Shown here: piece by piece, positions 1-64,000 of the stretch | Layout of the letters: each line of letters begins with the position of its first letter | Position numbering within the stretch: position 1 is the stretch's first letter | IMG/VR virus record: IMGVR_UViG_3300023257_000007 | Span: 284,223 to 348,222 of that record | Direction: 5' to 3' (one strand) | Length of the DNA: 64,000 bases | Notes under the pieces: generated by a model | The model's database searches: none | Told to the model about the DNA's origin: nothing | What the model saw: the letters and a program-made list of their open reading frames with translations, nothing else | Position numbers and translations under genes: made by a program

Positions 1-255
1 TAACAATAATTCGTCTCTTTTATAATCATATTCAGTTTGATATAATTCAACATAAATCTCTCTAATTGCTTCTTTTTTAAAATCAAATTCAACTAATGAA
101 AATTTTTCATAACTCGATCCAGATTCCCATTTTTTGCGTAAAGACTTATAGTTTTTATCTAAAAAACCATCTTTAATTAAGTTTTTAATTAAAATATCAT
201 ACTCTTCTAAAGATGCACAATCAATTCCAATATTTTTCAATTTTGCATAATTCAT
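1..255 (-). CDS. hypothetical protein, partial (runs off window start)
   Basis: ATG at 255 (MNYAKLKNIGIDC...), open to the window edge. Confidence 0.55.
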   Translation of the reverse strand, partial: MNYAKLKNIGIDCASLEEYDILIKNLIKDGFLDKNYKSLRKKWESGSSYEKFSLVEFDFKKEAIREIYVELYQTEYDYKRDELLL

Positions 256-335
256 ACTTTAATATACAAATTATATTCTGAAAATAAAAAATCGTTTAAA
301 TTTTTGAAAAATTATCATTAATATATATTTATTAG

Positions 336-716
336 ATGAAATTTTTAAAAACATATGAAACATATAAAGAACCAATTTGGATGCAAGAAATTTATAAATT
401 GCAAAAGAAATGTGATGATTATTATCATTCAAATTCAAAAGAAATAGATTTAGATCCATTTGCAACAATACCTATTAACATAGAACATAAAGGAATTAAG
501 TATAATTATTTAACAATAACAGAATTTGGTTATTATTTAACAGATGACGATAAATTTTTATCTCTTGATAATGCTAATTCTAATTGGTCAGATTTTTCTT
601 TTAAAGAACATTATGTTAGAGAAAATCCAATATTAATACAAAAATTATTTGATTTAATGAATATTGATTATAATATTATCATAGATATTGAATCTGAAAA
701 ATTAGGTGTTTTGTAA
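336..716 (+). CDS. hypothetical protein with N-terminal leader and C-terminal GL-type tail
   Basis: MKFLKTYETY... ends EKLGVL. Confidence 0.8.
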   Translation: MKFLKTYETYKEPIWMQEIYKLQKKCDDYYHSNSKEIDLDPFATIPINIEHKGIKYNYLTITEFGYYLTDDDKFLSLDNANSNWSDFSFKEHYVRENPILIQKLFDLMNIDYNIIIDIESEKLGVL

Positions 717-731
717 AATGGAGAATTATTA

Positions 732-741
732 TTAATATATA
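732..741 (+). promoter_or_regulatory. putative phage late-promoter motif TTAATATATA (representative copy)
   Basis: Exact intergenic copies oriented toward a start codon 5-44 nt downstream at 732+, 9962-, 11130-, 22216-, 27384+, 29868-, 29912+, 32856-, 33303+, 45844-, 48377+, 51421+, 58669+; analogous to T4 TATAAATA. Confidence 0.6.
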
Positions 742-766
742 TCTGTAAGAAAAATAATATCTTTTA

Positions 767-2152
767 ATGATCAAGAAATACAATGATTTTATTCAACCTA
801 TAAATGAATCAAGAGTTAAAACTTTTGGTTTTCCAAATGAAGTTAATAATGAATTAAGTAAGAATGATATTAAATCTTTGAAAGAAGTAAAATATGGTGG
901 TAAAGGTAAAAAATTATTATCTCAGAAAATTATTAATATTGTTAATAATAAAGAATCTATTGTAATTGAAAATAAAAAGAATAATGAATATCTAATTCTT
1001 ATACCTAAAAGTCAAGGGTTTACAATTTATTATTATAATGGTATTAGAATTCTACCACCACAAACATTAAAAACAAGTCCAGTAAATCAAGATATAACAT
1101 TATTATTTAGTAGAATGTATGAAAAAGAAATCGTACAAATTCCTACACATACAAGCTTTATTAATCAATTCAATCCTAAATATGATCAGTTAAATGTTTA
1201 TGCTACAAAGGATGTAAAGAACATTGAAACATTTGATTATGTTCAAGTAAAGATAGATAAAAATGTTGCAGACAAAGTTAATAGATTGACCAAGGGTATG
1301 GGTTTTGATATAAGAAGCAATCTAAGAGCAAAAATTTCATTCTTAGCTGATCCATTAAAATGGAAAAATAATCCATTAGATCCAAATACATTACTAACGG
1401 TTCAGAATAAAGTTTCATCTATAATATTATTAGATTATTTAGCTGAAATAAAAGATAATTTTGTTCCATCATCAAGTGGATTTTTATTCGAATCATTCAT
1501 AGCAGGCCTTATTGGAGGACACGTAGTTGAAGACAATACCCAAGTTGATATTTACCTACCAGGTAAAGGACCTTATAAATCTAAAAATTATCAATTAAAA
1601 TTATATGATAGGGGTTCAATGTCTAATCTCAATGTTATAAAGAATAACACTACAAGTTTACAAAAAGTAATTAATGGTATGCCTATAAGCCAACAAAATT
1701 TCATATTGATAGGGTTAAAAATAGATGAAAATATAGAAATGTATTTAGTACCTTTTAATGAAGAATTTGAACAATTAATGGAAGATGAAGGATTTTTACC
1801 AAACCAACCTAAATTAACACCTACATTTTTAAGATCATTTAAAACAAAAAAAGCTTTTTCATCAAATATAACTGACAATTTTCAAGAAAGGGGTATTGAA
1901 TATCTTGGTACTTTAAGATTTGGTAATTTTACCAATAAAATAAATAGTGTTAAAAAAGATCTTGGGGATTCTCTTAAAGATGTCTGGGAATCAGTAAAGG
2001 CACTACATGATGAAATTGACACTTTAGTAACTGGTATAAGTGCTAAGAAAAGAAAAATATCAGATAAAACAAGGGTGTTAAAACAATCAAAAAAAGTTGA
2101 TTCTAAAGTTAAAAAATTGTATAAAACAATTATTACAACAGAAGAAGAATAG
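767..2152 (+). CDS. leader-bearing protein with putative PD-(D/E)XK nuclease-like domain
   Basis: Starts MIKKYNDFIQPINE; GFLFESFIAG...VDIY...YQLKLY resembles the E-x-D-x-(Q/E)xK core. Confidence 0.5.
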   Translation: MIKKYNDFIQPINESRVKTFGFPNEVNNELSKNDIKSLKEVKYGGKGKKLLSQKIINIVNNKESIVIENKKNNEYLILIPKSQGFTIYYYNGIRILPPQTLKTSPVNQDITLLFSRMYEKEIVQIPTHTSFINQFNPKYDQLNVYATKDVKNIETFDYVQVKIDKNVADKVNRLTKGMGFDIRSNLRAKISFLADPLKWKNNPLDPNTLLTVQNKVSSIILLDYLAEIKDNFVPSSSGFLFESFIAGLIGGHVVEDNTQVDIYLPGKGPYKSKNYQLKLYDRGSMSNLNVIKNNTTSLQKVINGMPISQQNFILIGLKIDENIEMYLVPFNEEFEQLMEDEGFLPNQPKLTPTFLRSFKTKKAFSSNITDNFQERGIEYLGTLRFGNFTNKINSVKKDLGDSLKDVWESVKALHDEIDTLVTGISAKKRKISDKTRVLKQSKKVDSKVKKLYKTIITTEEE

Positions 2153-2160
2153 GTTCAATT

Positions 2161-2478
2161 TTATATAAACAACCCATAAACTTCTTCATAACATATAACA
2201 TCATACTCTTTTATATATTGTCTAGTCTTTGCAACTAAACCAATACTCTTAATTATAAAAGTGTGCACATAATAATCTAAATTATCAATCTCCTCTTTTT
2301 TAGGATCACCGCCATTATAACCAACCGCATGTTTTACTAAATCAACTAATTCCTCTTCCCACTCTTCCCATGTCAGATCATCTTCTTCATCTTTATCTAT
2401 TCCAAAATACTCAAATACATTATCAGGTACTTCATCAAGATTATTTATTCTTTTTAACTTCTTTTTAAATATATTCAT
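2161..2478 (-). CDS. hypothetical protein
   Basis: 105-aa ORF in a co-oriented run. Confidence 0.7.
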   Translation of the reverse strand: MNIFKKKLKRINNLDEVPDNVFEYFGIDKDEEDDLTWEEWEEELVDLVKHAVGYNGGDPKKEEIDNLDYYVHTFIIKSIGLVAKTRQYIKEYDVICYEEVYGLFI

Positions 2479-2490
2479 AATTTTCTTTAT

Positions 2491-2850
2491 TTACAACCAA
2501 AAGTCATCTAATTCTTCTTTTTCTACAATATATTCTTCTGGAACTTTTGTTATTACTTCTATATTTTTAATATCTACTTGAAGGTTTTCTGAATCTTTTA
2601 ATTTCATGAACTCAGTTAGAAACTCATCTATTGTCAAGGTGGTAAAATCAAAATCAGAATTATGGGGTATGACAACAAACTCAAATATATCACATCTTTC
2701 ATCTGAATGATCTTGATTCCATTCCCAAAGTAAATAATTGAGGGATTCGACGTGTATATTGATAGATTCTTGGGGTTTAGAATTTATTTCAAGTATTCTA
2801 AACTCTTTATTCTTTATCTTTTTATATATTTGATTGAAATAGTTTTTCAT
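2491..2850 (-). CDS. hypothetical protein
   Basis: 119-aa ORF, overlaps the upstream stop. Confidence 0.7.
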   Translation of the reverse strand: MKNYFNQIYKKIKNKEFRILEINSKPQESINIHVESLNYLLWEWNQDHSDERCDIFEFVVIPHNSDFDFTTLTIDEFLTEFMKLKDSENLQVDIKNIEVITKVPEEYIVEKEELDDFWL

Positions 2851-3179
2851 TGTTTTATTCTATCTAATTTTAATTTTCTTTGTTTTCTAATATATTCTTT
2901 ATTAAAACCTTCTTTTGAAATACAATTATATACCCACTCATCCAACTTCTCAATAACATTTTCATCAACATCTTGTCCCTGTACATCTAAATCTGTTAAT
3001 TCAATAATACTATCACCAATATTTTTTATTAATTGTGAATAGTTATAATGGAAATGAAATGTTATTCCTTTTTTCATAAACCACAAATGAACATAATTCG
3101 TAACTTCTGGATGATCATTTAATTCAACTTTTATACAATATTCTTCTGAATATTTTTTACTTAATTCATTTACATTCAT
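2847..3179 (-). CDS. hypothetical protein with basic RKxKL tail
   Basis: Ends RKQRKLKLDRIKQ. Confidence 0.75.
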   Translation of the reverse strand: MNVNELSKKYSEEYCIKVELNDHPEVTNYVHLWFMKKGITFHFHYNYSQLIKNIGDSIIELTDLDVQGQDVDENVIEKLDEWVYNCISKEGFNKEYIRKQRKLKLDRIKQ

Positions 3180-3994
3180 TATTCAAATCTTCTTTCTTTT
3201 TCCATTCTCCTTAAACATTCTAATGGGGTTTCATTATTTTTAATATTATAACCACATCCTAAAGTACCACCTTTCCATGAGCCTGTTCTTTCTCCTACTT
3301 CACTACTAAATTCTATACTTATATCCTTACTAACCTTAGCAAATAACTTAGTCCATTTAAACCATCTTGGTCTCCATTCTCTTTCTTCAACTGTAATTGT
3401 AGCATTAACTTTTTGCACTGTTGTATTACTTTTAATTATAATAGAATCACCTATTTTTTGTTCTGATTTTCTTTTCATAACATATTCATATGGATATGTT
3501 TCTATAAACACTAATTTAGGATCTTTCCATTTATTATCATAAAAAGATTTTCTATCTTTTTTTGTTTCGTGTTCCCATGTGTCATCTCTTAATAATAAAG
3601 ATGTTCTAATCCAATCATATTGCCAAGGCATATCAATTGTTTTCCATTTAGTACCCCCTTCAAAATTCCCTGCACCTCCAATATAAAACCATAAAGTATT
3701 ACCATGATAGTTTATTCCCCATGAGGCACTATCACAATCTTGTATTCCTGTCTTAATAGGTAAATTGATATACATTTTACCATAACCATAAAAAATTAAA
3801 GGCAATAAAAATAATGCATTTAATGTGAATATCAATAATATAGGTATTAACAACATAAAAAATAATTGTGTTGCACTAATTATAATATTAGGTCTTTCAT
3901 CAAAATAACCTGCCTTGTCTAACTGAAAACCAAAATTGAATAACTTGTATATTCTTACCCAGCCTTTATTTTCTGTTAAGTATTTTCTTTTCAT
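3179..3994 (-). CDS. hypothetical Trp-rich protein with one hydrophobic segment
   Basis: 271-aa ORF. Confidence 0.75.
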   Translation of the reverse strand: MKRKYLTENKGWVRIYKLFNFGFQLDKAGYFDERPNIIISATQLFFMLLIPILLIFTLNALFLLPLIFYGYGKMYINLPIKTGIQDCDSASWGINYHGNTLWFYIGGAGNFEGGTKWKTIDMPWQYDWIRTSLLLRDDTWEHETKKDRKSFYDNKWKDPKLVFIETYPYEYVMKRKSEQKIGDSIIIKSNTTVQKVNATITVEEREWRPRWFKWTKLFAKVSKDISIEFSSEVGERTGSWKGGTLGCGYNIKNNETPLECLRRMEKERRFE

Positions 3995-4020
3995 ATATTT
4001 TCTTTTAATATTTTTATCAT

Positions 4021-4710
4021 TTAATATTTCATTTCTTCTATTGCATATGATGGTATAAAATCATATGTGTAAAATGCATCAACACCTGGATATTTTGGAT
4101 CAGTATATAATCTGAGTTGGTTTAATTTTTTCACATTTATTTTCAATATTAACGGTTTAAACGTATAATCTAAATCAATTTTTTCTTCAATGAAATTATC
4201 AATATATTCTAAAGTATCAAAAAAATAAATCCTTTCTGGTTGATTTTCTAATGTATTTTTAGATTTTATAGTTAATCCACTTTTCAATATTTTGTCTTTA
4301 TGTTTTTGATCTGAAACATGATATAATACGGTTTTTATCCCTTTATCTTCAAAATCAAAATTCTTATTGATAATAATAGAAAGTTTATTATTATTAAAAT
4401 AATCTTTTATAGTTAGATTTCCTTTAATGAATTTGTTATCATCTCCTTTATATTTTGATATATAATAACCAGATATATTTAATAATGAATGTAAATCATC
4501 AAAAAATTCTTTTGTTTTAATATTTGTAAAATTTACAATAACACCATTATTGATTGATATATCATATAATATATGATATTTTTTAAACAAATTTTCAATT
4601 TTCTGTTTTAATTTATCATAAGTAAAAGAATATATTAAACCCTCTACTATTAAAGTGTTTGGTATACCTTTTATATGATCATAATTACGATACTCATTAT
4701 AAGTTTTCAT
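4021..4710 (-). CDS. ADP-ribosyltransferase-fold (Tpt1/KptA-like) protein with leader
   Basis: LYHVS...ILKSGL...ERIYF...YTDPKY; paralog of 4774 and 31125. Confidence 0.55.
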   Translation of the reverse strand: MKTYNEYRNYDHIKGIPNTLIVEGLIYSFTYDKLKQKIENLFKKYHILYDISINNGVIVNFTNIKTKEFFDDLHSLLNISGYYISKYKGDDNKFIKGNLTIKDYFNNNKLSIIINKNFDFEDKGIKTVLYHVSDQKHKDKILKSGLTIKSKNTLENQPERIYFFDTLEYIDNFIEEKIDLDYTFKPLILKINVKKLNQLRLYTDPKYPGVDAFYTYDFIPSYAIEEMKY

Positions 4711-4773
4711 TTTTTAATCTATTTTTTTATTTTTCTATTCTCAATTTCAGTGATAGTCCACTTTTTGGGCAAT

Positions 4774-5508
4774 TTAATATAATTCATAATTTCCATTTTC
4801 TTCATCAATTATTGTTATTAAATTTTTAGGTATATTATCAACACAGTAAAATCCTTTATCTTCATAATTTGGATCTTCGAAAATATCAATGTTACTATTA
4901 GTTAAATCAATTTCGTAAATAATCCATTTATCATTAATTTTGGATTTTGATCTTTTTTTATAATTATATTCTAATTTCATTCTTGGTATTAATGAATAAC
5001 AATCATTTACATCTTTACATATATAAATTCTATCTAAATGTTTAGATAATTTTGATTTTGATTTTGGTATAAGTCCTTTATTTATTATCTTTTCTTTATA
5101 TTCTTGAATAGATATGTGATAATATATGTCATTTGCAACTTTTTTATCATATTTAGCTTCATAAGTTATAGAAACTTGTTCTAAATATTCAGCATTTTCA
5201 ATTAAATAATCTTCATTATATGACAATTCATTTTCATTTTCTGATAAATTGACTAAATACATTTTAGATGGGAACCATCCATGTCTATCTATCATCAGAG
5301 AATCTAAATATTCTAAGGTAATTGGTATATTTTTAATAAATCTAAAACCATGTAAGTTAATAGTAATTGTATTATTCTGAGATTGTATTGAAAAATCATA
5401 ATTTAATAAATTAAGTTCACTTTTAACATTTTTAATGGTTGAATTTAATTCATGTGTTTTAAGTGTTTCATTTAAAATATATTCTGAATATGTGTTAATC
5501 TTTTTCAT
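4774..5508 (-). CDS. ADP-ribosyltransferase-fold (Tpt1/KptA-like) protein with leader
   Basis: YYHIS...IINKGLIPK...DRIYI...EDPNY; starts MKKINTYSEYILNE. Confidence 0.55.
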   Translation of the reverse strand: MKKINTYSEYILNETLKTHELNSTIKNVKSELNLLNYDFSIQSQNNTITINLHGFRFIKNIPITLEYLDSLMIDRHGWFPSKMYLVNLSENENELSYNEDYLIENAEYLEQVSITYEAKYDKKVANDIYYHISIQEYKEKIINKGLIPKSKSKLSKHLDRIYICKDVNDCYSLIPRMKLEYNYKKRSKSKINDKWIIYEIDLTNSNIDIFEDPNYEDKGFYCVDNIPKNLITIIDEENGNYELY

Positions 5509-5511
5509 GTT

Positions 5512-5778
5512 TTATAATAATCCTAATTTTATTGAAGATATTTTTGAATCTAAATCTTTATCTAAAAAATAATTGAATTTTTCACTGTTATTTATACTAT
5601 CATAAACACATATCCATGCTTGTTCTTCACTTAGTCCAAACGGGACAGCAATTTCATGAAAACCTACGGTAAAAGATGACCAATCTTCATATATTGGATT
5701 AAATTCAAACCTACTTTTATTAGTATTTTTAATACAATCATACATTTGTTTTAATCTATTATAATTATTCATATTCAT
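5512..5778 (-). CDS. hypothetical protein with GL-type tail
   Basis: Ends SIKLGLL. Confidence 0.7.
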   Translation of the reverse strand: MNMNNYNRLKQMYDCIKNTNKSRFEFNPIYEDWSSFTVGFHEIAVPFGLSEEQAWICVYDSINNSEKFNYFLDKDLDSKISSIKLGLL

Positions 5779-5781
5779 ATC

Positions 5782-6375
5782 TTACCAAATGTATAATCCT
5801 TTATCGTTAATAAAACCATCGCAATAAAGCATTTCTATATTATAATCAGGAAAAACTAATAATAAAAAGTTTTTATATAATTTAATTTTAGATTTTAAAG
5901 TTGTATCACCAATAATATAGTATTTTGGAATATCTATTCTGTTTAAAATGTCACCAATTCTTAATAAAACTTCTCTTGTTTCATCTAATTTGGTTAATTC
6001 CTCATAAGATTCATCATATATAGAATTATCTTTTAACGTAAATGAAATACTCCAAATAAATTCAGAATCTATTTTCATATTATAATTAATCATTGGTATC
6101 AAATCAACCCTATATTCAGTATCAGAATCAGTTTTAAAAAATATTTGATAACCGTGGCCATTATTATAATTTGAGAATTTATCTCCGAAAACATATTTAC
6201 TTATACTAAATTTAGTGTTTGGATACAATTTGTCAAAAGATTCAAAAACTGATTCTCTAAATTTTTTGTAAGTGTAAATTTTCAAAAATTTGTCTAATCT
6301 CTCACTATTATTCTCTTTAATGTAATTATTATAAGTAATATGTGAAACCATTATATTATCAACTTTAATTCCCAT
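5782..6375 (-). CDS. hypothetical protein, paralog family with 9212 and 31817
   Basis: Shared FxTDSxTEYRxDL...SFxLKD...YExLT...YxIG...KxY pattern. Confidence 0.75.
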   Translation of the reverse strand: MGIKVDNIMVSHITYNNYIKENNSERLDKFLKIYTYKKFRESVFESFDKLYPNTKFSISKYVFGDKFSNYNNGHGYQIFFKTDSDTEYRVDLIPMINYNMKIDSEFIWSISFTLKDNSIYDESYEELTKLDETREVLLRIGDILNRIDIPKYYIIGDTTLKSKIKLYKNFLLLVFPDYNIEMLYCDGFINDKGLYIW

Positions 6376-6379
6376 AATT

Positions 6380-6586
6380 CTAAAATTTTAAATCCAATAT
6401 CCATGATGAATCATCTTTTAAGACTTCTAATGAAATTTCAATATATAACTCATTATCATTCATTTGGATTTCGTTTAAATAGTAATCTACATATAAATCA
6501 TCAAGTATTATATATTCTTTATTATTTAAACTACTAAACTCTTCAAATGGATCTAATGGTTCATAAAAAGAATTATAGGTTAACAT
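6380..6586 (-). CDS. hypothetical protein
   Basis: 68 aa, leader-like start MLTYNSFYE. Confidence 0.55.
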   Translation of the reverse strand: MLTYNSFYEPLDPFEEFSSLNNKEYIILDDLYVDYYLNEIQMNDNELYIEISLEVLKDDSSWILDLKF

Positions 6587-6675
6587 TGTTTTTTCACCTG
6601 ATGTTAAATTCTATTATAACTTTCTTTATTTCATTATACTTTTTCATTTTGTTATTTGTTTTTTAATTGTTTATA

Positions 6676-6870
6676 TTAGTAAAGTCCCATTTTATTTGCA
6701 TTATAAAGGTCTGGATTTTCTTTTTTCCACCATTCCCAATAACCATCTAAATTATTATAAGGTAATTGGTTTGTATCACAATATAATGCTTTTAATCCTT
6801 TAGGCAATTCTGGCAACACATTAAATTTATTGTTAATACAATTTAAATCTCGTAAATATTCTAATATCTT
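6676..6870 (-). pseudogene. 3' remnant of an LRR gene (last repeats, cap and tail)
   Basis: Frame reads ...LPELPKGLKALYCDTNQLPYNNLDGYWEWWKKENPDLYNANKMGLY*, near-identical to the end of 47218..47877; in-frame stops upstream and no ATG start. Confidence 0.75.
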
Positions 6871-6919
6871 TTACTATTAATTTTTAATTTTATGTTTTTG
6901 AATAATTTACGTATACACA

Positions 6920-8884
6920 TTATATCTCTTTTATTGTTGAAGGTGTTACATCTACGATATTACCAAATTTATCTTTAATGCGAACCTTAGTTTTAAGTTG
7001 TTTAATAATTTTAACTTCCTTAGTAGTTATCTTCTTACTACGACCAGTATATTCATATACCTCACCAATTTTGAAAAGTTTACTATTTGTGTTGATATTT
7101 GCACCTATAGATTTTTCAATTTTAACAGGTTTTTTATTATAATATTCAGGTATAGATTCGTCTATAAACTTCCATTCTTCGTCTGTTATCTTAAAATGTT
7201 TTATTAGTTTTTCATCAGTCCACTCTTTTGTAAAATCTAACCAAGGAACAGATTCTAATTCTCCACCATGTAAAGTTTGACTAGTTTTAAATAAACTCAA
7301 TGAAAATCTTGCAATTTTAGTCATTAAATAATTTCTGAAATTTTCACTCTCGATTTGAGTATCAAAACCATATTTTAATTTGTATTTTGTGGTTTTCCCT
7401 ATATGTTCAAAAGGTTTTCTAATTTGTAAAAATGTATAATAATCATCCTTGAGAAGTTTTTGATTATCTTTTTCAAAAACGTGACCTCGAATTGGACTAA
7501 AACCAACTTCATATTTTTTATTATTTGTCGTTTTTGTCCCGTTATATATTCTTTTACATCTATCTCCCCAAAGATGACCTTTTTTACAATGTTTTAAAAT
7601 CTTCAACTTAATATTATTAAATATTTCCCCGTTACCATGCATATTTATTTTTCCAATTGAATCTACAAAATATTCTTCATTTTTCATTTTATTTAATACT
7701 TTGATATTTGAAACTTTATCAGCTAAATAAGTTATTGAACATGGATAAAATAGACCAATATTAAAAATAGGATTACCATTAAACAACGTTACTTTATTTA
7801 ATCTCTCATAAACATGATCTCTAGTTTCTTTAAAAATTTTATTTTTACCTTTTTTATCAATTATCCAAATTGAAGGATGAATATATAAAATTTTATCAGA
7901 AATATCATAACTTTTTGTTAAAAATTTTAAATCTATATTTTGTGTATATGGGGGATTACCCACAACAATATCAAATTTCTCAATTCCCCATTCTTTCATT
8001 TTATCATCAAATCCTTTTTCAAGAAAAGATCCGAAATGGTAATTCATGTTATATTTGTGTTCTCTATCAAATAAATTTAAATAAATAAACATATTCTTTG
8101 TACTAATATCACAAACATAAATCATATTCTCCATTATATGTTTATATCTTTTTTCAGCATTACTTTCCCAATCTTTTAAACCTTCCATAAGCCTTTGTAC
8201 TATTACAACCGGGAAATTACCAATTCCATTGCAATTGTCAAGTATCTTAAAATCAGGGTTAGACCATGTTTCCTGTGGAAGTACGTCTAAGACCTCTGAT
8301 ACCAACGATCCGGGCGTAAAAACTTCACCAAATTCTTTCTTCTCAGCCACCGAAATACCAATATAACTATCAATTCTTTCAATTATTTTATTTAGCTCCG
8401 CCACTCTTTTTTCTAAGTCATTTTTGTCAGAATCTAATATCTTATTTAGTTCTGAATCATCCAATAAATTCTTATTTAGGAAATCATTCTTAACACAATG
8501 AATAAAAAAGTCCTCTATTGCTTTAAACTTCTCATTTATATATTGAATTTTAGAATTAGTTTTAAAAATTAAAAAACTATTTACGAAAAGCTCTTTATCC
8601 TCTACGTTATCGAAAATATCCTCAATTCCACCTTTCATATCAATACCTAACAACGAAGAACACATAGATTTTCTCCAAGGTTTATTTTGAATAAAATCTT
8701 CCCAATTCTCTAATAAAAATACAATAGACTCCTTATATTCATCATTGTTTCTCAATGATAAAGAATCGTTAAATTTCTCAATAAGTTTAGGGTATATTTT
8801 ATCATGTGATAACTTTACCTCATATTCATCACAAACATCAAATATATTCTGTATTTTGTTTTCTATTATGTCTTTTCTAATCAT
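6920..8884 (-). CDS. N6-adenine DNA methyltransferase (Eco57I-like, gamma class)
   Basis: GEVFTP, motif I DNCNGIGNF, motif IV GNPPY. Confidence 0.85.
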   Translation of the reverse strand: MIRKDIIENKIQNIFDVCDEYEVKLSHDKIYPKLIEKFNDSLSLRNNDEYKESIVFLLENWEDFIQNKPWRKSMCSSLLGIDMKGGIEDIFDNVEDKELFVNSFLIFKTNSKIQYINEKFKAIEDFFIHCVKNDFLNKNLLDDSELNKILDSDKNDLEKRVAELNKIIERIDSYIGISVAEKKEFGEVFTPGSLVSEVLDVLPQETWSNPDFKILDNCNGIGNFPVVIVQRLMEGLKDWESNAEKRYKHIMENMIYVCDISTKNMFIYLNLFDREHKYNMNYHFGSFLEKGFDDKMKEWGIEKFDIVVGNPPYTQNIDLKFLTKSYDISDKILYIHPSIWIIDKKGKNKIFKETRDHVYERLNKVTLFNGNPIFNIGLFYPCSITYLADKVSNIKVLNKMKNEEYFVDSIGKINMHGNGEIFNNIKLKILKHCKKGHLWGDRCKRIYNGTKTTNNKKYEVGFSPIRGHVFEKDNQKLLKDDYYTFLQIRKPFEHIGKTTKYKLKYGFDTQIESENFRNYLMTKIARFSLSLFKTSQTLHGGELESVPWLDFTKEWTDEKLIKHFKITDEEWKFIDESIPEYYNKKPVKIEKSIGANINTNSKLFKIGEVYEYTGRSKKITTKEVKIIKQLKTKVRIKDKFGNIVDVTPSTIKEI

Positions 8885-9046
8885 TTAATATGATTTTAAG
8901 GGGGGTGAGTAATTATTATTTATCTGTTAGAATTGGTGTTTTCTTTTTATTTTTTTGCCTTTTAACGAATTCTTCATGTTTTTTGTCAAAAATATAACCA
9001 TTTTTTTCGATCTTTTTAATGATATGTTTTTCTGCATCATCTAACA

Positions 9047-9194
9047 TCTTTTGTTTTCTTTCTTCTATCATAGTTTTTATTTTCTTTTTATTATGATTTC
9101 ATCATAAATTTATCCAACAATCTTTTGTTTTCTTTCTTCTATCATAGTTTTTATTTTCTTTTTATTATGATTTCATCATAAATTTATCCAACAA
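9047..9194. repeat. perfect tandem duplication, 2 x 74 bp
   Basis: 9047-9120 equals 9121-9194; includes the start of a small ORF (MIEERKQKMLDD...) paralogous to one near 10000-10168. Confidence 0.9.
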
Positions 9195-9211
9195 TCTCGA
9201 TCAACTCATTA

Positions 9212-9802
9212 TTATTTCATATTTTTAAGATGTAAAAAGCAGTTCTCATCTAACTTTATTTTTTTTATATTTTCATTTTGAATTTTTTCTTTTACTAAAA
9301 AATATGCTGTGCCTTTTTCATCATTTGAATCAGTATAAAAAGAAGAAGGTCCAGTAAGGACGGTAAATTCTTTAAAATGTTTTCTATAATTGTTATAAAA
9401 ATTAATTTTCTTATCACCTAACTCACCTACAGAATAAGTTGTATAATTATGTTTATTTATATAATTAAAAATTATATATACAACTTTACCCATAACTTCT
9501 AAGTATTCTTTTTTGTTAGTTAATTTGTCAAAGTTTTCACCAAAACCTCTCTCACTAATAGAAAAGAATATTGTTGGTATTTTATCTAATTCTGTATATT
9601 CAGATAAATATTTACCATTAGATAATTTCTCATCATCTTCTTCAGTTATCATAAAATAAACACTATATAAATTATTGTTTTTAGAAGTAAATTGTTTTTC
9701 TTCTACTTCTATATCTCGCAATTCCTTATAATTTGTAATATATTCTGTTTCTATTAAATTAAATTCAATTTCTTTTATAAATTCATCATATTTAGTTTTC
9801 AT
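9212..9802 (-). CDS. hypothetical protein with leader, paralog of 5782/31817
   Basis: Starts MKTKYDEFIKE; LTNKKEYLEVMGKV...YSVG...KINFY. Confidence 0.75.
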   Translation of the reverse strand: MKTKYDEFIKEIEFNLIETEYITNYKELRDIEVEEKQFTSKNNNLYSVYFMITEEDDEKLSNGKYLSEYTELDKIPTIFFSISERGFGENFDKLTNKKEYLEVMGKVVYIIFNYINKHNYTTYSVGELGDKKINFYNNYRKHFKEFTVLTGPSSFYTDSNDEKGTAYFLVKEKIQNENIKKIKLDENCFLHLKNMK

Positions 9803-10202
9803 CTATTATTTATTTTTAAATTCCAATTCTTTTCCTTTTAATTCTTGGCTTCGTTTTTTCAAATTTTTCAGAAAACGATTAACACGGGGCAAGGAAAATG
9901 TTTCTCCAATAGATTCTTTACGTTTTGGTATAGTTTTCATAATATTTTATTTCCTTTTCTTTATATATTAATTGATTCTTTAGGTATGTTTTTCATTTTC
10001 ATTTATCTTCTTTTTCTTCTGTAGAATTGTTGTTTGTTTTTAATTTTTCTGCCTTTTAACAAATTCTTCATGCTTTTCATCAAAAATATAACCATCTTTT
10101 TTAATCTTTTCAAGAATATGTTCTTCAACATTATCTAACATTTTTTGTTTTCTTTCTTCTCTTGTCATAATTATGATTTTCTTTTTATTATTATATTTTT
10201 CT

Positions 10203-11111
10203 TTAATCTTTTATTTTATTTCTATAATCTTCATTAAAAGGTCTGTTACCATTCAAATCTTCGATAACTTCTTTAACAATAAATCTAAATTTCTTTATGT
10301 GTTTTTCTGATTTTTTATTAAAATAAGATGCAAAATCATCATATAATGATTTAACATCATCTAGGTTACTAACATCTTTTATAAAAGATAATAACTTAGA
10401 ATGTTTATTTAAATTAAACTGTTTAAACTTTTTAACTAAATCATTTGTAATCTTGATTAATCCTTCTAAATTAATTTCACTTATATTATCTTCTATGAAA
10501 TTATCAACATTAAAGTTATTTAACATTTCCATATATTTCCAATTTTGATGTTCTTTAAGTTTTTCAAATAAATCATCTTCATCATTAATATTTAATTCAT
10601 ATAAATAGTGATACACTTGAGATATTCTCGCATTCATTTCGGTATCTAGTGATAAATATAACAAATATATAAATTTATAATAACTTTTATCCTTATCTAT
10701 TTTTAGGTTAGAATAAATATTCCTAATTTTAATATAATGTGGTTTAATATCAACTCCTGTTTTCTCAATATTTTTTTGGATTTCGAAAAACTCTTTTATG
10801 TGTGTTAATTCATGTGATAAAATACCTTTGATTTTTATTAGATCGACATTATTTTTATCAATTTCAATTGTTATTAATATATCATGTAATTTATTTTTCT
10901 TAATAGATGAAAAACTTGGATCACACACTGAATGGTATCTATCTGTTAAAATATATTCTATTCGTAAGTCTATTAATGGAAAATTACCATAATCTAAATC
11001 TAATTGAAATTTATCATTTTTATTTTCAAACAATGATGTAATAAAGTCTGAATATTCCTTTATTTCATCGGAAATTCCTCTACCCTCAAGAAATGATTTA
11101 AAAGTTTTCAA
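10203..11111 (-). CDS. leader-bearing putative zincin metallopeptidase-like protein
   Basis: HELTH (HExxH) with downstream E in EMNAR; TTG start, MKTFKSFLE. Confidence 0.55.
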   Translation of the reverse strand: MKTFKSFLEGRGISDEIKEYSDFITSLFENKNDKFQLDLDYGNFPLIDLRIEYILTDRYHSVCDPSFSSIKKNKLHDILITIEIDKNNVDLIKIKGILSHELTHIKEFFEIQKNIEKTGVDIKPHYIKIRNIYSNLKIDKDKSYYKFIYLLYLSLDTEMNARISQVYHYLYELNINDEDDLFEKLKEHQNWKYMEMLNNFNVDNFIEDNISEINLEGLIKITNDLVKKFKQFNLNKHSKLLSFIKDVSNLDDVKSLYDDFASYFNKKSEKHIKKFRFIVKEVIEDLNGNRPFNEDYRNKIKD

Positions 11112-11153
11112 AAATAATTCTTTTTCTTTTATATATTAAAATTCTTAATTGGT

Positions 11154-11765
11154 TTAATAATATTCCTCCACACTACTATCAACATAATCTCTAACAACAT
11201 TCCAAAATGGAATATTACTATCCAATAATGTTCTCATCATTTCTTTATCAATAATTCTTGATTTACCTGATAAAACCCTTTCACCAGTAATCCAATGTAA
11301 ACCAGTAGTACTGAAAATAATCAAATTTCCACTATCATTAACGTCTACACCATATTTAGCATAAGATATTCCTTGAAAATTATGTAAATCTTTGATGGTT
11401 AATTCTTTTTCTTCATCAGTTCTAAATTTAGCTTGAATAGTACAAGGTTTATCATCTATACCTTTACCAAATCCATCTACACCATAATCATCAAAATTCT
11501 CAACTTCATAGCCATAAACACCTACCCTATTATCAGATCCAAGTATCTTGAAAAACAATTCAGCAAAGATTTCAAATAGATCACCTATCATCTTATCCCT
11601 ACCTTGTTCTTCATTATATCCAAATTTCTTCCAATTTTTAGATTCTTTTTGAATTTTATTGATAAAAGTGTTCACCAATTTACATTTTCCAAATATTCTT
11701 TCAAATATTTCTTCATCTTTGTTATATAGTTCTATAAAACTATCATGTGTTATATAATTTTTCAT
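11154..11765 (-). CDS. Mrr-like restriction endonuclease domain protein
   Basis: GDLFE...DYGVDG...IQAKFR (D-x-QxK). Confidence 0.7.
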   Translation of the reverse strand: MKNYITHDSFIELYNKDEEIFERIFGKCKLVNTFINKIQKESKNWKKFGYNEEQGRDKMIGDLFEIFAELFFKILGSDNRVGVYGYEVENFDDYGVDGFGKGIDDKPCTIQAKFRTDEEKELTIKDLHNFQGISYAKYGVDVNDSGNLIIFSTTGLHWITGERVLSGKSRIIDKEMMRTLLDSNIPFWNVVRDYVDSSVEEYY

Positions 11766-11768
11766 AAT

Positions 11769-12092
11769 TTATAGTATATTCATTTTTAAGCTTTCTAATT
11801 TATATTCTAATTCTTTTTCTTTCAACCAATTCTTAAAATCTATACTTTTAGCCGTCATAATATTTAATCTCGTATATAACCAAAGTGCGGGACCACCATA
11901 AATAAAAATTATGGAAAGAGTAAAAGATTCAGTTTTTTTTGTTGACGATAAAAGATTCACCATATCGATATCATAACCCACCCCATAATATTCACTCAAT
12001 ATATCAAGAGCAAATATACATTCATTTGGTTTCACATTACAAAAATTCTCATATTCAAAATCTCTCATTATAGTATGTTCAAAATCTCTCAT
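11769..12092 (-). CDS. hypothetical protein
   Basis: Ends SLKMNIL (tail variant); short N-terminal duplication MRDFE x2. Confidence 0.65.
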   Translation of the reverse strand: MRDFEHTIMRDFEYENFCNVKPNECIFALDILSEYYGVGYDIDMVNLLSSTKKTESFTLSIIFIYGGPALWLYTRLNIMTAKSIDFKNWLKEKELEYKLESLKMNIL

Positions 12093-13732
12093 TATAGTAA
12101 GTTTATTGCATCATCAAGTGATTGACAATCATCTAATTTTTCTCTAAATTCCATCCTTTCAGATGATTCTTGTTCTAATTTATCTAATTTCTCAATTTCA
12201 TTCAATATATCTTCTATATATTCTGACTTTGGTTTACGGTTCTTTTTGTTTAATCCTGGTAAACCCTCATCTTCTTTAGATTTTGATATATCTTTACCCT
12301 CTGAAACATAAAAAGCAGGATCATAACCATAATCATCCCTCATGTCTTTAATTGTCTTACTAATAACATTCTTAGTTTGAATGCTTTGTATGTCCATAAC
12401 TGGAACTATAACAGCACAATATGGTTTAATCCACAAACTATAATCATCAGTATCAATTTCACCACTTCTTAATCTTAAAGAATCTAAATCATGCTTACGT
12501 GTTGACCTGCCTGTGTTTTGAACAATCTTAGATTTTGTTGGTAAAATATCATTAAGAAATAAAACTCCTGTAATGCCTGGTACGTTAATACCTTCCGATA
12601 GAATATCATAATGTAGTATAATTGCACCTTCATCAGATTCCATATCCTTCATTTTTCCTAAAAATTCACCTCTATCTTTAATACCTTCATCATTAAAATA
12701 ATGTAGTTCACCTCTATCATGTCTAGAAGCACCAGCTAAAACATTAACATCTAATAATTCAAAATAATCTAAGGCTCTCTCATGTAAATCCCATATATGA
12801 TCAACAGAGGCACATTTAATTAATAATTTAGGTTCTATATTATCTGGTTCAGCTGAATTTTCTTTTAACCATGTCTTATGTGCATCGTAAACTTCTGTAA
12901 CGAATTTTAACAGGTTTTCACCTGATTTACCAAAATCTTTCCCATCTTCATAATTTGATGGAGTTGCAATATGCATGATAGGTTTTATTATATAACCTCT
13001 TTCTACACTATCTTTAAAAGTAAGTCCGTGTCTTTCTCCGAAAATATTTTCATTATTCATTAAAAATGAATCTGTTTCTTCACTGATAGCATCTCTAGGC
13101 GTTGCTGTAAAGAAATAAGATTTTTCAAAATCTAAACATTCAAAATTCCTTCTAAACTCTGAACTATTCATTTCAGATGCTAATAAATGGGCTTCATCGC
13201 AGTATATTGTATTTAGGTGTATATTCTTCATTTTAAATAAAGAGTGATATGTACTTATAATAACAACATCTCTATTTTCTTTTATATGTTTATCAACAAT
13301 AGAATTTACTTCTTTTTCTGAAATAGTAAAATTAATAATGTCTCCATAATTTAATCCAAGTTCTTTTAATTTTTTATTATTTTGCTTAGTTCTAAATTTA
13401 TCTAAACAAATCCTAGAACTACCAACAAAAACAAATCCTATATGTCCTATAATTGTTTCATATTGTTTAAATAAATCAATCGTATGTTGTTCATTTAACA
13501 TCAATCTATGAGATGCAATTGCACATATATCAATAGATGGTTCTTTAAATGTTCTAATTAAATCTGAATATATAATTAATGATTTACCTGTGCCTGTTGG
13601 TTGGAATATTGTGGCTTTATCATTTTTGGATAGAAATTCTAATGCTTCTTTTTGGTCAGGGTATAACTTATTTTGCAATCTTTTATAATAAGACTTAAAA
13701 GTCTTTGATTCAAATATTTCTTGTTTTTTCAT
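12092..13732 (-). CDS. SF2 (DEAH) helicase, restriction Res-subunit-like
   Basis: PTGTGKS, DEAH, TATP, SEGINVP, QNTGRSTR. Confidence 0.9.
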   Translation of the reverse strand: MKKQEIFESKTFKSYYKRLQNKLYPDQKEALEFLSKNDKATIFQPTGTGKSLIIYSDLIRTFKEPSIDICAIASHRLMLNEQHTIDLFKQYETIIGHIGFVFVGSSRICLDKFRTKQNNKKLKELGLNYGDIINFTISEKEVNSIVDKHIKENRDVVIISTYHSLFKMKNIHLNTIYCDEAHLLASEMNSSEFRRNFECLDFEKSYFFTATPRDAISEETDSFLMNNENIFGERHGLTFKDSVERGYIIKPIMHIATPSNYEDGKDFGKSGENLLKFVTEVYDAHKTWLKENSAEPDNIEPKLLIKCASVDHIWDLHERALDYFELLDVNVLAGASRHDRGELHYFNDEGIKDRGEFLGKMKDMESDEGAIILHYDILSEGINVPGITGVLFLNDILPTKSKIVQNTGRSTRKHDLDSLRLRSGEIDTDDYSLWIKPYCAVIVPVMDIQSIQTKNVISKTIKDMRDDYGYDPAFYVSEGKDISKSKEDEGLPGLNKKNRKPKSEYIEDILNEIEKLDKLEQESSERMEFREKLDDCQSLDDAINLL

Positions 13733-13734
13733 CT

Positions 13735-14142
13735 TTAAATGTAATAAATTTGTTCTAAACTAAAAAATTCACCTTTTGGAGCTATAATAGGTGGTGGTTT
13801 ACTCCCTTTAGGTAATTCAGGCAATTCAGTTAATTTGTTATTACCACAATATAATATTTTTAACCCTTTAGGTAATTCAGGTAATTCAGTTAATTGGTTA
13901 TAATCACAATCTAATATTAATAATCCTTTTGGTAATTCAGGTAATTGTGTTAATTGGTTATTAGAACAATATAATGTTTCTAATCCTTTAGGTAATTCAG
14001 GTAATTCAGGTAATTCAGTTAATTTGTTATTACCACAATACAAATATTTTAATCCTTCAGGTAATTCAGGTAATTCAGTTAATTTGAAATTACCTAAATC
14101 CAATGTTTTACCATCATTACTTAAATGGTTTTTTATATTCAT
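13735..14142 (-). CDS. leucine-rich repeat protein (20-aa LPELP type) with an aberrant C-terminus
   Basis: Repeats LTELPELPKGLxxLxCxxNx; lacks the cap seen in 47218. Confidence 0.85.
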   Translation of the reverse strand: MNIKNHLSNDGKTLDLGNFKLTELPELPEGLKYLYCGNNKLTELPELPELPKGLETLYCSNNQLTQLPELPKGLLILDCDYNQLTELPELPKGLKILYCGNNKLTELPELPKGSKPPPIIAPKGEFFSLEQIYYI

Positions 14143-14223
14143 TGTTTAACCCTTTCCAATTTTCTTTTTCTTTGCAATCTTTTATAAATCTTTCTAACTC
14201 ATTTATTGAATCGCATCAATCAT

Positions 14224-16386
14224 TTAACACATATTTTCATTCTCATCATGAAACATAAATATTTGTTCTTGGTACCACATAACATCATCATAATGATGTC
14301 TTTCATTTTTAGTAAAATCTTCAACTAAACTATCAATTCTACTTCTCTGACCACCATCTTTATCACCAAATATGTCTTTATGCCAAAAATTCATATAACA
14401 ATAAGTATATCCAATTTCACTTAACATTAATTGTCTTAATTCTTTAATATTATCTGGTAATTGTTTGTATGTTTTAGGATCATCTAAATCCACTTCATTT
14501 CCATGAAAACTACAAGTAAATTTTCTCATACTTCTTTTTTTTATTTATCAATTTTACCAATAACAGAACTCTCAATATCCTGTATAACATTACTAGGAGA
14601 ACAACAACAAACACTATTATCAACTGACTGATCAACAAATAAGTTATCATGGGTAGAATATTGTAAATCCCTTGGAGTGTATGGGACAGATACGAAATTA
14701 AAATTACCATTAGCAACTTTAAAACCTATAAAAGCCTCATCACCTTTAATATGAAACACTTCTAAATCTGTAGCATCAGCTGGTATTGTTGTTTGACTTT
14801 TACTTAATCTTCTAATTACACCATTTTTAGCCTCATACCATATATCATTATATTGAAATTCAAAACCTGTATCTCTCATACAAATTCCAAACTCTTCTTT
14901 ATCTTTTGTTACTAATAGTATACCAGAATATATTTCTTCTAATATATGTTCGTATTTTTCACTAATGCTTATTTTCATCTTTTTAATTTATTTTTTGTAA
15001 TGGTACGTCATCAGTTGACATAGGTCCTAATTCACCGTTATGTTTGTCATCATAACCTGTTTCTAATAAATGATGCCCTGTATATACATTTTGTATTGTA
15101 CCGAAAAATCCTTTGTGATCAAAATGAATTCTATGTGTTACCTTTATTATTTGATCTCTATTAAATTTTACAGTTTCTTGTAATGATATAGACCATACCA
15201 ATGTGCCTGCTGGTACTACTCTTAATTCACCAATTTTAGCAATTGGATCTTTCATATCGGGTACATATGTCTGACATATTGGTAATATTGGTAATGGTTT
15301 TTTATGTTGTAAATTCATTTCTTTATTTTTTATGTTCAATAACAATTTATTTTATTCATCCTTAACCCTTTCCAATTTTAATTTTCTCTGTTTTCTTAAT
15401 AAAGCCTTTTTATATTTTTCATAATCATTTCTATTAACAGTTTGATTATAAAAATTACCATATTCTTCACTTATTAAGTCTTCTTTAAAAATAACATACA
15501 AAAGCATTACATAATTATCTTCAAGTATACCAATTACTTCACCCTTTTTTGAAAGTTTATCTACATATTTTTCAAATAATTCTACATCTATATCAATCAA
15601 AACATTGCGAATATTTTCTAAATCATCTATTAAAGGTTGATTCCAATTATCCAAAGTCATTTTGTTTTTTGAATGATTAATGAACTTATCTAAAATTTCT
15701 TTACTGTTTACCATTTTTAACATTTACGTTTATTCATCAAATACACCTAATCTTTTAAGTATTTTAAATTCTATTTCATGTAAATTAAAAAGATCTATTA
15801 GATTTTCAATCTTTTTCTTCGCATTATTTAATTTACATCCAACCATCTTATTCTAAAATTGTATCAACTTCTTCAATACGCCAATCTTCAAAACGACCAA
15901 ATTTAAAAGGTATGTCTTCATTTTCATATATTTTATCCCATTCGGCTTTTTCTTTATCTTTATGTTCTTTCATTGCTTTTTCGGCACCTTCTTTAGTCTT
16001 ATGAATACTCATAGTTACATAACCACTTTCTTCTGTCATTGGATTATAAAGAAATTCATATAATTTAATATTATCTTTCATCCAATTAGCACCATCAATA
16101 ACAAGTTGTTTAAGTTCATTAATATCTATGTCATAGACATCATTTGCTCTTTTTTCTGCGTATTCTTCTAATTTCATATTTTTTCTAATTTTTTCATTGG
16201 ATAAGATACATCAAAGTAAAATTTACCACAATCAACATCACCAAGATCTATTAAAGGTGAATAATTATCACATTTTTGATCTCTGAAATCTTGATCTAAT
16301 ACTTCTTTAGACCAAAAAATTCCTAATTGATAGCAAATATATTTACCATTTTCATTTCCACCATGTTCGCAATTAATACATTTCAT
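14224..16386 (-). other. run of small hypothetical genes (14224-14529, 14541-14978, 14983-15345, 15352-15723, 15848-16177, 16174-16386)
   Basis: Tightly packed co-oriented ORFs; 15352 ends RKQRKLKLERVKDE. Confidence 0.7.
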
Positions 16387-16838
16387 TATAATTCAGTTTG
16401 ATTTTTCTTTAAATTTTTATTTTCTTCTTTCAATTTCTTATTTTCTTTTACAAGATTTTCTTGTTTTTGTTTTTCTTCTTTTTCTTTTTCTTTCTTACTC
16501 TCCAAAAAATTTTGAACACCTTTTGTATTTTGCATTTCAAATACTTTATCCAAACAATCTTCAGTATTCTCTGAAGCTTCAGAACCATCTTTAACATCAT
16601 AATAATCAAATTTATTATATGTATACCATTGATCACCATCAATACCTAAAACCCAAAAACCTTTCCCTTTTTCTGGTTTTTCCCATCTAATAGTAGATTC
16701 TTGAATCTCACTCCTATAATATGTTGGTATTAAATACATATATACTGGTATTAATGCAGCTAAAGCTATACTAGTCAAAAATGTTGTTATTCCTCCATTC
16801 CAATACCACCATTTTCCAAATTTCGTTTTTTTACTCAT
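16386..16838 (-). CDS. membrane-anchored hypothetical protein with coiled-coil C-terminus
   Basis: N-terminal hydrophobic helix, K/E-rich tail. Confidence 0.7.
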   Translation of the reverse strand: MSKKTKFGKWWYWNGGITTFLTSIALAALIPVYMYLIPTYYRSEIQESTIRWEKPEKGKGFWVLGIDGDQWYTYNKFDYYDVKDGSEASENTEDCLDKVFEMQNTKGVQNFLESKKEKEKEEKQKQENLVKENKKLKEENKNLKKNQTEL

Positions 16839-16857
16839 TTTTTTTATTTATTTTAAT

Positions 16858-17190
16858 TTATATTAATCCTAATTTATAACCATCAAAGAAATATTGTAAA
16901 TCATGTTCTTCAATAAATTCATCAAACCACCTCAATATATGTCCTGGATGATTAATCCGAGTTAAATCTATAGCATTTGTTCTACCAGAAGATTCAAAAC
17001 AAGAAACTGTATGTTTTTCATCAACGAACAAAACAAGTGGAAAGTACTTTCTACTTAACAATGGTTTAACAAATAATGATCGCCACAAATGTGTATGTTC
17101 ATATTTCATATGATCAAACCATTTAAGAATATTTAAAAGTTCTTCATTATTTTCAATGACTACATTTAATATATGTCTTGATTCTTTCAT
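16858..17190 (-). CDS. hypothetical protein with GL-type tail
   Basis: Ends DGYKLGLI. Confidence 0.7.
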   Translation of the reverse strand: MKESRHILNVVIENNEELLNILKWFDHMKYEHTHLWRSLFVKPLLSRKYFPLVLFVDEKHTVSCFESSGRTNAIDLTRINHPGHILRWFDEFIEEHDLQYFFDGYKLGLI

Positions 17191-17585
17191 TATAATAATT
17201 TTAAATGACCTGTTATTTTATCAATCTTATCTGCTCTATAAGGACCAATTGCAATACAAGTTTTAGTAGCAACACCATCAAATTCAGTTAAACCTGCATC
17301 AGTTATCAATACACAAGGCATATTATTTACTTCTGCAAGTCTATATAGTTCTAAGAGTTCTTCTTCACTATCACAAGACACACATATCTTAGTAAAATTA
17401 CCATTTAACCATTTATCCCAATATGAACCTGATTCAAACTTAAAATTATATTCATTTTCAGATTTTTGCATAGCGTTCAAAATTACAGCCAGTGAGGCGT
17501 GACTACCTTGGGCTATTTCCTTACCCCGCCTCATTTTCAAGTCTTTGCGCATTACTATTACTTGTTTTACTTTATAATCACTCAT
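17190..17585 (-). CDS. pth2: peptidyl-tRNA hydrolase, Pth2 family
   Basis: KQVIVMRKDLKM..GK..AQ.SHAS, KI.V, DAG.TE, TCIAIGP, IDKITGHLKLL. Confidence 0.92.
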   Translation of the reverse strand: MSDYKVKQVIVMRKDLKMRRGKEIAQGSHASLAVILNAMQKSENEYNFKFESGSYWDKWLNGNFTKICVSCDSEEELLELYRLAEVNNMPCVLITDAGLTEFDGVATKTCIAIGPYRADKIDKITGHLKLL

Positions 17586-17599
17586 CTTCTTCTAATTCT

Positions 17600-17952
17600 T
17601 TATAATACTCCTAATTTAATCGAATCAATTATTTCTCTTATTAATTTACATGCTTCAATAAGACCTGCCTCTAGTGCTTCTTCGTAGGTTTTATATTCAC
17701 CTACTACATCTGTTGGATAACTAGAACCATTATCACTTTGTTCACCTATTTTATAACCATATTTAGTACAATTAAATTGAGCATTAACATCTAATTTGTA
17801 TTTTTTTCTTTAAATATATGATATTTTTCCATGATTCTTTCAACAATTAATTCTCTTAACTCATAATAACTAATTTGTAATTTTTTGTCTTCAATTGTGA
17901 GTAAATCTTCCCATGTTGTTGCTTCTCTTAAGGCTTTTTTCATATTTTCCAT
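17600..17952 (-). pseudogene. frameshifted or fused gene
   Basis: 5' frame stops near 17791; a startless second frame (17809-17600) reads RKKYKLDV...YKTYEEALEAGLIEACKLI...SIKLGVL*; the switch is at an A7 run. Confidence 0.55.
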
Positions 17953-18003
17953 TTTTTCATTTGTTTTTATTCTTATTTAGAATCATTCCAAATAAGATCA
18001 TTT

Positions 18004-18660
18004 TTATTTTCTAATTCTTTCTATTTTATATTTTCTAAGTTTTCTTACAGTTTTCTTATTATGGGTTTCAATTTGTTCTGGAGTAAAACCAATCCATAAA
18101 TCAACATCTACAGGAATTAAAATACCTTCTAATTGAGACCAATTATCACATGATAAATATTTTAAACTTTTAGGTAATTTTGGTAACCTTTTAATTGGAT
18201 TATCATAACATTGTAAATCTTCTAAATCTTCTGGTAATACTGGTAATTCTTTCAATAAATTTGTATCACAATATAAATATTTAAGTGTTTTTGGTAAATC
18301 AGGTAATTCAGTTAATTCATTTTCATAACAATATAAATGTGCTAAATCTTCTTTTAATTCAGGTAACTTTTTTAAATCTTTTCTCTCAAACACATCTTTA
18401 GCTAATGAACCATATTTTTCAATCAATTCAACAGCTCCTTCAAGTTCTTTTATCAATACATTAAATTGTGTTTCATTCCTAATACTTTTATATTTATTGT
18501 AATATACTTTAAACATATCATCATATTCTTTAAATTTAACATACAATATAAAATAATAATATACATTGATGTGTATTTTTTCAATATATTCAATATATTC
18601 AAAAAGTTTATTAAAATTATCTGTATTATATTTATGTCTCACCCTTTCCAATTTACTCAT
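18004..18660 (-). CDS. LRR protein (LPELP type) with basic RK tail
   Basis: Four LxxLxCxxNxLxxLPxLP repeats; ends RKLRKYKIERIRK. Confidence 0.85.
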   Translation of the reverse strand: MSKLERVRHKYNTDNFNKLFEYIEYIEKIHINVYYYFILYVKFKEYDDMFKVYYNKYKSIRNETQFNVLIKELEGAVELIEKYGSLAKDVFERKDLKKLPELKEDLAHLYCYENELTELPDLPKTLKYLYCDTNLLKELPVLPEDLEDLQCYDNPIKRLPKLPKSLKYLSCDNWSQLEGILIPVDVDLWIGFTPEQIETHNKKTVRKLRKYKIERIRK

Positions 18661-18665
18661 AAGGT

Positions 18666-19004
18666 TTAATCACTCATCTTCAGGTTTTTCTTCACTAAGA
18701 AATTTATTGCTAAATTTATTAATTTAGAATTATAATTTTTAAATTGTTCTAATACTAACTTATTTATTTCTTCAGTTTGATGTTTATCTATAACATTAAT
18801 TTCAATCATTCCATATTCAAAATTATATCTAATGTAGTAATTAACAAAATAATTAATTATTACATTACCTAATTCTAAATTATAAAGATTAGCATTAGTT
18901 TCTTTAGTTACTTTATAACTTTCTTTATTAAGAGATTTTATAATCTCCTTTAATAAATCTTTTTCTAAATTTTTCATTTCCGTTTGTTTATTCATTTTAT
19001 TCAT
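18666..19004 (-). CDS. hypothetical protein
   Basis: 112-aa ORF. Confidence 0.6.
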   Translation of the reverse strand: MNKMNKQTEMKNLEKDLLKEIIKSLNKESYKVTKETNANLYNLELGNVIINYFVNYYIRYNFEYGMIEINVIDKHQTEEINKLVLEQFKNYNSKLINLAINFLVKKNLKMSD

Positions 19005-19147
19005 TATTTTTTAAATACTCATTTACACATTCTGATAAAGACTCAGATTCAAATTTAACAACAAATTCACCTAATTCTCTTGAATAATGTATTTGGTTAT
19101 TAATGGTTAAAGATTGATATAACACCAATATTTGACCTTCGTTTTCA

Positions 19148-19438
19148 TTAGTACACATATTTTATATCTATTGGTTCAAAGACACTAAATTGCCAACAAT
19201 ATTGACCTTCTGGTGGATTAAAACCATAATTATCATGAGGTTTTCCTCTTGGTTCGTATTCTACTTCTAATAATACATTACCATAACTATCTCCAAAATC
19301 ATCTGGTGATAAATAAGTGTGTCTATAGTTAAAAGTTACTCCCCATAATACTCCTTCTTGTTGTATTTTATCCCAATTTTCTTGTGTTGTTCTGTGATAA
19401 AATTTATAACTCATTATAATATAACTTTTAAAGTTCAA
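19148..19438 (-). CDS. small ART-fold-like protein
   Basis: FYHRT...IQQEG...TYLS...YG.VLLEV pattern. Confidence 0.45.
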   Translation of the reverse strand: MNFKSYIIMSYKFYHRTTQENWDKIQQEGVLWGVTFNYRHTYLSPDDFGDSYGNVLLEVEYEPRGKPHDNYGFNPPEGQYCWQFSVFEPIDIKYVY

Positions 19439-19444
19439 AATTAT

Positions 19445-19669
19445 TTAAACTTCTTCTTCATTTGCTTCTCGAAAATTATTTGTATGATACATACCAATAA
19501 TTTTACCGGTTTTTAAATCTCCTAATATACAATGACCTGGCGCTTGTGGAACTTCTCCAAAAAATATAAATAATTTCTCACCAAATAAATCTTTGTAATA
19601 TTTTTCGTATGTTTCATCTGTGCAAGTAGTTCTATCAAAAACTACAAACGCGTTTTGTCTAATCTTCAT
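19445..19669 (-). CDS. hypothetical protein
   Basis: 74-aa ORF, GEVPQAPGHC motif. Confidence 0.7.
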   Translation of the reverse strand: MKIRQNAFVVFDRTTCTDETYEKYYKDLFGEKLFIFFGEVPQAPGHCILGDLKTGKIIGMYHTNNFREANEEEV

Positions 19670-20073
19670 TTTCTTCTTCTCTTTTTATTAATGTATAACC
19701 TACCGTATATCCTTTATGATATACGTTTCTTTCTCTTTCATTTGAAACAATTACAAAAGCATTTGAATCCATATCTGGTTCAAATTCTTGGTTGAAACCA
19801 GTCTTCAAAAAAGTATCATCTCGATCTATTAAATTTATATTGATAATATCTGTTCTTCTTTTAGGATATATAGGCACATTAAATTCATATTCTGAATTAC
19901 CTTTATATATGATCAATGTATCTTGGTCTTTAAATTTACTAATTATAGAATCTCTACATTTCTCAATATATTCTCCATATGCGTCACGTCCCAAACATGC
20001 ACAATTTACTAATTATTTTAAGATCATTATATATTTCATTTGCAATTTTCTCTCTTAATTCTTTTTCATCCAT
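19659..20073 (-). pseudogene. hypothetical gene with an apparent one-base frameshift near 19995
   Basis: MDEKELREKIANEI...CM joins LGRDAYGEY... if one T is removed. Confidence 0.5.
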
Positions 20074-20236
20074 ATTATTCTTAGTTTTATTATTTATACC
20101 AAAAAGCTGTTACATCCTGATAACTTGTAATGATAAAATCATCCTCAGGATTTTCAATCATTCCTTTTATTTTTGATTCAGTTATACAAAAAGTAAATTT
20201 CATATTCATCGTGGCAATATTTTCTCATATTTTGGT

Positions 20237-20380
20237 TCATAATACTATCCAACTTAATAGTAAATAAATAATTGCTGATGCACCAAACGAAAAGAATGTT
20301 AAAAATATAAATATAAATCTATATATCCAAGCATCTACATTTGTCTCACTTCCTAAGTGTTCACATAATCCTGTAATCAT
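20237..20380 (-). CDS. PspC-like small membrane protein (47 aa, not in ORF track)
   Basis: MITGLCEHLGSETNVDAWIYRFIFIFLTFFSFGASAIIYLLLSWIVL fits the PspC pattern GxCxxLxxxxxxDxxxxR-hydrophobic-Y. Confidence 0.55.
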   Translation of the reverse strand: MITGLCEHLGSETNVDAWIYRFIFIFLTFFSFGASAIIYLLLSWIVL

Positions 20381-20382
20381 AA

Positions 20383-20913
20383 TTAATCTCCTTTTTTAAA
20401 ATGTTTTTTTATTTTATTAATTGTATATTCAGACAAAATCCATGGAAATGTATATCCACTTTCTTTTTCTAATTTATCTGATTTTTCGTTTAAAAATCTT
20501 TCATTGCCTGGTATTTCTACAAAATATTTAATATCTTCATAATTAAAGTTTGAAACTACACCTGAACAAACATCCCATTTTGAATATTGTGTCCTGAGTT
20601 TTATTTCTCCAAGAACGGGATTCAACTCAACCAATTTTTCATAATGAAAATCAGCAACTCTAACATCATTTAAATGATATGGTGATATATTAAATAATTC
20701 TGGAAAAGTTTTCCAATCTCCGCATATGTTTATATCTAAATATTCTGAATAGTCTTGAGCGGGTTTTTGCTCTATATTCTCAATTCCAAAACAAACCCAC
20801 ACATCACCATTATGGTATTCAGTTATTTTTTCTAATATTGATGTACCAATTTCTATTCTATCTTCTACTGATTTTGTATAACCAAAATCACAGGCACCTG
20901 ATTTTTTATTCAA
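20383..20913 (-). CDS. hypothetical protein
   Basis: 176-aa ORF, TTG start. Confidence 0.65.
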   Translation of the reverse strand: MNKKSGACDFGYTKSVEDRIEIGTSILEKITEYHNGDVWVCFGIENIEQKPAQDYSEYLDINICGDWKTFPELFNISPYHLNDVRVADFHYEKLVELNPVLGEIKLRTQYSKWDVCSGVVSNFNYEDIKYFVEIPGNERFLNEKSDKLEKESGYTFPWILSEYTINKIKKHFKKGD

Positions 20914-20989
20914 TTTTTATAATATTCTTTTTTGTGGTTATGTCTTTTTCAACTATAAACAGTAAACTGTTTTAAAAAATATACATTTT

Positions 20990-22186
20990 TTAATTTGAAC
21001 CAATAGTTATTAATTCTGGATGAACAGCACACCCTCTATCCCATTTAAATTCTGGGACTACTTTTTTTAATATATTATATGATGCGTTTAAATCAGCATT
21101 TATTAATATGTTTTCTTTACTTTTAAACATACCCCTTGAAACCCTTTTACCACAATATTCTTTATGTTTTTTTAATTCTTCACCATCAATAAAAGAACAT
21201 TTACTTGTGAAACTTTCTTCATTTAATTTAACATTCAAACCTTCTTTTAATGCTTTATATTCAATCATTTGAATTAATTTATAAAAAGGTATTTGAACAA
21301 AATTTTGATTATTCTTCTTACCCATATTTACATTTTGTTTCCAACTTTTATTATAACCAATAATTATTGTATTTAAATCATTTTTTAAACAAAAATCAAC
21401 CAAATATTTAGATGCATTATGTAAGTAATTATTTATTTTATTATTTCTTTTTTCAGTTAATAAATATAACCTTTTACTTATAAAAGTTTTCTTTGGTAAT
21501 TTTGATTGTAATTTAGACAACTTTTTATTATAATATTGATTAATTGATTTTAATGGTCTACCGTTAATGATTATAGGTTTTACAACCTTTTCATTTGAAG
21601 TTATAGCCATTAAATTATTTACACCTAAATCAACACTACAATATTTACTATTGTCTAACTTTAAAGGTTTTTCATCATATTTATATACTATATTTATTTT
21701 ATATTTTTTTGTTTTAAGTGGTTTTACCTGAACCTCAATTATTTTTTTACTTTTATTTTGAAATGGTAATTTAATACCTGTTTTATATAATTCTATATAA
21801 CCTTCCTTTTCAAGATTTTTAGTTTTTACAGCATTATCCACCAAAATGGCTGTAAATTTACTATTTTTAGGTAAATATTTAGGTAAATTTGGTTTACCAG
21901 TAAATCTATTTGGATTCTTTTTCCATTCTTTCATAGCGTTAAAAAAACTTTTCCAATTTGCATTAAGTATTCTTAGTGTTGGTCTAGCAATTCTAGATAA
22001 TAAATCTTTATATTCTACGTGATCTTTCATAATGGTATACATATCATATACTGTAATATAATTACCATGATTAATAAATTCCTGTCTGATAATGTAGTTA
22101 GCTTTATTGTAAAGATTTTTGGTTTTAACACAAATATCGTTTAAATTATTGTTATTTTTAATTATATGTGATTCAATTAAATACAA
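20990..22186 (-). mobile_element. tnpB: TnpB RNA-guided endonuclease (IS200/IS605-type, no TnpA nearby)
   Basis: RuvC I SVDLGVNN, EESFTSKCS, RuvC III INADLNASYNI; N-terminal KNLYN.ANY..RQ. Confidence 0.9.
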
Positions 22187-22264
22187 TTTGTGTAGAAATA
22201 ATTTTTCTTTACACCTATATATTAAAAATAAAAAGTCAAGATAATATTTTTTATGGTTTTAATA

Positions 22265-22549
22265 TCATTTATTACATAAATGTACCAAACGTACTATGGT
22301 TTTAATATCATTTTTATTAAATCCGTTAATTTTAATTCTACCTCCTGTTGTTTTAAATAATAATCCGTCTCCAAATAAACCACCTTCAACTGTTATTTCA
22401 ACAATATTTTTTATTAGAATAACTGTTTCGTTTATTGATATTAAATTACCATCTCTTTTTTTATAAATCACTTCTGAATCAGTGATAGTTATGTGGTCAG
22501 GTCTTAATAAATTGCCTCCGCACCAAAATTGTGATTTGAATTTTTTCAT
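22265..22549 (-). CDS. bacterial PH-domain-like protein
   Basis: 94 aa beta-rich: IxITxxxVxYxK...IxxIxVExGLFG. Confidence 0.45.
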   Translation of the reverse strand: MKKFKSQFWCGGNLLRPDHITITDSEVIYKKRDGNLISINETVILIKNIVEITVEGGLFGDGLLFKTTGGRIKINGFNKNDIKTIVRLVHLCNK

Positions 22550-22557
22550 ACTTAATT

Positions 22558-23142
22558 TTAATTTAATTTTATTATATTATTTTTATTTTTCTTTTTTTCT
22601 TTTCCAATATAAATTGTGGTATCTTCACCCGCAATTTCATTAATAACTTTTGTTTCTGAAATTATTAATTTAACACCATCTGACTTTTCTGGATTCTTAT
22701 ATTCTTTTGTAATTATTTCATCAGGTTTTGTCTCAACTTCAGGATTAGTATAACTTATACCACCATTGTCTCCAATTCCAAAATGGTCAAAAGTTTCATA
22801 ATGATTCCATGTTGTATTTTTAGTAAATATACTATCAAACTCATGTATATTTACTTCAGTATATTCTTGTATGTGATTTTCACCATCATACTTATAATTT
22901 ACAATAACAATCTCTTTTGTCTTATTATATTCAATTACTGGATATATTTGAGATGTTTCTGTTTTCCAATCAATCAAAAGACCTACAACTGATGAAGCAA
23001 AAATAACACAAAGAAAAGCAAACATAAATCCAGCTCCAACCGAAAAATCATTGTAATAATTTTTCTTCTTCCACGTTGTAAAAATTGAACATATTAATAA
23101 TATAAAGGCAATACTACTTGCAACAATCAACAGTGTACTCAT
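22558..23142 (-). CDS. two-TM membrane protein, paralog array member
   Basis: Two TM helices, IYP motif, ends NIIKLN. Confidence 0.8.
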   Translation of the reverse strand: MSTLLIVASSIAFILLICSIFTTWKKKNYYNDFSVGAGFMFAFLCVIFASSVVGLLIDWKTETSQIYPVIEYNKTKEIVIVNYKYDGENHIQEYTEVNIHEFDSIFTKNTTWNHYETFDHFGIGDNGGISYTNPEVETKPDEIITKEYKNPEKSDGVKLIISETKVINEIAGEDTTIYIGKEKKKNKNNIIKLN

Positions 23143-23144
23143 AA

Positions 23145-23676
23145 TTAATTTAATTTTATAATGTTAAACTTCTTTTTCTCTTTTTTTGTTTCTTCCTTCT
23201 TTTTCTCTTTAGGTTTTTCCTTAGGTTCTTCTTTTTTATATGATATCTCTCTGATTTTTGTTGAATCAACTATTTCAGGTGTCTCAAATTTTAAATTATG
23301 TTCTATAATTTTACCAAAATGATTTATTTCTTCTTTCACATAAAATACAGTATTCTCATTAAAATTAGTTTCAAACTCTTTATTTGTATATTTCTTTGCA
23401 AATGTTGTTGTCCAATTACTTAATTTATAATCATAAGTTGCTTTAACAACAAGAGTTTCTTCATTGTAAATAATATCAGGATAAGCATCAATATCATTTC
23501 TTTTCCATCCAGTAAAATAACCAATTAAAAATGTTGCAATAATAACAACTATAAACCACACACAAACAAGTACCAGTACTCCACTCATGATAACCACCAT
23601 CATCCCATGGTGTAAAAATCATAAATATTAAAAGTATTAAGGCTATACTTCCACCAATCCATATTAATAAACTCAT
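23145..23676 (-). pseudogene. two-TM paralog frameshifted at a (TG)4 tract
   Basis: ORFs 23494-23676 and 23145-23603 join into one paralog (..STGTCLCVWFIVV..) if the tract at 23557-23564 gains one unit. Confidence 0.7.
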
Positions 23677-23678
23677 AT

Positions 23679-24179
23679 CTAATTTATTTTTATAATATTT
23701 TTTTTATCTGTAATTTTTACAGTATCTTTCTCTTCTTTTATATTGTTAATTGAACGCAATAAATCTTTTTCTTCTTTTATATTTGAATAATTTTTATATT
23801 CGTAATCACTTTTCTGTTGAAATGTAACTTTTATATCCTTTTTATGTCCAAATAAATTTTTATCAAAAACAATATACCATTGTATATCATTTGTTAATTT
23901 ATCATATTTAATATTAACACCATCTTCATAATCTTTACCATCATATTGATAAATGGCAGTTACTTGATAATTCGTTTTATTGTGTCTTATTTTAGGATAT
24001 ATCTGGTGTGTTTCATTGCTATAACTTATAGAAGCGTAAAACCAAAATATAATTGAACAAATTAAAGTACAAATCAATGCACCATACCAATGTTCAGTTG
24101 CTTTACCAATCCATCCAAATATTAAACCTAATATACAAGCCGAACATATACATATCATAACTATTACACTTACACTCAT
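23679..24179 (-). CDS. two-TM membrane protein, paralog array member
   Basis: IYP motif, ends NIIKIN. Confidence 0.8.
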   Translation of the reverse strand: MSVSVIVMICICSACILGLIFGWIGKATEHWYGALICTLICSIIFWFYASISYSNETHQIYPKIRHNKTNYQVTAIYQYDGKDYEDGVNIKYDKLTNDIQWYIVFDKNLFGHKKDIKVTFQQKSDYEYKNYSNIKEEKDLLRSINNIKEEKDTVKITDKKNIIKIN

Positions 24180-24180
24180 A

Positions 24181-24666
24181 TTACAATTCTATTAAATTAC
24201 TTTTTATTTTTTCTTTTATTTCAGGGTCTTTTTTCTTTTCTTCTGTTTTTTCTTCTGTTTTCTTAGAATAATCAACGCTTTTAACTATATTTTTAGGTTT
24301 TTTAAATACTATTGTAGATTTATTAAGTTTATAACCATAAAAATTCATATTATATTCAACATACCACTCTAAACCAGGTTTAAGATCATTGAAATTAACA
24401 TTAATCTTTTCTGTTTTTTCTTCACCTTTATATTCATAAATAGCATAAACAATTTGATTATTTTCATCATAATCTATTCTAGGATAGATTCTTTCAGATA
24501 CTTTATCAAACACATTACCCATAAATATAAATATGATAACAAATGAAATAACACCAATAATAAGACTCGGTACTCCAAGACCGACCAAATCTTTTTTTAT
24601 CGAATAAATAAATCCCAATAAACATAATGGGAATATAAATAAATTTATTAAAGCAATTATACTCAT
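24181..24666 (-). CDS. two-TM membrane protein, paralog array member
   Basis: IYP motif, ends NLIEL. Confidence 0.8.
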   Translation of the reverse strand: MSIIALINLFIFPLCLLGFIYSIKKDLVGLGVPSLIIGVISFVIIFIFMGNVFDKVSERIYPRIDYDENNQIVYAIYEYKGEEKTEKINVNFNDLKPGLEWYVEYNMNFYGYKLNKSTIVFKKPKNIVKSVDYSKKTEEKTEEKKKDPEIKEKIKSNLIEL

Positions 24667-24667
24667 T

Positions 24668-25318
24668 TTAGTTAAATATTTTATTAATTAATTTTTTGGC
24701 AATATCATCTTTGCCATTACATTTCACATAATTTTTCTCTGTATCAATAATATAAGCAATATGTTCTTTTGCTATTTGCATTTCTAATTTATCATTAGCA
24801 ATAACAAAATCACTATTGTTTCTAGTCATTGATTCATAAGCAATGTCAATCAAATTATTCAAAGATTGACCAACTTCAAACTTAAAACTAACAAGTTTAA
24901 TTTCTGGATTCCACTTCTTAATATAAGAAATAACTTTGGGATTCTTTTTAATTCTTGATCTTAAAGAATCAATAAAGGCTTGTGGACTATCGCTTTTTAA
25001 TTTTTCATTTAAAGATTCAAAACCAAAATCACTAATAGCCATTGAATGAATCACCACATCCATTTTTGGTATTAATTTTTCCATTTCTTCCATAACTTCT
25101 TCAACAGAGTCAGCATATATTATATTGCCTTTGTAGAATATTTCAGGAATTACTGAATATTTAGAGCATAAATAATAACAATCTTGAATTTTGACTGATT
25201 TACTCATGAGCAAATTGTCAGCAATCTTTGCTCCTAATTTACCTGTACTAATATTAGTTAATACTCTTACATCATCTAAATATTCTCTAGTTCCACCCGC
25301 TGTAATTAAAATCTTCAT
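24668..25318 (-). CDS. coaB: phosphopantothenate-cysteine ligase
   Basis: ILITAGGTRE.LD.VR.LTN.STGKLG, HSMAISDF, FKFE, VIAND. Confidence 0.9.
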   Translation of the reverse strand: MKILITAGGTREYLDDVRVLTNISTGKLGAKIADNLLMSKSVKIQDCYYLCSKYSVIPEIFYKGNIIYADSVEEVMEEMEKLIPKMDVVIHSMAISDFGFESLNEKLKSDSPQAFIDSLRSRIKKNPKVISYIKKWNPEIKLVSFKFEVGQSLNNLIDIAYESMTRNNSDFVIANDKLEMQIAKEHIAYIIDTEKNYVKCNGKDDIAKKLINKIFN

Positions 25319-25329
25319 ATTTTTATATT

Positions 25330-25921
25330 TTATATTTTGTCATAAATTATTATATCTACACTATTAACATAACTACTTTCTTTCTTTGAAGCAAACACTT
25401 TAATGTCTATCAATCTTCTTTCTTTACACCATATATCTAACCATTCATTGACTTGATTTTTTATATCCCATCTTCCAATAGATAGTAAAGTGTCTATTCT
25501 TTTAGTTTCTTCTATACTATTTAAACTCATATTATATCATATATTATTAGTATATCTTTATCCCATTCACTACCTTTAGATAATGTAATTTTTATATCAA
25601 TAATTTTATATTTTTCTTTATTCTCATTGATCCACTCATTAATTCTTGTTTGAACTTGAGTTTGTCTAATATCATATAAAAACTTAACCTGTAATGTTTC
25701 TTCTGTTTTATTTAAACTCATATTATATCATATATTATTAGTATATCTTTTCTAAACTCATATTCTTCATCAGAAGACGATGCAATTATATTTATATCTA
25801 TAATTTTATAATTAGATTTATTTTTCTCAATCCAATTGTTTATTTTCTTTGATACCTTTTTTTGTTTAATATCATATAAATAATGGACTCTCTTTGTTTC
25901 GTCTATTTTATTTAGGTTCAT
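25330..25921 (-). other. three tandem paralogs of about 65 aa (25330-25530, 25527-25721, 25718-25921)
   Basis: Shared MSLN..EET...INEW...IIDIK...ILIIYD pattern. Confidence 0.8.
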
Positions 25922-26024
25922 AAATTATCAGTATTGATTTGTAAGAACTAGAATAACTACCACCAGTAGAATTTGATATTATTTTAATATTTATTAATTC
26001 AATATCCTCATTTTCCTTTAACCA
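25908..26024 (-). pseudogene. 3' half of a fourth small paralog, fused out of frame to coaC
   Basis: Startless frame WLKENEDIELINIKIIS...SILIIYEPK* matches the three downstream paralogs. Confidence 0.75.
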
Positions 26025-26478
26025 TTAAACCTTTAACAGGTGATATAATATGTGTATTATCCATAGATGCGACCAATCCTTCATTGAATTGATATTGAAC
26101 ACTTTCATACATTTTAGTATTCATTGCAGGACATATAATTCTAGGAGTTTCTTTTGGAAGAGCGATAAATGTACTAGTCACGAAATCATCAGCGATTCCA
26201 TGTGCAAATTTAGCCATAATATTAGCAGTTGCTGGTACACAGATAAAAGCATCACAATTTTGTGCTTCCACAATATGTGATACTATATTTGGATCATCAT
26301 TCGTAATATAATTACCTGATATAGTTCCTATAACTGTGGGAGTTATAAAATTTAGAGCATTTTTAGTTGTCATAACTCTAACAATATAACCAGAGGCTTT
26401 TAAACCTGAAATAACATCAGCAACTTTATAGGCTGATATACCACCACTAATGGCTATTAATATTGTTTTTGTGTTCAT
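26008..26478 (-). pseudogene. coaC: phosphopantothenoylcysteine decarboxylase, C-terminally truncated
   Basis: SGGISAYK, PATAN.MAK.A.GIADD, PAMN.KM; ends PVKGLMVKGK where the ACG motif with the catalytic Cys is expected. Confidence 0.8.
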
Positions 26479-26641
26479 TTATAAGTTCTTTATGCGATTT
26501 AATTTCAAAATAATCATCGAGAAATTTAATCAATTCTTTATATTATATTTTTCATCACCACTACTACTATATACTGTGAAAGATTTAACCGTAGATAAAT
26601 TAAGTCTTTTGTTCTTTACTTTTATCCAAAGATCTTGTTTA

Positions 26642-27145
26642 TTATTCATATTCTTCTATTGCCTCCTCAACTGTTCTTACATCAAAATATTTATTTAGGA
26701 AATCAACGAATTTCTTTCTATCATCTTCATTTCCAAACCAACAATCATGACATTCTTTTTCATAATCATAGAGTTCAATACAAAATGGCCCACTACCATA
26801 TTTTTTAAAGTATCTAATATTCTTTAAATTTATAGTATGCCCATTTTCCCCCTTCTCATTTAATTTAATCCAATAATCTTGTTCATTTAACGACATATCT
26901 TACATTTTAGGGTAAATAAATTCTTTTCTAACTTTAGTCTCTATAGTTACATAATTATCAGACAATTCAACAATTCTACCATCCATTCCATCTGAAAGTT
27001 GATTAAATTTAACATCATCACCTTTTCTCATACATTTTCTATATTTTCGAGCAATTCTCTCTTTTTTAACTGATTTTATAATTCTATAAAATATATAACC
27101 TATAATACAAATTATACCTATTGCAAATAATATTTTTATTGTCAT
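26642..27145 (-). other. two small hypothetical genes (26642-26896; 26900-27145, single-TM, YajC-like layout)
   Basis: ORF track; the second has a TM helix followed by KGDDV...GRIVEL..VTIE. Confidence 0.6.
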
Positions 27146-27300
27146 AATAATCCTAAATCTTTTCCATTAAGATAATCAGCTAATCTTTCTTTTAATATAT
27201 CGGCCAATTCATCTTCTGTTAATATTTCTCTTAATTTACTCATGATAATATCGTAATTTAATGGTTCATCAATACTACAAAAATCTTCATCATTACTCAT
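27142..27300 (-). CDS. 52-aa protein with GL-type tail (not in ORF track)
   Basis: MSNDEDF...YLNGKDLGLL*. Confidence 0.65.
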   Translation of the reverse strand: MSNDEDFCSIDEPLNYDIIMSKLREILTEDELADILKERLADYLNGKDLGLL

Positions 27301-27416
27301 TTATTCATTTATTTTTTAATCAACTGTAATATACAAAAAAATTTTAAATAAAAAAACGTGTTATAAAAATTAAGAAGTTTATTTTAATATATATTTCAAA
27401 AGATCTTAATAGTTTA

Positions 27417-27452
27417 ATGAAAAATTACGAACAATTTATTAAAGAAATATAA
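27417..27452 (+). other. stand-alone leader mini-ORF MKNYEQFIKEI
   Basis: Follows TTAATATATA at 27384; sequence matches the leader consensus. Confidence 0.45.
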
Positions 27453-27456
27453 AATA

Positions 27457-27858
27457 ATGAAACATTTAAAAACATATGAAAATATAAAAGATTTTGACAA
27501 AAATAAAGAAGATCTAATAAAAATGACAGTTAAATATCGAAATGAAATTGCTGATAAAATTTATAGTCTTGAAAAATATACCAAATCTAGAATAATAGAA
27601 ATACCATTTAATTCTCATCCTAAATATGATTTAATAAGAATTGAATGGTGTGATGTTGAAAAGATGACAAGTTTTGATATTGATATTGATATTTGTGCTG
27701 TTGGTGAAGGTTTAAACCACCTTGTTTTTTGGTTAAACCAAGGAAAAATTACTAAATCTCGTAATTTTAATAAGAAAGTTTACGATGAAATTATAAAAAC
27801 TATAATGGACGATAATTTAGAACAATATTTAATATCAAATAGAATGGGATTATTATGA
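27457..27858 (+). CDS. hypothetical protein with leader and tail
   Basis: MKHLKTYEN... ends SNRMGLL. Confidence 0.8.
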   Translation: MKHLKTYENIKDFDKNKEDLIKMTVKYRNEIADKIYSLEKYTKSRIIEIPFNSHPKYDLIRIEWCDVEKMTSFDIDIDICAVGEGLNHLVFWLNQGKITKSRNFNKKVYDEIIKTIMDDNLEQYLISNRMGLL

Positions 27859-27859
27859 T

Positions 27860-28342
27860 TTATAATAAACCCATTTTTCTAGCTTCAAGTTTTTCTTCAA
27901 TATCAAAATCAGGATCGAATAAAATATCATATATTTTCAATATTAGATACTTCTGAATTTTATGTCCAAAATCATCTATATTATACTCATCATCACCTAT
28001 TTCATTCACAATTGATATGTGCCATAATTCTTTGATTTCAAAATCATCTTGTTTTTGTCCCATATAATGTTCATTTTTCCAAAATAAAATATATTTTATA
28101 TCCTTATTAAATCCTTCTTCTTCTAATTTAAATGGTTTTATTGGAATAAATACTTCGTAATCATTACCTTTTTTAATATGATATTTTGTGAATATTTTAG
28201 TAGCTTTATTGTAAAGTTTTTCTAATCAATCTTCAACAAGATCAATCATCTCTTTTTCACTTTTTTTCAATTTCTCCTTAGCATCTGCAACAATACTAAT
28301 ATATTCATCATATTTCTTTAATTTATTTCTTAATTCACTCAT
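27860..28342 (-). pseudogene. leader- and tail-bearing gene with one in-frame TGA
   Basis: MSELRNKLKKYDEYI...VED*LEKL...ARKMGLL; TGA at 28226-28228, 161 codons in one frame. Confidence 0.7.
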
Positions 28343-28358
28343 ATTATTATTTATTAAA

Positions 28359-28384
28359 AAAGGTTACTATTAATAGTAACCTTT
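28359..28384. terminator. perfect 26-bp palindrome, putative terminator
   Basis: aaaggttactattaatagtaaccttt. Confidence 0.55.
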
Positions 28385-28422
28385 GAAGTAAAGTCTTTAT
28401 GACTTGGCTTTAATCACCACGA

Positions 28423-28812
28423 TTAAAGGGTGTCTTTTTCCCAAGGAAGAACAGGATCTACCTTAATTGAATCTGGGATAATATCAAATGCTTTTACTAT
28501 ATTTTTCATAACTGAAGTAGATTCTTTATCATCATATGCTCTAAAATTAAAAGCATAAAATGTAGCTTGTCCTTCTTTTACTGTATCATTTACTTCACTA
28601 AGGTCTTGCCAATCAAAATTATCATTTTTAATATCATAATAATTTAATAATTTTTTAAGATTCTTAGTATTTTCCTCTTGTGAAGTAGTAATATTATTCA
28701 CCACAAAATTTACTTTATATAAATCACCACCGTCACCATCATTTTGACGAAATCCTATTTTACTACCGGGACCTTTATATTCATTTATAAAATCATTAAA
28801 TGTTGTTTTCAT
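28423..28812 (-). CDS. hypothetical protein with leader
   Basis: Starts MKTTFNDFINE. Confidence 0.8.
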   Translation of the reverse strand: MKTTFNDFINEYKGPGSKIGFRQNDGDGGDLYKVNFVVNNITTSQEENTKNLKKLLNYYDIKNDNFDWQDLSEVNDTVKEGQATFYAFNFRAYDDKESTSVMKNIVKAFDIIPDSIKVDPVLPWEKDTL

Positions 28813-28829
28813 TTTAATTGTTTAATTTT

Positions 28830-29054
28830 TTATGATTCAAATTTACATTTTACACCAAAAGGTTTAGCAATTTTTTTATATTTGTTTATTGTTTCTTCAT
28901 CACCAGAAATCATAAATATAACTTTTGAACTATCATCTTTTTCTAGGTTTTTATTATTATATTTTTTTTGTATTTCTTTTTTAAATCCAGATAAATCACC
29001 ATCTGTACAAACAAGGAAATCTTCATTTATAAAATCATTAAATGTTGTTTTCAT
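28830..29054 (-). CDS. hypothetical protein with an identical leader
   Basis: Starts MKTTFNDFINE; 38 nt identical to the start region of 28423. Confidence 0.75.
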   Translation of the reverse strand: MKTTFNDFINEDFLVCTDGDLSGFKKEIQKKYNNKNLEKDDSSKVIFMISGDEETINKYKKIAKPFGVKCKFES

Positions 29055-29088
29055 TTTAAATTGTATATTTTATCTATATATTGAATTT

Positions 29089-29862
29089 TTAAATTAGAAA
29101 TTCTTTATAAGATTTTATTTCATGAGTTGGAATAGTTGGACTTAATGTAGGTCTCTTTCTCTCTTTATTTTCTTTAGGTTCAACAGAATTATAAAAAAAT
29201 ACACTTAATCTATGTCTAATAAAATCTTTAGCATTTGATAATTTATCTGTTTCTCTATAATCACTAAAATCATCTTCAAGAGAATCAACATCAGATTTTT
29301 TCTTATATGTCATATCTGAATAATCATATAAATAATCATATTCAGGTAAAAATTTTATTTCAATATCTTTAGTAAATTCACCATTAATTTTGAAAACATT
29401 CATTTTATCATTCAAATCCATCAACTTTTCATAATCTTCCTTCTTTTTATTCCTATTAGTATAATATAAAACTAATGTACCATCAGTCATTGTAGATTTT
29501 TTACTATCATATTGCAATTTAATACCTTTATCTTTTAACCAAGCTTCTATAACTTCTGTTTCTAAAGGTTCAATAGCAACATCATAAAACAAATCATCAA
29601 TATTTTTTGATGTAACTTCACTATATGTCATTAATATTTCATCCTTTAAATCATTAATGAAATTCTTATATTTATCTTTTTGTTCTTTACTCCAATTTAT
29701 TAAAGGTTTTTCTTTCATAGGGTTAAATTTTTTATGTAATTTATACATTAAATTATTCCATTTACCATAAAGATTCTTAGAACCTAAAACTCTTAGGTCA
29801 CCATTCTTATAAAATTTTCTAAAATCTGTTTTCTCTGAATAATTTTCAAATCTGTAAATCAT
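29089..29862 (-). CDS. hypothetical protein
   Basis: Starts MIYRFENYSE; ends with leader-like IKSYKEFLI. Confidence 0.8.
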   Translation of the reverse strand: MIYRFENYSEKTDFRKFYKNGDLRVLGSKNLYGKWNNLMYKLHKKFNPMKEKPLINWSKEQKDKYKNFINDLKDEILMTYSEVTSKNIDDLFYDVAIEPLETEVIEAWLKDKGIKLQYDSKKSTMTDGTLVLYYTNRNKKKEDYEKLMDLNDKMNVFKINGEFTKDIEIKFLPEYDYLYDYSDMTYKKKSDVDSLEDDFSDYRETDKLSNAKDFIRHRLSVFFYNSVEPKENKERKRPTLSPTIPTHEIKSYKEFLI

Positions 29863-29965
29863 GAAGCTATATATTAAATTTTTAAAGCAAATTCATTTAA
29901 TATATTAAAATTTAATATATAAAATAATCTAAACCTTTTTCTTAATTAAAATTAGTAAGTAAATA

Positions 29966-30676
29966 ATGAAAATTTGTAGTAAATGTAAAGAAGAGAAACC
30001 AAAAGAAAATTTCTATAAATGTCTGAGTTCAAAAGATGGATATACATATAACTGCAAAGATTGCAAAAGATTGTTAGGTATCGAATATAGGGAGAAGAAT
30101 AAGGAAAAATTGAAAGAGTATAAGAAAGAGTATAATAAAAAAGCTAGAAAAAATTACCCAGAAAAGCACCAAGAATGGTTAAGAAATTATAGAAAGAATA
30201 ACAAAGAAAAAGTCAATTTAAATCAAAGAGAATATAGAAAGGATAATTCAGAATTGAAGGAGAAAAGAAATATCTATATGAAAGAAAAGAAAAAGAATGA
30301 TCCTGTTTTTAAATTAAAACACAGAATTAGGATAAATATTGTAACATCAATTAAAAATGGTGGTTATGTGAAGAAAAATAAAACAGAAGAAATACTAGGA
30401 TGTTCTTTTGAAGAATTTAAAAATCATATAGAATCACAATTCAAAGAATGGATGACTTTTGAAAATCATGGTAAATATAACGGTGAATTTGAAAATGGCT
30501 GGGATTTAGATCATATAATACCACTATGTATAGCTAAAACTGAAGAAGAAACCATAAAATTAAATCATTTTACAAATTTTCAACCATTGTGTAGTAAAAT
30601 CAACAGAGATGTTAAAAAAGGTAAAATTTTAAATCTCCCTACTCATCTCATCACACTCACAAAATTTTACCAATAA
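29966..30676 (+). CDS. HNH-type homing endonuclease with N-terminal Zn finger
   Basis: CSKC...CKDC; WDLDHIIPL...NHFTNFQPL...N; inverted relative to neighbours. Confidence 0.8.
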   Translation: MKICSKCKEEKPKENFYKCLSSKDGYTYNCKDCKRLLGIEYREKNKEKLKEYKKEYNKKARKNYPEKHQEWLRNYRKNNKEKVNLNQREYRKDNSELKEKRNIYMKEKKKNDPVFKLKHRIRINIVTSIKNGGYVKKNKTEEILGCSFEEFKNHIESQFKEWMTFENHGKYNGEFENGWDLDHIIPLCIAKTEEETIKLNHFTNFQPLCSKINRDVKKGKILNLPTHLITLTKFYQ

Positions 30677-31120
30677 ATCAAAATATGGTTTATCTTCTAA
30701 AGCTTTTCTTTTAAATGGTCTTGACATCTTCTTAGAGTTATATAAGTGAATTCTCATGTGATCTTGGCAAACACCATAAACTGTTTCTTTATCAGTAGTT
30801 ATATCAGAAAACAAATCAAAATATTTATCAATATACTTTAATCCTGCTCTTTCATGCCCATAATTAGTTATCTTTCTCTTACCATTATCTAATTCAGTTA
30901 TTCTTTGAGTCTCTGGTTTACCTAAATCATGTAATATCGCACATACTAATAACTCAGGATGTTCAGGAAAATATTTTTTAGCGTGTTCAAACACTAACCT
31001 GTTATGTATATCAACCGGTCCTTCGGGGTGCCATTTTGGGTCTTGCTCACAATTAGCACACGCATCCCTTAATAATTTTGGGATTCTTTCCCATAATTCT
31101 TCAAACGTATAGTTTTTCAT
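30629..31120 (-). CDS. HD-domain phosphohydrolase (CCA-enzyme-type HD domain)
   Basis: WHPEG.V..H, LHDLGKP, GHE, H...H, final D. Confidence 0.85.
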   Translation of the reverse strand: MKNYTFEELWERIPKLLRDACANCEQDPKWHPEGPVDIHNRLVFEHAKKYFPEHPELLVCAILHDLGKPETQRITELDNGKRKITNYGHERAGLKYIDKYFDLFSDITTDKETVYGVCQDHMRIHLYNSKKMSRPFKRKALEDKPYFDLLVKFCECDEMSREI

Positions 31121-31124
31121 AGTT

Positions 31125-31805
31125 TTATAAGTTTTCTTTTAAAATTTCAATTTTATCTGGGCTTATATTATCATAAGTAAAATAACCTAATCTATAATTT
31201 GGATCAGTATGTAATATTAACCTATCTTTATTGCAATCAATTTTTAATAAAAGGTAATTTTTATCATTTAAATCAGTATTTTTAAGTTTTTTCAAAAGAT
31301 TTTGATATTCATCAACTTCATCAAATAAATATAATCTTTCTGGATGTGCGGATAATCTCTTTTTAGATTTTGGATACAAACCTTTAGATAAAATACTCTT
31401 TTTATTTTTTTGTGGTGACAAGTGATATAATATATCTGGACAAATTATTGTATTTTTATATAACCCATCATCATATTTAGATTCATATTTAATTATAACC
31501 TCTTTAGTATTTGATGGTAATTTATCAATTTCCTTAAAACTATTCTTTTTATTATCTTTAAGTATAACCCAATAATATGAAGGAAAATATCCAAGAACAT
31601 AACATTGATGATTTGCTAATTCAACAATCTCAAAATCGTTAATATGTAAAGTTAAATTAAAATCTAATTTATCTATTATTTCTAATTCATATTTAACACC
31701 TATTTGATCTAAATAAGTAGTTAAAGTTGACTTATATATGTTTATATTATGAGTTGTTATTAACCCTTCTTTTATTTTTTCTATAAAATTCTCATACGTT
31801 TTCAT
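31125..31805 (-). CDS. ADP-ribosyltransferase-fold (Tpt1/KptA-like) protein with leader
   Basis: Starts MKTYENFIE; LYHLS...ILSKGLYPK...ERLYL...TDPNY. Confidence 0.55.
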   Translation of the reverse strand: MKTYENFIEKIKEGLITTHNINIYKSTLTTYLDQIGVKYELEIIDKLDFNLTLHINDFEIVELANHQCYVLGYFPSYYWVILKDNKKNSFKEIDKLPSNTKEVIIKYESKYDDGLYKNTIICPDILYHLSPQKNKKSILSKGLYPKSKKRLSAHPERLYLFDEVDEYQNLLKKLKNTDLNDKNYLLLKIDCNKDRLILHTDPNYRLGYFTYDNISPDKIEILKENL

Positions 31806-31816
31806 AATATTAATTT

Positions 31817-32353
31817 TTAAATTTTAAAATATAACGCCCAACCTAATTCATAAATATCTGTGTCTCTTTTATCCCAACTATCAACATATTTCATCATATA
31901 TTGATATATCTTATCTTTTTTCTCAATTCCAGTAGCACCTATACAATATTCATCAACATCTAATATTGTATCTAGGTCTTGTAATATATATGACAACTTA
32001 CCAAAAACTTCCAAAGATTCATTAAGATGTGTTAGATATTCATAATTATCTTTATTAGAATCTTTTAAAGAAAATGATAGATGATATATTTTAGTATTTA
32101 GTTCTTTAAATAAATCAAACCTGTATTCTGTATTAGAATCCGTTATAAAGAAAATTTCATATTTATTATCTTTATTTTCTAATGTATATTTTGTTTTAAT
32201 ACCATCAAACATTTCATTAACTTTAACAAAATTGTTTAACAGTGTAGATTTACTATTAGAATGTATTGAATATTTATTTTTCTTATCAAGATAATAAGTA
32301 TCATATTTTTCTTGATAAGACATAAAATGTTCAAATTTAACTAATATATTCAT
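31817..32353 (-). CDS. hypothetical protein, paralog of 5782/9212
   Basis: FITDSNTEYRFDL...SFSLKD...YCIG. Confidence 0.75.
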   Translation of the reverse strand: MNILVKFEHFMSYQEKYDTYYLDKKNKYSIHSNSKSTLLNNFVKVNEMFDGIKTKYTLENKDNKYEIFFITDSNTEYRFDLFKELNTKIYHLSFSLKDSNKDNYEYLTHLNESLEVFGKLSYILQDLDTILDVDEYCIGATGIEKKDKIYQYMMKYVDSWDKRDTDIYELGWALYFKI

Positions 32354-32356
32354 ATT

Positions 32357-32836
32357 CTATTTAATCTGTTTTTCTTCTTTTGGGTCATCTTCAATCCTAA
32401 TTGGTACAAACAAATCATAACCATTATCATCTTCAAAATGGTTAATTTTGTCTTGTCTCCAACCAAATTTATATCTCATATATTGAAATTCTTGACCATC
32501 CCACATAGCAACATCACTGTTTCTACATTTACCATAATAATAAACACCAATCTGTAATTCATCTTTTGGTATTGATCCACATTCAATTAATTTATCAACT
32601 TGATATTGTTCAATAGGATTAGGAAGATTTGGTATATCTTCTTCAACTTTAAAAGGTTTAAGATTATCCCAATATTCTTTTAATATTCTTTTATTTTCTA
32701 TTTTTTGCCCTTCTTTAGTTTTTTGTAATACAATTGCTCTTATTTCAGGTTCAGCATCTTTTAATGATGTCATTCGATCTCCATATGACATATTCATATA
32801 TTTATCAACTTGTTCCATAGTTTTAATTTTATTCAT
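32357..32836 (-). CDS. hypothetical protein
   Basis: 159-aa ORF. Confidence 0.75.
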   Translation of the reverse strand: MNKIKTMEQVDKYMNMSYGDRMTSLKDAEPEIRAIVLQKTKEGQKIENKRILKEYWDNLKPFKVEEDIPNLPNPIEQYQVDKLIECGSIPKDELQIGVYYYGKCRNSDVAMWDGQEFQYMRYKFGWRQDKINHFEDDNGYDLFVPIRIEDDPKEEKQIK

Positions 32837-32870
32837 TTTCGGTCATTTTTATTTTTATATATTAAAAATT

Positions 32871-32899
32871 TAAAATGGTGTAAAAATTACACCATTTTA
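32871..32899. terminator. intrinsic terminator-like hairpin
   Basis: taaaatggtgtaa-aaa-ttacaccatttta. Confidence 0.6.
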
Positions 32900-32901
32900 T
32901 A

Positions 32902-33240
32902 TTATTCCGTTACTTCATCATATATATCTTCCACGTATTCTTTAGTTGGTTTAATTACATTTTCTTTCGTGTAATCTACACCTTTCCTAATTTTACTTCC
33001 AACTGTATCAGCGTTTAACGTGTTTCCCACATCTTCTTTAATTTTATTAATGTTTGAATCATTATCCCATGCATCTTTAAAAGCAGGAACAACTTCAGTT
33101 TTAAACTTGTTAACAGCTTCATTTAATTCTCTTTTCGTTTCTTTTGACATTATTTTCTTTTCTTCAGGATTTCCCAAATCAACGTACCAAAAAAGTAATA
33201 CAACAAGTATAAGTCCAGCGATTCCTAATATTTTTTTCAT
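32902..33240 (-). CDS. membrane-anchored or secreted helical protein
   Basis: N-terminal signal/TM segment. Confidence 0.7.
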   Translation of the reverse strand: MKKILGIAGLILVVLLFWYVDLGNPEEKKIMSKETKRELNEAVNKFKTEVVPAFKDAWDNDSNINKIKEDVGNTLNADTVGSKIRKGVDYTKENVIKPTKEYVEDIYDEVTE

Positions 33241-33317
33241 AGTTTTTAGTTTTTGTAGTTTATATTATCATAATATAAGAAATTTGTTCTTAAATAAAAA
33301 ATTTAATATATAGAACC

Positions 33318-34587
33318 GTGAAATATCTAAAAAAATATGAACTACTCTCTAAAGATGAAAAAATCAAAGAGTGGGAAAAAATGCAGAATAATGTAGATTT
33401 AGTAAAAAAATTATTAAATCATGAAAAATTTCATTATCACATAAAAGATTTAATATTAAAAGATTTAAATACACAAATAAAAGACAGATTAGTTATAGTT
33501 GTGGCTGGTATATCACCAGGTATAGATGGTTGTGATATTCAAGTATCATTCCAGACAAATCCTTCAATAGGCGCATTTTATGGTAGACCTATTAACATGA
33601 ATGATGTTAAAAGTATATTAAAAAATATTGATAATGTTTCAGATGATGTGTTTCATTCACAACCATCATTTTTTATGAGTGAAGAAGATCTTATTTTTGT
33701 ATATAAATTTAGATTTGATGAATTTATTAAAAATAATAAGTGGATAACAGAAGGAGAGAATCTAGGATTAATGTAATGAAATATCTAAAGAAATATGAAT
33801 CATGGTATGATGAAAAACCTATACCAGAAATATACGACAAATGTATGTTACTTAAAAAATATGCAAAAGTTGACCACGAAGGTTTACATATTATAAAAAT
33901 ACCAATACCTATTCATATAGAAGATCAATCTTTTAATAATGTTTATTTAATTTATGATAATAGAAAAATTCATATATTTGCATCAGATGATTGGTGGAGA
34001 GATAAAGATAGTAAAGAATTAATCTGCTTAGGTTTAACTGTTGATGATAAATATCAAAAACCAAGAATACACCATTGGTCAACAATAGATTTGAAAAAAG
34101 TATTACCAGCCTTAGAAGAATATATGAAAAATAATGATATAATAAAATATGCAGAAGCAAACAATTTAGGACTATTATGAAAAATTACATAACATTTTTA
34201 AATGAGGGTTATTCTAATATTGAACAGAAAGTTTTAAATATATTGCAAAAATTAGAAAAGTATGCAATAGTTTTAAGCGAAGAAAAATATGAATTATCAG
34301 AAATATTAATAAAAAAACCATATACAGTAGATAATAGTAAACAACATGAATTTAAATATTTATCAATACAATATAAATACAATAAATTTAATGGTACAAA
34401 TTATATAATTGTATATGGTATACAAAAATGTGATGTTAATGATATAATATTAGCATTTAAATTGGGTACTCATGATATTAGAACAGAAGTTTTAGAACAA
34501 GAAAAAGAATTATACCCTTTATACGATTACCTTTCATCAGACGATATTGTTCCACTAATACAATCAAGTAGACTTGGATTAATGTAA
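33318..34587 (+). other. operon of three leader- and tail-bearing genes (33318-33776, 33776-34180, 34177-34587)
   Basis: Starts MKYLKKYE/MKYLKKYE/MKNYITFLNE; ends GENLGLM/ANNLGLL/SSRLGLM; overlapping stop-start junctions. Confidence 0.8.
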
Positions 34588-34611
34588 AAATCCCAATTAA
34601 AATTGGGATTT
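34588..34611. terminator. bidirectional terminator-like hairpin
   Basis: aaatcccaatt-aa-aattgggattt between convergent genes. Confidence 0.65.
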
Positions 34612-34627
34612 AATTATAGAAAATATT

Positions 34628-34732
34628 TTATTTTCCTTTGTTTGTTTTTTTAGGTGTTTTACAACCACCACGTCCTGCATTTTGACCAGTTCCTTTACCT
34701 GAACCATCTTGTTTTGGTACTCCTTTTGCCAT
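34628..34732 (-). CDS. 34-aa Gly/Lys-rich peptide (not in ORF track)
   Basis: MAKGVPKQDGSGKGTGQNAGRGGCKTPKKTNKGK; TATATA motif upstream, hairpins on both sides. Confidence 0.55.
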   Translation of the reverse strand: MAKGVPKQDGSGKGTGQNAGRGGCKTPKKTNKGK

Positions 34733-34797
34733 AATTTTTGTTTTTTATTTATAACTATATATAAAAAAATCCCATGGGATTTTTATAATTTTTGTTT

Positions 34798-35187
34798 TTA
34801 TTTTTTCTTTTTTCGACTATCATACTTAAATTCATCACCACCTGGTTGAACTTGTTCAATACCGAATTCTTTTAATTTTTTATATGCGTCTATTATAGCA
34901 TCAGGATCATCAGACATTTGATCTGCAATCTTTTGTAAAACGTCAGGATCTATCTCATTAACAATTTCAACAGATTTTAACAAGGCTTGAACACCATCAT
35001 AATCTTCTTCTGTTAATACAACTTCACCGCATTTAGGACATTTTTTATTTACCCATTGTTCATAATCTTCCACAGGAATAGTCATATCTTCCCAATCACA
35101 ATCTGGATTATCACACATTAAACCACCACTGCTTGATATTTGAACATTTTCTTCATTCAATTCATTAAACTTTTTAATTCTTTTCAT
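34798..35187 (-). CDS. Zn-ribbon protein with leader
   Basis: Starts MKRIKKFNELNE; CDNPDC...CPKCG. Confidence 0.75.
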   Translation of the reverse strand: MKRIKKFNELNEENVQISSSGGLMCDNPDCDWEDMTIPVEDYEQWVNKKCPKCGEVVLTEEDYDGVQALLKSVEIVNEIDPDVLQKIADQMSDDPDAIIDAYKKLKEFGIEQVQPGGDEFKYDSRKKKK

Positions 35188-35194
35188 ATCTTTA

Positions 35195-35947
35195 TCATAT
35201 TTTAAAAGATTTAAAATCCAGTATTCTAGATTCTGTTCTCATTAAAAGATCAATATGTTCTTTGTCTTTTATATCTTGTTTTGATTGTTTTTGTTTCCTA
35301 ACACGATCACGATTACCAACCATTTTTATTTTTTCTAATTGATCTTCTGTAATGTAAAAATTATGACCATGTATTTGTAATAAAGTTTTATCTTCTTCTA
35401 AACTAATATCAATAAGTAAATACATCTTGAATATTGAATCAATAAAAGCTATAGAATAAAAATATATATATTTGAAAGAAGCATACGAGGTATCATGTTT
35501 CCCTTTACAATACTCTACAGCAAAATCGAATGTTCCATCTCTTTTCCAGTAAGTTAATATTCCATTCAAAGTGTCATTTATATATGTTTCTTTTAAAAAA
35601 ATATTTCCATTTTTTCGAAAACTCATAAATGAACCATTTGCCATATTATTTATATAATGCCCAACTGATAAAACTTTTCCATTTTTTTTATACCAAGTAA
35701 ATTCTCCATCTTTTATTTCTGGGTTAATAGAAATATACGAACCAACCATTTGTAATTGTTCATTAATATAATAATCTCTAACTATAAAATGTGTGTTAAG
35801 TTTTTCAATAATCCTGTAATATTTCGCATTATTATGACAAACTTTATCCCAATCTTTATTAAAATATATAGTATCCTGACTTACTTGTCCTTTAGAATGC
35901 TTGTTAATAAAAATAAAACTCAATATGATTAATATGTATATCTTCAT
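35195..35947 (-). CDS. MORN-variant (YwqK-like) repeat protein with signal peptide, possibly chimeric C-terminus
   Basis: DTIYFNKDW...YYR...GEFTWYKKNG...G.Y.N...NG repeats. Confidence 0.7.
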   Translation of the reverse strand: MKIYILIILSFIFINKHSKGQVSQDTIYFNKDWDKVCHNNAKYYRIIEKLNTHFIVRDYYINEQLQMVGSYISINPEIKDGEFTWYKKNGKVLSVGHYINNMANGSFMSFRKNGNIFLKETYINDTLNGILTYWKRDGTFDFAVEYCKGKHDTSYASFKYIYFYSIAFIDSIFKMYLLIDISLEEDKTLLQIHGHNFYITEDQLEKIKMVGNRDRVRKQKQSKQDIKDKEHIDLLMRTESRILDFKSFKI

Positions 35948-36000
35948 TTAATAATAACTAATATCAGTTTCTATTATTTTCTTAACTTTTACTTATTTTT

Positions 36001-36145
36001 CACCACTGCCGAATCCTTTCGTGTGGTATATTTAATATCTTTTTGTTTTTATTTTTATTTCTTTTTTCATTCAATATTTATTTTTAAAACATAAATCATT
36101 CCTCCTCTTTCCTCACCACACGAAAGGATTCGTGCGGTAGCGGGG
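36001..36145. repeat. inverted pair of REP-like hairpins
   Basis: 18-bp perfect inverted repeat cgaatcctttcgtgtggt (36010-36027) / accacacgaaaggattcg (36115-36132); each copy is internally palindromic. Confidence 0.7.
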
Positions 36146-36187
36146 TCAACTCCAAAACATTTAGTAATTGTATCAGTTTAAATGCCT

Positions 36188-39100
36188 CTAATTTTTAATT
36201 ATTTTTTTTGTAAATATGTTATCTCCTGAAGTTAATACAATCATATACATTGCAGGAGGCAATTTTGATAAATCTATTGATGATATTTCTGCATTTTGAT
36301 ACTCATATTCCATTATTATTTGTCCATAATGATTGAATAGTTCTACATTTATTTTGTCTGTTTTATCAAAGTTTTCAAGATATATATAAATAATATCTCT
36401 AAATGGGTTAGGATAAATCACAACAGATTGATTTGCCGTTGTTTGATTACAAGAAGCCTGAATAAAATTGTAAGTTTTCGAAGTTCCGTCATAATCAACT
36501 TGAGTGAGTCTGTAATAGTTAATCCCGTCTGAGAAATTTGGATCTTTGAAGATGTAGTTTAATAAATTATTAGAATTTCCATTACCATCAATTTTTCCAA
36601 TCTGATCAAAATCCTTTGCGTTTGACGATCTTTCGATAGTGAAATAATCGTTATTTATTTCGCTAGCAGTTGTCCACTGAATATCTATGTTTCCATTATT
36701 GCAATCGGCTTCAAATTTCACAAGATTAACAGGCAAAGGATTTTCGTTACTCTTTGATCCGAAAGTAATTATTTTATTTGACTTTGCTCCAAAAGTAACA
36801 GGAAAACGAGATCTTATAAAGCCTGCATCGTGTGTAAAGCTTGTCAATAGAGGATCACTGTTGAAATCAATATTTGCCCACATAGAACCATTCCAATAGG
36901 CTACAAGTAAATCACTGGCAACAAAATCACCTGAAATCCCATCGTCAAAACCATGAACACAGATGGCGTCGTCAACATGAGTATTGTCGAACCAATATAG
37001 AGTTACAGGCATATCTTGGTCAGAATTAACTACCCAATTTTCTCTATTGCTGACATGATGCAAATTAAGGTCCATATTTCCGCCATGTTCCCACCAATCT
37101 GGCATGTAGGTATTTGAGAAATTATACTGAGCAGTAACAGTAACAGTTGATGCTCCTGTTGGATGTATTCCTAATGCTCCTGCAATGGCATATTCTACAG
37201 ATCCGTTGCCATCAAAATCTTGGATGCTAACATCACCTGTTGGGAAAATAAATTCATTTATCCCAGTTTTAGTAATCATTCCATCAACAAAACTATTGTT
37301 TGAAGAAACATTTGCTGTTGCTGAATTTATAAATGTAAGTGAACCTCCACCAGAATAATAAACAATACCATGGGTAAATGTTGCAGTTCCTTCTATTGTC
37401 ATAGGTGAAGTTATTTCAATATCAGCATGATTACCAAACGAGTTATCAAATAATATATTATTAAAATTACCTACACCTGCATTAATAGTCTGTAATCCAC
37501 TACCGTTAAATGCAACTGTTCCATTTCCGGCATTAAATGTTCCAGAGTTATTCCAATCACCTGTTACTTCTAATGATGACAATCCGCCCAAAGTCAATCC
37601 TGTGCCGATATTCATATCTTCGCAATAAACTGTGGAACTTGCTGTAGTTACAGCATTTGTAGTTGCACAAGTTCCAGCGTCGTAAGATTGAATAAATACA
37701 TTGCTGGTTGCAGAAGGTAATAGAGTTGCAACAGAGTATAGTGTGCCGTTATAATATAACCAGTTTGTAACATCGTCCCAACTATTACCGTTTGCTCCAG
37801 TCCAAAAGTAGTCGCCAGTGCCAATACCACCAGGTGTAGGTGCTGTTGTAACTGTTACTACCCAGCTTCCACCTGCCACTTCGAAACCTGTGTTACAAGT
37901 TCCATCATGTGCCCAACGTCTATAAGTTGTAGTTACTGTTAATCCTCCAGGAGGGTTGTAACTTGCAGAAGTCGCACCAGAAATATCTACTCCGTTAGCT
38001 TGCCATTTATATGTGATAGTATTATCACCACCGCTTGCTACAGCAGTAGAGCTAATATTTGCAGGATCTGTTCCCTGACAGATTGTTTCGCCTGTAGATA
38101 GAATTGTTCCAGCTGTGAAATCTGGTCGAACTGTAACAGTCCATGTTCCTGTTGCAGTTTCACCAGAACAGTTGTTGTTACTGTTAACCGTCATGGTGAG
38201 GGTAACTGTGTTTCCGGCATCACCTGCTGCTGGAGTGTAAGTTGGTGTTAATGTTGTTGCTCCGGATGTGATTGAACCTGCACCGTCTTCTGTCCAAGCA
38301 ATCGTACCGTTAGAAGCACTTGCTCCACTGACTGTCGCAGTTTCATTAACACAAATGTCCTGCGATCCGCCAGCCGAAGCTGTTGGTAATGGATCAACAT
38401 TCACGGTGTATGTTGCTGTTGCTATTTGAGGTGTACAAGCATTATCACTTGTTACAGTCATTGTAAGAGTAATTGTTCCACTGGCATCACCAGCAGCTGG
38501 AGTGTAAGTTGGTGTTAATGTTGTTGCTCCCGATGTGATAGAACCTGCACCGTTTTCTGTCCAAGCAATCGTACCGTTAGAAGCACTTGCTCCACTGACT
38601 GTCGCAGTTTCATTAACACAAATGTCCTGCGATCCGCCAGCCGAAGCTGTTGGTAATGGATCGACATTCACGGCTACATTATCACTTACTCCGCAACCAC
38701 TGGCTGTGGCTGTCATGGTGTAAGTTGTTGTTGATGATGGAGTTGCTACTGGATTTAAAATATTTGGATTACTTAAACCAGTAGTAGGAGACCAAGAGCA
38801 GGTTGGTTGTGCTTGTACGTTATAATGAACGATTCCATTAAACGCTCTAGGTGAACATACACTTGAAAATTGACCACATAATCCAATACCAGCTGTTAAT
38901 GTTAAATAAGAATCTGAATATGTTGTGTTTGCTGTAAGGGTAGTATATTTAGCATTGAAGTTAACATATATACCATAAGTCTGATTTGCCGGTATTATAA
39001 GATTGGCAATATCAAGATAATATTGAGTGCTTGTAACACCATTAATAGAATATGTCCCTAAAAGAATCCAAGAACCACTTGTTGTTTCACTACCTACATA

Positions 39101-41023
39101 GCTTCCCGATTTATAATATACATTAACGGTTTGGGTAGCAGTACTACCAGGTAAAATTGTAAATGCATCAATTTCAATAGGATTTGCACCAGTTGTTAAA
39201 TCAAACATATTTCCTCCACCACATCCATTACCTGCTGCAAAAGTAGTTGTTAAACTACAACTAACAGTACTAAGATTAGCACTTCCACTCAATTGCGAAC
39301 TCGACCCATTACAAATTGTCACATCACTTCCGGCCGAAACTCCTGTTGGTAAAGGATTTACTGTAACTGCCACACTTGCAGCAGCACTCCATGCTCCATC
39401 GCCGGTTCGGTACGATCTAATGTAATACGTTCCTGATGTTGTTACATTATATGTTGAGCCACTGCTTGTCGTAGATGTTCCACTGGCAGAGGTTTGCCAA
39501 TACCATGTTTCTCCAGAAGGAGGTGTGCCGTTTGCGGTGATTGTTACACTGCCGCAACCTGGAGAGTTTGAAGTTGGTGTGTTTGGGGTAATAGGTAGAA
39601 TAACGGCAACGGCAACAATACAAGTATAATCTTCCGTTTCACCATAAGTAAGTGCAGCACATGGATCGGTAGGCGTAGTAGTTCCATAATAATCTGAACG
39701 TATACGCATTTTGTGTGAACCCAGTGTAGCACCAACCGGAATTGTAAAACTTGTGTTTACGGCCGTAGTATTAGAAGGATTAACATAAGTAAGAACCTTC
39801 TCACCTGCGGAAAATGTCAGATCATCATTAAAATCAATCCACACAACATGATCCATACCATAACTCTGAGTGGTGAGACTCAAATTAACAACACCTCCTT
39901 GTACCTGCGATACAGAATAGGTGCCACTATAATCGGTATAAGAGGTTGATGAACAACCTGAGGTACTATTAAAGTTGGTCAGCCCACCTGATGTGGTAAC
40001 ATTTGTTATCCACATATAATTGCAAGGATAAGAAGAAACAATCGGGCTGCAGGGTGGAGCTACAGCTTCTATAATCTCTATATCATCAATAGACATATCG
40101 CTTGTGTATGATGTAGATGTAAGCCCTCTAAAACGCAATTGAACACTACTGTTACCAGCATATGTGCTAAGATCTACATTCGCAGTATGCCATGAGTTAC
40201 CTTGGTCGCCACTTAGGCTCCATACGGTATTCCATGTACCACAATTGTCACCGGATGCTTCAAGATACAATGTTCCCATAACTGCACCGTACATATGGTA
40301 TTGAAAGCTCATATCTATTCCCCCCATAGACGAGAAATCGAGACATGGTCCATACATTGTTGCTGTTTTATTGGAATAATTTGGTGTAGATGATTCCGTG
40401 TACATGTAGTAGCTACCTTCTGCTGCTGCGCTTGGTCCGGTACCGCCTGAGCTAGTGCCTCCGGTTTGTCTTGTCCAATCGAAATCATCCCCGGGTCTAT
40501 TCTCCCAATATCCCATTCCTGTTTCAAATCCTTCTGAGTAAGGAAATGTGCTTACTATTGCAGGGCATGAGCAGGGTGGTGCTCCACCACTAGAAACAAA
40601 TGTAATCGTAGTGGTAACGCAACCAGTATTCGTTCCACAAGATGAATTTGTATTCCAATGTGCATAATATGTTCCTGAACTTGTCGCAGTCCATTGTAAA
40701 GGACTGGTTCCGTGAGCAACCACAGCTCCATTATATGAGCCAGATCTGATTGTAACATATCCTCCCGTACTAATTGCACAACTGTATGTAGTTCCTGAAA
40801 CTACACTATTTATTGTACTATACTCTGTTTGAAAACTACATGTGCTAAAAGTTTCACTTCCAGATGTAGGTGCAGTTGCACTTCCATAAGAAGAAGAATT
40901 TGTACATTGAGCTTGCACCTTGTTAATTGTAAATAACATGCTTATTGCCAATAAAAGCACATAAATCCCTTTGATATTCGATAACTTATTCAGCAATACT
41001 GAAAATGTATAATTTTCTTTCAT
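36188..41023 (-). CDS. T9SS cargo adhesin-like protein (MAM, GEVED, Ig-like repeats, type A CTD)
   Basis: Signal peptide; MAM (DFDW...GP..A.EG.YYMY.E...YHMYG); GETEDY; LPV.L..F.A..W.TASE.NND.F.IERS; IYPNPF...L....Y.I...TKKIIK; visibly higher GC than flanks. Confidence 0.9.
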   Translation of the reverse strand: MKENYTFSVLLNKLSNIKGIYVLLLAISMLFTINKVQAQCTNSSSYGSATAPTSGSETFSTCSFQTEYSTINSVVSGTTYSCAISTGGYVTIRSGSYNGAVVAHGTSPLQWTATSSGTYYAHWNTNSSCGTNTGCVTTTITFVSSGGAPPCSCPAIVSTFPYSEGFETGMGYWENRPGDDFDWTRQTGGTSSGGTGPSAAAEGSYYMYTESSTPNYSNKTATMYGPCLDFSSMGGIDMSFQYHMYGAVMGTLYLEASGDNCGTWNTVWSLSGDQGNSWHTANVDLSTYAGNSSVQLRFRGLTSTSYTSDMSIDDIEIIEAVAPPCSPIVSSYPCNYMWITNVTTSGGLTNFNSTSGCSSTSYTDYSGTYSVSQVQGGVVNLSLTTQSYGMDHVVWIDFNDDLTFSAGEKVLTYVNPSNTTAVNTSFTIPVGATLGSHKMRIRSDYYGTTTPTDPCAALTYGETEDYTCIVAVAVILPITPNTPTSNSPGCGSVTITANGTPPSGETWYWQTSASGTSTTSSGSTYNVTTSGTYYIRSYRTGDGAWSAAASVAVTVNPLPTGVSAGSDVTICNGSSSQLSGSANLSTVSCSLTTTFAAGNGCGGGNMFDLTTGANPIEIDAFTILPGSTATQTVNVYYKSGSYVGSETTSGSWILLGTYSINGVTSTQYYLDIANLIIPANQTYGIYVNFNAKYTTLTANTTYSDSYLTLTAGIGLCGQFSSVCSPRAFNGIVHYNVQAQPTCSWSPTTGLSNPNILNPVATPSSTTTYTMTATASGCGVSDNVAVNVDPLPTASAGGSQDICVNETATVSGASASNGTIAWTENGAGSITSGATTLTPTYTPAAGDASGTITLTMTVTSDNACTPQIATATYTVNVDPLPTASAGGSQDICVNETATVSGASASNGTIAWTEDGAGSITSGATTLTPTYTPAAGDAGNTVTLTMTVNSNNNCSGETATGTWTVTVRPDFTAGTILSTGETICQGTDPANISSTAVASGGDNTITYKWQANGVDISGATSASYNPPGGLTVTTTYRRWAHDGTCNTGFEVAGGSWVVTVTTAPTPGGIGTGDYFWTGANGNSWDDVTNWLYYNGTLYSVATLLPSATSNVFIQSYDAGTCATTNAVTTASSTVYCEDMNIGTGLTLGGLSSLEVTGDWNNSGTFNAGNGTVAFNGSGLQTINAGVGNFNNILFDNSFGNHADIEITSPMTIEGTATFTHGIVYYSGGGSLTFINSATANVSSNNSFVDGMITKTGINEFIFPTGDVSIQDFDGNGSVEYAIAGALGIHPTGASTVTVTAQYNFSNTYMPDWWEHGGNMDLNLHHVSNRENWVVNSDQDMPVTLYWFDNTHVDDAICVHGFDDGISGDFVASDLLVAYWNGSMWANIDFNSDPLLTSFTHDAGFIRSRFPVTFGAKSNKIITFGSKSNENPLPVNLVKFEADCNNGNIDIQWTTASEINNDYFTIERSSNAKDFDQIGKIDGNGNSNNLLNYIFKDPNFSDGINYYRLTQVDYDGTSKTYNFIQASCNQTTANQSVVIYPNPFRDIIYIYLENFDKTDKINVELFNHYGQIIMEYEYQNAEISSIDLSKLPPAMYMIVLTSGDNIFTKKIIKN
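38228..38674. repeat. near-identical internal direct repeat, 267-bp period
   Basis: DPLPTASAGGSQDICVNETATVSG...TPAAGDA occurs twice. Confidence 0.85.
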
Positions 41024-41112
41024 AGACTTAAGATTTTTATTAAGGTGGGTTCTAAAAATTCATTTTTTCAAGATAAATCGTAGAACCCATTAACGATTAT
41101 CTTAAATCAATT

Positions 41113-41120
41113 CAAAATTA
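41113..41120 (-). promoter_or_regulatory. Bacteroidota -7 promoter element TAATTTTG upstream of the T9SS gene
   Basis: Matches TAnnTTTG; no clear -33 element. Confidence 0.35.
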
Positions 41121-41292
41121 ATACTTTTTTTCTAAATAATCATAATTCATTATCATTAAAAGCATTTACAGGATTAATCCTGTCGAATTCTGGTATTTTA
41201 TATTTTAAATCAGTATCTCCATATATGTATATTTGATGTACAAAATTGCCTGATTAGAATTTTCTTGATATGTCCTTAAATATTTCACAATT

Positions 41293-42369
41293 TTATATAT
41301 TAAACTCCAAATCCAATTTTTCTAAAATATTTTCATCGTATCTAATTCTTAATAAATCAATACCATTATCATTACAATATTTGGTTTTTATTAAATCATT
41401 CTCTTGCCTATATTTGAGTCCTTCATCGCCATTCCAATATTCAACAGACTTAAAATGTTGAGCACCATCATATTCAACACACATATTTAATAAAGGTAAA
41501 TAAAAATCAAATGGTAAAGGTTTTATATTCCTACAATCATCAAACCTTTTTTGAGATTCATATTCAATATTATTATCTTTTAAATATTTTTCAATCAATA
41601 ACTCCTTCTTACTTAACCTACATTTTGGACAACCATTACCTGTTAAATGTTCATAAGGAACTTGTTCAAAAATACCATGAGTAGAACATGTTATTTTAAC
41701 TTTTGTATTAGCATTTTTATAATCAACTAAAGAATAATTATACCTTAAATCATGTTTTTTATTAGCCTTTTCTATAAACTCTTCAGTCGTAAATCGTACA
41801 TTATTAGCACATTTAGGACAACCAGTTTTTTTATTAATATGGTTATCAGGTGTTTGTTCAAAAACTCCATGTTCTTCACAAATAATTTTAATCTTTGTTG
41901 TAGTATTCTTATATTCAACTAAAGAATAATCATATTTATCTCCATGTATATCAATGGCTTTTTCTATAAATTCTTCTGTCGTTAATTTTTTATTACCAGA
42001 ACAACTAGGACAACCTCTTCCAAATAAATGTGATTTTGGAATTTGTTCAAAAACACCATGTTCTTTACAAATAATTTTAACTTTTGTAATATTATTTTTA
42101 TAATCAACTAAAGAATAATCATATCTATTGCCATGTGTTTTAATAGATTTTTCTATGAAATCTGTAGACCTTTTAGAATCTATACCACATTTAATACAAT
42201 TTTTACCACTTAAATGACTACTTGGTTTTTGTTCAAAAACACCATGAACTTTACAAATAATTTTAATTTTTTTATTCGCACCAATATAATTAACTAAAGA
42301 ATAATCGTACCTATCTCCGTACAATTTCTTGGCTTTTTCTATAAATTTTTCTGTCGTTAATTTTCTCAT
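41293..42369 (-). CDS. homing-type endonuclease: four Zn-binding repeats plus PD-(D/E)XK/Vsr-like domain
   Basis: Repeated YDYSLV.Y...KIIC..HG.FEQ.P..H..G..C..C; FDFYLP...VEYDG.QHF. Confidence 0.85.
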   Translation of the reverse strand: MRKLTTEKFIEKAKKLYGDRYDYSLVNYIGANKKIKIICKVHGVFEQKPSSHLSGKNCIKCGIDSKRSTDFIEKSIKTHGNRYDYSLVDYKNNITKVKIICKEHGVFEQIPKSHLFGRGCPSCSGNKKLTTEEFIEKAIDIHGDKYDYSLVEYKNTTTKIKIICEEHGVFEQTPDNHINKKTGCPKCANNVRFTTEEFIEKANKKHDLRYNYSLVDYKNANTKVKITCSTHGIFEQVPYEHLTGNGCPKCRLSKKELLIEKYLKDNNIEYESQKRFDDCRNIKPLPFDFYLPLLNMCVEYDGAQHFKSVEYWNGDEGLKYRQENDLIKTKYCNDNGIDLLRIRYDENILEKLDLEFNI

Positions 42370-42380
42370 ATATCTTATAT

Positions 42381-42410
42381 AAAAAATCCCACCTAAAAGA
42401 TGGGATTTTT
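42381..42410. terminator. intrinsic terminator hairpin
   Basis: aaaaatccca...tgggattttt. Confidence 0.65.
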
Positions 42411-42428
42411 ATTAATTTTATTCTAAGA

Positions 42429-43865
42429 TTACATCTTATCAATCAATATACGCTTTCCAAATGTTAAATTACTAGGATCATCATTATGGGAAACAATCCA
42501 AATTACTCTATTGCTGAAAGTACTGTAGCGTCTTCTGTCAGGACAATCCCCAAGAGCATCTGTAAAATATATCATAAATGCTGGTTGCAGTCCCTTCTTT
42601 ACCAAGTTATCCTGAATCCAGTCAAACGGGGGAGTAAATCTTGTTCCACCGAAACCTTGAGGTCTTAATTTATCAATTTTAAATTTATTTCTTGTACTAA
42701 ATTCTTGTACACCACAAATATCATAATCACACCATATAACATGACATTTTTTAATACCTCTATTCTTAAAAATAGCATGTATTTCAGATGCAAACTTATC
42801 TAAATCATCTTCACTAATAGATCCAGATGTATCAATAGCAATAACAACGTTATTGTAATCTGATTTTTTCTTATTTAATCCCCATAAATAATCACCTCTA
42901 CTAATAGCACGTCTCTGTGGTAGTTTATGTTTTAATTTACTATAAATATTAGCAACAAATTTTCTTAATTCTGCTTGCCAATTTACTTTAGGTTTTGAGA
43001 TTTTTCTTAAAAATCTCTGCATATTAGCACTACCGAAACCTTGATTCTTAGATGAAGCATCTCTTACGATTTCACCCCATACTTGTTTCATTTTTTCATC
43101 ATTTCCTTTAGCGCCTTGTAATTCTTTGTTTCCTGATTGTCCAGCAGTTCCACCACCTTGTCCAGGTTTTCCTTTTCCTTTTCCTTTTCCTTGTCCGTTT
43201 CCTTCGCCTTCGCCTTCTCCTTCACATTCTCCTTCACATTCTCCATCATCATAAATATCAATACCACCACTTAATGAACCAGGGGCTTGAATATCAGAAC
43301 CAAGACCATCCATAAGTTGTTTAATAAGTTCTTTCTTTTTTTGTTTGTTTTTTTCCCATTCTGGTTCTAATTCAGCATAAATTTGTTCAGTACTCCAATC
43401 TTTATATTTTTCTTCATAAAGAACTTTCTCTGGCATTTTACCAATACCTTCTAATAATAGGTTAATAGCATAATCACCTGAAATATTCCATAATTCAGGA
43501 TCTCTGCCTAAACCTCTATCAAAATGGAATAATGCATTATGCATAATTTCATGACATAGAACAAATACACATTCTTCTTCACTTAATTCATTAGCAAAGT
43601 CACTATTATACATGATTGATAAACCATCAGTTGCCATAGTTGTAATTCTAGGGTCTGTGGCTTGTTTAATTTTAAGATTAAATAATAAATCAGCAAAGAA
43701 ACCGTAGTTTGCTACGATAACCATAATACATTTTCTTATCTTTTTCCAAGCTCTATCATCTAATTTTTTCTTCTTATCATCTGATTTTTTTTGCTTATCT
43801 TCTTCTTTATCTTCTTTTCCTTCAACAATAGAAGCAAATTTGCAATATCGTTCTAATTTTCCCAT
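42429..43865 (-). CDS. metallopeptidase-like plus VWA domain protein (DUF2201-like)
   Basis: TMATDG, HEIMH, D.AIN, Gly-rich linker, MIDAS DTSGS, GGT.F, FTD. Confidence 0.88.
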   Translation of the reverse strand: MGKLERYCKFASIVEGKEDKEEDKQKKSDDKKKKLDDRAWKKIRKCIMVIVANYGFFADLLFNLKIKQATDPRITTMATDGLSIMYNSDFANELSEEECVFVLCHEIMHNALFHFDRGLGRDPELWNISGDYAINLLLEGIGKMPEKVLYEEKYKDWSTEQIYAELEPEWEKNKQKKKELIKQLMDGLGSDIQAPGSLSGGIDIYDDGECEGECEGEGEGEGNGQGKGKGKGKPGQGGGTAGQSGNKELQGAKGNDEKMKQVWGEIVRDASSKNQGFGSANMQRFLRKISKPKVNWQAELRKFVANIYSKLKHKLPQRRAISRGDYLWGLNKKKSDYNNVVIAIDTSGSISEDDLDKFASEIHAIFKNRGIKKCHVIWCDYDICGVQEFSTRNKFKIDKLRPQGFGGTRFTPPFDWIQDNLVKKGLQPAFMIYFTDALGDCPDRRRYSTFSNRVIWIVSHNDDPSNLTFGKRILIDKM

Positions 43866-43930
43866 ATTTTTAGTTTTATTTTCTTAAAGATATATATTAT
43901 TTTTTAAAATTAAAAATGTTCAAAATAATA

Positions 43931-44230
43931 TTATTTAGTTACTTTATCTACTAATTTATTTTTTTCTTCTTGATTTAAGTTAGCAAGAATTTCATCATAT
44001 TCATCACTCCACATCTTAATAATTTTCATCATCAATTCATTACCATCTTTTTCAAATGAATTTAAAGATTTTAATATTTTTTTAATTTCTTTAGTTGAAC
44101 CAACAAAATCATTATTTTGAAATATATCAATAACTTTATCTTTTATAATTTCTTCTTTTGAATAAAGACCCATATCAGAAAATGTTTTTTCCTGTTGTGT
44201 GAATTCTTCAAATAATTTTACTTTTTTCAT
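43931..44230 (-). CDS. hypothetical protein with leader
   Basis: Starts MKKVKLFEEF. Confidence 0.7.
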   Translation of the reverse strand: MKKVKLFEEFTQQEKTFSDMGLYSKEEIIKDKVIDIFQNNDFVGSTKEIKKILKSLNSFEKDGNELMMKIIKMWSDEYDEILANLNQEEKNKLVDKVTK

Positions 44231-44240
44231 AATTTATATA

Positions 44241-44269
44241 AAAAAAGCCTGTTTAACAGGCTTTTTTTT
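44241..44269. terminator. intrinsic terminator hairpin
   Basis: aaaaaagcctgtttaacaggctttttttt. Confidence 0.7.
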
Positions 44270-44291
44270 AAATATCTAATTTTTACTTCTA

Positions 44292-45806
44292 TTATGGATT
44301 TAAAATGTCAGCAAATTTGTTATACCATTTCTTAATTGAAGGTACCCAAATTTTCTTCCAAGGATCATCAGTTGTTACATAAGCATGTGTCTTTTTAACA
44401 TATTGTAGTAACGATGTTGCAACTTCCATATTCTCAATTCTTCTTGCATATGTAATTAAATTTTCAAGTTCCTTTGCAGTTAATTTCTCACCTTTTTTAG
44501 CCATACCAATAGCAGCAGTTACCGCTCTAGATCTATCGATTCTTTTTGGTGGCATAGGAGCTTCTTCTGGTTTCTTGTATACAAGAGCAATATCTTTTGG
44601 TGGAAATACTGCCAATAAATCAAGATATTCTGCAAACTGAACAGCTGCAGTATTACCAACATGAGAATTAAATAACTTTTTAATTGCTTCTTTAGATAAC
44701 TGATTTCCTGATGCTTCTTTAGCTTCTGTATATTCTAATGATGCACTTGCCCAAGAACGTGGAGATGGCCAGTTAGGAGTTTCTTTATCAGGATCTAAAT
44801 GATGAAGTATGTCTTTATTGAAATCAATATAACCAATTACGTCAGGATCCATATAATCTTGTTTAATAGCCCATGTCACCCATTCATCTTTTGTTGTAAT
44901 AAGATTATAGTGAGTAAAACGGTTAGCTAGAGCAGTACCTAAATCAGTTACTGTTGGTTCTTCTTCACGTCTATTACCAGCAGCAATAATTAACCATTTA
45001 TCAGGTAATTTATATTCACCAACTTGACCATCAAGACATAGTTGAAGTGAAGCTGATAATACATGCTCATTAGCACGGTTCAATTCATCAAAAAACATAA
45101 TACCACCTTTTCCATTTTCACCATTATCACTAGGGAAAATCTTAGGTAATCTAAATGTCGTTCTTCTTGAAGTGTCTCCTTCAACTTTTACACCAGCAGC
45201 ATCTTTAGTATCTCTACCTTTAACAACTTCAATTTCTGGAAGGCCAATAAAATCAGTAGGCTCAATTGTTGCTAAATGCCATACTAAACAATCAACTTGA
45301 AGTTCTTTGGCTGTTGCATTAATAACATCTGTTTTACCAATACCTGGAGCACCCCAAATAAATGTAGAAAACATTTTATTTGGATATTTTGTCTTCATTT
45401 TAAACTTACGAACAAGAATATTACTCATTTCTGAAGGAACATAATTACCTACTTCTGGATTAGGATGCTCTAAAGGCACCTTATCCTCGTTCATAGCTAA
45501 TTTTGCATCTTCAATTGATAATTCTTCTGTTTCTTCTTCTTCAGAAAGATTATCAATTTCTTTTTCTATTCCTGATATTTTACTTTCATCTGGTTTACTA
45601 CCATATGGAAAAATATCTACTTTACCTTCTAATGCGCCTTTCTTCTTCAAGAAGAGAGCATAATATAACCAAGCAGCTTTTTTAAATTTCTTTTCAAAGA
45701 AATCCCATACTTTGTCGACCATACCACTTATCCAATTTTCGTTAAGTTCGCTATCGTACATGTGCTTTTCGTTTAAAAAGTTCTTGTAATTTACTAATTT
45801 TTTCAT
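44292..45806 (-). CDS. MoxR/dynein-related AAA+ ATPase with leader
   Basis: GAPGIGKT, FFDELNRA, AAGNR, ALANRF, PSPRSW; starts MKKLVNYKNFLNE. Confidence 0.9.
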   Translation of the reverse strand: MKKLVNYKNFLNEKHMYDSELNENWISGMVDKVWDFFEKKFKKAAWLYYALFLKKKGALEGKVDIFPYGSKPDESKISGIEKEIDNLSEEEETEELSIEDAKLAMNEDKVPLEHPNPEVGNYVPSEMSNILVRKFKMKTKYPNKMFSTFIWGAPGIGKTDVINATAKELQVDCLVWHLATIEPTDFIGLPEIEVVKGRDTKDAAGVKVEGDTSRRTTFRLPKIFPSDNGENGKGGIMFFDELNRANEHVLSASLQLCLDGQVGEYKLPDKWLIIAAGNRREEEPTVTDLGTALANRFTHYNLITTKDEWVTWAIKQDYMDPDVIGYIDFNKDILHHLDPDKETPNWPSPRSWASASLEYTEAKEASGNQLSKEAIKKLFNSHVGNTAAVQFAEYLDLLAVFPPKDIALVYKKPEEAPMPPKRIDRSRAVTAAIGMAKKGEKLTAKELENLITYARRIENMEVATSLLQYVKKTHAYVTTDDPWKKIWVPSIKKWYNKFADILNP

Positions 45807-45989
45807 AATTATGATTGATTGCTTTTTTATTTTAATATAAATCTATATATTAAAAAATAAATCCTTTTTTCTATGTTTTAAAAATTTTATTAAAATTTAC
45901 ATTTTAATTGGTAAAAACAGTTACCCTAGATTTAAAACTTAAACTATATTTTTTATTAAAATAAAAAGAAAAATAAATTTTAATTAAAA

Positions 45990-46790
45990 ATGAATAATAC
46001 ACCGGAATACTTCGGCATAAAAGATTACAAAACTAACAGTGATGGAAGTATAAATGTTTACCAAAATGTTGATATGTCATGTATGGATTTAGTAGAAATT
46101 CCTATTAAATTCAACATAGTAGAAGGCTCATTTAATATCAGACAAAATCACTTAAATTCTCTTAAAAACTCACCAAAAGAAGTATTTGGGGATTTTGATT
46201 GCTCTCATAATATAATAAAATCTTTAAAGGATGGTCCAATTTATGTATTAGACTCATATCGAGCACATAATAATTCATTAACTGAAATAAACAGCAAATT
46301 TGAATGTGGATTTAATTTAATGTTAGATTTTAATAGATTAGAAAAATTAGATTCAATACAAGAATATATTGAGGGTAGTTTAAGTTTATCACACAATAAA
46401 TTAAAAACATTAAAAGGAAGTCCAAAAGAAATTGAAACAAGTTTTTATGTAAGTAAAAACAACTTATATAGTTTACAAGGTTGTCCACAAACAATAGGTT
46501 GTAATTTTGAATTTTCACATAATAAAGTAATAGACCTATATCATTTTCCAGAAAAAATTGGTGGTTCAATTAATATGGATTATAACGATTTATATGAATT
46601 ACCATCAGGCTATTCAATCTTAAATATGAGTTGGAAATATAATAATATAACAGAAGAAATATTAGATCCATTATATGAAATAGAATTAAAAAAAGACCCT
46701 TATTTATTAAAATCAATAAAAGATAAAGTTTCTGAAAAACTTGTTGAAAAATATAAATGGGTTATTGATGCAAATAAACTTGGTTTATAA
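45990..46790 (+). CDS. LRR protein (LxSLxGxP type) with GL-type tail
   Basis: Repeats G.F..S.N.L.SL.G.P; ends ANKLGL. Confidence 0.8.
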   Translation: MNNTPEYFGIKDYKTNSDGSINVYQNVDMSCMDLVEIPIKFNIVEGSFNIRQNHLNSLKNSPKEVFGDFDCSHNIIKSLKDGPIYVLDSYRAHNNSLTEINSKFECGFNLMLDFNRLEKLDSIQEYIEGSLSLSHNKLKTLKGSPKEIETSFYVSKNNLYSLQGCPQTIGCNFEFSHNKVIDLYHFPEKIGGSINMDYNDLYELPSGYSILNMSWKYNNITEEILDPLYEIELKKDPYLLKSIKDKVSEKLVEKYKWVIDANKLGL

Positions 46791-46794
46791 TTAC

Positions 46795-47218
46795 TTACAA
46801 GAGTCCCATTTTATCGCCTTATGTGTCTATATTCTTTTAAGATATCTTCATTAATAAAATCAATATTTTTTTTATATATATTTATTAAATCTTTTATATA
46901 TCCTCGTTCTACATAATTTTTTTGAAATTTATAAGATTTTAAACTATTTACAATATTATTATAAACTTCGTCACTTATTTTCATATAATTTTCATAATCA
47001 GTTTCAAAATTGGTTACTCTAATTGTATTTGAAGCGATTATTATAGAATTATCGTCATTTTTTAATGTTATTAAACGGTCAATATTTAAGTGGTTTATAT
47101 TAACATCTAATTCTGAAATTTTGATATAATTATTAAGTATATCATTGATTTGTTGTTTAATTTTCTTTTTAAAAAAATTATCAATAATCAAATTTTCATA
47201 TGTTTTTAAATACTTCAT
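46795..47218 (-). CDS. leader-bearing protein; GDKMGLL tail present but out of frame
   Basis: ORF 46811-47218 ends HIRR*; ggc gat aaa atg gga ctc ttg taa at 46818-46795 lies in another frame. Confidence 0.65.
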
Positions 47219-47877
47219 TACATCAATCCCATTTTATTTGCATTATAAAGGTCAGGATTTTCTTTCCAAAACCATTCCCAATAACCATCTAAATTATAAT
47301 AAGGTAATTGGTTATCATGACAATATAATTCTCTTAATCCTTTAGGTATTTCAGGTAATTTAGTTAATTGGTTATTATCACAATATAATTCTTTTAATTC
47401 TTCAGGCAATTCAGGTAATTCAGTTAATTGGTTATCACCGCAATATAATTGTATTAATTCTTTAGGTAATTCAGGTAATTCAGTTAGTTGGTTATTAGAA
47501 CAATATAATGTTTTTAATTCTTTAGATAATTCAGGTAATTCAGTTAATTGGTTATTAGCACAATATAGTCCTTTTAATCCTTTAGGTAATTCAGGTAATT
47601 CTGTTAATTTGTTATTAGCACAATCAAATTCTTCTAATTCTTTAGGTAATTCGGTTAATTCAGTTAGTTGGTTATAATGACAATATAATATTTTTAATCC
47701 TTTAGGTAATTCAGGTAATTTAGTTAATTTGTTATCATCACAATATAAATAAATTAACCCTTTTGGCAATTCAGGTAATTTAGTTAAACCTAAACCATTT
47801 AAATTTAATGTTTTACCATCAACACTTAAATGGTCTTTAATTAATTTATTTTCTGAATATGTTTTCAAATACTTCAT
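47218..47877 (-). CDS. LRR protein (about eight 20-aa LPELP repeats) with leader and tail
   Basis: 60-nt tandem units; starts MKYLKTYSE; ends ANKMGLM. Confidence 0.9.
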   Translation of the reverse strand: MKYLKTYSENKLIKDHLSVDGKTLNLNGLGLTKLPELPKGLIYLYCDDNKLTKLPELPKGLKILYCHYNQLTELTELPKELEEFDCANNKLTELPELPKGLKGLYCANNQLTELPELSKELKTLYCSNNQLTELPELPKELIQLYCGDNQLTELPELPEELKELYCDNNQLTKLPEIPKGLRELYCHDNQLPYYNLDGYWEWFWKENPDLYNANKMGLM

Positions 47878-48359
47878 TATAACAATTCTTTTAAGATACT
47901 AAATTGACCATCTTCGATTAATTTCTCAGCATTTTTCTTCTTAAAGAACTTCACATCATAAATCTCTTTAGATCTATAATAATTTTTCTTTATTTGATTC
48001 TTATTCTTTCTTAAATAAGGTATTAATTCTTCCTTGCTCATTATAATTACAAAATATTTGAGTTTCTTAATAGTACCAGATTTTCTATAATAAATTATAG
48101 ATTTATTTTTCATTCTAGATTGAGCAAAATCTTTACTTAATTTAATACCTGTTTCTTCTTCCAATTCTTTGAGAGCAGTATCAAAATTTTTTTGTTTTTT
48201 CTCAACGTGTCCTTTAGGTATAGACCATTTATCATCATATTTCTTAAATTTCCTAGGTTGTACTAATAATATTTTATTATTGACAATTATTACAATTCCG
48301 GCTAAATCATCAACTTTAGATTCTAATAGAAAGTCTTCGTAAGATATTATATTGTTCAT
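47877..48359 (-). CDS. NUDIX hydrolase with leader
   Basis: PKGHVE.......ALKELEEETG Nudix box. Confidence 0.88.
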   Translation of the reverse strand: MNNIISYEDFLLESKVDDLAGIVIIVNNKILLVQPRKFKKYDDKWSIPKGHVEKKQKNFDTALKELEEETGIKLSKDFAQSRMKNKSIIYYRKSGTIKKLKYFVIIMSKEELIPYLRKNKNQIKKNYYRSKEIYDVKFFKKKNAEKLIEDGQFSILKELL

Positions 48360-48391
48360 GAATTTATATATTTATTTTAATATATACATTT

Positions 48392-49111
48392 GTGGAAAGG
48401 TTAAAATCATATAAATTATTTACTGAATCAACAACTGTAATTGGAAATTATATAAGACCAGATAAATTATCAGAAGAAGGTGAAAAATTAAATCACTATT
48501 TGCAAAATAAAGTTAAAGAAATTAAGGGCATATATCCTATTAAAAACTTTAGAGAAACTTGGTCAAATGGAGTTATAGACAAGTATATTTTCACAATACA
48601 TACATTTGACAAATTTAAAATCAAAGATATTACTGATAAATTCAAATATCTTAATATTGAACCAGAAATAGACCAAAATACTTATGATAAGTATGTAACA
48701 TACACTTTTAATAAAGGTGAATTGGATTGGATTTTTGATGCTAATAAAATGGGATTACTTGAAAATAATAGTGAAAATAATAGTGAAAATATTGAAGATA
48801 TATTAGAAAATTGGTTATTAAGTATGTTTCCATTTATGGATGAACGTGATGTTTACATAAATGAATTATATTATGGTGGATATTCAGTAGAAATATGGAT
48901 GGCAGGTTTTGATCCTGATGAAGATATCAAATTGTTAGAAGATTGGTTTGAAGAAACATTAGACGAATTAGAAAAATTAAAAATTGGTGATAGTTTGCGA
49001 TCTGTTATTGATATTGAAGATGGTCAATTTACAATCAATTTTGAATTTGATGAAGATAACAAAGATATATGGAATTGGGCCGTTGAAGGCGATAAAATGA
49101 ATTTATTTTAA
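48392..49111 (+). CDS. two-module fusion protein with internal and terminal tails
   Basis: Internal DANKMGLL then ENNSENNSEN; ends GDKMNLF. Confidence 0.75.
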   Translation: MERLKSYKLFTESTTVIGNYIRPDKLSEEGEKLNHYLQNKVKEIKGIYPIKNFRETWSNGVIDKYIFTIHTFDKFKIKDITDKFKYLNIEPEIDQNTYDKYVTYTFNKGELDWIFDANKMGLLENNSENNSENIEDILENWLLSMFPFMDERDVYINELYYGGYSVEIWMAGFDPDEDIKLLEDWFEETLDELEKLKIGDSLRSVIDIEDGQFTINFEFDEDNKDIWNWAVEGDKMNLF

Positions 49112-49903
49112 ATGAAACATTTAAGAAGAATAAACGAAAGTAAATATAGTATAACAAATAAAGGTGTGACTGAAATACTTAATAGAGCATCTTATGAATT
49201 TGGTAAAAACGAATTTGATGAAGAATATTATACATCATTATTAAAATCAATCATCAACAATGCAGACCAATCTCAATTAGATTTTATAATAGAAGAAATT
49301 TTAAAAAATGAAGATTTAGTTATTGCATATATTTACAATCTAATTGATATATTTATTAAAGATAAATCAGAAAAATCATTTAAAAAATTAACAGAGACAT
49401 TAAAATCTACACCTAAAAAAGAATGGCAACATATTGTTGATTATCTTATTAATATTGATTTTAATAACGAAGTTAAAAAAATATGTGAATTTTTATTTAA
49501 CAATGGTTTTGATATTAATACCCCTTATATGACAAATGGTCAAAACCTTATATTTTGTGCTTTTTACATGCCAAAAGAAACATTAGAATATTTAATTAGT
49601 AAAGGTTTAAACATTCACCATACTGATAATAAAGGTGATAATGTTTTATGTTATCAAGAATTAGATCACCACACATTAGATTTATTAATTAACAATGGAA
49701 TTAAAATACCAGACAAATTTTTAGATAATAGTTTTTATGTAGTTGCTGATGATAAAGGAACTAAATTATGGGCTAGTACTATATTATTAATGTTGAAAAA
49801 AAATCCAGAAATCTATATTAAGATTAAAGACAAATTAAAAGATTCAATACTTAAAAAAATACCTAACTATATTAAAAATGCATCAAATTTAGGAATTTTA
49901 TAA
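49112..49903 (+). CDS. ankyrin-like repeat protein with leader and tail
   Basis: G.DIN....GQ.L, GLNIHHTDNKGDNVL; ends ASNLGIL. Confidence 0.65.
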   Translation: MKHLRRINESKYSITNKGVTEILNRASYEFGKNEFDEEYYTSLLKSIINNADQSQLDFIIEEILKNEDLVIAYIYNLIDIFIKDKSEKSFKKLTETLKSTPKKEWQHIVDYLINIDFNNEVKKICEFLFNNGFDINTPYMTNGQNLIFCAFYMPKETLEYLISKGLNIHHTDNKGDNVLCYQELDHHTLDLLINNGIKIPDKFLDNSFYVVADDKGTKLWASTILLMLKKNPEIYIKIKDKLKDSILKKIPNYIKNASNLGIL

Positions 49904-49933
49904 TCCTTATTTTTTATTTTTCATATAATCTTT

Positions 49934-50832
49934 ATGAAAATATTACAACGTAAATTTGTAACGAGATTAATAGGAGTTCCTAATTGGAAATATTATGGTT
50001 ATGAATATTGGGATGTTGTTCCTGATATTCATAAACAAACTTTAGAAATTGAACATAATACAAGAAGTGGTAAATTCAGAATTTATATTGACAGAGATGA
50101 AATTGAAGTAATAAAATACGAAGAAGAATTAGAAGCTATCATAAAAGCTTATAGAAAATATTTAAATGATGATAAAATTAGATAAAGATTATGTGATAAT
50201 TTGGGGTGCAAGAACTCATAATGGTTATGTGTATCGTAAAGAAGAATTTCCAGTTGATATTGAGAAAGAATTTTATGTCATGTCTGAATATTCTAATGAT
50301 TTTAAATTAAAAAATATATGTGCAATGACAAATGTATGTATTGATAATATTGGTTTTTATGTAGAAAATTTCAGATTTATAGATACACAAATAGGCAAAA
50401 TATGTAAAAAACTTGGTGGTTTAGGTATAAAACAATATATTCATACACAATCTATGGGTTCACATTATAGTGATACAACAACGGTTCACAAATTAATTGG
50501 TTTTTATATATCACCGGTTTCAATGTATGATAATTTACCAGCTAAAATAATAAAGAAACAAAGAAAATTAAAATTAAATAGAATTAAAAATGCATAAAAT
50601 TGGAAATTTTTTTAGAATTATATTAAATATTAAAGTAGAATATCACTTTGAGTTTTTTATTTATTTAGATGAACAAACAGGAGAAATCGTAGAAGATGAA
50701 ATAACTGGACATATTAAATGGATGGATAAATTCTCAATAAGATCAACTACTAGAAACAAAGCTCAAAAATTAGCTTGGTGTAAAGTAAATGCAAAGTTTC
50801 CTGATTTAGTAAATAAATTGTGGATGTTTTAA
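49934..50832 (+). other. three hypothetical genes (49934-50185, 50166-50597 with RK tail, 50590-50832)
   Basis: Overlapping ORFs; 50166 ends KKQRKLKLNRIKNA. Confidence 0.7.
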
Positions 50833-51388
50833 ATCAATCCCATGTTACTTCCTTGAAAAAACCAATGTGGATCTGACATTATTTTATCTAAATCTAATTG
50901 TATCATATAATGATGCAAATCTTCTTCTTCATATAATTTAATACAAGTAAATTCATCAAGAATTTCTAATAGTTTATTAAGATCAACATCACAATCTACA
51001 CGTACTATACCACTTACAGTAGAATATATATTGGGTATTTCATCTTTATCATATATTTCAACACCAATTTTTGTAAATTCTTGTCTTAGATATAAGACAA
51101 ATTGAGATATTCTTTCAACATATTCTTCGTTTCCTGTATCATTTGCTACAGCAGTCCATTTTTGTAGATTTTCATATATTTTCAAATATTTCATTTTGAA
51201 CCTTCTAATTCTTTAAGACTTATTAAAAAAATATCATCTTTTAATAAATAATCAATATCTTCTACACTATAATATTCATCTTCAATATAAATAGTCATCC
51301 CCTGAGCAGGTACAAAATTTAAACTTACAGATATATCATTTATATCATCATCTATATAAGTTTTTAAATCAAAAATAATTGCAAACAT
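50829..51388 (-). other. two hypothetical genes (50829-51194 with leader and tail; 51191-51388)
   Basis: MKYLKIYEN...GSNMGLI. Confidence 0.7.
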
Positions 51389-51444
51389 AATTTTAAGTTT
51401 ATTTATATTATATATTTATTTTAATATATAGCTTTATAATATAT

Positions 51445-53317
51445 TTGAAATCATATAAAACCTTTGAATGGAGAGAATCTGAAGTGGTTTGTTTACCAAT
51501 TGAAGTATTTAGTGAATATTCAAATTCTATGGGCCAATCACAAAAAATAAATATTGATGTTCAAGAATATTTAAAATCAAAAGGATTAAAAACACTTTCA
51601 GGTAATGACATGGTAGTCAGTTCTTTTACAAATTTTATTGTTATTATATTTGAATCTAAAAGAACATATTATACTTTTTATGATACTATTGAAGGTATTA
51701 AAGGAGTTTACAACAATCCAGAAATATTAGATACAGTAACATCTAATGAATTATTAAATGGCGATTTAGATTATATGTTTGATGCAAATAAATTAGGATT
51801 ATTATGAAATATTTAAAAACATATGAAAATCTTATAGAACCAGATTATGATAATATTGATTTTATAAAAGTAATGGACCAAAATAATAATCAAATTAATG
51901 GTTTAACATATAAATTTAAAGCTACACGTTCACGTTTAAAAAAAATATCCAGCTTTTACGACCATGATGAATCACTAAAATTAAAAATATTACTAAAAGA
52001 AATGAAAATGAAAATACATAAATTATTTTTAACTAACATAAAACTAAAAGAAGAATATTATAAAAGAAACCCAGATATTAAAGCTGGTGAAGATTTAGGA
52101 TTATTATGAAACATTTAAAAACATATGAAGGGTTTAGTAAACCTAAAATGGTAGAAAAACCAGAACAAATTTATTTCACAAACATCAAAGCCAATGATAT
52201 TTTTGAAGCATGGAAAATTCTTGAAAAACATTTCAATATACCAAAAGTTGATAGTTCTCTTAATATTGATTCAAATCTTTTTCTAAAATCAATTAAAAAT
52301 AAACAATATAAAGAAATGTATATTCGACACATGGAAGAACATGGTAAACATTTTACAACTAAAGCTATTGTATATGATAAACATAACAATACACCCTTTA
52401 CAGTTGTTAATATAAATGACGTTAATTTTGGATATGAAAATTTTAATTTTTATGATTGGGCTGAAGAGAACGGTTATAGTTATATTCTTCAAGGAAATGA
52501 TCTAGGATTATTATGAAAAACAATTCAATATGAAATACTTAAAAACAAAAAAAATATTCGAAAACCAATCCAAAGAAATATCTGCACTTTTAAATGATAT
52601 CAATGTTAATAATATTAAAGGTATTCAAGAATATATTGATAAAGGTTATGATTTAGATTATAAAGATGAAGATGGTGATTTTGCTTTAATATATGCTACT
52701 TTAAATTATATAATAAATATTAGTGATGGTCCAAATAATTCTAAAGGTGAATTTTCAACAATAGAATTTTTAATTGACGCTGGTGCTAATTGGAATATTA
52801 AAGATAACGATAATAAAACATTTTGTGATTATTTAGAAGATAAAGATAAAGAAAAACTAAAAGATAAATATCCTGATAAATATGGACAATATATATCAAG
52901 TAAATTAGGACTATTATAATGATATATTTAAAAACATATAAAGAATCCAAAGAGGATTTTGATACTTTTAAACGAATTGAAGTTTGGAGTAAACTTAGAC
53001 CTTATTACAATAAATATGGTTCATTTGAATTAAATGTTAATATTACATTTAAGTTTGGTTTTGAAGAAGATGAAGTAAAAGATTACATATTTACTAGAAA
53101 CATAAAGAAAATAAAATATACATCACTAGATTATATTGAATTACATTCAACATTGACAGTTATAGATAAAGATGGTGGTACAAGAAGTGAAGAACAAGTA
53201 AGAAATTTTAGAAGTTGTGATAATAAATCTTTAAACGAAGTATTTAAATATATTAAAAATATATCAAATGAAGACATCATTTCATATATAGAATCAAATA
53301 GAATGGGCTTATTATAA
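51445..53317 (+). other. array of five leader- and tail-bearing genes (51445, 51804, 52106, 52530, 52919)
   Basis: All end [K/D/R][L/M]GLL; junctions of the form ggattattatgaaa.atttaaaaacatatgaa. Confidence 0.85.
52530..52919 (+). CDS. ankyrin repeat protein with leader and tail
   Basis: G.DLDYKDEDGDFALIYA...FLIDAGANWNIKDND. Confidence 0.75.
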   Translation: MKYLKTKKIFENQSKEISALLNDINVNNIKGIQEYIDKGYDLDYKDEDGDFALIYATLNYIINISDGPNNSKGEFSTIEFLIDAGANWNIKDNDNKTFCDYLEDKDKEKLKDKYPDKYGQYISSKLGLL

Positions 53318-53320
53318 ATA

Positions 53321-53348
53321 AAAAAGCCACTTTTTGAGTGGCTTTTTT
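53321..53348. terminator. bidirectional terminator
   Basis: aaaaagccact-tttt-gagtggcttttt between convergent genes. Confidence 0.75.
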
Positions 53349-53368
53349 AATATCTTTACAGTTAAAGA

Positions 53369-53647
53369 TTACACATTAACTGCTTCAGCTAGCCCTTTAC
53401 CAGCTTTAAATCTAACGACATTCTTTGCAGGAATATCAATTGATTCGCCAGTTCTCGGGTTTCTACCTTTACGTGCTTTTCGAGCAACTACTTTAAAGGA
53501 ACCAAAGTTCACAAGTTTCACATCTTCGCCTTTTGCAAGGGATTCTTTAATCACTTCCATGATTACGTTAATTACTTCTTTGCTAGCTTTTTTTGTATTG
53601 CCTGTAGCTTCGGCAACTGCATTTGTTAGGTCTTTTTTATTCGCCAT
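53369..53647 (-). CDS. hup: HU family DNA-binding protein
   Basis: NKKDL...FGSF...RKARKGRNPRTGE.I.IPA..V.RFKAGK; TATCTTTG (-7-like) at 53693-53700. Confidence 0.95.
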   Translation of the reverse strand: MANKKDLTNAVAEATGNTKKASKEVINVIMEVIKESLAKGEDVKLVNFGSFKVVARKARKGRNPRTGESIDIPAKNVVRFKAGKGLAEAVNV

Positions 53648-53861
53648 AATTCAAATTTTAAGGGTTAAACATTAATTTATAATTTCTTACTTCAAAGATA
53701 AGGAACTTTCTACCTGAAAAAAAATATTTCGTAAATTATTTTCACATTTTATTTTCACATTCATCTCGTAAGTATAAAAATAATATCAAGAAAATCCGAA
53801 TTTGTTTAATAAAAATTCAATAAAAATCAAAGAAATTTTAAATTGTTTATTGGAGATACTT

Positions 53862-54765
53862 TTATATGAGACCTAGTTTGTTTCCTTCTAAATAATATTT
53901 TATTTCTTCAACATTATCAAATTCCATACAATTTCTTTGACTACCATCTTCATTTTTTTTATTAACGCGAAAAAAAAATACTTTTTCTCATTGTTTCAAA
54001 ATATAATACAGCATATAAAGTTGAATGTATATTATAACCTTCATAAGAAGGTATATTATGAACCCAATTAAATCCTAATTTATTAAGTTTCTTATATAAA
54101 TCAATACCTTCATCAACAGTATCATAATTAAACTTAAAAGCAATGGAATTAGAAATATTAGATTCATTTAAAACTGGTTCTATTTCTTCTATTATATCTT
54201 GTATAAAATGTTGAGCTTCAAATACAGTTAAATCACCCATATCATTGCCTTTAGGAACGGTAAAAGCATAATCACCATATTTAATAAGCTTTTTTCCACC
54301 TGGATCATTATCTAACTTATCATTATCATATATAACCACCTTAATCTGTGGCAAAATATCAAACCATTGTTTTAAGTTTGAAGGATCATTACAAAAAACA
54401 GCAATAGCAGGATAACCAGATTGATGTATTCTAGCAGCATCAAAAATACCTTCAACTATAAACAAATATTTATCACCAGGTTTTATTGATTCTATACCCC
54501 ACGCACCAATTTTCTTACCTTTATATTCTTCACCAAAGTAAGTATAATACTTAGTATCAGGTTTATTCATTCCTTGTGATATATTCTTAGGGAAATTTGG
54601 ATTGTATTTTTGATAACCAACCATTTGACCAGACATATTATAAATATTAAAATATACATCACCTTTATCATTAATGAAAACATCATTGTGTTCAGGATCT
54701 ATACCTCTTTCTCTTAAATGAGATTTAGTATCAACTAATTCATTATATGTCTTTAAATATTTCAT
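53862..54765 (-). CDS. Toprim/primase-like protein with leader; tail reached only by a frameshift in a T9 run
   Basis: FIVEGIFDA...YDND...DMGD; ORF stops at 53962, but with T8 it continues to EGNKLGLI*. Confidence 0.7.
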
Positions 54766-55762
54766 TATAATAAATCCATCTTTTTACTTTCAATCCATTG
54801 TTTCATTTCTTTACTGAAAAAATATTTATATAAAGGAATCAATTGTTTCGTTCTTTTTAATTTATCTAAATTTTCTTTTTTTAAAATATTATCTCTTTCA
54901 AATATACCAGACTTTCTTACAGTAAAAATATTGTCATTATTATTATACATTGATACCTCACAAATATGTATCCAAGGCCAATTATTTACAATCTGAACTT
55001 GACGAATACCATCACCCCAATCTACATATTGATCAAATATAATATTACTACCAATATATTTTCTCATAGAAATAATTAATTCAGACATTTCATCAAACAT
55101 CTTTTGTTCAATATCATCTAATTTCTCTTTTTGTTTAATATAATCTTCGTAAGTTTTCATTAAATCAATCCCATTTTATTACCATCAAATATATAAGAAT
55201 ATTTCTTTTTTATATCAGATCGAACTTTCAATTCTCTAAATCTTTCAGGATTTTTTATAAGAAATTCATCTTGAAATAAATAAGTGTTAATGATGTGTCT
55301 ATATATATTATCATTTGAAAAATCTATATCATCAATATTTTTATTAAAATATAAAAACAATTTAATATAAAGATTAGCATATACTCTAGACGTATAAGCA
55401 ATAGATAATATTTCTTGTAAAATATTAGTTTTGCTAAAATCAAAACCTAATTCAATTAAATATTCAAACATATCAATAAAACCTTTTTGATCTTTTATGA
55501 TGTCATCATTTGTTCTGTATATTGTATGTTTTATTATTGGTAATTTGTCAATTTGTGCATCTTTTCCAAACTCATCATATATTCTCTTAGCTAATTTTTT
55601 AGATTCTTCCCAGTTTTCATTTTTATATTCACCTTTATTAGTATAATTATAATATCTAGGATTTAATAAACTTGAGAATTTTCCTTTCAAAAATTGAGGA
55701 TGGTCTTCATATTCTGAAAGTTTAGTAAATTCTAATTCTTCATATGTTTTTAGGTATTTCAT
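54765..55762 (-). other. two leader- and tail-bearing genes (54765-55160, 55160-55762)
   Basis: MKTYEDYI...SKKMDLL; MKYLKTYEE...GNKMGLI. Confidence 0.8.
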
Positions 55763-55795
55763 ATTATTCCATATATATAAAAAATCTAAACTAAT

Positions 55796-56422
55796 TTGAA
55801 AAAATCAAATAAAAATACTATGAAATTATATAAACCAAAAGAAGGTGAAACAGTTTATTACAATGATAGAAAGGCTATCTGTTGTTATGTATATGATGGT
55901 GATTATATTAGAATTCAATATGATAATTCTTTAGATGATGAAAAAGATACTGATTATGTACTTTTCTGGTTATTAGAAACCATGAAACAAAACAGAAAAA
56001 AGAAACTAGACAGAGTTAAAATGAAAAATGATAATATTGGTGAAATCAACTTTTTTAAACATTATGATTTAATAAGAGATAATAAAACGGTGAACAACAC
56101 TTTAAATAAACATGTATCTGAAGCTTCAGATCAATTTAATGAAGAATTTAAAGATCTTAGTTCACAATTAAAATATAATCTTGTTGGTGAAGAATTAGAA
56201 ATAAGATTTGTAATAGGAAAGTCAATTGAACATTATAATGATTTTACATATGAATTATTTTCATGTTTACAACACATAGAAGGTGGAGAATCAGCAACAT
56301 TCAAAATTAAAGATGAAATATTTAAAACTGATGATATTGAACAATACTTAATAGATATGTTTGGTAGCGATAAATTTAGTACAATTGTTCATCATTTACA
56401 ATTAATAAATACAATAAAATAA
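55796..56422 (+). CDS. hypothetical protein, likely a fusion with an internal RK tail
   Basis: Internal RKKKLDRVK. Confidence 0.65.
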   Translation: MKKSNKNTMKLYKPKEGETVYYNDRKAICCYVYDGDYIRIQYDNSLDDEKDTDYVLFWLLETMKQNRKKKLDRVKMKNDNIGEINFFKHYDLIRDNKTVNNTLNKHVSEASDQFNEEFKDLSSQLKYNLVGEELEIRFVIGKSIEHYNDFTYELFSCLQHIEGGESATFKIKDEIFKTDDIEQYLIDMFGSDKFSTIVHHLQLINTIK

Positions 56423-56425
56423 AAT

Positions 56426-57145
56426 ATGAAAATTAGAAACGGATTTGTAAGTAACAGTTCTTCTAGTAGTTTTATTATACATGGTGTAAAAATTACAAAC
56501 AAAGAAGACATTGAAAAATTAACTAAATTATCTTGGCCTGAACAAAGTGAACTTGGTCTTGAATTAGAAGAAGATAGATATTTCTTTGGTGGTAATGATA
56601 AAGATAACGATTATATAGTTGGTTTAAATGGTGGTAATCTTGAAGATGGTGTCATCGCTGAAATTAAACCATTAACTGAATCAAATAAAGAAAAATTGGT
56701 TAAAATATTAAAAACATTAGATATTAAGATAAATATTGATAATATTAAAACATATGCTCAATATATAAGCAATGATAATTATTAAACAATAAATTATAAA
56801 AATATGAAAATAAGAAACGGATTTGTAAGCAACTCAAGTAGCAGTAGCTTCATGATTGAAAATAAAACAGATAAAGATTTAACATTAGTGGATTTTATAA
56901 CTGAACAACCTAATTTAATACAAGAATATGTAGATGAATATGATAGAGATGATCCTGAATACACTCAAGAAAATCTTTTAATCTCAGCAAAATTAAATAA
57001 TGTTACATTTAAAGCAAAGACAGAAGAAGCTTATACTTTTGGTGATGATGATGGAACATTAATTGGTAAGATACTTGATTATATGTTAAGAGATAATTGG
57101 GAAACAGAAAGTTTCAAGTGGAAATTTCATAGTTCAAATAGATAA
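56426..57145 (+). other. tandem pair of MKIRNGFVSNSSSSSF-family proteins (56426-56785, 56804-57145)
   Basis: Identical first 16 aa with synonymous differences; divergent bodies. Confidence 0.85.
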
Positions 57146-57147
57146 AT

Positions 57148-57462
57148 ATGTTAATATTTGATGATTATAATGATTTTGTCAAAGGAGTTAAAAAACATTT
57201 TCCTAATGCAAAAGATTATCCAAACGCAAAAGATATTTGTAAATATAGTTACATAATCTTACATCTAAATACAGATGAAAAAATGATGAAAATTGTTGAA
57301 AAACATGCCAAAAATAAAGAAATTAATGAATATTTACCAGTGTATTGTTTATATAATGAAACTAAAAAATGTGAAGAATATTGTTGGTTAAACAATAAAT
57401 GTAAAAAATCTATAAATAGATTCGAAAGAAAAAGAAAAATAAAAAGAATAAAATATGAATAA
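57148..57462 (+). CDS. hypothetical protein with RK tail
   Basis: Ends RKRKIKRIKYE. Confidence 0.7.
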   Translation: MLIFDDYNDFVKGVKKHFPNAKDYPNAKDICKYSYIILHLNTDEKMMKIVEKHAKNKEINEYLPVYCLYNETKKCEEYCWLNNKCKKSINRFERKRKIKRIKYE

Positions 57463-57817
57463 AAAAGTATATATTGCATCACCATACACAAAAGGTAATC
57501 AACTAGAAAATGTAAATGTTCAAATGGATATGTATTATGAATTAGTACAATTAGGATTTCTACCATTTACACCATTATACTCACACTACGTACATGAAAG
57601 AAATCCAATATCTTATGATAAATGGATGGAAATTGATTATAAATGGATTGACGTATGTGATTATATTTTAAGATTGCCTGGTGAAAGTAAAGGTGCAGAT
57701 TTAGAAATTGAATATGCTAAGAACCAAAACAAAATAGTATTTTATAGCGTTGAAGAATTAACAAATTATATTGAACCTAAACATTTAGATGAAGGTGACA
57801 TACATATAAGTTGTTAA
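57455..57817 (+). CDS. nucleoside 2-deoxyribosyltransferase-like (DUF1937/DUF4406-type) protein
   Basis: KVYIASPYT...PFTP...W...D...CD...ESKGA..E. Confidence 0.7.
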   Translation: MNKKVYIASPYTKGNQLENVNVQMDMYYELVQLGFLPFTPLYSHYVHERNPISYDKWMEIDYKWIDVCDYILRLPGESKGADLEIEYAKNQNKIVFYSVEELTNYIEPKHLDEGDIHISC

Positions 57818-57833
57818 AAAATAAAAAAAGATA

Positions 57834-58376
57834 ATGATTAGAGGATTTGAAATTGTTTCTGATGAACACAGAAAACATGAAAATGTACAACTACCATTAA
57901 GGGGTAGTGAAGATTCAGCTGGATATGATTTTTATTCAAATGAAACACATATAATAGAACCAGGTGATCAAAAAGTTTTTTGGACTGATATCAAAGCTTA
58001 CATGCAAAAAGGTGAAGTTCTTAAAATATATGTTAGAAGTTCGATTGGTATTAAAAAAGGACTTAGATTAGCAAATCAAACTGGGGTAATTGATTGTGTT
58101 CCAAAAGGAACTAAAATTAAAATTAAAGATGGTGAAATAAATGTTGAAGATTTATTGGACAAAAAAAAAATTATTATATCTTATAATGAAGAAGAAGATG
58201 AAATAGAAGAAGATGAATTAAAAGAAATATGGATCGTAGATGATCTGGAATTATTAGAAATTGAGACAGAAGAAGGTGACTCAATTAAAATACCCTTTGA
58301 AAAAGAGGTATATACTGAAAGAGGATGGATTAAAGCAAAAAATCTAACTCTTGATGATAAAATATTAACATATTAA
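57834..58376 (+). CDS. dut: dUTPase N-terminal part (87 aa) fused to split intein N-fragment (93 aa)
   Basis: AGYD, RSS, GVID followed by intein block A CVPKGTKI (Cys1 at 58095) and TERGW.KA..L...D.I. Confidence 0.92.
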   Translation: MIRGFEIVSDEHRKHENVQLPLRGSEDSAGYDFYSNETHIIEPGDQKVFWTDIKAYMQKGEVLKIYVRSSIGIKKGLRLANQTGVIDCVPKGTKIKIKDGEINVEDLLDKKKIIISYNEEEDEIEEDELKEIWIVDDLELLEIETEEGDSIKIPFEKEVYTERGWIKAKNLTLDDKILTY

Positions 58377-58640
58377 ATGGAAAACAAAAAATTAAATAAT
58401 CTAACAAATGCAGCTAATGATTATAATAAAGGTTTAAACGATTGTGCAATAGTCGATATTAATTCAAATTTAGATTTAATTGAAAAAATTGAATTAGATA
58501 AAAGTATTAAAGAATCTTTAATACATGCACACAAAAGATTAATAGACATTTTAAATGGTGAAATAGACTTGAATGAAGAAGATTATTTGATCTATATTTC
58601 ATATATACAAGAAATAATTGCAGATTATAGATTAAATTAA
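58377..58640 (+). CDS. hypothetical helical protein inside the fractured dut locus
   Basis: 87-aa ORF starting directly after the IntN stop. Confidence 0.7.
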   Translation: MENKKLNNLTNAANDYNKGLNDCAIVDINSNLDLIEKIELDKSIKESLIHAHKRLIDILNGEIDLNEEDYLIYISYIQEIIADYRLN

Positions 58641-58701
58641 AAAATTAACATAATTCCAGTATTAATGTTTAATATATATTATTAAATAAATAATTTTAAC
58701 G

Positions 58702-59748
58702 ATGGAAATATTATGTAAAAATTGTGGTAAATCTTTTAAAGTTGCCAACTGGCAAATTAAAAAAGGAACAAAATATTGTTCTCATGAGTGTTATTGGGAA
58801 GATAAAAGAGGCGGTAAGAAAAAAGAAGAAAAGGTATGTATAGAATGTGGTGAGAAATTCTTACAAGAAACTTGGGAAAGTAAAAGAAAATTTTGTTCTC
58901 ATGAATGTTACTGGAAAAATAAAAAAAAACTAAAAGATATTGATTGTTTGAATTGTGGTAAAACATTTGAGCCATATAATTTAAAAACAAAATTTTGTTC
59001 TAAAAAATGTTCAGGTGAATATATAAGAAAACAAAACAATAAAATCTGTATTCAATGTGGAAAAGAATATCATCCATTAATTAAAACTTCTCAATATTGT
59101 AGTAGAGAATGTTATTGGAATTATAGAAGAGAAAACAAAGGTGTAATAATACAAACGAATCAAGGTGATTTTAGAACAAAATTAATATGTAATAATTGTG
59201 GAAAAGAATATTTAGAACATAAATATAGATTAAAAGTTTCTAAGTTTTGCTCAATGAAATGTCATTTTGAATCTAAGAGATTAAAGAAAAAATGTCCAAC
59301 ATGTGAAAAATATTTTGAAGTTCCAAATCACTTAGCACATCGAATTTTTTGTAGTAAAGATTGTGTAGATTTTACAAATAAATCTAAAAAAGAAAATGAC
59401 TTTTATAAATTTGTTAACAACATAATAAATGTAGAACAAAATAAAAAGGTTATATATGACAAAGTTTATTTTCCAGATTTAATGAATGAAGAAAACAAAA
59501 TAATAATTGAATTTTTTGGCGATTATTGGCATTGCAATCCTAATTTCTATGAAGATGAATATTATAATTCAAAAACAAGAAAACATGCACACGAAATGTG
59601 GAGCGATGATCAATTAAGATTAGAAAAATTAGAAGGATTAGGATATGATGTTAATATTATTTGGGAAAATGAATGGGAAACTGATTTAGAATTAGTTAAA
59701 ACAAAAATATTAAAAATAAAAGATAAATATGAAATACGTAAAAATTAA
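58702..59748 (+). CDS. free-standing homing endonuclease (CxxC...[F/Y]CSxxC repeats plus Vsr-like domain)
   Basis: About six Zn-finger repeats; PDL...IIEFFGDYWH...D..R...LGY....WE. Confidence 0.85.
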   Translation: MEILCKNCGKSFKVANWQIKKGTKYCSHECYWEDKRGGKKKEEKVCIECGEKFLQETWESKRKFCSHECYWKNKKKLKDIDCLNCGKTFEPYNLKTKFCSKKCSGEYIRKQNNKICIQCGKEYHPLIKTSQYCSRECYWNYRRENKGVIIQTNQGDFRTKLICNNCGKEYLEHKYRLKVSKFCSMKCHFESKRLKKKCPTCEKYFEVPNHLAHRIFCSKDCVDFTNKSKKENDFYKFVNNIINVEQNKKVIYDKVYFPDLMNEENKIIIEFFGDYWHCNPNFYEDEYYNSKTRKHAHEMWSDDQLRLEKLEGLGYDVNIIWENEWETDLELVKTKILKIKDKYEIRKN

Positions 59749-60028
59749 AAGAATAGAAAAATGTGAATCAGAACCGATTTATCATTTAACAATTAAAAAT
59801 AATCACAATTTTTTTGGTAATAATTTATTGTTACACAACTGCGATTATTTTGGAAATTCCAAAAATGACGGAAATATTGGTGCTTGTTTATGGAACCCAA
59901 CAAACGAACCAATTACTATTAAAAAAGGTGAAAGAATAGTTCAAGGTATATTTGAATTGTTCTTAGAATCTGATAACTGTAACACCAAAAAAGAAAGAGA
60001 CGGTGGAATCGGTTCAACAAATAAATAA
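59729..60028 (+). CDS. dut: split intein C-fragment (37 aa) fused to dUTPase C-terminal part (62 aa)
   Basis: ...HNFFGNNLLLHN|CDY, then KGERIVQGIF and R.GG.GST (dUTPase motifs 4 and 5). Confidence 0.92.
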   Translation: MKYVKIKRIEKCESEPIYHLTIKNNHNFFGNNLLLHNCDYFGNSKNDGNIGACLWNPTNEPITIKKGERIVQGIFELFLESDNCNTKKERDGGIGSTNK

Positions 60029-60034
60029 CAAAAT

Positions 60035-60733
60035 ATGAAAAACGGAAGTATTTTAGGAAAACTCTTTCCTACACAAAATGATTTAATGAATCATCTATCT
60101 GAATATGGAATGTTAACAGATAAACAAATAATTGAGCGATCATCCCAAGGTGGTGGATTAAATACAGAAGAAGCGTTAATGCTTACTTTGGAAAGAGATT
60201 TCTGCAAAGATGTTATTGATAATATAATCAATAAAAAATAAATAACAAAATATGAAAACAGAACAAATAATTACAGAATTGAGTAAAGCATCAGAAAATG
60301 AAGACTACAAACGAGGCTGGATTGCGAATATAGCAATGTCTCAATTAGATAATGAACGTTGGTATAGAGAAAAACATAATAAAGTTGGTAAATATTTAAA
60401 TAGTAAAGACAAACATGCTATTGCAAACTTAGGTGCAGAATATTTTATTGAATTACTTACAAAAAAATAATAATTATGAAACTAAAAAAATTTATTGAAA
60501 AGTTTGTTGAACCTAATACATTAATTAGGTTACAATACAAAATAAAAGGTGGACACGAAGAAGTAGGTAATCTAGGAATGGAATGGGAGTTAAAGGATGG
60601 ACTGTTTGCTAACCATAGAGTTGTAGGTATAACAGACATACTTGTACGTGGTAATTACACAGAAGCAGTTAATTTGGTTATTAAAAGAAAAAACAAAATA
60701 AATAATTATGTATATATTTTCATACGGGAGTAA
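60035..60733 (+). other. three small hypothetical genes (60035, 60252, 60476)
   Basis: Co-oriented ORFs. Confidence 0.65.
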
Positions 60734-61127
60734 CATGAATGTTAATAGAATGAACGAAAGAGGAGTTAAATTCTCTAAAATAATTCCAGTAGTTTTAGAT
60801 GATTTTATTCTGAAATTCAATAAAGTCTCTAAAAAACAAGGAGCAGTTGCAAATATACAATTTTATAAAGGTGGTATTGTTGAAGGTATCTTATATGAAG
60901 TTGAATCTTTAGAACAGATGGATCGATACGAGGGCTTTCCTAATCACTATAATAGAGTTAAAATGGATATCGAAGGTTATGATGCATGGGTTTATATCGC
61001 ACAACCTCAATATATTCAAGAAGGTCTAAAACCTAAACAAGAATATTTGAATCACTTATTAGAAGGTAAACAATTTCTAAGTGATGAATATTATGAAAAA
61101 TTAATGATGATAAATGAGTCTTTGTAA
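60708..61127 (+). CDS. gamma-glutamylcyclotransferase family protein
   Basis: Y.FSYGSNM...V.GILY...MDRYEG...Y.R...AWVY. Confidence 0.85.
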   Translation: MYIFSYGSNMNVNRMNERGVKFSKIIPVVLDDFILKFNKVSKKQGAVANIQFYKGGIVEGILYEVESLEQMDRYEGFPNHYNRVKMDIEGYDAWVYIAQPQYIQEGLKPKQEYLNHLLEGKQFLSDEYYEKLMMINESL

Positions 61128-61286
61128 ATTATTTGGTCATAAATGGGATAAATCAGATTTATATACACAACCATGTAAAAGACTAGGTTGTAAAATCACT
61201 AGAGTTTTATTATTAACCAATCACAAATCAAATGGTTATATAGAACATGTTTATATAAAGAAAAAGAAAAAGTGATATATAAGATT

Positions 61287-61334
61287 AAAATGAAACCAGA
61301 AATTCACATAATTTGAATTTCTGGTTTCATTTTT
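61287..61334 (+). terminator. long hairpin terminator
   Basis: aaaatgaaaccagaaattca...tgaatttctggtttcatttt. Confidence 0.7.
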
Positions 61335-61363
61335 TAAGTATATAGAGAAAACAAATTTATATT

Positions 61364-61759
61364 ATGAAAAAACAAGAAATTCCACTTCAGTTGAAGATAC
61401 AAGTACCAAAACCTGAAGGTTTAAACAAAAAACAATTAAAAAAACAATTACAAGAACTACAATTTGAATATGATTCTCTTTTTGATAAATTTTACACTAA
61501 AATAGAGATTATATTCACATATTCAAAAGATAATTATTGCCATTTTGAAAAATTAGAGATTGATGAAAATATATTTGCATTTTTAATAAATGTTAAAGAT
61601 ATAACTAGACAACAAGCAGAACAACGATGTTGGGAAGTAATGAAGAATTATGAAAAATATGATGATTGTTTAATAATTTGGTTGCCATCTGTTATAGAAG
61701 AAGACAAAATTGTAAAACTTACAAACACCACAAAAAATATAGAACTATGTCATGATTAA
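61364..61759 (+). CDS. hypothetical protein
   Basis: 131-aa ORF overlapping the next gene. Confidence 0.7.
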   Translation: MKKQEIPLQLKIQVPKPEGLNKKQLKKQLQELQFEYDSLFDKFYTKIEIIFTYSKDNYCHFEKLEIDENIFAFLINVKDITRQQAEQRCWEVMKNYEKYDDCLIIWLPSVIEEDKIVKLTNTTKNIELCHD

Positions 61760-62651
61760 GAAAATAAAAGCAGTGACTAAAGATTATGTAAAAGAACATA
61801 AAGATCTTTATGATAAAGGTTTACCTAATAAATATATGGAATTATTCCATCAAAAAATTGAAGGTGTTAGAAAGGCAAAAATTGTGTATGGTTTTAGTCA
61901 AGCTGAAATGATTGAATATAGTAAATGTCAAAATGATATAATATATTTTATTGAAAAATATTGTTCAATATTAACACCTGATGGTATTGTTAAACCTAGA
62001 TTATATGATTATCAAAAAACAATGTTAGAAAATTATACAAATAACAGATTTAGCTTAAATATGATAAGTAGACAGATGGGTATTTCAAATATCATTGCAT
62101 GGTTTACTTTACATATGTTAACTTTCAATGAAAGCAAAAATGCAATATTCATGGATATAAAATCAGGGTACTGTAAAAGTTTATTAGAAAAAGTTAAAAC
62201 ATCATATAAAATGTTACCTTTCTTTCTTCAAAAAGGTGTCATAACATGGAACCAAAGATCTATAGTTTTAGAAGATTATAGTCGTATTACTACACAATCC
62301 TATTCTAAAGAACCGGTGATTAGCTCTGATATTCACTTATTATATATGGATAATTACTCTAGAACTACAACATCAGAAACATCATACAAATATTTATTAC
62401 CAACAATCACATCTACAAATGATTCTAGAATAATAATATCAGGTAAACCTAAAGGTTTTAACCACTTTATTAAACTACTTCATAATAGTGAATTACCTTC
62501 AAACCATCCAGACAAAAATATATTTGAATCTTTAAGAGTATATTGGTGGCAACATCCAAATAAAAATGAAGAATGGAAGAAACAGGAAATAGAAAATATT
62601 GGTCAACAAATGTTTGATCAAGAGTATGATTTAAAATTTACAAATAAATAG
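61752..62651 (+). CDS. T4 gp17-like terminase ATPase-domain paralog, catalytically degenerate, no nuclease domain
   Basis: KC..D..YFIE.YC, LYDYQ, SRQMGIS, LLYMDN, W.QHP...W, F.QEY...F. Confidence 0.75.
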   Translation: MIKKIKAVTKDYVKEHKDLYDKGLPNKYMELFHQKIEGVRKAKIVYGFSQAEMIEYSKCQNDIIYFIEKYCSILTPDGIVKPRLYDYQKTMLENYTNNRFSLNMISRQMGISNIIAWFTLHMLTFNESKNAIFMDIKSGYCKSLLEKVKTSYKMLPFFLQKGVITWNQRSIVLEDYSRITTQSYSKEPVISSDIHLLYMDNYSRTTTSETSYKYLLPTITSTNDSRIIISGKPKGFNHFIKLLHNSELPSNHPDKNIFESLRVYWWQHPNKNEEWKKQEIENIGQQMFDQEYDLKFTNK

Positions 62652-62678
62652 TAAAATAATAAATCAATATATAGTTAA

Positions 62679-62962
62679 ATGAACTACACATTAGCTAAAG
62701 ACTAATGTGTTTCAGGTTTCATAGACTCATCTAATGACAACGCCTCCACCTGTTTTTGTTTAATGTCCGACTCAATCCCTGAACCAGACAATATTTTTAA
62801 TCCTTGTTTTAATATGTTTTTAGCTGCATTAAAATCTCTATCATGATTGGTTTCACATGATGGACAAGTCCATTCTCTATCTTTTAATGTTAAATTTTGG
62901 TTTATCCAACCACAATTAGAACACATTTTACTTGATGGAAAAAATCTATCAATTTTTACATA
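62679..62962 (-). mobile_element. tnpB: IS200/IS605 remnant: TnpB C-terminal fragment plus intact right end
   Basis: [17 protein letters not shown]...WTCPSC...[11 protein letters not shown]; hairpin acacattag/ctaatgtgt (62686-62710) ending GTAGTTCAT. Confidence 0.8.
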
Positions 62963-63254
62963 TTGACTCGTATCCTCGTATTTTTCTTAACGTGAAGCGA
63001 GGTTGCTCATTGCATCCGAACGCTCGGTGACACTGCGGTTCAAAATAAAAATTATTCGTCTTTATCTTCTTTAGTAATATATTCTGAAACTTCATTCAGC
63101 CATTTGGCAAAATTCTTTTGTCTAATAAACATTATTACTAAAAGTATTGTCATTACGACATCTACATAAGATACTGAATTTTCAAACATGGTTTAAATTT
63201 TTATTTATTGATTAATACTACTAAATTACATTTTTGTCTACTCGATACGAAAAA

Positions 63255-63517
63255 GCATCGAACAGTGTGTATAACAAATGAACCTTGTGATGACAGATTC
63301 AACTCTCAGTCTTTAATTTTTAATTCTTTTCTTCTTTTTACTTCTTCATCCTTTTTGTGCCAAACTAAAAAATCTGTAAATTTATCCATTTGTTCTTTGT
63401 CTAATAAACATTCAAACGTTACTTGTAATTTCTTCCTCTCTTTCATGATTCCTATATATTTAAGCTAAAATTAAATTCTTTCGTTTCACTTGTCATACAC
63501 ACCGAGCGTTATGCAAC
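63255..63517 (+). mobile_element. attC-like site with a long loop containing a 46-aa ORF (63306-63446, minus strand)
   Basis: gcatcgAAC a gtgtgtataacaaatgaa ... ttcacttgtcatacacac cgagc GTTatgc; arms 16/18 complementary. Confidence 0.55.
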
Positions 63518-63814
63518 ATTTACTGCATCATAACTCTTGTTTGCTTCTCTTTTACGTTCCTTACTTAGTGTCCATCCATTTTCTGTCATAAACTCAATAT
63601 CGCCATTATAAAGCTGTTCTTCTGTGCATTCAATAAGCATCCATCTGTATCTATCATTTGTTCGTTTCTGGAAGCTGTGCACTCCTTTGTAATGGCTAAA
63701 CCATTTATATCCATTAAATACCATTCCTATATATTTTTCTGTATCAAAACGTTGCATAACAACACCTATATTTAATGCCTCGTTTTGTGGTAATTTATCA
63801 GTTTCTTTTTTCAT
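63509..63814 (-). CDS. cassette-borne hypothetical protein
   Basis: Start lies inside the loop of the next site; TAA overlaps the GTTA core at 63508. Confidence 0.75.
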   Translation of the reverse strand: MKKETDKLPQNEALNIGVVMQRFDTEKYIGMVFNGYKWFSHYKGVHSFQKRTNDRYRWMLIECTEEQLYNGDIEFMTENGWTLSKERKREANKSYDAVNVA

Positions 63815-63886
63815 TTCTAAAGTATTTAAGTTTATAAAATTTCGTGTATTTGTTCGGCACTAAACATAGCCCAACGTTACCTGCAA
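63751..63886 (+). mobile_element. attC-like site (about 130 bp)
   Basis: gttgcatAAC aacac ctatatttaatgcc ... ggcactaaacatag cccaac GTTacct; arms 12/14 complementary. Confidence 0.65.
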
Positions 63887-64000
63887 TGCCTCTCCACACT
63901 TGCGATAGTGTCGTGAATAGCCCCGCCATGTGAGAATAGTGCAATTCGCTCAACTGCAAAGCCTCTATTTTTACCCATCGTGTTGCTATGGTAGCCGAAT
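63877..64000 (-). CDS. 3' end of a gene, probably of a phage methyltransferase-like family (partial)
   Basis: ...FGYHSNTMGKNRGFAVERIALFSHGGAIHDTIASVERHCR*; stop overlaps GTTA at 63876. Confidence 0.5.
   Translation of the reverse strand, partial: FGYHSNTMGKNRGFAVERIALFSHGGAIHDTIASVERHCR

What the first reader, a model, noticed from the sequence alone, without database searches (positions are those of the whole stretch)
51780..52945. Tail-stop-start-leader junctions form a recurring DNA element of about 35 nt that could drive gene shuffling
Seen: consecutive genes are joined by near-identical junctions, e.g. ttaggattattatgaaatatttaaaaacatatgaa (about 51793) and ttaggattattatgaaacatttaaaaacatatgaa (about 52095), with similar ones near 33765, 34165, 47218, 52905, 54765 and 55160. 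Inference: each gene is bracketed by homologous ends, so short-homology recombination could insert, delete or swap whole tagged genes. That would make an integrase-free cassette array with built-in translational coupling.
Basis: inference. Interest (0 to 1): 0.62.

Follow-up and report, generated by a model that had tools for sequence, protein, structure and literature searches.

The report
Two-ended peptide tags in a megaphage
The repeated 35-base gene junction is real, but it is two short protein tags (one ending a gene, one starting the next) written back to back; they mark over a hundred small accessory proteins of a giant bacteriophage, most likely as address labels, and any role in gene shuffling is unproven.

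Summary

It is not a dedicated DNA element. It is a C-terminal peptide tag, an overlapping stop/start (ATGA or TAATG), and an N-terminal tag.
- C-tag: [ED][AGS]x[KR][ML]G[LI][LIYM]-stop.
- N-tag: MK[YH][LI]K[TK][YF][EN].

Each tag also occurs alone, including at operon ends. In about 600 kb attributed to this phage, 135 of 922 ORFs carry the C-tag, 77 the N-tag and 51 both (odds ratio 18). Carriers are small, acidic, mostly orphan proteins, plus leucine-rich-repeat and ankyrin proteins.

Replacements in the C-tag are conservative. Related phages use a different C-tag dialect (K[YF]N[IL]) on homologous proteins. Both points indicate selection on the protein.

The host genome is a salt-lake Mahaphage-clade megaphage of at least 434 kb, with a T4-like head module.

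My best reading is that the tags are address labels, possibly for prohead loading like the T4 capsid-targeting sequence.

Recombination at junctions is plausible: a RecA-like gene is present and some junction pairs share 20-40 nt exactly. It was not shown. Gene order was fixed in eight assemblies and across one diverged relative, and the one deletion variant breaks elsewhere.

The parts
51793..51827 (+). Junction 1. C-tag codons (LGLL) of gene 51445-51807, ATGA stop/start overlap, N-tag codons (MKYLKTYE) of gene 51804-52109.
52095..52129 (+). Junction 2. It is 34/35 identical to junction 1: LGLL, ATGA, then MKHLKTYE of gene 52106-52516.
52495..52550 (+). Junction 3. It carries a 6-codon mini-ORF (MKNNSI, 52513-52533) overlapped by ATGA on both sides, between the C-tag of 52106-52516 and the start of 52530-52919 (MKYLKTKK, ankyrin-like).
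52899..52945 (+). Junction 4. KLGLL, TAATG overlap, then MIYLKTYK of gene 52919-53317.
51445..53317 (+). Operon-like run of five C-tagged small genes (120, 101, 136, 129 and 132 aa). Their bodies are mutually unrelated and two tested members have no relatives in large protein databases.
53319..53349 (.). Bidirectional intrinsic terminator closing the array. The last gene keeps its C-tag (NRMGLL) although no gene follows it.
54739..54790 (-). Junction on the minus strand. KKMDLL of 54765-55160, TAATG, then MKYLKTYN of the primase-like gene 53962-54765, which has the N-tag only.
55135..55185 (-). Junction on the minus strand. NKMGLI of 55160-55762, TAATG, then MKTYEDYIKQ of 54765-55160. The same gene pair and junction type are kept in a relative with 40% identity (L201).
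47192..47240 (-). Junction on the minus strand. NKMGLM of the LRR gene 47218-47877, TAATG, then MKYLKTYE of 46811-47218.
33755..34200 (+). Two further junctions (33776 TAATG, 34177 ATGA) linking three C-tagged genes: 33381-33776, 33776-34180 and 34177-34587.
27457..28063 (.). Two convergent genes (27457-27858 on the plus strand, 27860-28063 on the minus strand). Both end in RMGLL/KMGLL with no downstream gene. They serve as a control showing the C-tag is not merely a start region for the next gene.
50829..51194 (-). Gene carrying both tags whose C-tag (SNMGLI) faces a convergent gene. This is a second such control.
48392..49111 (+). ORF with an internal relic C-tag (DANKMGLL, about 48737-48760). 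It is read through into a second half that ends in its own tag (DKMNLF), so it appears to be two fused cassettes.

Best explanation
The recurring junction is the back-to-back coding of two terminal peptide tags, joined by an overlapping stop/start codon (ATGA or TAATG) that couples translation of neighbouring genes.

Shown:
- The C-tag is the end of a C-terminal alpha-helix, closed by a Gly (Asn in sister lineages) and followed by one or two hydrophobic residues at the very C-terminus.
- The N-tag is the first 8 residues of an N-terminal helix.
- The two tags co-occur strongly on a large class of small, acidic, soluble, mostly orphan proteins that includes LRR and ankyrin proteins.
- These genes cluster in arrays in a roughly 130 kb arm of a Mahaphage-clade megaphage with a T4-like head module.
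- The tags are more conserved than the protein bodies, and the C-tag differs by lineage while the body family is shared.

Inferred: the tags are address labels read by a common, co-evolving phage or host partner.

My pick, at about 0.3: they load these proteins into the T4-like prohead for co-injection. The N-tag would act like the T4 capsid-targeting sequence MKTYQEFIAE, and the C-tag like an encapsulin cargo peptide.

The DNA similarity of junctions is a consequence of the tags plus extreme AT codon bias, with extra A-ending codon preference at gene ends. Recombination between junctions is a possible side effect and is not demonstrated.

My confidence that the junction is coded tags plus coupling, under protein-level selection, is about 0.85. 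The figure of 0.55 given as confidence is for the whole statement, including 'address label'.
For: Enrichment at the termini:
- The strict C-tag is found on 60/506, 48/169 and 27/247 ORFs of three contigs, against an internal 5-mer rate of 2.5e-4.
- The N-tag core sits at residues 2-8 in 41/922 proteins, against 5 internal hits in 168,775 positions.
- Co-occurrence has odds ratio 18 (p = 4e-28) here and odds ratio 49 in sister contigs.

Portability:
- 42 C-tagged proteins have no paralogue in the 88 kb piece.
- An HMM iteration with the tags trimmed found no superfamily.

Protein-level selection:
- Replacements are conservative: M/L/F, G/N, L/I/V, K/R and A/S/G.
- Dialects are exclusive to each genome. 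LRR and ankyrin homologues carry ...KMGLM here and ...KFNL in G003.
- An orthologue with 40% identity keeps both tags.
- The C-tag is present at operon ends and at convergent gene ends.

Structure:
- AlphaFold LRR model, pLDDT 93: the N-tag starts helix 2-16, and the C-tag is helix 208-215 followed by G-L-M.
- Model of a 106-aa family, pLDDT 77: helix 91-102 followed by G-L-I.

Not an RNA or DNA element:
- No Rfam hit.
- Junction folds have z-scores around 0.
- Uncoupled genes have no Shine-Dalgarno signal.

T4-like head module: gp23-like capsid protein (85.5 bits), gp20-like portal (227 bits) and a weak gp21-like domain. Two genes carrying both tags lie directly downstream in the same run.

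The T4 capsid-targeting sequence and the diversity of T4 internal proteins are taken from PMC8442874, PMC3012670 and PMC12373910.
Against: - 135 tagged genes is many more than the handful of T4 internal proteins.
- Tagged proteins are acidic (median pI 5.3), whereas T4 internal proteins are basic.
- No [LIV]xE cleavage motif is enriched after the N-tag.
- The N-tag also sits on a primase-like protein, and N-tag-like starts occur on an AAA ATPase and on many proteins of the 735 kb relative that lacks the C-tag. The N-tag may therefore be a more general feature.
- Gly is GGA in 40/48 tags against 30% genome-wide, and Thr is ACA in 17/17. Some nucleotide-level constraint or shared descent therefore exists.
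- No partner protein was identified.
Confidence: 0.55

Rival explanations
1. The junction is primarily a DNA recombination substrate: tagged genes are integrase-free cassettes that are inserted, deleted or swapped by short-homology recombination, and the peptide tags persist because they make every recombinant in-frame and translationally coupled.
For: - There are 25 junctions, and pairs share up to 40 nt exactly.
- A RecA/UvsX-like gene is present.
- GGA, ACA and GCA codons are over-used in the tags.
- In the sister lineage a conserved 193-aa anchor gene is flanked by non-homologous tagged neighbours, with the DNA homology ending about 38 nt past its stop. There are also single-gene inversions, and 19 of 21 tagged orthologue pairs have no conserved neighbour.
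- There is a fused two-cassette ORF and a 6-codon relic mini-ORF.
- Precedent exists in PeSL-mediated shuffling and mini-circles in T4-like phages (PMC2839356, PMC4122927).
Against: - Replacement patterns and lineage dialects show protein-level selection.
- The tags occur alone and at operon ends.
- Homology also ends at gene boundaries for untagged genes.
- Gene order is identical in 8 assemblies, and the 259 kb assembly overlap is 100% identical between two samples.
- Order across the 55160 junction is kept in a relative with 40% identity.
- Contig 'joints' at junctions all have flanks of 46 nt or less, which is repeat cross-mapping. The one clean deletion breaks inside gene bodies at an ATGG-CCAA microhomology.
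Confidence: 0.15
2. The tags are terminal degrons. They would deliver a large set of accessory proteins to a Clp-type protease for timed turnover during infection.
For: - Extreme-terminal position and a non-polar C-terminus, as in ssrA-like signals (my own knowledge of ClpX recognition classes).
- A bona fide ClpP gene (215 bits) lies in contig G004, which uses the same dialect.
Against: - No ClpX or ClpA was looked for or found.
- ClpP is absent from the 330 kb sister contig that has 104 tagged genes. That contig is incomplete.
- The C-tag helix is confidently packed in two models rather than being a free tail.
Confidence: 0.12
3. The junction is mainly a translation signal. The C-tag codons would give an A-rich, Kozak-like upstream region, and the N-tag codons an unstructured AU-rich start, for re-initiation in a host that lacks Shine-Dalgarno pairing.
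For: - Uncoupled genes lack Shine-Dalgarno signals: only 10% have one.
- Overlap coupling is 3-5 times enriched after C-tags.
- GGA is used in 26/28 coupled tags against 14/20 uncoupled tags (p = 0.053).
- A-ending codons are preferred at gene ends generally.
Against: - The C-tag is equally conserved where no gene follows.
- The sister dialect has quite different DNA (AAATTTAATTTA against AAAATGGGATTATTA) but the same residue classes.
- The N-tag occurs on first genes of operons.
- There is no consistent RNA structure.
Confidence: 0.1
4. The tags have no shared partner. They would be generic structural caps (an N-terminal helix start and a C-terminal helix with a Gly/Asn cap), inherited because new genes in these arrays arise by duplication and overprinting between fixed ends.
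For: - Both models place the tags in helices that belong to the fold.
- G/N alternation fits a helix C-cap (my own structural knowledge).
- The families are otherwise unrelated.
Against: - It is hard to explain dialects that are exclusive to a genome across dozens of unrelated folds.
- It is hard to explain odds ratios of 18-49 for N/C co-occurrence.
- It is hard to explain tags that are more conserved than the bodies without a common reader.
Confidence: 0.13

Closest known systems
T4 internal proteins with the N-terminal capsid-targeting sequence (MKTYQEFIAE) in hypervariable Ip loci (PMC8442874, PMC3012670, PMC12373910; Repoila et al. 1994, known to me only as cited there and from memory)
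   Same: Unrelated small accessory proteins share only a short N-terminal leader of about 8-10 aa. The K-T-Y-E/Q core is similar; variants here read MKTYEDYIKQ and MKTYENFIEK, and MKTYQQFNE occurs in a sister contig. The phage has a T4-type portal and capsid protein. Repoila et al. already proposed that shared ends favour shuffling.
   Different: There is a second tag at the C-terminus, which has no T4 counterpart. There are over 100 carriers instead of a handful. The carriers are acidic rather than basic. No L/I-x-E cleavage motif follows the N-tag. The N-tag also occurs on a primase-like protein. Packaging is untested.
PeSL (promoter-early stem-loop) cassettes that mediate modular shuffling and mini-circles in T4-like phages (PMC2839356, PMC4122927)
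   Same: A short repeated motif flanks orphan genes in plastic genome regions of a phage that has its own recombinase. The proposed outcome is the same: integrase-free gain, loss or swapping of single genes.
   Different: PeSLs are intergenic regulatory DNA (a promoter plus a terminator hairpin). The junction here is coding sequence with no hairpin and no promoter excess. No indel or circle with breakpoints in the motif was found.
Mahaphage clade of huge phages (634-735 kb genomes, Lak phages; predicted Bacteroidetes hosts; PMC7162821)
   Same: The major capsid protein is 64% identical to that of the 735,411 bp genome LR756501, about 50% identical to the 634-642 kb genomes and 29% to Lak phages. 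Overlapping assemblies give at least 434 kb. Signs of a Bacteroidota host include a protein with a T9SS sorting domain and starts without Shine-Dalgarno signals.
   Different: The 735 kb genome has N-terminal KTYE-like starts, but its LRR-like proteins lack the C-tag. The two-ended tag system is a sub-clade trait that my searches of the literature did not find described.
Encapsulin C-terminal cargo-loading peptides (from my own knowledge; not checked in a paper here)
   Same: A short motif at the extreme C-terminus, with Gly flanked by hydrophobic residues, on unrelated cargo proteins. It is read by an HK97-fold shell, and the T4-type capsid protein has that fold.
   Different: Binding is untested. 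The motif here is preceded by an amphipathic helix and is paired with an N-terminal tag.

Membership tests
T4 internal-protein / capsid-targeting-sequence system | A short N-terminal leader shared by otherwise unrelated small proteins | tested here: met
   77/922 ORFs carry MK[YH][LI]K[TK][YF][EN]. The core is enriched about 1500-fold at residues 2-8, and the protein bodies are unrelated.
T4 internal-protein / capsid-targeting-sequence system | The leader ends at a prohead-protease site (L/I-x-E) | tested here: not met
   [LIV]xE occurs in residues 4-22 of 26% of tagged and 35% of untagged proteins. Only a Glu at position 8 or 9 is conserved.
T4 internal-protein / capsid-targeting-sequence system | T4-type head module (portal gp20, capsid gp23, protease gp21) | tested here: inconclusive
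   gp20 scores 227 bits and gp23 85.5 bits, both over their cut-offs. The gp21-like domain scores only 21.9-23.5 bits against a cut-off of 27.
T4 internal-protein / capsid-targeting-sequence system | Proteins are basic, packaged in the head and injected | tested here: not met
   For basicity: median pI is 5.26 against 6.09 for untagged proteins. Packaging and injection cannot be tested with these tools.
PeSL-type modular shuffling cassettes | A repeated short motif flanking orphan genes in plastic regions | tested here: met
PeSL-type modular shuffling cassettes | The motif is an intergenic promoter plus a stem-loop terminator | tested here: not met
   The junction is coding sequence. Promoter-like sites are not above the shuffle expectation (95 against 103). 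Fold z-scores range from -2.4 to +0.7 with no common hairpin.
PeSL-type modular shuffling cassettes | Indels or replacements between close relatives, or mini-circles, with breakpoints in the motif | tested here: inconclusive
   No diverged close relative exists in the collections; the other contigs are 100% identical overlaps. Gene order is the same in 8 assemblies. Contig joints are only cross-mapping. Distant relatives are mosaic, but not in a tag-specific way.
Integron gene cassettes | attC-type structured recombination sites and an integrase | tested here: not met
   There is no conserved structure at the junctions. An integrase was not searched for.
Clp-type terminal degrons | A non-polar extreme C-terminus plus a cognate Clp protease | tested here: inconclusive
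   The tag ends in two hydrophobic residues. ClpP is present in G004 (215 bits) but not in G003. Degradation is not testable here.
Mahaphage clade (genome-level placement) | Capsid protein clusters with the 634-735 kb genomes, and the genome is very large | tested here: met
   64% identity to LR756501 over 100% of the protein. The genome is at least 434 kb from overlapping contigs. No tree was built.

The most novel reading that the evidence does not exclude
A sub-clade of Mahaphage megaphages runs a proteome-wide, two-ended address system. An N-terminal and a C-terminal tag, with lineage-specific C-tag dialects that co-evolve with an unknown reader, would direct more than 100 unrelated effector-like proteins (LRR, ankyrin, orphans, HU-like) to one destination. 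That destination could be the prohead for co-injection, or a phage-made compartment. The same tags would make every gene a seamlessly exchangeable, translationally coupled cassette.
Probability: 0.3. Interest if true: 0.85.

Novelty: new variant of a known kind. Interest (0 to 1): 0.62.

Why it matters
Huge phages carry hundreds of genes of unknown function. Here about 15% of ORFs, and nearly 30% in one genome arm, are marked by the same two terminal tags. That turns an unstructured list of orphan genes into one testable class: find the reader of the tag and you learn where over 100 proteins go.

If the destination is the capsid, this would extend the T4 internal-protein principle to a scale not seen before, and it would name the likely injected arsenal of Bacteroidota megaphages. 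The tags would also be ready-made handles for loading foreign proteins.

For genome evolution, the arrays offer a clean system to ask whether protein-level tags double as recombination linkers. The evidence here neither establishes nor excludes that.

Tried and rejected
- Structured RNA or a known RNA family: no Rfam hit in the window, and no common fold at six junctions.
- Shine-Dalgarno reading of the GGA in the tag: uncoupled genes lack Shine-Dalgarno signals.
- N-tag and C-tag clasping each other: unlikely, because in the LRR model they lie at opposite ends of a 9-repeat solenoid (distance inferred from LRR geometry, not measured).
- One superfamily behind the C-tag: an HMM iteration with the tags trimmed did not grow beyond 4 members.
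- Fold searches of the 106-aa family model (PDB, BFVD): no significant match.
- The ESM Atlas model of the 52106-52516 protein is poor (pLDDT 0.44), so its nearest folds are uninformative.
- PADLOC and PHROGs scans of 24 tagged proteins gave only the primase hit and unnamed families.
- A phage-encoded tail-specific (S41) protease as the C-tag reader: none found.
- Literature search for the tag strings: nothing relevant.
- Close-relative synteny: the 'relatives' in IMG/VR proved to be 100% identical overlapping assemblies of the same phage.
- Scan of cellular genomes for the N-tag DNA: 7 MAG contigs from unrelated taxa, AT-rich and probably mis-binned phage, with no host signal.
Full report
**What is in the sequence**

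The window has 22-31% GC, apart from one gene in the 36-40 kb stretch (38% there), and is densely coded. At 51445-53317 five small genes follow each other on the plus strand.

None was found in 100 shuffles.

Read in frame, the element is three things in a row:
- the last codons of one gene (…L-G-L-L);
- a stop that overlaps the next start (ATGA, or TAATG elsewhere);
- the first eight codons of the next gene (M-K-Y/H-L-K-T-Y-E).

**The junction is two independent peptide tags**

In the 88.5 kb piece that holds the window, 59 of 169 crude ORFs end in a motif of the form [YFL]x[ED][AGS]x[KR][ML]G[LI][LIYM].

With a stricter pattern the counts are 60/506, 48/169 and 27/247 ORFs in three contigs. 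The same 5-mer occurs internally at only 2.5e-4 per position.

The N-terminal core sits at residues 2-8 in 41 of 922 proteins, against 5 internal occurrences in 168,775 positions.

The two tags co-occur: 51 ORFs have both, 26 the N-tag only, 84 the C-tag only and 761 neither (odds ratio 18, p = 4e-28).

Each tag also occurs without the other and without a neighbouring gene:
- The C-tag is intact before the terminator at 53319-53349.
- It is intact at the convergent gene ends 27858/27860 and at 50829.
- The N-tag heads first genes of operons and a primase-like protein at 53962-54765 (phrog_849, 7e-26).

Of the C-tagged proteins, 42 have no paralogue in the 88 kb piece. An HMM iteration with the tags trimmed found no hidden superfamily. 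Two array members (52106-52516 and 52919-53317) have no relatives in a search of 5.8 billion proteins. The recognisable domains among carriers are LRR and ankyrin repeats.

**Protein-level or DNA-level conservation?**

Replacements inside the C-tag keep residue class while changing codons freely: ATG/TTA/CTT/TTT at position -4, K/R at -5, A/S/G at -7 and L/I/Y/M/F at -1.

Sister phages use another dialect, …K[YF]N[IL]-stop, and dialects never mix within a contig. G003 has 104 such ORFs of 595, and G012 has 37 of 138.

Homologous bodies carry the local dialect. The LRR protein ends …NPDLYNANKMGLM here and …NPERKQAKKFNL in G003, at 45-49% identity. An ankyrin pair behaves the same way.

A 198-aa relative with 40% identity (P0003) keeps MKHLKTYEELEFTK… and …DADNMGLL, so the tags are more conserved than the body.

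Gly and Asn are the classic helix C-cap residues (my own knowledge). AlphaFold agrees:
- In the LRR model (pLDDT 93) the N-tag opens helix 2-16. The C-tag is helix 208-215 followed by G-L-M.
- In a 106-aa family (pLDDT 77) it is helix 91-102 followed by G-L-I.

Some nucleotide-level signal remains. Gly is GGA in 40/48 tags against 30% genome-wide, and Thr6 is ACA in 17/17. Untagged genes also favour A-ending codons at their ends. GGA is only weakly linked to coupling (p = 0.053).

There is no Rfam match and no shared RNA fold. Uncoupled genes lack Shine-Dalgarno motifs.

**Translational coupling**

Overlapped stop/start follows C-tagged genes in 40-75% of same-strand pairs, against 14-16% after untagged genes. 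This holds in five contigs.

**What genome this is**

- The 88.5 kb piece is the end of a 348 kb IMG/VR contig.
- That contig's first 259 kb is 100% identical to part of a 344 kb contig from another sample. The genome is therefore at least 434 kb. CheckV's estimate of about 48% completeness suggests roughly 700 kb.
- It has a T4-type portal (227 bits), a gp23-type capsid protein (85.5 bits) and a weak gp21-like domain.
- It encodes a RecA/UvsX-like protein.
- The capsid protein is 64% identical to that of the 735,411 bp genome LR756501, and about 50% to the 634-642 kb genomes. These are the sizes Al-Shayeb et al. give for their four largest Mahaphage-clade genomes, with predicted Bacteroidetes hosts (PMC7162821).
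- A 1611-aa protein with a T9SS sorting domain at 38% GC, and the lack of Shine-Dalgarno signals, fit a Bacteroidota host.
- The source runs are salt-lake metagenomes.
- Tagged genes concentrate in a roughly 130 kb arm. Two of them sit directly downstream of the head genes.
- The 735 kb relative shows KTYE-like N-termini, but its LRR-like proteins have no C-tag.

**Does the junction drive shuffling?**

In favour:
- Some junction pairs share 20-40 nt exactly, and a recombinase is present.
- In the sister lineage a 193-aa anchor gene (77% nucleotide identity) has non-homologous tagged neighbours, with DNA homology ending about 38 nt past its stop.
- One tagged gene is inverted between genomes.
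- 19 of 21 tagged orthologue pairs have no conserved neighbour.
- An ORF at 48392-49111 reads through an internal C-tag, and a 6-codon mini-ORF bridges 52516/52530.

Against:
- Homology ends at gene boundaries for untagged genes as well.
- All 8 assemblies carrying the 52106-52516 protein have identical neighbours.
- The relative with 40% identity keeps the gene pair and the TAATG junction at 55160, and also the divergent neighbours.
- When contigs of four other runs were laid on 50800-55800, every 'joint' touching a junction had only 20-46 nt on its shorter side. This is the signature of a repeat shared with other loci, and contigs simply break at 51801-51828.
- The one clean variant joins 51533 to 52731. 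It skips 1197 nt at an ATGG-CCAA microhomology, and both breakpoints lie inside gene bodies.

The model is therefore plausible and has a precedent in PeSL shuffling (PMC2839356, PMC4122927) and in the T4 Ip loci (PMC12373910). It is unproven, and the tags clearly do not exist only for it.

**What the tags most likely do**

A short terminal motif shared by unrelated proteins, more conserved than their bodies and with genome-specific dialects, is what a signal read by a common co-evolving partner looks like.

The closest documented case is the T4 capsid-targeting sequence MKTYQEFIAE on otherwise unrelated internal proteins (PMC8442874, PMC3012670). Variants here read MKTYEDYIKQ and MKTYENFIEK, and the head module is T4-like. 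I therefore favour prohead loading, at about 0.3.

The objections are real:
- There are over 100 carriers.
- The carriers are acidic (median pI 5.26).
- No L/I-x-E site follows the N-tag.
- The N-tag also occurs on a primase-like protein.

Alternatives I cannot exclude are Clp degrons (ClpP in G004), a translation-start role, or structural caps without a reader.

**Verdict**

- The more interesting finding is a two-ended tag system marking about 15% of a megaphage's ORFs. My searches did not find it described.
- I rate it a new variant of a known kind, with interest 0.62.

Noticed in passing
window 36188-41023 (-): A 1611-aa protein with MAM, GEVED and a C-terminal T9SS sorting domain lies in the 36-40 kb stretch, where GC is 38% against about 24% around it. 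It looks like a recent acquisition from a Bacteroidota host.
   Followed up: partly
window 20990-22186 (-); G004 5783-6982, 126087-127301, 165429-166595: Four TnpB/OrfB_IS605-type genes are scattered through the phage contigs. One lies at the contig end where the assemblies branch.
   Followed up: no
window 48392-49111 (+): This ORF contains an internal C-tag (DANKMGLL) followed without a stop by ENNSENNSEN… and a second tagged end. It appears to be two cassettes fused by loss of the stop/start.
   Followed up: partly
window 52513-52533 (+): A six-codon mini-ORF (MKNNSI) is overlapped by ATGA with both neighbours. It may be the relic of a collapsed cassette.
   Followed up: no
window 53369-53647 (-); G001 309330-309644, 317200-317634, 323277-323585: The window's HU-like protein ends normally. 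Three paralogues elsewhere in the genome carry an extra 10-aa tail, YTAEEREELG[IL], that resembles a C-tag.
   Followed up: partly
window 51534-52730: One metagenome contig (run X7, depth about 4) joins 51533 to 52731 with no mismatches. This is a 1197-nt deletion variant, or a chimera, at an ATGG-CCAA microhomology inside two gene bodies.
   Followed up: partly
G004 128107-128766 and 131793-132437: A full ClpP gene (215 bits) and a rhomboid-domain protein lie in the contig of the same dialect.
   Followed up: partly
window 56426-57145 (+): Tandem paralogues starting MKIRNGFVSNSSSS are conserved next to the AAA/VWA block or the tagged genes in distant relatives (L094, L099, L102, L201). Their function is unknown.
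   Followed up: no
window 22558-24666 (-): Four tandem paralogues (152-194 aa) have hydrophobic N-termini and a shared …NIIKLN end. This is a different, local terminal motif.
   Followed up: no
G006 1-259159 = G001 85476-344634; G004 165298-166268 = G006 259030-260000: Three IMG/VR 'genomes' are overlapping or branching assemblies of one megaphage, or of very close strains. Catalogues therefore over-count them and under-size the genome.
   Followed up: partly
LR756501 (L195) 4341-9755: In the 735 kb relative, five tandem paralogues of 332-361 aa lie near the head genes. They have N-tag-like starts and Gly-rich basic ends.
   Followed up: no

What the first reader, a model, noticed from the sequence alone, without database searches (positions are those of the whole stretch)
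58095..59839. Split intein with non-canonical catalytic residues (no block B TxxH; His at block F position 4)
Seen: the block B position reads SIKIPFEKEVYTERGW, with PFEK where TxxH is normal. Block F reads IYHLTI where VYDLxV is normal. Cys1, the penultimate His, terminal Asn and Cys+1 are intact. Established: block B His and block F Asp assist the N-terminal acyl shift and branching. Inference: the paired changes may be compensatory, implying an alternative mechanism and a possibly orthogonal split intein for protein engineering.
Basis: partly seen in the sequence, partly recalled or inferred. Interest (0 to 1): 0.65.

Follow-up and report, generated by a model that had tools for sequence, protein, structure and literature searches.

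The report
Split dUTPase intein lacking catalytic histidine
A phage dUTPase gene is cut in two by a split intein with a homing-endonuclease gene between the halves, and this intein, like about 45 sequence clusters of uncultivated-virus relatives, has Lys in place of the block B His (called the most conserved intein residue) and His in place of the usual block F Asp, yet is evolving under purifying selection.

Summary
Window 57834-58376 encodes a dUTPase N-extein (87 aa) plus a 93-aa IntN. Window 59729-60028 encodes a 37-aa IntC plus Cys+1 and the dUTPase C-extein. An 87-aa ORF and a 348-aa zinc-ribbon/Vsr-like endonuclease ORF lie between, which is the 'fractured gene' layout of Dassa 2009.

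Profile alignments to solved inteins put Pro67 on block B Thr (B:7), Lys70 on block B His (B:10) and IntC His19 on block F Asp (F:4). IntN contains no histidine at all, so no alignment can restore TxxH.

Both changes are fixed across one well-supported clade: Lys in 45/45 rows of the tree (representative clusters plus close relatives) and F:4 His in about 43 of 46 C-halves, Tyr in the rest. Cys1, His-Asn and Cys+1 are invariant and dN/dS is about 0.05-0.3, so this is not decay.

Other dUTPase-hosted inteins at the same site carry Gln, Thr, Ser or Glu at B:10 (one keeps His) and keep Asp at F:4.

The Lys/His pairing is therefore clade-specific and co-conserved, but it has a single origin, so compensation is plausible and unproven. 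It is most likely an active class-1-like split intein with a variant catalytic set. No dUTPase-hosted or Lys-B:10 intein was found in the searched literature.

The parts
57834..58094 (+). dUTPase N-extein (87 aa), ending in motif III ...GVID
   Evidence: Pfam dUTPase 1.9e-8, PHROG 135 2.6e-25. NCBIfam PRK13956 profile positions 3-86 of 147.
58095..58376 (+). IntN, 93 aa (Cys1 to Tyr93) plus TAA stop. Strongly acidic (28 D/E against 14 K/R), no His.
   Evidence: Profile hits to solved DnaB, NrdJ-1 and DnaX inteins. Predicted to bind IntC.
58293..58304 (+). Block B core PFEK: Pro67 (58293-58295) at B:7 and Lys70 (58302-58304) at B:10, in place of TxxH
   Evidence: HMM alignments. Lys invariant and Pro at least 90% conserved. 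45/45 Lys in the clade.
58377..58640 (+). 87-aa ORF of unknown function that starts at the base after the IntN stop. Absent from all related loci examined.
   Evidence: No Pfam, PHROG or NCBIfam hit. Related loci go straight from the N-half to the endonuclease ORF.
58702..59748 (+). Free-standing putative homing endonuclease, 348 aa: repeated CxxC...CSxxC zinc ribbons plus a C-terminal Vsr/DUF559-like nuclease (E..GDYWHCNP...W..D...WE). Its last 20 bp overlap the IntC start.
   Evidence: 11 of 12 homologs hit PF18741, 5 of 12 hit DUF559. The layout matches Dassa 2009 (PMC2677866).
59729..59839 (+). IntC, 37 aa (Met1 to Asn37), basic N-terminus
   Evidence: Pfam Intein_splicing 3.2e-6. Profile hits to BIL2, Aes123 PolB1, Spl DnaX and gp41-1.
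59783..59785 (+). His19 of IntC (CAT) at block F position 4, where Asp is usual
   Evidence: Alignment to 9HTH (His on Asp). Conserved as His, rarely Tyr, in the family.
59834..59842 (+). Penultimate His36, terminal Asn37 and Cys+1
   Evidence: Invariant in 17/17 aligned members and in all C-halves seen.
59840..60028 (+). dUTPase C-extein (62 aa plus stop), starting CDYFGNS...
   Evidence: NCBIfam PRK13956 profile positions 84-146 of 147. Uninterrupted relatives read GIID-x-DY... with a variable x where Cys+1 sits.

Best explanation
This is an active, naturally split, class-1-type intein in a 'fractured' phage dUTPase gene. The two dUTPase halves are translated separately. The acidic IntN and the basic IntC associate into a HINT fold. 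Cys1, Cys+1 and Asn37 carry out the usual four-step splicing and rebuild dUTPase motif III with Cys at a naturally variable position. The intervening Vsr-like endonuclease is the mobility module.

The catalytic helpers differ from the textbook set. The invariant Lys70 at B:10 most likely replaces the His electrostatically. It would polarise the scissile carbonyl and stabilise the tetrahedral thiazolidine oxyanion, as proposed for Lys58 of the His-less Tko CDC21-1 intein. His19 of IntC at F:4 would take over the proton-shuttle role (deprotonating Cys1 and Cys+1, protonating the leaving amine) that His B:10 and Asp F:4 normally share.

Shown: the anatomy, the residue equivalences, the clade-wide conservation, purifying selection, the predicted HINT fold and the predicted binding of the halves. 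Inferred: splicing activity and the specific chemical roles of Lys70 and His19.
For: - Anatomy and family hits.
- The exteins abut on the dUTPase profile (positions 3-86 and 84-146 of 147), and uninterrupted homologs show that nothing is missing.
- Residue equivalence to solved inteins.
- Invariant C1, K70, G77-W78 and H36-N37-C+1. Cys+1 sits where intein-free dUTPases have S, A, Q, K, M or R, so its invariance points to selection for splicing chemistry.
- The intein halves are as conserved as the exteins or more so, with dN/dS 0.05-0.30.
- The same N-half / endonuclease / C-half layout occurs in all 11 IMG/VR loci. One relative lost the endonuclease but kept both halves (L016).
- A natural contiguous version exists, with a cluster member on 14 contigs (P0223). 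It folds as a HINT domain: pLDDT 86.9, TM about 0.8 to BIL2, DnaB, gp41-1 and NrdJ-1 inteins.
- Predicted IntN-IntC complex: ipSAE 0.72, best of 3 controls 0.00, run agreement at least 95%, partner pLDDT at least 74. That mark was reached by 51 of 78 solved complexes and 2 of 108 mismatched pairs. Lys70 (ORF residue 157) lies in the interface.
- Charge complementarity: IntN net -14, IntC N-terminus +4.
- Literature: Thr B:7, His B:10 and Asp F:4 all sit next to the N-terminal scissile bond. Tko CDC21-1 uses a Lys in the absence of His B:10 (PMC4031507).
Against: - No splicing was measured.
- No model coordinates were available to me, so no Lys70-to-carbonyl or His19-to-Cys1 distance was checked.
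- The complex pass may reflect resemblance to solved split inteins rather than this pair's own binding.
- The Lys/His pair has one evolutionary origin, so co-conservation cannot be told apart from shared descent.
- Sister inteins do without B:10 His while keeping F:4 Asp. Something else common to dUTPase-hosted inteins may therefore be the real compensator.
- Three clade members have Tyr at F:4 with Lys retained, so His19 is not strictly required.
- dS is near saturation, so the dN/dS values are approximate.
Confidence: 0.55

Rival explanations
1. The two substitutions are not a compensating pair. The block B His became dispensable once, early in the dUTPase-hosted intein lineage, because of some shared feature. 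Candidates are the fixed Asp at -1 from dUTPase motif III and a lineage-specific conserved residue such as Asp40 of IntN. After that, B:10 drifted to Lys, Gln, Thr, Ser or Glu in different clades. F:4 His is an unrelated clade-specific change.
For: Among the top 150 representatives, at least 48 of the 49 recognised dUTPase-hosted N-inteins lack His at B:10: PxxK 31 (plus 7 more on fragments my extein test did not flag), S/AxxK 4, TxxQ 8, TxxT 3, TxxE 1, against TxxH 1. One more dUTPase-hosted member, P0240, is TxxS. By contrast 151 of about 165 non-dUTPase HINT domains keep His. All five non-Lys dUTPase inteins with a recovered C-part keep F:4 Asp. BIL2 combines F:4 His with a canonical block B. 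Asp40 is invariant in the Lys clade and present in most of the sister-clade members aligned.
Against: Lys at B:10 is invariant over 45 diverged rows, which is stronger conservation than drift predicts. The F:4 state tracks the B:10 state perfectly at clade level. A role for the -1 Asp is my own speculation, and a literature search gave no support. The single TxxH member has the same -1 Asp.
Confidence: 0.28
2. The intein is splicing-dead. The halves persist only as a non-covalent dimerisation module that holds the two dUTPase fragments together, or the locus is a dead gene carried along by the homing endonuclease.
For: Two or three of the normally essential helper residues are missing. Phage dUTPases are often dispensable (general knowledge). 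Fragmented phage enzymes can assemble without splicing (PMC3045599, listed).
Against: Cys1, Asn37 and Cys+1 are invariant, although Cys+1 occupies a variable extein position. Both exteins and both intein halves show pN far below pS. There are no frameshifts or stops in about 80 homologs. A contiguous relative exists in which association cannot be the only role. The halves are retained where the endonuclease has been lost.
Confidence: 0.1
3. His at F:4, with the penultimate His36 and the two Cys nucleophiles, forms a metal (Zn) site that gates splicing, as in Tetrahymena BIL2. There an F-block His binds Zn and Zn repositions the catalytic residue.
For: The best sequence and fold matches of the C-part and of the whole domain are BIL2 (6Y75/6TMM), which shares IYH...NHNFF. 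The CASP14 account describes Zn bound by His125 and a second His, and activation of His69 (PMC8616854).
Against: BIL2 has the block B His that Zn acts on, and this family has none. I could not map BIL2 His125 onto F:4 with certainty from the chain numbering. Some members have Tyr at F:4. Zn normally inhibits inteins (PMC8616854).
Confidence: 0.07

Closest known systems
Fractured genes with naturally split inteins and free-standing Vsr-like homing endonucleases (Dassa et al. 2009; gp41-1, NrdJ-1, IMPDH-1 and others)
   Same: N-half, endonuclease ORF and C-half lie on one strand. The endonuclease 3' end overlaps the IntC start (20 bp here, 6-69 bp there). IntN is 93 aa and IntC 37 aa (their ranges are 88-105 and 33-54). 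The setting is phage or metagenome DNA. The endonuclease is Vsr/DUF559-like with zinc-binding repeats.
   Different: dUTPase is not among their eight host enzymes. Their inteins have canonical block B: NrdJ-1 reads TPDH in the alignment. This locus carries an extra 87-aa ORF.
Thermococcus kodakaraensis CDC21-1 intein orthologs (Tori et al. 2012)
   Same: Natural, active inteins without the block B His. A Lys is proposed to stabilise the tetrahedral intermediate (PMC4031507, PMC6333167).
   Different: There the Lys (Lys58) lies outside the conserved motifs, and here Lys sits at B:10 itself. Those are contiguous archaeal inteins in CDC21. No F:4 His is reported for them in what I could read. The primary paper was not available.
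Tetrahymena thermophila BIL2 (BUBL) HINT domain, PDB 6Y75/6TMM
   Same: It is the best sequence match of the C-part (E 8e-7) and the best fold match (TM about 0.78). It shares His at F:4 and the NHNFF motif.
   Different: BIL2 keeps a canonical block B (TVNH). It is eukaryotic, contiguous, flanked by ubiquitin-like domains, and forms isopeptide bonds (PMC8616854).
PolB16 OarG cysteine-less split intein (Pasch et al. 2023)
   Same: A split intein in which the block B (N3:10) His is dispensable for splicing (PMC10189870).
   Different: There the His is still present, and a separate 'motif NX' His near Ser1 is critical. It uses Ser1/Ser+1 and is atypically split (15 + 168 aa). Here IntN has no His at all, so there is no NX His.
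Class 3 inteins (WCT; mycobacteriophage Bethlehem DnaB type)
   Same: The block F position 4 residue is non-Asp and catalytically central.
   Different: Class 3 inteins lack the residue-1 nucleophile and have Cys at F:4. Here Cys1 is invariant and F:4 is His.

Membership tests
Class 1 intein (HINT splicing domain) | Cys or Ser nucleophile at intein position 1 | tested here: met
   TGT at 58095, invariant in 22/22.
Class 1 intein (HINT splicing domain) | Block B Thr(B:7)-x-x-His(B:10) | tested here: not met
   Pro67 and Lys70 align to Thr and His of three solved inteins. IntN has no His.
Class 1 intein (HINT splicing domain) | Block F position 4 Asp (common but not universal) | tested here: not met
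   His19 aligns to the Asp of 9HTH.
Class 1 intein (HINT splicing domain) | Block G His-Asn followed by a Cys, Ser or Thr +1 nucleophile | tested here: met
   H36-N37-C+1, invariant.
Class 1 intein (HINT splicing domain) | HINT fold | tested here: met
   AF2 model of the contiguous clade member P0223:87-236 has pLDDT 86.9. Foldseek TM is 0.74-0.80 to many solved inteins. The window's own halves were not folded as one chain.
Class 1 intein (HINT splicing domain) | In-frame insertion at a conserved site of a host protein, leaving it complete after excision | tested here: met
   Insertion in dUTPase motif III. The exteins cover profile positions 3-86 and 84-146 of 147. The joined sequence was not built.
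Class 1 intein (HINT splicing domain) | Demonstrated protein splicing | not testable with these tools
   Needs expression and an assay.
Naturally split intein in a fractured gene (Dassa 2009) | Two separate ORFs carry extein plus intein halves, with a free-standing endonuclease ORF between them | tested here: met
   The same layout occurs in 11 IMG/VR loci and several metagenome contigs.
Naturally split intein in a fractured gene (Dassa 2009) | The halves associate (charge complementarity, predicted complex) | tested here: met
   Net charge -14 against a basic IntC N-terminus. ipSAE 0.72 against a best control of 0.00. This is a prediction only.
Class 3 intein | No residue-1 nucleophile; Cys at F:4; Trp B:12 and Thr G:5 (WCT) | tested here: not met
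   Cys1 is present, F:4 is His and G:5 is Leu.
Tko CDC21-1-type His-less inteins | Lacks His B:10 and uses a compensating Lys outside the conserved blocks, in CDC21/MCM | tested here: not met
   His B:10 is absent, as in that family. But the Lys is at B:10 itself, the host is dUTPase, and the nearest fold and sequence neighbours are BIL2 and DnaB-type inteins. PabCDC21-1 ranks 37th.
Bacterial/eukaryotic intein-like (BIL) domains | HINT domain in a non-conserved, variable protein context, often without a +1 nucleophile | tested here: not met
   Precise insertion in a conserved enzyme motif with an invariant Cys+1, even though BIL2 and the C. thermocellum BIL are the top fold hits.
Vsr-like (DUF559 / PD-(D/E)xK-related) homing endonuclease | Vsr/DUF559-type nuclease core with conserved acidic, WH and Asp residues | tested here: inconclusive
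   11 of 12 homologs hit PF18741 (best 6.6e-6) and 5 of 12 hit DUF559, all below the curated cut-offs for the window's copy. Invariant E270, G273, H277, D303 and E322. No Vsr hit in PDB sequence searches.

The most novel reading that the evidence does not exclude
dUTPase-hosted phage inteins are a large natural group that performs the N-S acyl shift without the 'universal' block B histidine. The window's clade uses a Lys(B:10)/His(F:4) dyad contributed by the two different halves. This would be a distinct catalytic solution within class 1 chemistry. It could give a mechanistically different and possibly orthogonal split intein, perhaps with a different pH or metal response.
Probability: 0.35. 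Interest if true: 0.75.

Novelty: new variant of a known kind. Interest (0 to 1): 0.6.

Why it matters
[quoted passage not shown] This window belongs to a clade with Lys at that position in all 45 rows of my tree (clusters at 50% identity plus close relatives). Sister clades carry Gln, Thr, Ser or Glu. All are in one host enzyme and all are under purifying selection.

If they splice, the accepted requirement for His B:10 is much softer than thought. [quoted passage not shown]

In practice the pair is small (93 + 37 aa) and typically split. A contiguous natural version also exists. That makes it an easy candidate for the split-intein toolbox.

If it does not splice, it would be a rare example of intein halves retained purely as an assembly module.

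Tried and rejected
- A block B His hidden by misalignment: rejected, because IntN has no His. Two apparent 'PxxR' and 'PxxP' hits in other proteins (P0239, P0287) were one-residue alignment shifts of ordinary TPLH and TPEH. I did not count them as variants.
- Class 3 mechanism: rejected (Cys1 present, F:4 not Cys).
- Decay or pseudogene: rejected on conservation and dN/dS.
- Alignment A4 (full-length halves against the contiguous protein) was poor. It was replaced by the trimmed alignment A5.
- Fetching sister-clade loci from IMG/VR failed twice. I used exact-protein look-ups instead. Several of those contigs ended before the C-half (L017, L019, L021, L024).
- PDB sequence searches with the endonuclease, alone and as a profile, found only zinc-finger look-alikes and no Vsr.
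- The primary Tko CDC21-1 paper is not held. The CDC21-1 structure paper says nothing on block B.
- A literature search for a -1 Asp effect (anhydride or N-cleavage) returned nothing usable. That idea stays as speculation from memory.
- Model coordinates are not exposed to scripts, so no active-site distances were measured.
- No match to IntN in 50,697 GenBank phage records. The contiguous intein finds only distant helicase and terminase inteins there.
- No other intein was found in the 88-kb record.
- I did not build, search or fold the joined (spliced) dUTPase. Each extein was handled by reference on its own.
Full report
**What is there**

The window is part of an 88,478-bp IMG/VR virus record. 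CheckV estimates it at about 32% complete, and the same locus lies on a 348-kb viral contig. GC is about 24%.

On the + strand, ORF 57834-58376 (180 aa) starts as a dUTPase (Pfam 1.9e-8; PHROG 135 2.6e-25; NCBIfam PRK13956 positions 3-86 of 147). At residue 88 it switches to an intein N-terminal region.

ORF 59729-60028 (99 aa) starts with an intein C-terminal region (Pfam Intein_splicing 3.2e-6). It continues from residue 38 as the rest of the dUTPase (PRK13956 positions 84-146).

The break is inside dUTPase motif III. Uninterrupted relatives read GIID-x-DY, with S, A, Q, K, M, R or C at x, and here x is the Cys+1. I did not build or search the joined extein sequence. Each part was handled by reference.

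Two ORFs lie between the halves:
- An 87-aa ORF with no family (58377-58640).
- A 348-aa ORF (58702-59748) made of repeated zinc ribbons plus a C-terminal Vsr/DUF559-like nuclease. Its last 20 bp overlap the IntC start.

This is the 'fractured gene' arrangement described for metagenomic phage genes by Dassa et al. 2009. That includes the endonuclease/IntC overlap and the half sizes of 93 and 37 aa. dUTPase is not among their eight host enzymes.

**The observation**

A 22-member profile of the N-part aligns to the solved Ssp DnaB, NrdJ-1 and Spl DnaX inteins. The family's Pro falls on the block B Thr and its Lys on the block B His. IntN has no histidine at all, so no alignment can supply a block B His.

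The C-part profile aligns His19 to the Asp of VYDIEV in the Aes123 PolB1 intein. His26 (HNF), His36, Asn37 and Cys+1 are canonical.

**Is it decay?**

No.
- Word and profile searches found dozens of N-halves and C-halves from metagenomes at 36-81% identity, with no frameshifts or stops.
- Lys70, Cys1 and Gly77-Trp78 are invariant, and Pro67 is at least 90% conserved.
- His36-Asn37-Cys+1 are invariant.
- F:4 is His in about 43 of 46 C-halves and Tyr in three.
- Nei-Gojobori dN/dS is 0.10-0.30 for IntN and 0.05-0.23 for IntC. That is no higher than for the exteins, and the intein halves are often more conserved than the dUTPase parts. dS is near saturation, so the ratios are rough, but pN is far below pS throughout.
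- The N-half / endonuclease / C-half layout recurs in all 11 IMG/VR loci.
- One relative has lost the endonuclease but kept both halves about 310 bp apart (L016).
- One clade member is a natural contiguous mini-intein in a 284-aa dUTPase, and a member of its cluster is seen on 14 contigs (P0223).

**Fold and association**

The contiguous relative, modelled with an alignment of N- and C-halves, gives pLDDT 86.9 and pTM 0.78. It matches solved HINT domains at TM 0.74-0.80. The top matches are Tetrahymena BIL2, a C. thermocellum BIL, and the DnaB, gp41-1, DnaX and NrdJ-1 inteins.

The window's own IntN (with 5 extein residues) and IntC (with 8) are predicted to bind:
- ipSAE 0.72 against a best of 3 controls of 0.00.
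- The runs agree in at least 95% of contacts, and the partner pLDDT is at least 74.
- The mark was reached by 51 of 78 solved complexes and 2 of 108 mismatched pairs.

Because split-intein complexes have been solved, this pass shows likeness rather than proof of binding. IntN is strongly acidic (28 D/E against 14 K/R) and the IntC N-terminus is basic, as in other split inteins.

**The wider picture**

An exhaustive profile search gave 2827 hits at E ≤ 1e-3, and I analysed the best 150.

| N-intein group (top 150 hits) | Residues at B:7/B:10 |
|---|---|
| dUTPase-hosted | PxxK 31 (plus 7 on fragments), S/AxxK 4, TxxQ 8, TxxT 3, TxxS 1, TxxE 1, TxxH 1 |
| HINT domains in other proteins | T/S/AxxH in 151 of about 165 |

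A quick maximum-likelihood tree (95 columns, block B columns not removed) gave three results:
- All 45 Lys-bearing rows sit on one branch (SH-aLRT 97).
- A sister group (support 92) holds dUTPase inteins with Gln, Glu, Thr or His.
- A separate dUTPase-hosted Thr/Ser clade has support 96.

I recovered the C-part for five non-Lys members. They are one contiguous TxxQ protein and loci L018 (TxxT), L020 (TxxE), L023 and L025 (both TxxQ). In every one F:4 is Asp.

So Lys at B:10 and His at F:4 co-occur perfectly at clade level, but they arose once. Loss of the block B His is a general trait of dUTPase-hosted inteins, not only of this clade.

**Mechanism**

Established knowledge places Thr B:7, His B:10 and Asp F:4 around the N-terminal scissile bond. 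His B:10 polarises the bond and shuttles protons. Asp F:4 tunes the Cys1 and Cys+1 thiols (PMC4031507).

The one characterised natural His-less group, Tko CDC21-1, uses a Lys. That Lys lies elsewhere in the sequence and is thought to stabilise the tetrahedral intermediate. PolB16 OarG shows that the His can be dispensable when another His sits near residue 1.

By analogy I propose two roles here. Lys70 supplies the positive charge at the oxyanion and scissile carbonyl. His19 of IntC supplies the general acid/base. This is inference, because I had no coordinates with which to check distances.

The rivals are:
- Independent changes, permitted by some shared dUTPase-context feature.
- A splicing-dead assembly module.
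- A BIL2-like metal gate.

**Novelty**

Reviews from 2014 and 2018 state that only Tko CDC21-1 orthologs and one pseudogene lack His B:10, and that F:4 is Asp, then Cys, then Trp. No paper in the searchable library combines 'split intein' with dUTPase. The 22 papers that mention both intein and dUTPase describe no dUTPase-hosted intein in those I opened. No GenBank phage record carries this IntN.

Subscription journals and curated intein databases were not searchable, so prior description cannot be excluded.

I rate it a new variant of a known kind: a fractured-gene split intein with a non-canonical, conserved catalytic set in a new host enzyme.

Noticed in passing
window 58377-58640 (+): An 87-aa ORF starts at the base after the IntN stop codon and lies between IntN and the endonuclease. 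It has no family hit, and it is absent from every related fractured-dUTPase locus examined. It may be an extra passenger of the mobile element.
   Followed up: partly
L012:45-599 and 1557-1856; also P0034, P0199: In a few relatives the same intein sits one residue further along dUTPase motif III (...GVIDN | intein | C-YRGD instead of ...GVID | intein | C-G-YRGE). The same intein clade also occupies two dUTPase subtypes, with C-exteins starting CDY(F/Y)xN... or C(G/S)YRGE....
   Followed up: partly
L016:1814-3041: A 71%-identical relative has the N-half and C-half separated by only about 310 bp, with a 61-aa ORF and no endonuclease. The homing endonuclease has been lost while both intein halves stay intact.
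   Followed up: partly
L020:2200-2469: A sister-clade dUTPase split intein with TxxE at block B has Ser, not Cys, at +1, and an unusually short called C-half.
   Followed up: no
window 61752-62651 (+) and 62702-62926 (-): The terminase large-subunit ORF covers only the N-terminal ATPase domain (Terminase_6N positions 3-201 of 215). It is followed on the opposite strand by a 74-aa remnant of a TnpB/Cas12f-like protein (TNB domain, 2.8e-11). No terminase nuclease domain was seen in the remaining 1.1 kb of the window, so the gene may be interrupted.
   Followed up: partly
window 36188-41023 (-): A 1611-aa ORF carries MAM and GEVED domains and a C-terminal type IX secretion sorting domain (Por_Secre_tail, 2.6e-12). 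It lies in a stretch of 38% GC against about 24% elsewhere. This hints at a Bacteroidota host and at recent acquisition from it.
   Followed up: partly
window 56426-56785 and 56804-57145 (+): Two adjacent ORFs share the same N-terminus (MKIRNGFVSNSSSSSF...). They look like a tandem duplication of a gene of unknown function. A similar motif occurs in an ORF of the related locus L007.
   Followed up: no
window 42429-45806 (-): A DUF2201 metallopeptidase/VWA-like protein lies next to an AAA_5 (MoxR-like) ATPase. No function is assigned here.
   Followed up: no

Follow-up and report, generated by a model that had tools for sequence, protein, structure and literature searches.

A jumbo phage dUTPase gene probably fractured by a naturally split intein and a free-standing Vsr-like endonuclease gene

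Genes and features of the locus

The locus lies on a 348-kb viral contig of an AT-rich jumbo phage from a salt-lake metagenome, of which we analysed a 64-kb stretch (hereafter the window). Two ORFs, each encoding one half of a dUTPase, are separated by an ORF of 87 codons (ORF87) and an endonuclease ORF, all on the same strand (Table 1). A preliminary description of this DNA had proposed that dUTPase motif 3 is broken between GVID and CDY, that the first ORF ends in a strongly acidic 93-aa intein N-fragment (IntN), that the last one begins with a basic 37-aa C-fragment (IntC) ending in HN before Cys+1, and that the two are separated by an 87-aa orphan ORF and a Zn-finger/Vsr-like endonuclease gene, which has its own TTAATATATA motif and overlaps the start of IntC. 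ORF calls and codon reading recovered every one of these elements at its assigned position, and the analyses below agree with their proposed nature. On the N side of the junction, Asp(-1) is encoded by GAT (58092-58094) and Cys1 by TGT (58095-58097); on the C side, His-Asn is encoded by CAC AAC (59834-59839) and Cys+1 by TGC (59840-59842). ORF87 is in the IntN frame and starts directly after the IntN stop codon (TAAATG). The endonuclease ORF has its own start and another frame, and it shares its last 20 nt with the start of IntC (59729-59748).

Table 1. Coordinates of the features of the dUTPase locus in the window
Feature	Position	Strand	Remarks
N-half ORF (dUTPase N-extein + IntN)	57834..58376	+	180 aa
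dUTPase N-extein	57834..58094	+	87 aa; motifs 1, 2 and first half of motif 3; C-terminal GVID
IntN	58095..58376	+	93 aa + TAA stop
ATTAACATA, left copy of 9-nt direct repeat	58364..58372	+	over final IntN codons
ORF87	58377..58640	+	87 aa; acidic orphan ORF
ATTAACATA, right copy of 9-nt direct repeat	58644..58652	+	just 3' of ORF87
TTAATATATA, promoter-like motif	58669..58678	+	24 nt 5' of endonuclease ATG
Endonuclease ORF	58702..59748	+	348 aa
Endonuclease Zn-ribbon region (N-terminal)	58702..59373	+	six CxxC...CSxxC modules
Endonuclease Vsr-like (EDxHD) nuclease domain (C-terminal)	59374..59748	+	E270, D274, H277, D303
C-half ORF (IntC + dUTPase C-extein)	59729..60028	+	99 aa
IntC	59729..59839	+	37 aa; blocks F and G
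dUTPase C-extein	59840..60028	+	62 aa + stop; Cys+1, CDYFGN, motifs 4 and 5

Profile searches revealed that both halves belong to the dUTPase family of Pfam (PF00692, curated cut-off 22 bits). The N-half ORF matches profile positions 2-78 of 129 with 34.6 bits, and the C-half ORF matches positions 69-128 with 26.4 bits, both above the cut-off. All five motifs of trimeric dUTPases are seen: SAGYDF, VRSS, GVID/CDYFGN (the break being marked by the slash), RIVQGIF and GGIGSTN. The exteins are colinear with intact dUTPases of 150-153 aa (P0022, P0023, P0024 and P0036), with no gap and no overlap, and the N-extein is 82% identical to P0022, whose nearest solved structure is the dUTPase 3h6x (2e-29). 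The sole altered residue at the extein junction is the one at +1, a column that is variable in intact dUTPases, where M, S, R or Q is found. The joined exteins give a predicted product of 149 aa and 16.8 kDa, the length that had been proposed.

IntN has a net charge of -14 and a pI of 4.3, and IntC a net charge of +3 and a pI of 9.4. An IntN profile matches the solved DnaB (1mi8, 2.6e-6) and NrdJ-1 (8ubs, 3.5e-6) inteins, and the PDB matches of IntC are the gp41-1, DnaX, DnaB and NrdJ-1 inteins. IntC also aligns with the last 36 positions (120-155 of 155) of Pfam Intein_splicing, with an E-value of 3e-6 and 27.5 bits, which is under the curated 35.8. Its block F reads IYH(19)LTIKNNHNFF and its block G LLLHN, followed directly by Cys+1. 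In an alignment of 34 IntN sequences (A2), C1, P67, K70, G77 and W78 are invariant, and in one of 43 IntC sequences with identity down to 41% (A1), N25, N27, F28, N31, H36, N37 and C38 (Cys+1) are invariant. Thus, of the features that define class-1 inteins, the Cys1 nucleophile, the terminal His-Asn with Cys+1, HINT homology and colinear exteins are present, and Thr-x-x-His in block B is absent.

The endonuclease consists of two regions. A regular-expression count gave six CxxC...CSxxC Zn-ribbon modules in the N-terminal region; their Cys residues are invariant in an alignment of endonucleases (A3), and the modules presumably serve DNA binding. Against Pfam, this region matches Zn_ribbon, YacG and treble-clef families weakly, and an AF2 model of the protein (mean pLDDT 82, and >90 in the C-terminal domain) shows repeated hairpin-helix modules there. 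The N-terminal NUMOD/HTH region of EDxHD endonucleases was not found in this protein, which has the six Zn-ribbon modules instead. In the C-terminal domain, the catalytic residues are E270 (codon 59509-11), D274 (59521-23), H277 (59530-32) and D303. E270, G273, Y275-P280, D303, W321 and E322 are invariant in A3; E270, H277 and D303 are invariant across five homologues, and D274 is replaced by Asn in one of them (L001). The endonucleases of related loci are homologous to this one at 34-47% identity and keep the motif E..GDYWHCNP..D. Comparison of the AF2 model by Foldseek gave as top matches Vsr (1cw0, probability 1.00; 1vsr, 0.98) and I-Bth0305I (3r3p, probability 0.99, TM 0.67), with E-values of only 0.02-0.05. 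The fold comparison was needed for the link to Vsr because sequence searches were too weak: HMM matches of the nuclease domain to Vsr, DUF559 and MTES_1575 are weak, and a five-sequence endonuclease profile found Vsr in the PDB at an E-value of about 0.09. A PDB search with the whole endonuclease as a single sequence returned only Zn-finger and RING matches, which we judged to be spurious.

The motif TTAATATATA is over-represented in the window, with 15 copies against 3.8 +/- 2.0 expected; none of 100 shuffled sequences reached 15, and most copies lie 20-45 nt 5' of ORF starts. RNA folding predicted a hairpin 5' of the endonuclease gene that is no better than those of shuffled sequence (z -0.73). 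A scan of 57400-60400 found no terminator between the genes and no excess of sigma-70 promoters (23 sites, against 25.4 in shuffled sequence). Throughout the window, no tRNA was found, and Rfam detected no group I or II intron or other RNA family.

Relatives of the locus and the catalytic centre of the intein

Far from being rare in sequence data, the arrangement belongs to a large, unannotated metagenomic family. The search of metagenomes for inteins at this site that the preliminary description had recommended found over 80 N-halves and over 40 C-halves with this junction. The order of N-half, one endonuclease and overlapping C-half also occurs in four related loci (L001, L004, L010 and L013) and in at least ten IMG/VR lineages. 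This IntN was not detected in any of 50,697 deposited phage records, and megablast of the last 24.5 kb of the window found no match among deposited phages. The earlier suggestion that dUTPase was unreported as a host of split inteins is consistent with the literature that we searched, which held no report linking inteins to dUTPase.

The junction is occupied in several ways. There are contiguous mini-inteins (P0223 and P0239), split forms whose endonuclease genes have decayed (L035/36 and L042) and split forms that are free of an endonuclease (L038-L047), and a second dUTPase intein family, also new, has another endonuclease type or none. These same-site forms mark steps in the history of the element. 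Horizontal spread is seen in that IntN remains 47-62% identical where the identity of the N-extein drops to 23-33%. In addition, contigs of another run (X5) have 10 differences in IntN (58241-58343), whereas for the parts of 58344-59360 that they cover none is listed; 4 of the 14 differences of that contig are left unplaced by the difference table. Both patterns speak for mobility of the element.

We also found a feature of the intein that the preliminary description did not contain. In block B of IntN, Pro67 (58293-58295) and Lys70 (58302-58304) replace Thr and His, respectively, giving PxxK; when the profile is aligned to the inteins of Ssp DnaB and NrdJ-1, P comes to lie over T and K over H. 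Block F is also altered, because its Asp is replaced by His (His19) in the clade of dUTPase inteins to which that of the window belongs. Lys stands at the block B His position in 72 of 85 dUTPase-hosted IntN sequences (68 with PxxK and four with A/SxxK) and His in one, whereas His is present in about 114 of 125 IntN sequences from other hosts. The lack of the block B His, with PxxK in its place and a His in block F, is a new feature of this family. The block B His is normally essential in inteins, and hence splicing might be impaired where it is missing. However, natural inteins without it, the Tko CDC21-1 orthologues, do splice, with a different residue compensating (discussed in PMC6333167). 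Pro and Lys in block B and His in block F may likewise form a compensatory arrangement that activates the N-terminal scissile bond. That both Lys70 and Pro67 are invariant points to a compensatory centre that has been selected. A strict swap, in which the block F His would stand in for the block B His, is weakened by the solved intein chain 6y75/6tmm, which has both and in which block B is canonical.

Proposed trans-splicing and homing

Intein and dUTPase homology, extein colinearity, invariant splicing residues and the same layout in relatives support the reading that the dUTPase gene is fractured by a naturally split intein together with a free-standing Vsr-like homing endonuclease, and we consider this likely. 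Two polypeptides would be made, one consisting of dUTPase residues 1-87 and the acidic IntN, the other of the basic IntC and the remaining 62 residues of dUTPase. IntN and IntC would pair electrostatically and fold into a single HINT domain, and trans-splicing of class 1 would then proceed through an N-S acyl shift at Asp(-1)/Cys1, trans-thioesterification to Cys+1, cyclisation of Asn37 and an S-N shift. The product would be the 149-aa, 16.8-kDa dUTPase with motif 3 restored as GVID-CDYFGN, which would form the usual trimer. The endonuclease, whose gene has its own promoter-like motif, would cut intein-less dut alleles of co-infecting phages, and repair would copy in a cassette made up of the 3' part of IntN, ORF87, the endonuclease gene and the 5' part of IntC. 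The 3' end of the endonuclease gene also supplies the start of the IntC gene.

The only matches of ORF87 among 5.8 billion proteins were itself and identical copies, it has no Pfam or PHROG match, a search of the ESM Atlas gave no useful lead, and tblastn against all fetched loci did not detect it in the approximately 25 distinct related loci. The preliminary description had called a second passenger gene unusual, which these loci bear out. As it has no homologue, what speaks for a functional gene is its length (the chance of an open frame of 87 codons at this base composition is about 8e-4), the tight stop-start coupling and its presence in a variant. The + strand of the window has five copies of ATTAACATA; two of them, 280 nt apart, bracket ORF87, which suggests that it arrived as an insertion. 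Most likely, ORF87 is a lineage-specific passenger that was inserted between the IntN stop and the promoter of the endonuclease and is dispensable for splicing and homing. It might instead be a functional partner in the cassette, for example a regulator of the endonuclease or an immunity factor for it, or an anti-defence gene that pays for the upkeep of the element. The TAAATG coupling, the improbably long open frame and its position in the stretch of the variant without listed differences, by which it may travel with the endonuclease, fit such a role. We nevertheless regard it as improbable, since every other member of the family lives without ORF87, neither homologue nor domain nor structural lead was found, and the flanking 9-nt repeat fits a simple secondary insertion.

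The change from TxxH to PxxK in block B could also mean that splicing was lost with the His and that the intein halves now only dock the two dUTPase pieces to each other non-covalently. Such docking is reported for a fragmented ribonucleotide reductase (NrdA) of a phage, which assembles via interaction domains derived from a mobile element (PMC3045599). Docking is quite unlikely here, because it would not need Cys1, the terminal His-Asn and Cys+1, which are invariant in 34 and 43 diverged sequences. The invariance of Lys70 and Pro67, and the splicing of natural inteins that have no block B His (PMC6333167), argue against it as well, and the active site would probably be obstructed by a 130-aa HINT domain retained right behind the catalytic Asp of motif 3. 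The dUTPase-site inteins might even be a distinct mechanistic class that lacks the block B His and has a centre re-wired around the catalytic Asp(-1) of the host. The family seen in the window, with its invariant Lys and block F His, would then splice efficiently by this alternative charge relay, and at this locus ORF87 would move with the endonuclease as a hitch-hiker, so that the whole would be a selfish element of three layers. This extension of the split-intein reading is tentative, and we think it somewhat doubtful.

That the dUTPase is a decaying pseudogene, inactivated by insertion of the endonuclease, with the half-ORFs as functionless relics, is very unlikely. Relatives with decayed endonuclease genes would fit such decay, and a second, intact dut gene might lie elsewhere in the 348-kb genome, of which 64 kb were examined. 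However, both half-ORFs are intact in all of the approximately 25 distinct loci and in the N-halves and C-halves counted above, and the dUTPase motifs are conserved. In a ~97% variant from another run, the 10 nucleotide differences in IntN are all synonymous and none is non-synonymous. Split forms also outlast the loss of the endonuclease, which indicates that the halves are maintained by selection.

An assembly artefact, a mis-called contiguous intein or an endonuclease-bearing group I intron, which might be considered for a metagenomic sequence and given that group I introns of phages frequently house endonuclease genes, can practically be dismissed, since independent assembly yielded the same layout in at least 11 contigs of several runs (assemblies of ENA, JGI and Logan), both gene junctions are spanned with zero differences by X4 contigs (58007-59014 and 59620-60497), the IntN stop lies at one common alignment column in 34 of 34 relatives, the endonuclease has a frame and start of its own between peptides that bear intein signatures, and Rfam finds no intron in the window. 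These reads are represented by low-depth assembler contigs rather than by raw reads. Contig joints that resemble intein-less alleles were discounted, as their flanks are shorter than 30 nt.

With dUTPase, the "fractured gene" arrangement described by Dassa et al. 2009 gains a new host. Few genes are known to be interrupted by a split intein plus homing endonuclease, and this one encodes a small, well-understood enzyme of nucleotide hygiene, with the insertion point immediately behind the catalytic Asp of motif 3. Dozens of natural variants are available, either contiguous mini-inteins or split forms with two types of endonuclease, a decayed one or none, and this series is a data set for models of how endonucleases invade inteins and how splits become fixed. 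For the study of intein catalysis, the invariant Lys in place of the block B His, together with the block F His, offers a natural experiment. If splicing is fast, the compact pair of 93 and 37 aa, which would tolerate Asp at -1, might become an orthogonal tool for trans-splicing. The tandem Zn-ribbon array joined to an EDxHD nuclease domain may interest nuclease engineers.

Comparison with known split inteins and homing endonucleases

The cyanobacterial DnaE inteins of Ssp and Npu are natural split class-1 inteins with Cys1 and Cys+1, in which the acidic IntN measures about 100 aa and the basic IntC about 36 aa. The genes for their halves stand at distant places without an intervening endonuclease, block B has the canonical TxxH and the host is cellular. 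The dUTPase intein shares with them the natural split, Cys1, Cys+1, the acidic IntN and the basic IntC, but it has PxxK in block B, an endonuclease between the halves and a phage host. Another phage enzyme of the dUTPase/dCTP-deaminase superfamily, the dCTP deaminase of cyanophage vB_AphaS-CL131, also carries an intein, which is contiguous and reported to excise in E. coli (PMC6293099). That intein is not split: a single ORF encodes it, with an endonuclease domain nested inside (aa 133-483), and its host is a different member of the superfamily from dUTPase.

With the Tko CDC21-1 orthologues (PMC6333167), the dUTPase intein has in common that the block B His is absent and the other splicing residues are kept. 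Those are contiguous inteins of archaeal CDC21, whereas ours is a split intein of a phage. Unlike them, it carries Lys invariantly where the block B His would stand and His in place of the block F Asp, residues that may compensate.

The endonuclease resembles I-Bth0305I of the EDxHD family (3R3P, PMC3239194) in its Vsr-like C-terminal nuclease with E..D.xH..D residues and in the order of an N-terminal DNA-binding region and a C-terminal nuclease. A group I intron of recA houses I-Bth0305I, which uses NUMOD/HTH motifs for DNA binding, whereas the gene described here stands by itself between the halves of a split intein and its product has six tandem Zn-ribbon modules. The sequence identity between the two is about 20%.

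The closest parallels are the fractured genes of Dassa et al. 2009 (PMC2677866), namely gp41-1, gp41-8, IMPDH-1, NrdJ-1, NrdA-2, DnaE, ligase and terminase. As in those loci, the break in the phage gene falls in a conserved active-site motif and at the usual site of endonuclease insertion, one gene closes with IntN and the following one opens with IntC, the halves are separated by a Vsr-like endonuclease gene, all three genes share one strand, and IntN is negative and IntC positive. The overlap of the endonuclease 3' end with IntC is 20 nt here and 6-69 bp there, and an endonuclease-free variant exists in the dUTPase family as it does for gp41-7. Many, though not all, of those loci have a hairpin or late-promoter element 5' of the endonuclease; here, TTAATATATA stands in this position, with a hairpin that is not significant (z -0.73). 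The locus differs from them in its host, as dUTPase is not among the enzyme types described there, in PxxK instead of TxxH in block B, in the additional 87-aa ORF between IntN and the endonuclease, and in an endonuclease that has Zn ribbons in place of NUMOD motifs.

Anatomy and assembly of the split dUTPase gene

ORF calling recovered the dUTPase gene in two halves with two ORFs between them, all four at the coordinates assigned by the preliminary description. The Pfam dUTPase profile matches the first ORF (profile positions 2-78 of 129) and the last ORF (69-128 of 129) with scores above the curated cut-off, and PHROGs assigned both half-genes to phrog_135, a dUTPase family. The N-side junction reads GVID/CVPKGT... 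and the C-side junction ...LLLHN/CDYFGN, the slash marking the boundary between extein (dUTPase piece) and intein. The two exteins share 82% and 73% identity with intact dUTPases and, aligned to them, meet without a lost or doubled residue; the column of Cys+1, the first C-extein residue, is variable (M, S, R or Q in intact dUTPases). The junction codons and colinear exteins confirm that dUTPase motif 3 is broken at GVID/CDY. Computed charges and the junction sequence likewise agree with the proposed acidic N-terminal intein fragment (IntN; 93 aa, net charge -14, pI 4.3) and basic C-terminal fragment (IntC; 37 aa, net charge +3, pI 9.4), the latter ending in HN before Cys+1. The predicted spliced dUTPase is 149 aa and 16.8 kDa.

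Coordinates of the split dUTPase locus and of the promoter-like motif in the window
Feature	Position	Strand	Remark
dUTPase N-half + IntN ORF	57834..58376	+	180 aa
Asp(-1)	58092-58094	+	junction codon
Cys1 (first intein residue)	58095-58097	+	junction codon
ORF87	58377..58640	+	87 aa
TTAATATATA	58669-58678	+	promoter-like motif upstream of endonuclease ORF
Endonuclease ORF	58702..59748	+	348 aa
IntC + dUTPase C-half ORF	59729..60028	+	99 aa
His-Asn	59834-59839	+	junction codons
Cys+1	59840-59842	+	junction codon
TTAATATATA example sites	732, 11130, 22216, 29912, 45844, 48377, 58669

The split layout is not an artefact. An identical N-half is present on at least 11 contigs of ENA, JGI and Logan assemblies, with the same gene order at all places shown. 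Contigs of another sequencing run, X4, span 58007-59014 and 59620-60497 without any difference, and those of X5, a marine run carrying an about 97% variant, bridge the IntN end, the 87-aa ORF that follows it (ORF87) and the endonuclease start. Rfam detected no intron anywhere in the window. The gene directly upstream of the N-half (57455-57817, + strand) matches DUF4406/DUF7768 and the PHROG nucleoside 2-deoxyribosyltransferase family, and thus the split dut gene lies within a nucleotide-metabolism cluster. Further upstream, two adjacent small ORFs (56426-56785 and 56804-57145, + strand) are identical in their first 16 residues (MKIRNGFVSNSSSSSF) and divergent after them; they look like tandem paralogues, and Pfam has no family for either.

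The window makes up the final 64 kb of a viral contig in IMG/VR (348,222 bp) and has a G+C content of 24%. Its phage functions include a terminase ATPase domain, a helicase and an HNH-like endonuclease, and TnpB-type transposase genes are also present. The runs containing it are labelled salt-lake metagenomes, and a nucleotide-level search of deposited phage genomes found none similar to it. A 1611-aa ORF (36188-41023, - strand) with MAM, GEVED and type IX secretion C-terminal sorting (Por_Secre_tail) domains lies in a region of 35-42% G+C, against about 24% elsewhere; it looks to have been acquired from a host and hints at a Bacteroidota host. Beside it (41293-43865 and 44292-45806, - strand) are three genes for a treble-clef/HNH-like endonuclease (PHROG families 559 and 681), a DUF2201 metallopeptidase/VWA-like protein and an ATPase. 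The terminase large-subunit ORF (61752-62651, + strand) has only the N-terminal ATPase domain (Terminase_6N, positions 3-201 of 215). The C-terminal part of a TnpB/Cas12f-like protein comes next on the opposite strand (62702-62926, - strand), and the contig ends 1.1 kb beyond; this may reflect either an interrupted terminase gene or a contig break at a repeated IS element. Another gene, at 20990-22186 (- strand), encodes a full-length IS605-type OrfB/TnpB (OrfB_IS605 and TNB domains), and TTAATATATA precedes its start by about 30 nt.

The intein and its catalytic centre

A profile of 34 IntN sequences matched the solved inteins Ssp DnaB (2.6e-6), NrdJ-1 (3.5e-6) and DnaX (6.5e-5). IntC matches the final 36 positions of Pfam Intein_splicing and also the DnaX, gp41-1, DnaB and NrdJ-1 intein chains. 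The intein is divided between blocks B and F, where endonuclease domains usually insert and where published split inteins are broken (PMC2677866). The 34-sequence alignment has C1, V2, P3, T6, P67, K70, G77 and W78 invariant in IntN; for IntC plus the first C-extein residues, 43 sequences with identity down to 41% all keep N25, N27, F28, N31, H36, N37, C38 (the +1 Cys) and Y40.

Block B is unusual in that Pro67 aligns on its Thr and Lys70 on its His, as seen against Ssp DnaB (KATANHRFLT) and NrdJ-1. Among the collected dUTPase-hosted IntN-like sequences, the residue at the His position is Lys in 72 of 85, Q, T, E or S in 12 and His in one; the canonical T/S/GxxH is present in about 114 of 125 IntN-like sequences from other hosts in the same collection. 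The PxxK form is paired with His at the normally-Asp position of block F (IYH19L) in 15/15 distinct loci with both halves, and a second dUTPase intein family lacks the block B His and keeps the block F Asp in 8/8 loci, although these loci are related and the counts do not represent independent events. Inteins of other hosts mostly have the block B His and the block F Asp. A simple swap of the His from block B to block F is unproven, as the solved intein 6y75/6tmm has a His in block F and keeps the canonical one in block B. There are natural inteins that lack the block B His and splice via a compensatory mechanism (PMC6333167). All dUTPase-site inteins have the host's catalytic Asp at -1 in common, and we hypothesize that their catalytic centre is adapted to it.

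Endonuclease and ORF87

Four related metagenomic loci (L001, L004, L010 and L013) and at least ten further IMG/VR lineages have the same order of N-half, single endonuclease (277-359 aa) and C-half, with the endonuclease 3' end running into the start of the C-half. With 34-47% identity the endonucleases are homologous; they share Zn-ribbon Cys pairs and keep the motif E270..G273.Y275-W-H-C-N-P280..D303..W321-E322. In the closest relative (L001, 2304-3320), the EDxHD motif has Asn (FGNYWH) where Asp274 is otherwise conserved, and this endonuclease may be inactive. An AlphaFold model of the window's endonuclease (mean pLDDT 82, above 90 in the C-terminal domain) has as its best PDB matches Vsr 1cw0 (probability 1.00), the I-Bth0305I catalytic domain 3r3p (0.99, TM 0.67) and 1vsr, with modest E-values. 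The motif and the model place the protein in the Vsr-like EDxHD homing-endonuclease family, with a presumed cleavage specificity. This family was originally predicted on the basis of fractured genes (PMC2677866) and characterised later (PMC3239194). Its members have NUMOD/HTH at the N-terminus, whereas the window's endonuclease has six CxxC...CSxxC Zn-ribbon modules instead; these modules and the fold matches uphold its first description as Zn-finger/Vsr-like.

The motif TTAATATATA occurs 15 times in the window against 3.8 +/- 2.0 expected, an about four-fold excess; most copies are on the coding strand, 20-45 nt ahead of ORF starts, and a T-run often precedes the motif. It is probably a phage-specific promoter element. 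This excess and position indicate that the endonuclease has a promoter-like element characteristic of the phage, and relatives have similar TATA-rich elements at the same place. A generic sigma-70 and terminator scan and a hairpin test around the locus were uninformative. IntC begins within the endonuclease ORF, as at 15 published loci (PMC2677866), which suggests that the endonuclease and IntC genes are co-transcribed and possibly translationally coupled. Both the motif and the overlap had been noted before.

ORF87 begins right at the IntN stop (TAAATG), in the same frame as IntN, and is acidic (pI 4.5). Among 5.8 billion proteins none is homologous to it, and it has no Pfam or PHROG domain and no useful atlas lead. 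It is missing from every related locus compared, in keeping with the earlier remark that a second passenger gene is unusual. The chance of an 87-codon open frame at this base composition is about 8e-4, and ORF87 is present in the X5 variant too. A 9-nt direct repeat, ATTAACATA, brackets it (copies at 58364 and 58644) and has only five copies on the window's + strand. A secondary insertion, about 280 nt long, after the IntN stop and before the endonuclease promoter region would account for this, and we read ORF87 as a lineage-specific passenger gene. That it is a partner of the endonuclease seems unlikely; related loci have the endonuclease with no ORF87. A read-through remnant of IntN is ruled out, because IntN ends within two alignment columns in 34/34 relatives and its stop is thus ancestral. 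The X5 variant shows a mosaic: ten differences within IntN (58241-58343), more in the flanking genes, and none listed in the contig-covered stretches of 58344-59360 (ORF87 together with the endonuclease's first two thirds), with four of the 14 differences in the contig spanning 58209-58756 not placed by the table. A cassette that was recently shared or transferred, with ORF87 inside, would fit this pattern, but the low-depth assembler contigs make it only suggestive.

Related loci and comparison with fractured genes

A word-indexed protein search returned about 35 N-halves (166-250 aa) with full query coverage and the common junction G[VIT]ID/CVPxGT, and about 40 C-halves (98-108 aa). An exhaustive IntN-only profile search gave 2504 matches, the best 150 of which include several dozen proteins of about 175-240 aa with a C-terminal IntN. 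The window's split dUTPase thus belongs to a large unannotated family. No match covering the IntN part was found in 50,697 deposited phage records, and in a set of one representative genome per prokaryotic species the only full-length match was on a 9-kb contig in the bin of a Candidatus Muiribacterium halophilum MAG. IntN is 47-62% identical to that of the window where N-exteins are only 23-33% identical, so the element has been transferred between distant dut genes. Within IntN, the X5 variant has ten nucleotide differences, all synonymous; in the upstream gene four of seven alter the protein. Together with the invariant residues, the synonymous-only differences show purifying selection on the intein, specifically its splicing residues.

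In the published model, an endonuclease gene invades an intein and fractures the host gene, and later decays while the split persists (PMC2677866). Contiguous single-ORF mini-inteins occupy the same dUTPase site in the related proteins P0223 (284 aa) and P0239 (293 aa). In L035/L036 (3821-4001), which have the window's intein family, 179 nt between IntN and IntC hold a Vsr-like remnant (profile positions 57-118); here the endonuclease is decayed and the split intein persists. In the second split-intein family at this site, IntN starts with CFS/CFT, block B is TPGT and block F has Asp. Some of its loci (L019, L024-L029 and L041; about 3090-4040) carry a TnsA-like PD-(D/E)xK endonuclease with a Zn finger (Pfam), L042 has a decayed copy of this gene, and L038-L040 and L045-L047 have a 107-nt gap with the endonuclease absent. 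All states of the model are thus visible in one host gene.

The observation in the window is real, and intein homology, colinear exteins and the relatives' layout support a dUTPase fractured by a split intein with a free-standing endonuclease. The searched full-text literature, an incomplete collection that included a large intein survey, yielded no report of a dUTPase intein, consistent with the preliminary description, in which dUTPase is not known as a split-intein host. The nearest published case is an endonuclease-containing intein in cyanophage dCTP deaminase (PMC6293099), an enzyme of the same superfamily as dUTPase; that intein is contiguous, whereas the present one is split. The arrangement is the same as in the fractured genes of Dassa et al. 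2009, whose enzymes are gp41 helicase, IMPDH, DnaE, NrdA, NrdJ, ligase and terminase, with dUTPase absent (PMC2677866). We therefore regard the locus as a new host gene and a new, putatively splicing intein allele family within the known fractured-gene kind, and its extra passenger ORF and His-less block B go beyond the known pattern.

What the first reader, a model, noticed from the sequence alone, without database searches (positions are those of the whole stretch)
63010..64000. Integron-like cassette array with reverse-oriented genes that start inside the attC-like loop
Seen: two imperfect hairpin sites with AAC...GTT cores (63255-63517, 63751-63886). The cassette between them starts GTTATGCAAC (63508) and its own site starts GTTGCATAAC (63751), an exact reverse complement, as expected for an excisable cassette. 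Two successive minus-strand genes stop on the GTTA core. One starts within the loop, so its N-terminus (EALNIGVVMQR) is encoded by a hairpin arm. The first site encloses a whole 46-aa ORF. An inverted half-site sharing caccgagcgtt lies at 63011-63040. Established: attC sites have RYYYAAC/GTTRRRY cores and recombine as folded single strands. Inference: a phage-borne cassette system with atypical architecture. No integrase is in this window and the cores deviate from the strict consensus.
Basis: partly seen in the sequence, partly recalled or inferred. Interest (0 to 1): 0.7.

Follow-up and report, generated by a model that had tools for sequence, protein, structure and literature searches.

The report
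Integron-style gene cassettes in jumbo phage
The end of this giant-phage contig carries small genes packaged as integron-type cassettes, each bounded by a folded attC-like recombination site, and identical cassettes sit in unrelated phages of the same lakes with the identity stopping exactly at the expected crossover base, so viruses there appear to trade single genes by site-specific recombination.

Summary
Window 63.0-64.0 kb is the start of an integrase-less attC cluster (a CALIN) in a jumbo phage contig of at least 348 kb.

- **Sites.** A covariance model built from other phages and Bacteroidota genomes finds a full site at 63752-63885(-), E about 1e-5. A second site, 63255-63514, has 18-nt arms around a 46-aa ORF.
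- **Cassettes.** The 101-aa cassette (63509-63876) and the DNA methyltransferase cassette (63877 onward) recur at 99-100% identity in other phage contigs. They have 3-5 different neighbours on each side, and identity breaks inside TAAC|G (top strand G|TT).
- **Circle signature.** Each cassette's last bases are the reverse complement of its own inner core box.
- **Bacterial counterpart.** The same site family forms arrays in Bacteroidota chromosomes, some beside an IntI/XerA-like tyrosine recombinase.
- **Orientation.** Phage ORFs are antisense to the bacterial orientation and start inside the attC loop.
- **Recombinase.** None is found in 348 kb, so it is presumably supplied by the host. This is inferred.

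Phage CALINs, including this site family in Polaribacter phage P12002L, were published in 2023. This is therefore a new variant, with natural evidence of exchange.

The parts
63877..64000 (-). 3' part of the DNA methyltransferase cassette. The ORF is 180 aa with a DPPY motif and runs to window-equivalent 64419 in the sister contig G000. The cassette's own attC 3' half lies in codons 12-19 and its 5' half is cut by the contig end.
   Evidence: ORF and translation. phrog_11619 DNA methyltransferase, E 3e-42. 100% nt identity over 64462..63874 in at least 5 other contexts. R1 hit on the same cassette at L007 9931-10056.
63876..63877 (+). Crossover point 1: top-strand G|TT of R' GTTACCT, which reads TAAC|G on the gene strand. 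It is the junction of the methyltransferase and 101-aa cassettes.
   Evidence: Identity with L007, L009, L012, L014, L015 and L016 ends at 63873-63876. Unitig loose ends at this base show the other contexts in the same samples.
63752..63885 (-). attC-like site alpha. On the gene strand it comprises the box TAACG, arm GGCTATGTTT, a loop of about 99 nt, arm AAATATAGGT and the box TGTTATGC. The loop holds the 5' leader, the ATG and the first 16 codons of the 101-aa ORF.
   Evidence: R1 33.2 bits, E 3.3e-5 / 9.3e-6, full model, all pairs standard. The minimum-energy DNA fold adopts this hairpin.
63509..63876 (-). The 101-aa cassette, 368 nt, with its ORF at 63509-63814. Its first top-strand bases TTATGC complete R' GTTATGC, which is the exact complement of its own R'' GCATAAC (63754-63760).
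   Evidence: 99.2-100% identical in L018-L021, with 3 different upstream and 4 different downstream neighbours. Own-end complementarity is 10 of 11 (and direct reading).
63508..63509 (+). Crossover point 2: top-strand G|TT of R' GTTATGC.
   Evidence: Identity with L018, L019 and L020 ends at 63507/63508.
63255..63514 (-). attC-like site beta with a 202-nt loop. On the top strand it comprises R'' GCATCGAAC (63255-63263), arms 63265-63282 and 63485-63502, and R' GTTATGC (63508-63514).
   Evidence: Inverted repeat I2. The boxes were read. The minimum-energy DNA fold pairs these arms. R1 does not detect it because the loop is too long.
63306..63446 (-). 46-aa ORF lying wholly inside the loop of site beta.
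   Evidence: It is found only in the jumbo-phage context. No Pfam or PHROG family.
63052..63189 (-). 45-aa ORF with a hydrophobic stretch, lying between site beta and the inverted half-site.
   Evidence: It is found only in the jumbo-phage context.
63010..63029 (+). Inverted partial site TTGCATCCGAACG|CTCGGTG. It is the same box and arm start as site beta, but on the other strand.
   Evidence: Inverted repeat I20. The 11-mer occurs only at these two places in 88 kb.
62987..62992 (+). TTAACG box at the point where the TnpB reading frame is cut off. This is a possible secondary-site junction.
   Evidence: The TAA of this box closes the TnpB-like frame [20 protein letters not shown]...
62702..62986 (-). 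C-terminal remnant of a TnpB gene (zinc-ribbon TNB domain) with its right-end hairpin at 62679-62713. It is the left neighbour of the array.
   Evidence: Pfam PF07282, E 1e-11. Homology to the full-length TnpB of the same phage starts at 62954. Full copies exist elsewhere in the phage.

Best explanation
The stretch is a CALIN-type integron cassette array, meaning attC sites and cassettes without an integrase, carried by a jumbo phage that probably infects Bacteroidota.

Anatomy. Read on the + strand, which is the attC top strand, each cassette is TT(R' rest) - antisense ORF - R''(..AAC) - L'' - loop - L' - G. The sense strand of the genes (the window's minus strand) is the attC bottom strand, the one that folds. 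It carries two conserved G.T pairs and the longer 5' spacer, and it reads TAACG...TGTTA.

Mechanism. A tyrosine recombinase of the IntI/Xer clade, supplied in trans by the host, would bind the folded site. It would cut between A and C of the 5' AAC box, which is top-strand G|TT. It would excise a cassette as a circle and insert it at another attC, or at a secondary GTT, in whatever DNA is present. That includes co-infecting phages.

Expression. Phage cassettes cannot rely on an integron Pc promoter. Their ORFs are turned round and begin inside the attC loop, which must then carry their expression signals.

Cargo. One cassette carries an orphan DNA methyltransferase, probably for anti-restriction. 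The others carry small proteins of unknown function.

Shown: the site family and its structure, the crossover position, the circle signature, the shared cassettes and the orientation contrast.

Inferred: the enzyme, the single-strand folding in vivo, promoters in the loops and the direction of transfer.
For: (a) Independent model. R1 was built from 60 sites of other phages and Bacteroidota genomes (A1). 94.9% of cells are paired against 80.1% in shuffles, and 7 of the 10 L-stem pairs change on both sides. It finds the window site at E about 1e-5.

(b) Breakpoints. The methyltransferase cassette is 100% identical in contigs with 4 different upstream and 5 different downstream neighbours. The 101-aa cassette has 3 upstream and 4 downstream neighbours. 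Every break lies inside [T]AAC(G). In the census about 20 junction contexts fall at the box and about 4 elsewhere.

(c) Circle signature. Over 25 cassettes, the 3' box of a site matches the reverse complement of its own cassette end at 7.96 of 11 positions. The neighbour's end gives 5.8, and shuffles give 6.02 +/- 0.25 with a maximum of 6.96 in 2000.

(d) Distribution. The core pattern gives 106 hits in GTDB species genomes against about 4 expected (my estimate), almost all Bacteroidota, often in strand-biased arrays such as 9:0 and 7:0.

(e) Recombinase. The best TIGR02249-like recombinase of the genome lies 2-5 kb from the array locus in Algoriphagus and Eudoraea. Homologues lie inside 6 further array loci.

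(f) Orientation. ORFs on both flanks are sense to TAACG->TGTTA at 17 phage sites against 2 antisense. In bacteria the counts are 10 sense against 42 antisense.

(g) Not chimeric. Unitig depth is the same on the array and on the backbone in three runs (25.1/27.9, 17.3/16, 11/11.3). The methyltransferase cassette is deeper (55, 40, 48; in X4 400 against 4). The same arrangement appears in at least 6 long and several short contigs from different samples, and in a strain 0.6% diverged.

(h) Composition. GC is 0.38-0.40 in the two shared cassettes and about 0.25 in the backbone.

(i) Published link. P12002L_attC1 of Qi et al. 2023 is a member of this site family.
Against: - No tyrosine recombinase (PF00589) was found in 348 kb of the jumbo phage or in five other element-bearing phage records, one of them a complete 79.9-kb genome.
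- The recombinase beside the bacterial arrays scores below the integron-integrase cut-off (214 against 265 bits). It lacks model positions 177-238, the region I recall as the IntI-specific patch.
- P12002L_attC1, of this family, was the one phage site that IntI1 did not recombine (PMC9892861).
- The window sites have loops of about 99 and 202 nt, and their fold energies are no better than shuffles.
- The conserved G.T pairs would suit a sense-strand RNA structure equally well.
- One breakpoint, at 63756, lies in the other box.
- No presence/absence polymorphism was seen within the jumbo-phage population.
- The training sites for R1 were picked by a hairpin filter of my own, so the covariation counts are partly circular.
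Confidence: 0.72

Rival explanations
1. The hairpins are regulatory elements of the phage early region, such as terminators, processing sites or 5' leaders on the sense transcript. Genes would then be shuffled by the phages' own general recombination (ERF/RecT-type annealing with a YqaJ exonuclease) at short conserved motifs, as proposed for promoter-stem-loop cassettes of T4-type phages.
For: - The conserved G.U-compatible pairs lie on the sense strand.
- The loops hold the leader and the start codon.
- The small phages carry YqaJ and ERF genes.
- No integrase is found in any phage record.
- A few breakpoints lie at start codons, where leaders are shared.
- IntI1 did not use P12002L_attC1.
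Against: - About 20 junctions fall within a 5-nt box that has no flanking homology, which is too short for annealing-type recombination.
- The cassette end is complementary to the cassette's own distal box across 300-900 nt.
- The same sites form arrays beside tyrosine recombinases in bacterial chromosomes, where the ORFs are antisense to the structure.
Confidence: 0.15
2. The modules are passengers of single-strand (IS200/IS605-type) transposition. A Y1 transposase would recognise the hairpins and insert 3' of a TAACG target, and the neighbouring TnpB remnant would be a trace of this.
For: - A TnpB remnant abuts the array, and full TnpB genes occur in the same phage.
- Insertion next to a fixed pentanucleotide without duplication resembles IS608-type behaviour (my own knowledge).
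Against: - No Y1 transposase (PF01797) is present in 348 kb.
- Each module has one hairpin, not distinct left-end and right-end hairpins.
- The TnpB-free small phages show the same mosaicism.
- The bacterial arrays sit beside tyrosine recombinases of the Xer/IntI clade, not HUH enzymes.
Confidence: 0.05
3. The array is an assembly artefact: a jumbo-phage contig wrongly joined, through the TnpB repeat or the shared methyltransferase gene, to DNA of other phages.
For: - All jumbo contigs stop inside or just upstream of the methyltransferase cassette.
- The TnpB right end is a repeat with higher depth.
- One 838-nt contig, L273, has another flank after the TnpB end.
Against: - Depth is equal on the backbone and on 62897-63790 in three runs whose absolute depths differ.
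- The 45-aa and 46-aa genes occur only in this context.
- The same order is found by two assemblers in many samples and in a 0.6%-diverged strain that reaches 64022.
- In run X1 a unitig spans the 63874 junction.
Confidence: 0.04

Closest known systems
CALINs (clusters of attC sites lacking an integron-integrase) in phage genomes, Qi et al. 2023, Front Microbiol (PMC9892861), notably Polaribacter phage P12002L
   Same: - attC-type sites without an integrase in a virulent phage.
- DNA methyltransferases as cargo.
- Their P12002L_attC1 (TGCTAACGGCTACGGCTAAACGG...TTAGCCATTGTTAGGC) belongs to the same site family.
- They also report sites in divergent directions.
   Different: - The carrier here is a jumbo phage of at least 348 kb.
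- The sites have very long loops that contain gene starts or a whole gene.
- The ORFs are systematically antisense to the bacterial cassette orientation.
- Natural cassette exchange between unrelated phages is documented at base resolution, which that study did not show.
- Their assay used IntI1 and failed for the site of this family.
Classical integron gene cassettes and attC sites (class 1 and Vibrio chromosomal integrons; IntI-mediated recombination of folded bottom strands)
   Same: - R''/L''/loop/L'/R' architecture with AAC/GTT cores.
- An asymmetric internal loop and occasional extra bases.
- Crossover at G|TT of R'.
- The first bases of a cassette complement its own R''.
- Arrays are strand-biased.
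   Different: - No intI, attI or Pc in the phage.
- The cores deviate from RYYYAAC/GTTRRRY (GTTACCT, GTTATGC).
- The site lengths of 134 and about 260 nt are at or beyond the usual 57-141 nt.
- The genes are antisense and overlap the site.
- The candidate recombinase of the bacterial arrays lacks the stretch I recall as IntI-specific.
Promoter-early stem-loop (PeSL) cassettes of T4-type phages (Arbiol et al. 2010; recalled from memory, not read here)
   Same: - Small accessory ORFs in a hyperplastic region of a large phage.
- Each ORF is flanked by a conserved stem-loop motif.
- The ORFs are shuffled between phages.
   Different: - PeSL exchange is thought to be homologous recombination between about 50-nt repeats.
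- Here the shared core is 5 nt.
- The hairpin sequences differ between cassettes.
- The family is shared with bacterial recombinase-linked arrays.
Cassette insertion at secondary GTT sites ('attG'), bioRxiv 10.1101/2022.09.11.507474
   Same: It would explain how cassettes enter a genome that has no attI. The array's left end coincides with a (C)GTTAA box that truncates a TnpB frame.
   Different: Only the abstract was seen. The empty site is not available, so the insertion is not demonstrated.

Membership tests
attC recombination site | Imperfect inverted repeat with outer R''(..AAC)/R'(GTT..) cores and inner L''/L' arms around a variable loop | tested here: met
   Family alignment A1 and model R1. 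Window site alpha matches the full model with 15 of 15 standard pairs. Site beta was read by hand.
attC recombination site | Cores fit RYYYAAC / GTTRRRY | tested here: inconclusive
   AAC/GTT are invariant in the family. In the window R' is GTTACCT or GTTATGC and R'' is GCATAAC or GCATCGAAC, so each departs from the strict consensus at 1-2 positions.
attC recombination site | Length about 57-141 nt | tested here: not met
   Site alpha is 134 nt, at the upper limit. Site beta is about 260 nt with a 202-nt loop. The compact relatives are 57-80 nt.
attC recombination site | Strand-specific folding features (extrahelical bases, asymmetric spacer) | tested here: inconclusive
   The spacer is 4 nt on one side and 2 nt on the other. 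G.T pairs are conserved at 60 of 60 and 53 of 60 sequences, and some members have an extra G in the 3' arm. Equivalence to T12''/G20'' was not established.
attC recombination site | Recombined by an integron integrase | not testable with these tools
   Published assay: a family member (P12002L_attC1) was not recombined by IntI1, whereas five other phage sites were.
Integron gene cassette | Cassette boundaries at G|TT of R', and the same cassette found with different neighbours | tested here: met
   The breaks lie at 63876|63877 and 63508|63509.
Integron gene cassette | The circularised cassette restores a site whose R' complements its R'' | tested here: met
   7.96 of 11 matches against 6.02 +/- 0.25 in shuffles. 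The window's 101-aa cassette gives 10 of 11.
Integron gene cassette | ORF co-oriented with the attC top strand and usually promoterless | tested here: not met
   Phage ORFs lie on the strand that reads TAACG->TGTTA (17 against 2). In bacteria the counts are reversed (10 against 42).
Complete integron | intI gene with the IntI-specific domain, attI and Pc next to the array | tested here: not met
   No PF00589 hit in G000 or G001. The array therefore falls in the CALIN class.
CALIN | At least 2 attC sites within a few kb and no integrase nearby | tested here: met
   Sites alpha and beta lie in the window, and a third lies in the methyltransferase cassette just beyond it. No integrase is found in 348 kb.
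IS200/IS605 passenger element | Y1 transposase and distinct left-end and right-end hairpins | tested here: not met
   No PF01797 hit. Each module has one hairpin.

The most novel reading that the evidence does not exclude
Bacteroidota and their phages would share a distinct, largely unannotated integron-like system.

- Its recombinase would be a Xer/XerA-like enzyme without the IntI-specific domain.
- Its attC family would be conserved across families and even phyla.
- Phages would have adapted it into self-expressed 'inside-out' cassettes, with an antisense ORF starting in the attC loop.
- These cassettes would move in nature between unrelated phages, from 40-kb siphoviruses to a jumbo phage of at least 348 kb, carrying anti-restriction methyltransferases and other small genes.
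Probability: 0.4. Interest if true: 0.8.

Novelty: new variant of a known kind. Interest (0 to 1): 0.62.

Why it matters
- **A mechanism for phage mosaicism.** Phage genomes are mosaics, but the mechanism that cuts at gene boundaries is rarely visible. Here the cut is a defined 5-nt core of a folded site shared with bacterial integron-like arrays. Single-gene traffic between phages, and between phages and hosts, would then have a concrete and testable mechanism.
- **A gap in integron surveys.** IntegronFinder 2.0 reports almost no complete integrons in Bacteroidetes (PMC9024848). Arrays of this site family next to a recombinase were nevertheless easy to find here.
- **A link to phage defence.** The cargo, an orphan DNA methyltransferase, ties the system to the contest between phages and host defences.

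Tried and rejected
- **Rfam.** Nothing at gathering threshold in the window. Nothing relevant at E <= 1 in six loci.
- **First viral-contig pattern scan.** The pattern was too loose and most hits were chance. Only 6 loci proved to be real multi-site members.
- **R1 with filters off and through the genome search.** Both miss the long-loop sites. 'No other site in 348 kb' therefore holds only for compact sites.
- **Metagenome pattern scan for the methyltransferase cassette's 5' end.** It gave no contig that extends the jumbo phage beyond 64462. What follows, including the TerL C-terminal half and the TnpB 5' part, remains unknown.
- **Function of the small proteins.** Pfam and PHROGs give nothing for the 101-, 46- and 45-aa proteins. 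tblastn of the 101-aa protein finds no cultured phage.
- **Inversion hypothesis.** I considered that 63024-63506 was inverted between the two AACGCTCGGTG copies. The sequence is compatible with either orientation, so this is undecided.
- **Thermodynamic test of the hairpins.** It was not significant.

Full report
**Where the window lies**

The window is the last 64 kb of a 348,222-nt IMG/VR phage contig, G001. A sister record, G000 (88,478 nt), is identical over the 8.2 kb compared and runs 462 nt further, to window-equivalent 64462. The DNA is 25% G+C.

After a + strand gene for the N-terminal ATPase half of a T4-type large terminase (61752-62651, 299 aa), the strand of the genes flips. On the minus strand lie:
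- a TnpB C-terminal remnant (62702-62926);
- ORFs of 45, 46 and 101 aa;
- a 180-aa DNA methyltransferase that starts at 64419 in G000.

**Checking the observation**

Within 88 kb, the 11-mer AACGCTCGGTG and the 10-mer GTTGCATAAC occur only in this terminal kilobase, each once per strand. Both minus-strand genes end with the TAA of a TAACG box.

**The decisive comparison**

The exact 180-aa methyltransferase is encoded on contigs listed in 46 blocks of the assembly collection. Over window-equivalent 64462..63874 the DNA is 100% identical to small phage contigs of 32-35% G+C that carry YqaJ, ERF, DUF1064 and Dam genes. Beyond that stretch it is unrelated.

- Four different upstream contexts all diverge immediately 5' of TAACG.
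- Five downstream contexts diverge immediately after TAAC(G).
- A sixth combination of flanks appears in L265.
- The 101-aa module (63509-63876) behaves the same way, with three upstream and four downstream neighbours.
- In an all-against-all census of 23 phage loci, about 20 independent junction contexts fall in the box and about 4 elsewhere, the latter at start codons where leaders are shared.

**What the junction elements are**

Lined up, the intergenic elements share one architecture: [T/C]AACG - 4 nt - arm - variable loop - complementary arm - 2 nt - TGTTA. A 22-base pattern of this architecture gave 106 hits in one-genome-per-species GTDB contigs, where I estimate about 4 by chance. Nearly all are Bacteroidota, and many lie in strand-biased arrays.

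The sites look like attC sites, for example ..gcTAACG gtctg GTGCAGCC ... GGCTGCAC gtg GTTAGCA.

- In Algoriphagus yeomjeoni and Eudoraea chungangensis, the genome's best match to the integron-integrase model lies 2-5 kb from the array locus.
- Homologues of that protein lie inside six more array loci, from Chitinophagales to Sericytochromatia.
- The protein has PF13495 and PF00589 domains and passes NCBIfam NF040815 ('XerA/integron integrase', 224 against 220 bits).
- It stays below TIGR02249 (214 against 265 bits) and does not align to that model's positions 177-238. I recall this as the IntI-specific region, but I did not verify that.

**Model and window sites**

An alignment of 60 compact sites, none from the window's cassettes, supports 15 pairs. 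94.9% of cells are paired against 80.1% in shuffles, and 7 of the 10 inner-stem pairs change on both sides. The sites were chosen with a hairpin filter of mine, which inflates these numbers.

The resulting model R1 finds exactly one place in the 64-kb window: 63885->63752 on the minus strand, 33.2 bits, E 3.3e-5.
- Its loop of about 99 nt holds the leader, the ATG (63814) and 16 codons of the 101-aa ORF.
- The 3' arm and box encode ..NIGVVMQ.

The methyltransferase cassette is built the same way: its distal arm and box lie in codons 12-19 (L007 9931-10056).

R1 cannot span that loop. The minimum-energy DNA fold does pair the arms, but neither site folds better than shuffled sequence.

**Cassette logic**

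In an integron cassette, the bases after the crossover complement the cassette's own R''. This holds here.
- Methyltransferase cassette: GCAGGTAAC against GTTACCTGT.
- 101-aa cassette: TGTTGCATAAC against GTTATGCAACG.
- Over 25 cassettes the mean is 7.96 of 11 matches. The upstream neighbour's end gives 5.8, and shuffles give 6.02 +/- 0.25.

This test does not say which box is cut. The breakpoints do: the cut is at the TAACG box, and the hairpin travels with the ORF downstream of it.

**Polarity**

On the gene strand the cut box is 5' of the hairpin and reads AAC|G. That strand also carries the conserved G.T pairs and the longer spacer. By analogy with classical attC sites this is the bottom, recombinogenic strand. 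The attC_aadA7 comparison behind this analogy is from memory.

In bacterial arrays the flanking ORFs are mostly antisense to that strand (42 against 10), which is the canonical orientation. In phage arrays they are sense (17 against 2).

**Is the join real?**

- Logan unitigs of three salt-lake runs give the same depth for the backbone and for 62897-63790: 27.9/25.1, 16/17.3 and 11.3/11.
- The methyltransferase cassette is deeper, and in a fourth run about 100 times deeper than the jumbo phage.
- Loose ends at 63874 show the other contexts in the same samples.
- The order TerL-N, TnpB remnant, 45 aa, 46 aa, 101 aa, methyltransferase recurs in many assemblies and in a strain 0.6% diverged.
- G+C rises from about 0.25 to 0.38-0.40 in the two shared cassettes.

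**What is missing**

No tyrosine recombinase or Y1 transposase occurs in 348 kb. None occurs in five other phage records that carry the elements, one of them a complete 79.9-kb genome. The enzyme is therefore inferred to come from the host.

The left end is untidy. An inverted partial site lies at 63010-63029, and a + strand TTAACG lies at 62987-62992, whose TAA closes the TnpB frame. That position would fit insertion at a secondary GTT site, but no empty site is available for comparison.

**Literature**

Qi et al. 2023 (PMC9892861) reported integrons and 17 CALINs in phages, with methyltransferase cargo. They showed that IntI1 recombines five of six phage attC sites. Their P12002L_attC1, the one that failed, is a member of the present family. 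The IntegronFinder 2.0 paper found almost no complete integrons in Bacteroidetes.

The kind is therefore known. New here are:
- the jumbo-phage carrier;
- the gene-in-loop, antisense architecture;
- the base-precise natural exchange;
- the link to recombinase-associated arrays in Bacteroidota.

Noticed in passing
window 61752-62651: The large terminase is a 299-aa ORF with only the ATPase half. About half of its best 150 homologues are also 270-300 aa and end at the same point. Others are about 600 aa, or 700-1070 aa. No Terminase_6C match occurs in the 348-kb contig. The gene seems split at a recurrent position, and the TnpB remnant and the cassette array sit right after the split.
   Followed up: partly
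window 62679-62986; window about 21071-21286; G001 260025-260228: The phage carries full-length TnpB genes (422-aa and 389-aa frames) and one truncated copy next to the array. The 35-nt right-end hairpin 62679-62713 recurs at the start of G000. An 838-nt contig, L273, is colinear with 63339..62678 and then has a different flank exactly after that end.
   Followed up: partly
window about 57834-60028: A dUTPase appears to be interrupted. A 180-aa dUTPase ORF, a 348-aa ORF and a 99-aa ORF follow one another. The 99-aa ORF has weak intein-splicing and dUTPase hits and contains ...LLLHNC (gene table, ORF).
   Followed up: no
L154/L251 (Algoriphagus yeomjeoni), L249/L253 (Eudoraea chungangensis), L202, L185, L220, L190, L211, L170: Bacteroidota (and one Sericytochromatia) chromosomes hold arrays of this attC family. 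The arrays lie downstream of a 357-385-aa Xer/IntI-like recombinase that lacks TIGR02249 positions 177-238. Genes between the recombinase and the first site include a HEPN RiboL-PSP protein. Standard surveys report hardly any integrons in this phylum.
   Followed up: partly
L171, L175, L179, L196, L201, L215, L223, L240, L241: One site variant..TAACGGTTAAGGCTATGTGCCGTTTTAATGGCATATAGCCTGTGTTATCGGTT, is nearly identical in MAGs labelled Bacteroidales, Cyclobacteriaceae, Flavobacteriaceae, Cloacimonadota, Zixiibacteriota and WOR-1. A few loop types recur widely, such as CGTTTTAATG and GTGTCCCGAAGGGCAT. This is unusual for attC sites, whose loops are thought to be unconstrained.
   Followed up: no
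window 63756; L001 2657: Unitigs of higher depth (about 156 against 25 in run X1) share the 5' box, the loop and the first 19 codons of the 101-aa cassette, then continue differently from 63756. That position is inside the other core box (GTTAT|). The N-terminal 19 residues are thus shared by two different ORFs, and the 101-aa protein may really start at M20 (MQRFD...).
   Followed up: partly
L007 3175-3777 vs L009 1725-1916: Two different genes, of 207 aa (DUF7666) and 71 aa, occupy the same slot between a perfect 16-nt inverted repeat, GAGATAGTGTTAAATA / TATTTAACACTATCTC. The right-hand break lies at TAAC|A.
   Followed up: partly
L007 9887-9941; window 62988-63022: There are ORF-less 'mini-cassettes'. 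In L007, about 50 nt lie between two TAACG boxes. In the window, 30 nt lie between TAACG and GAACG on the + strand.
   Followed up: no
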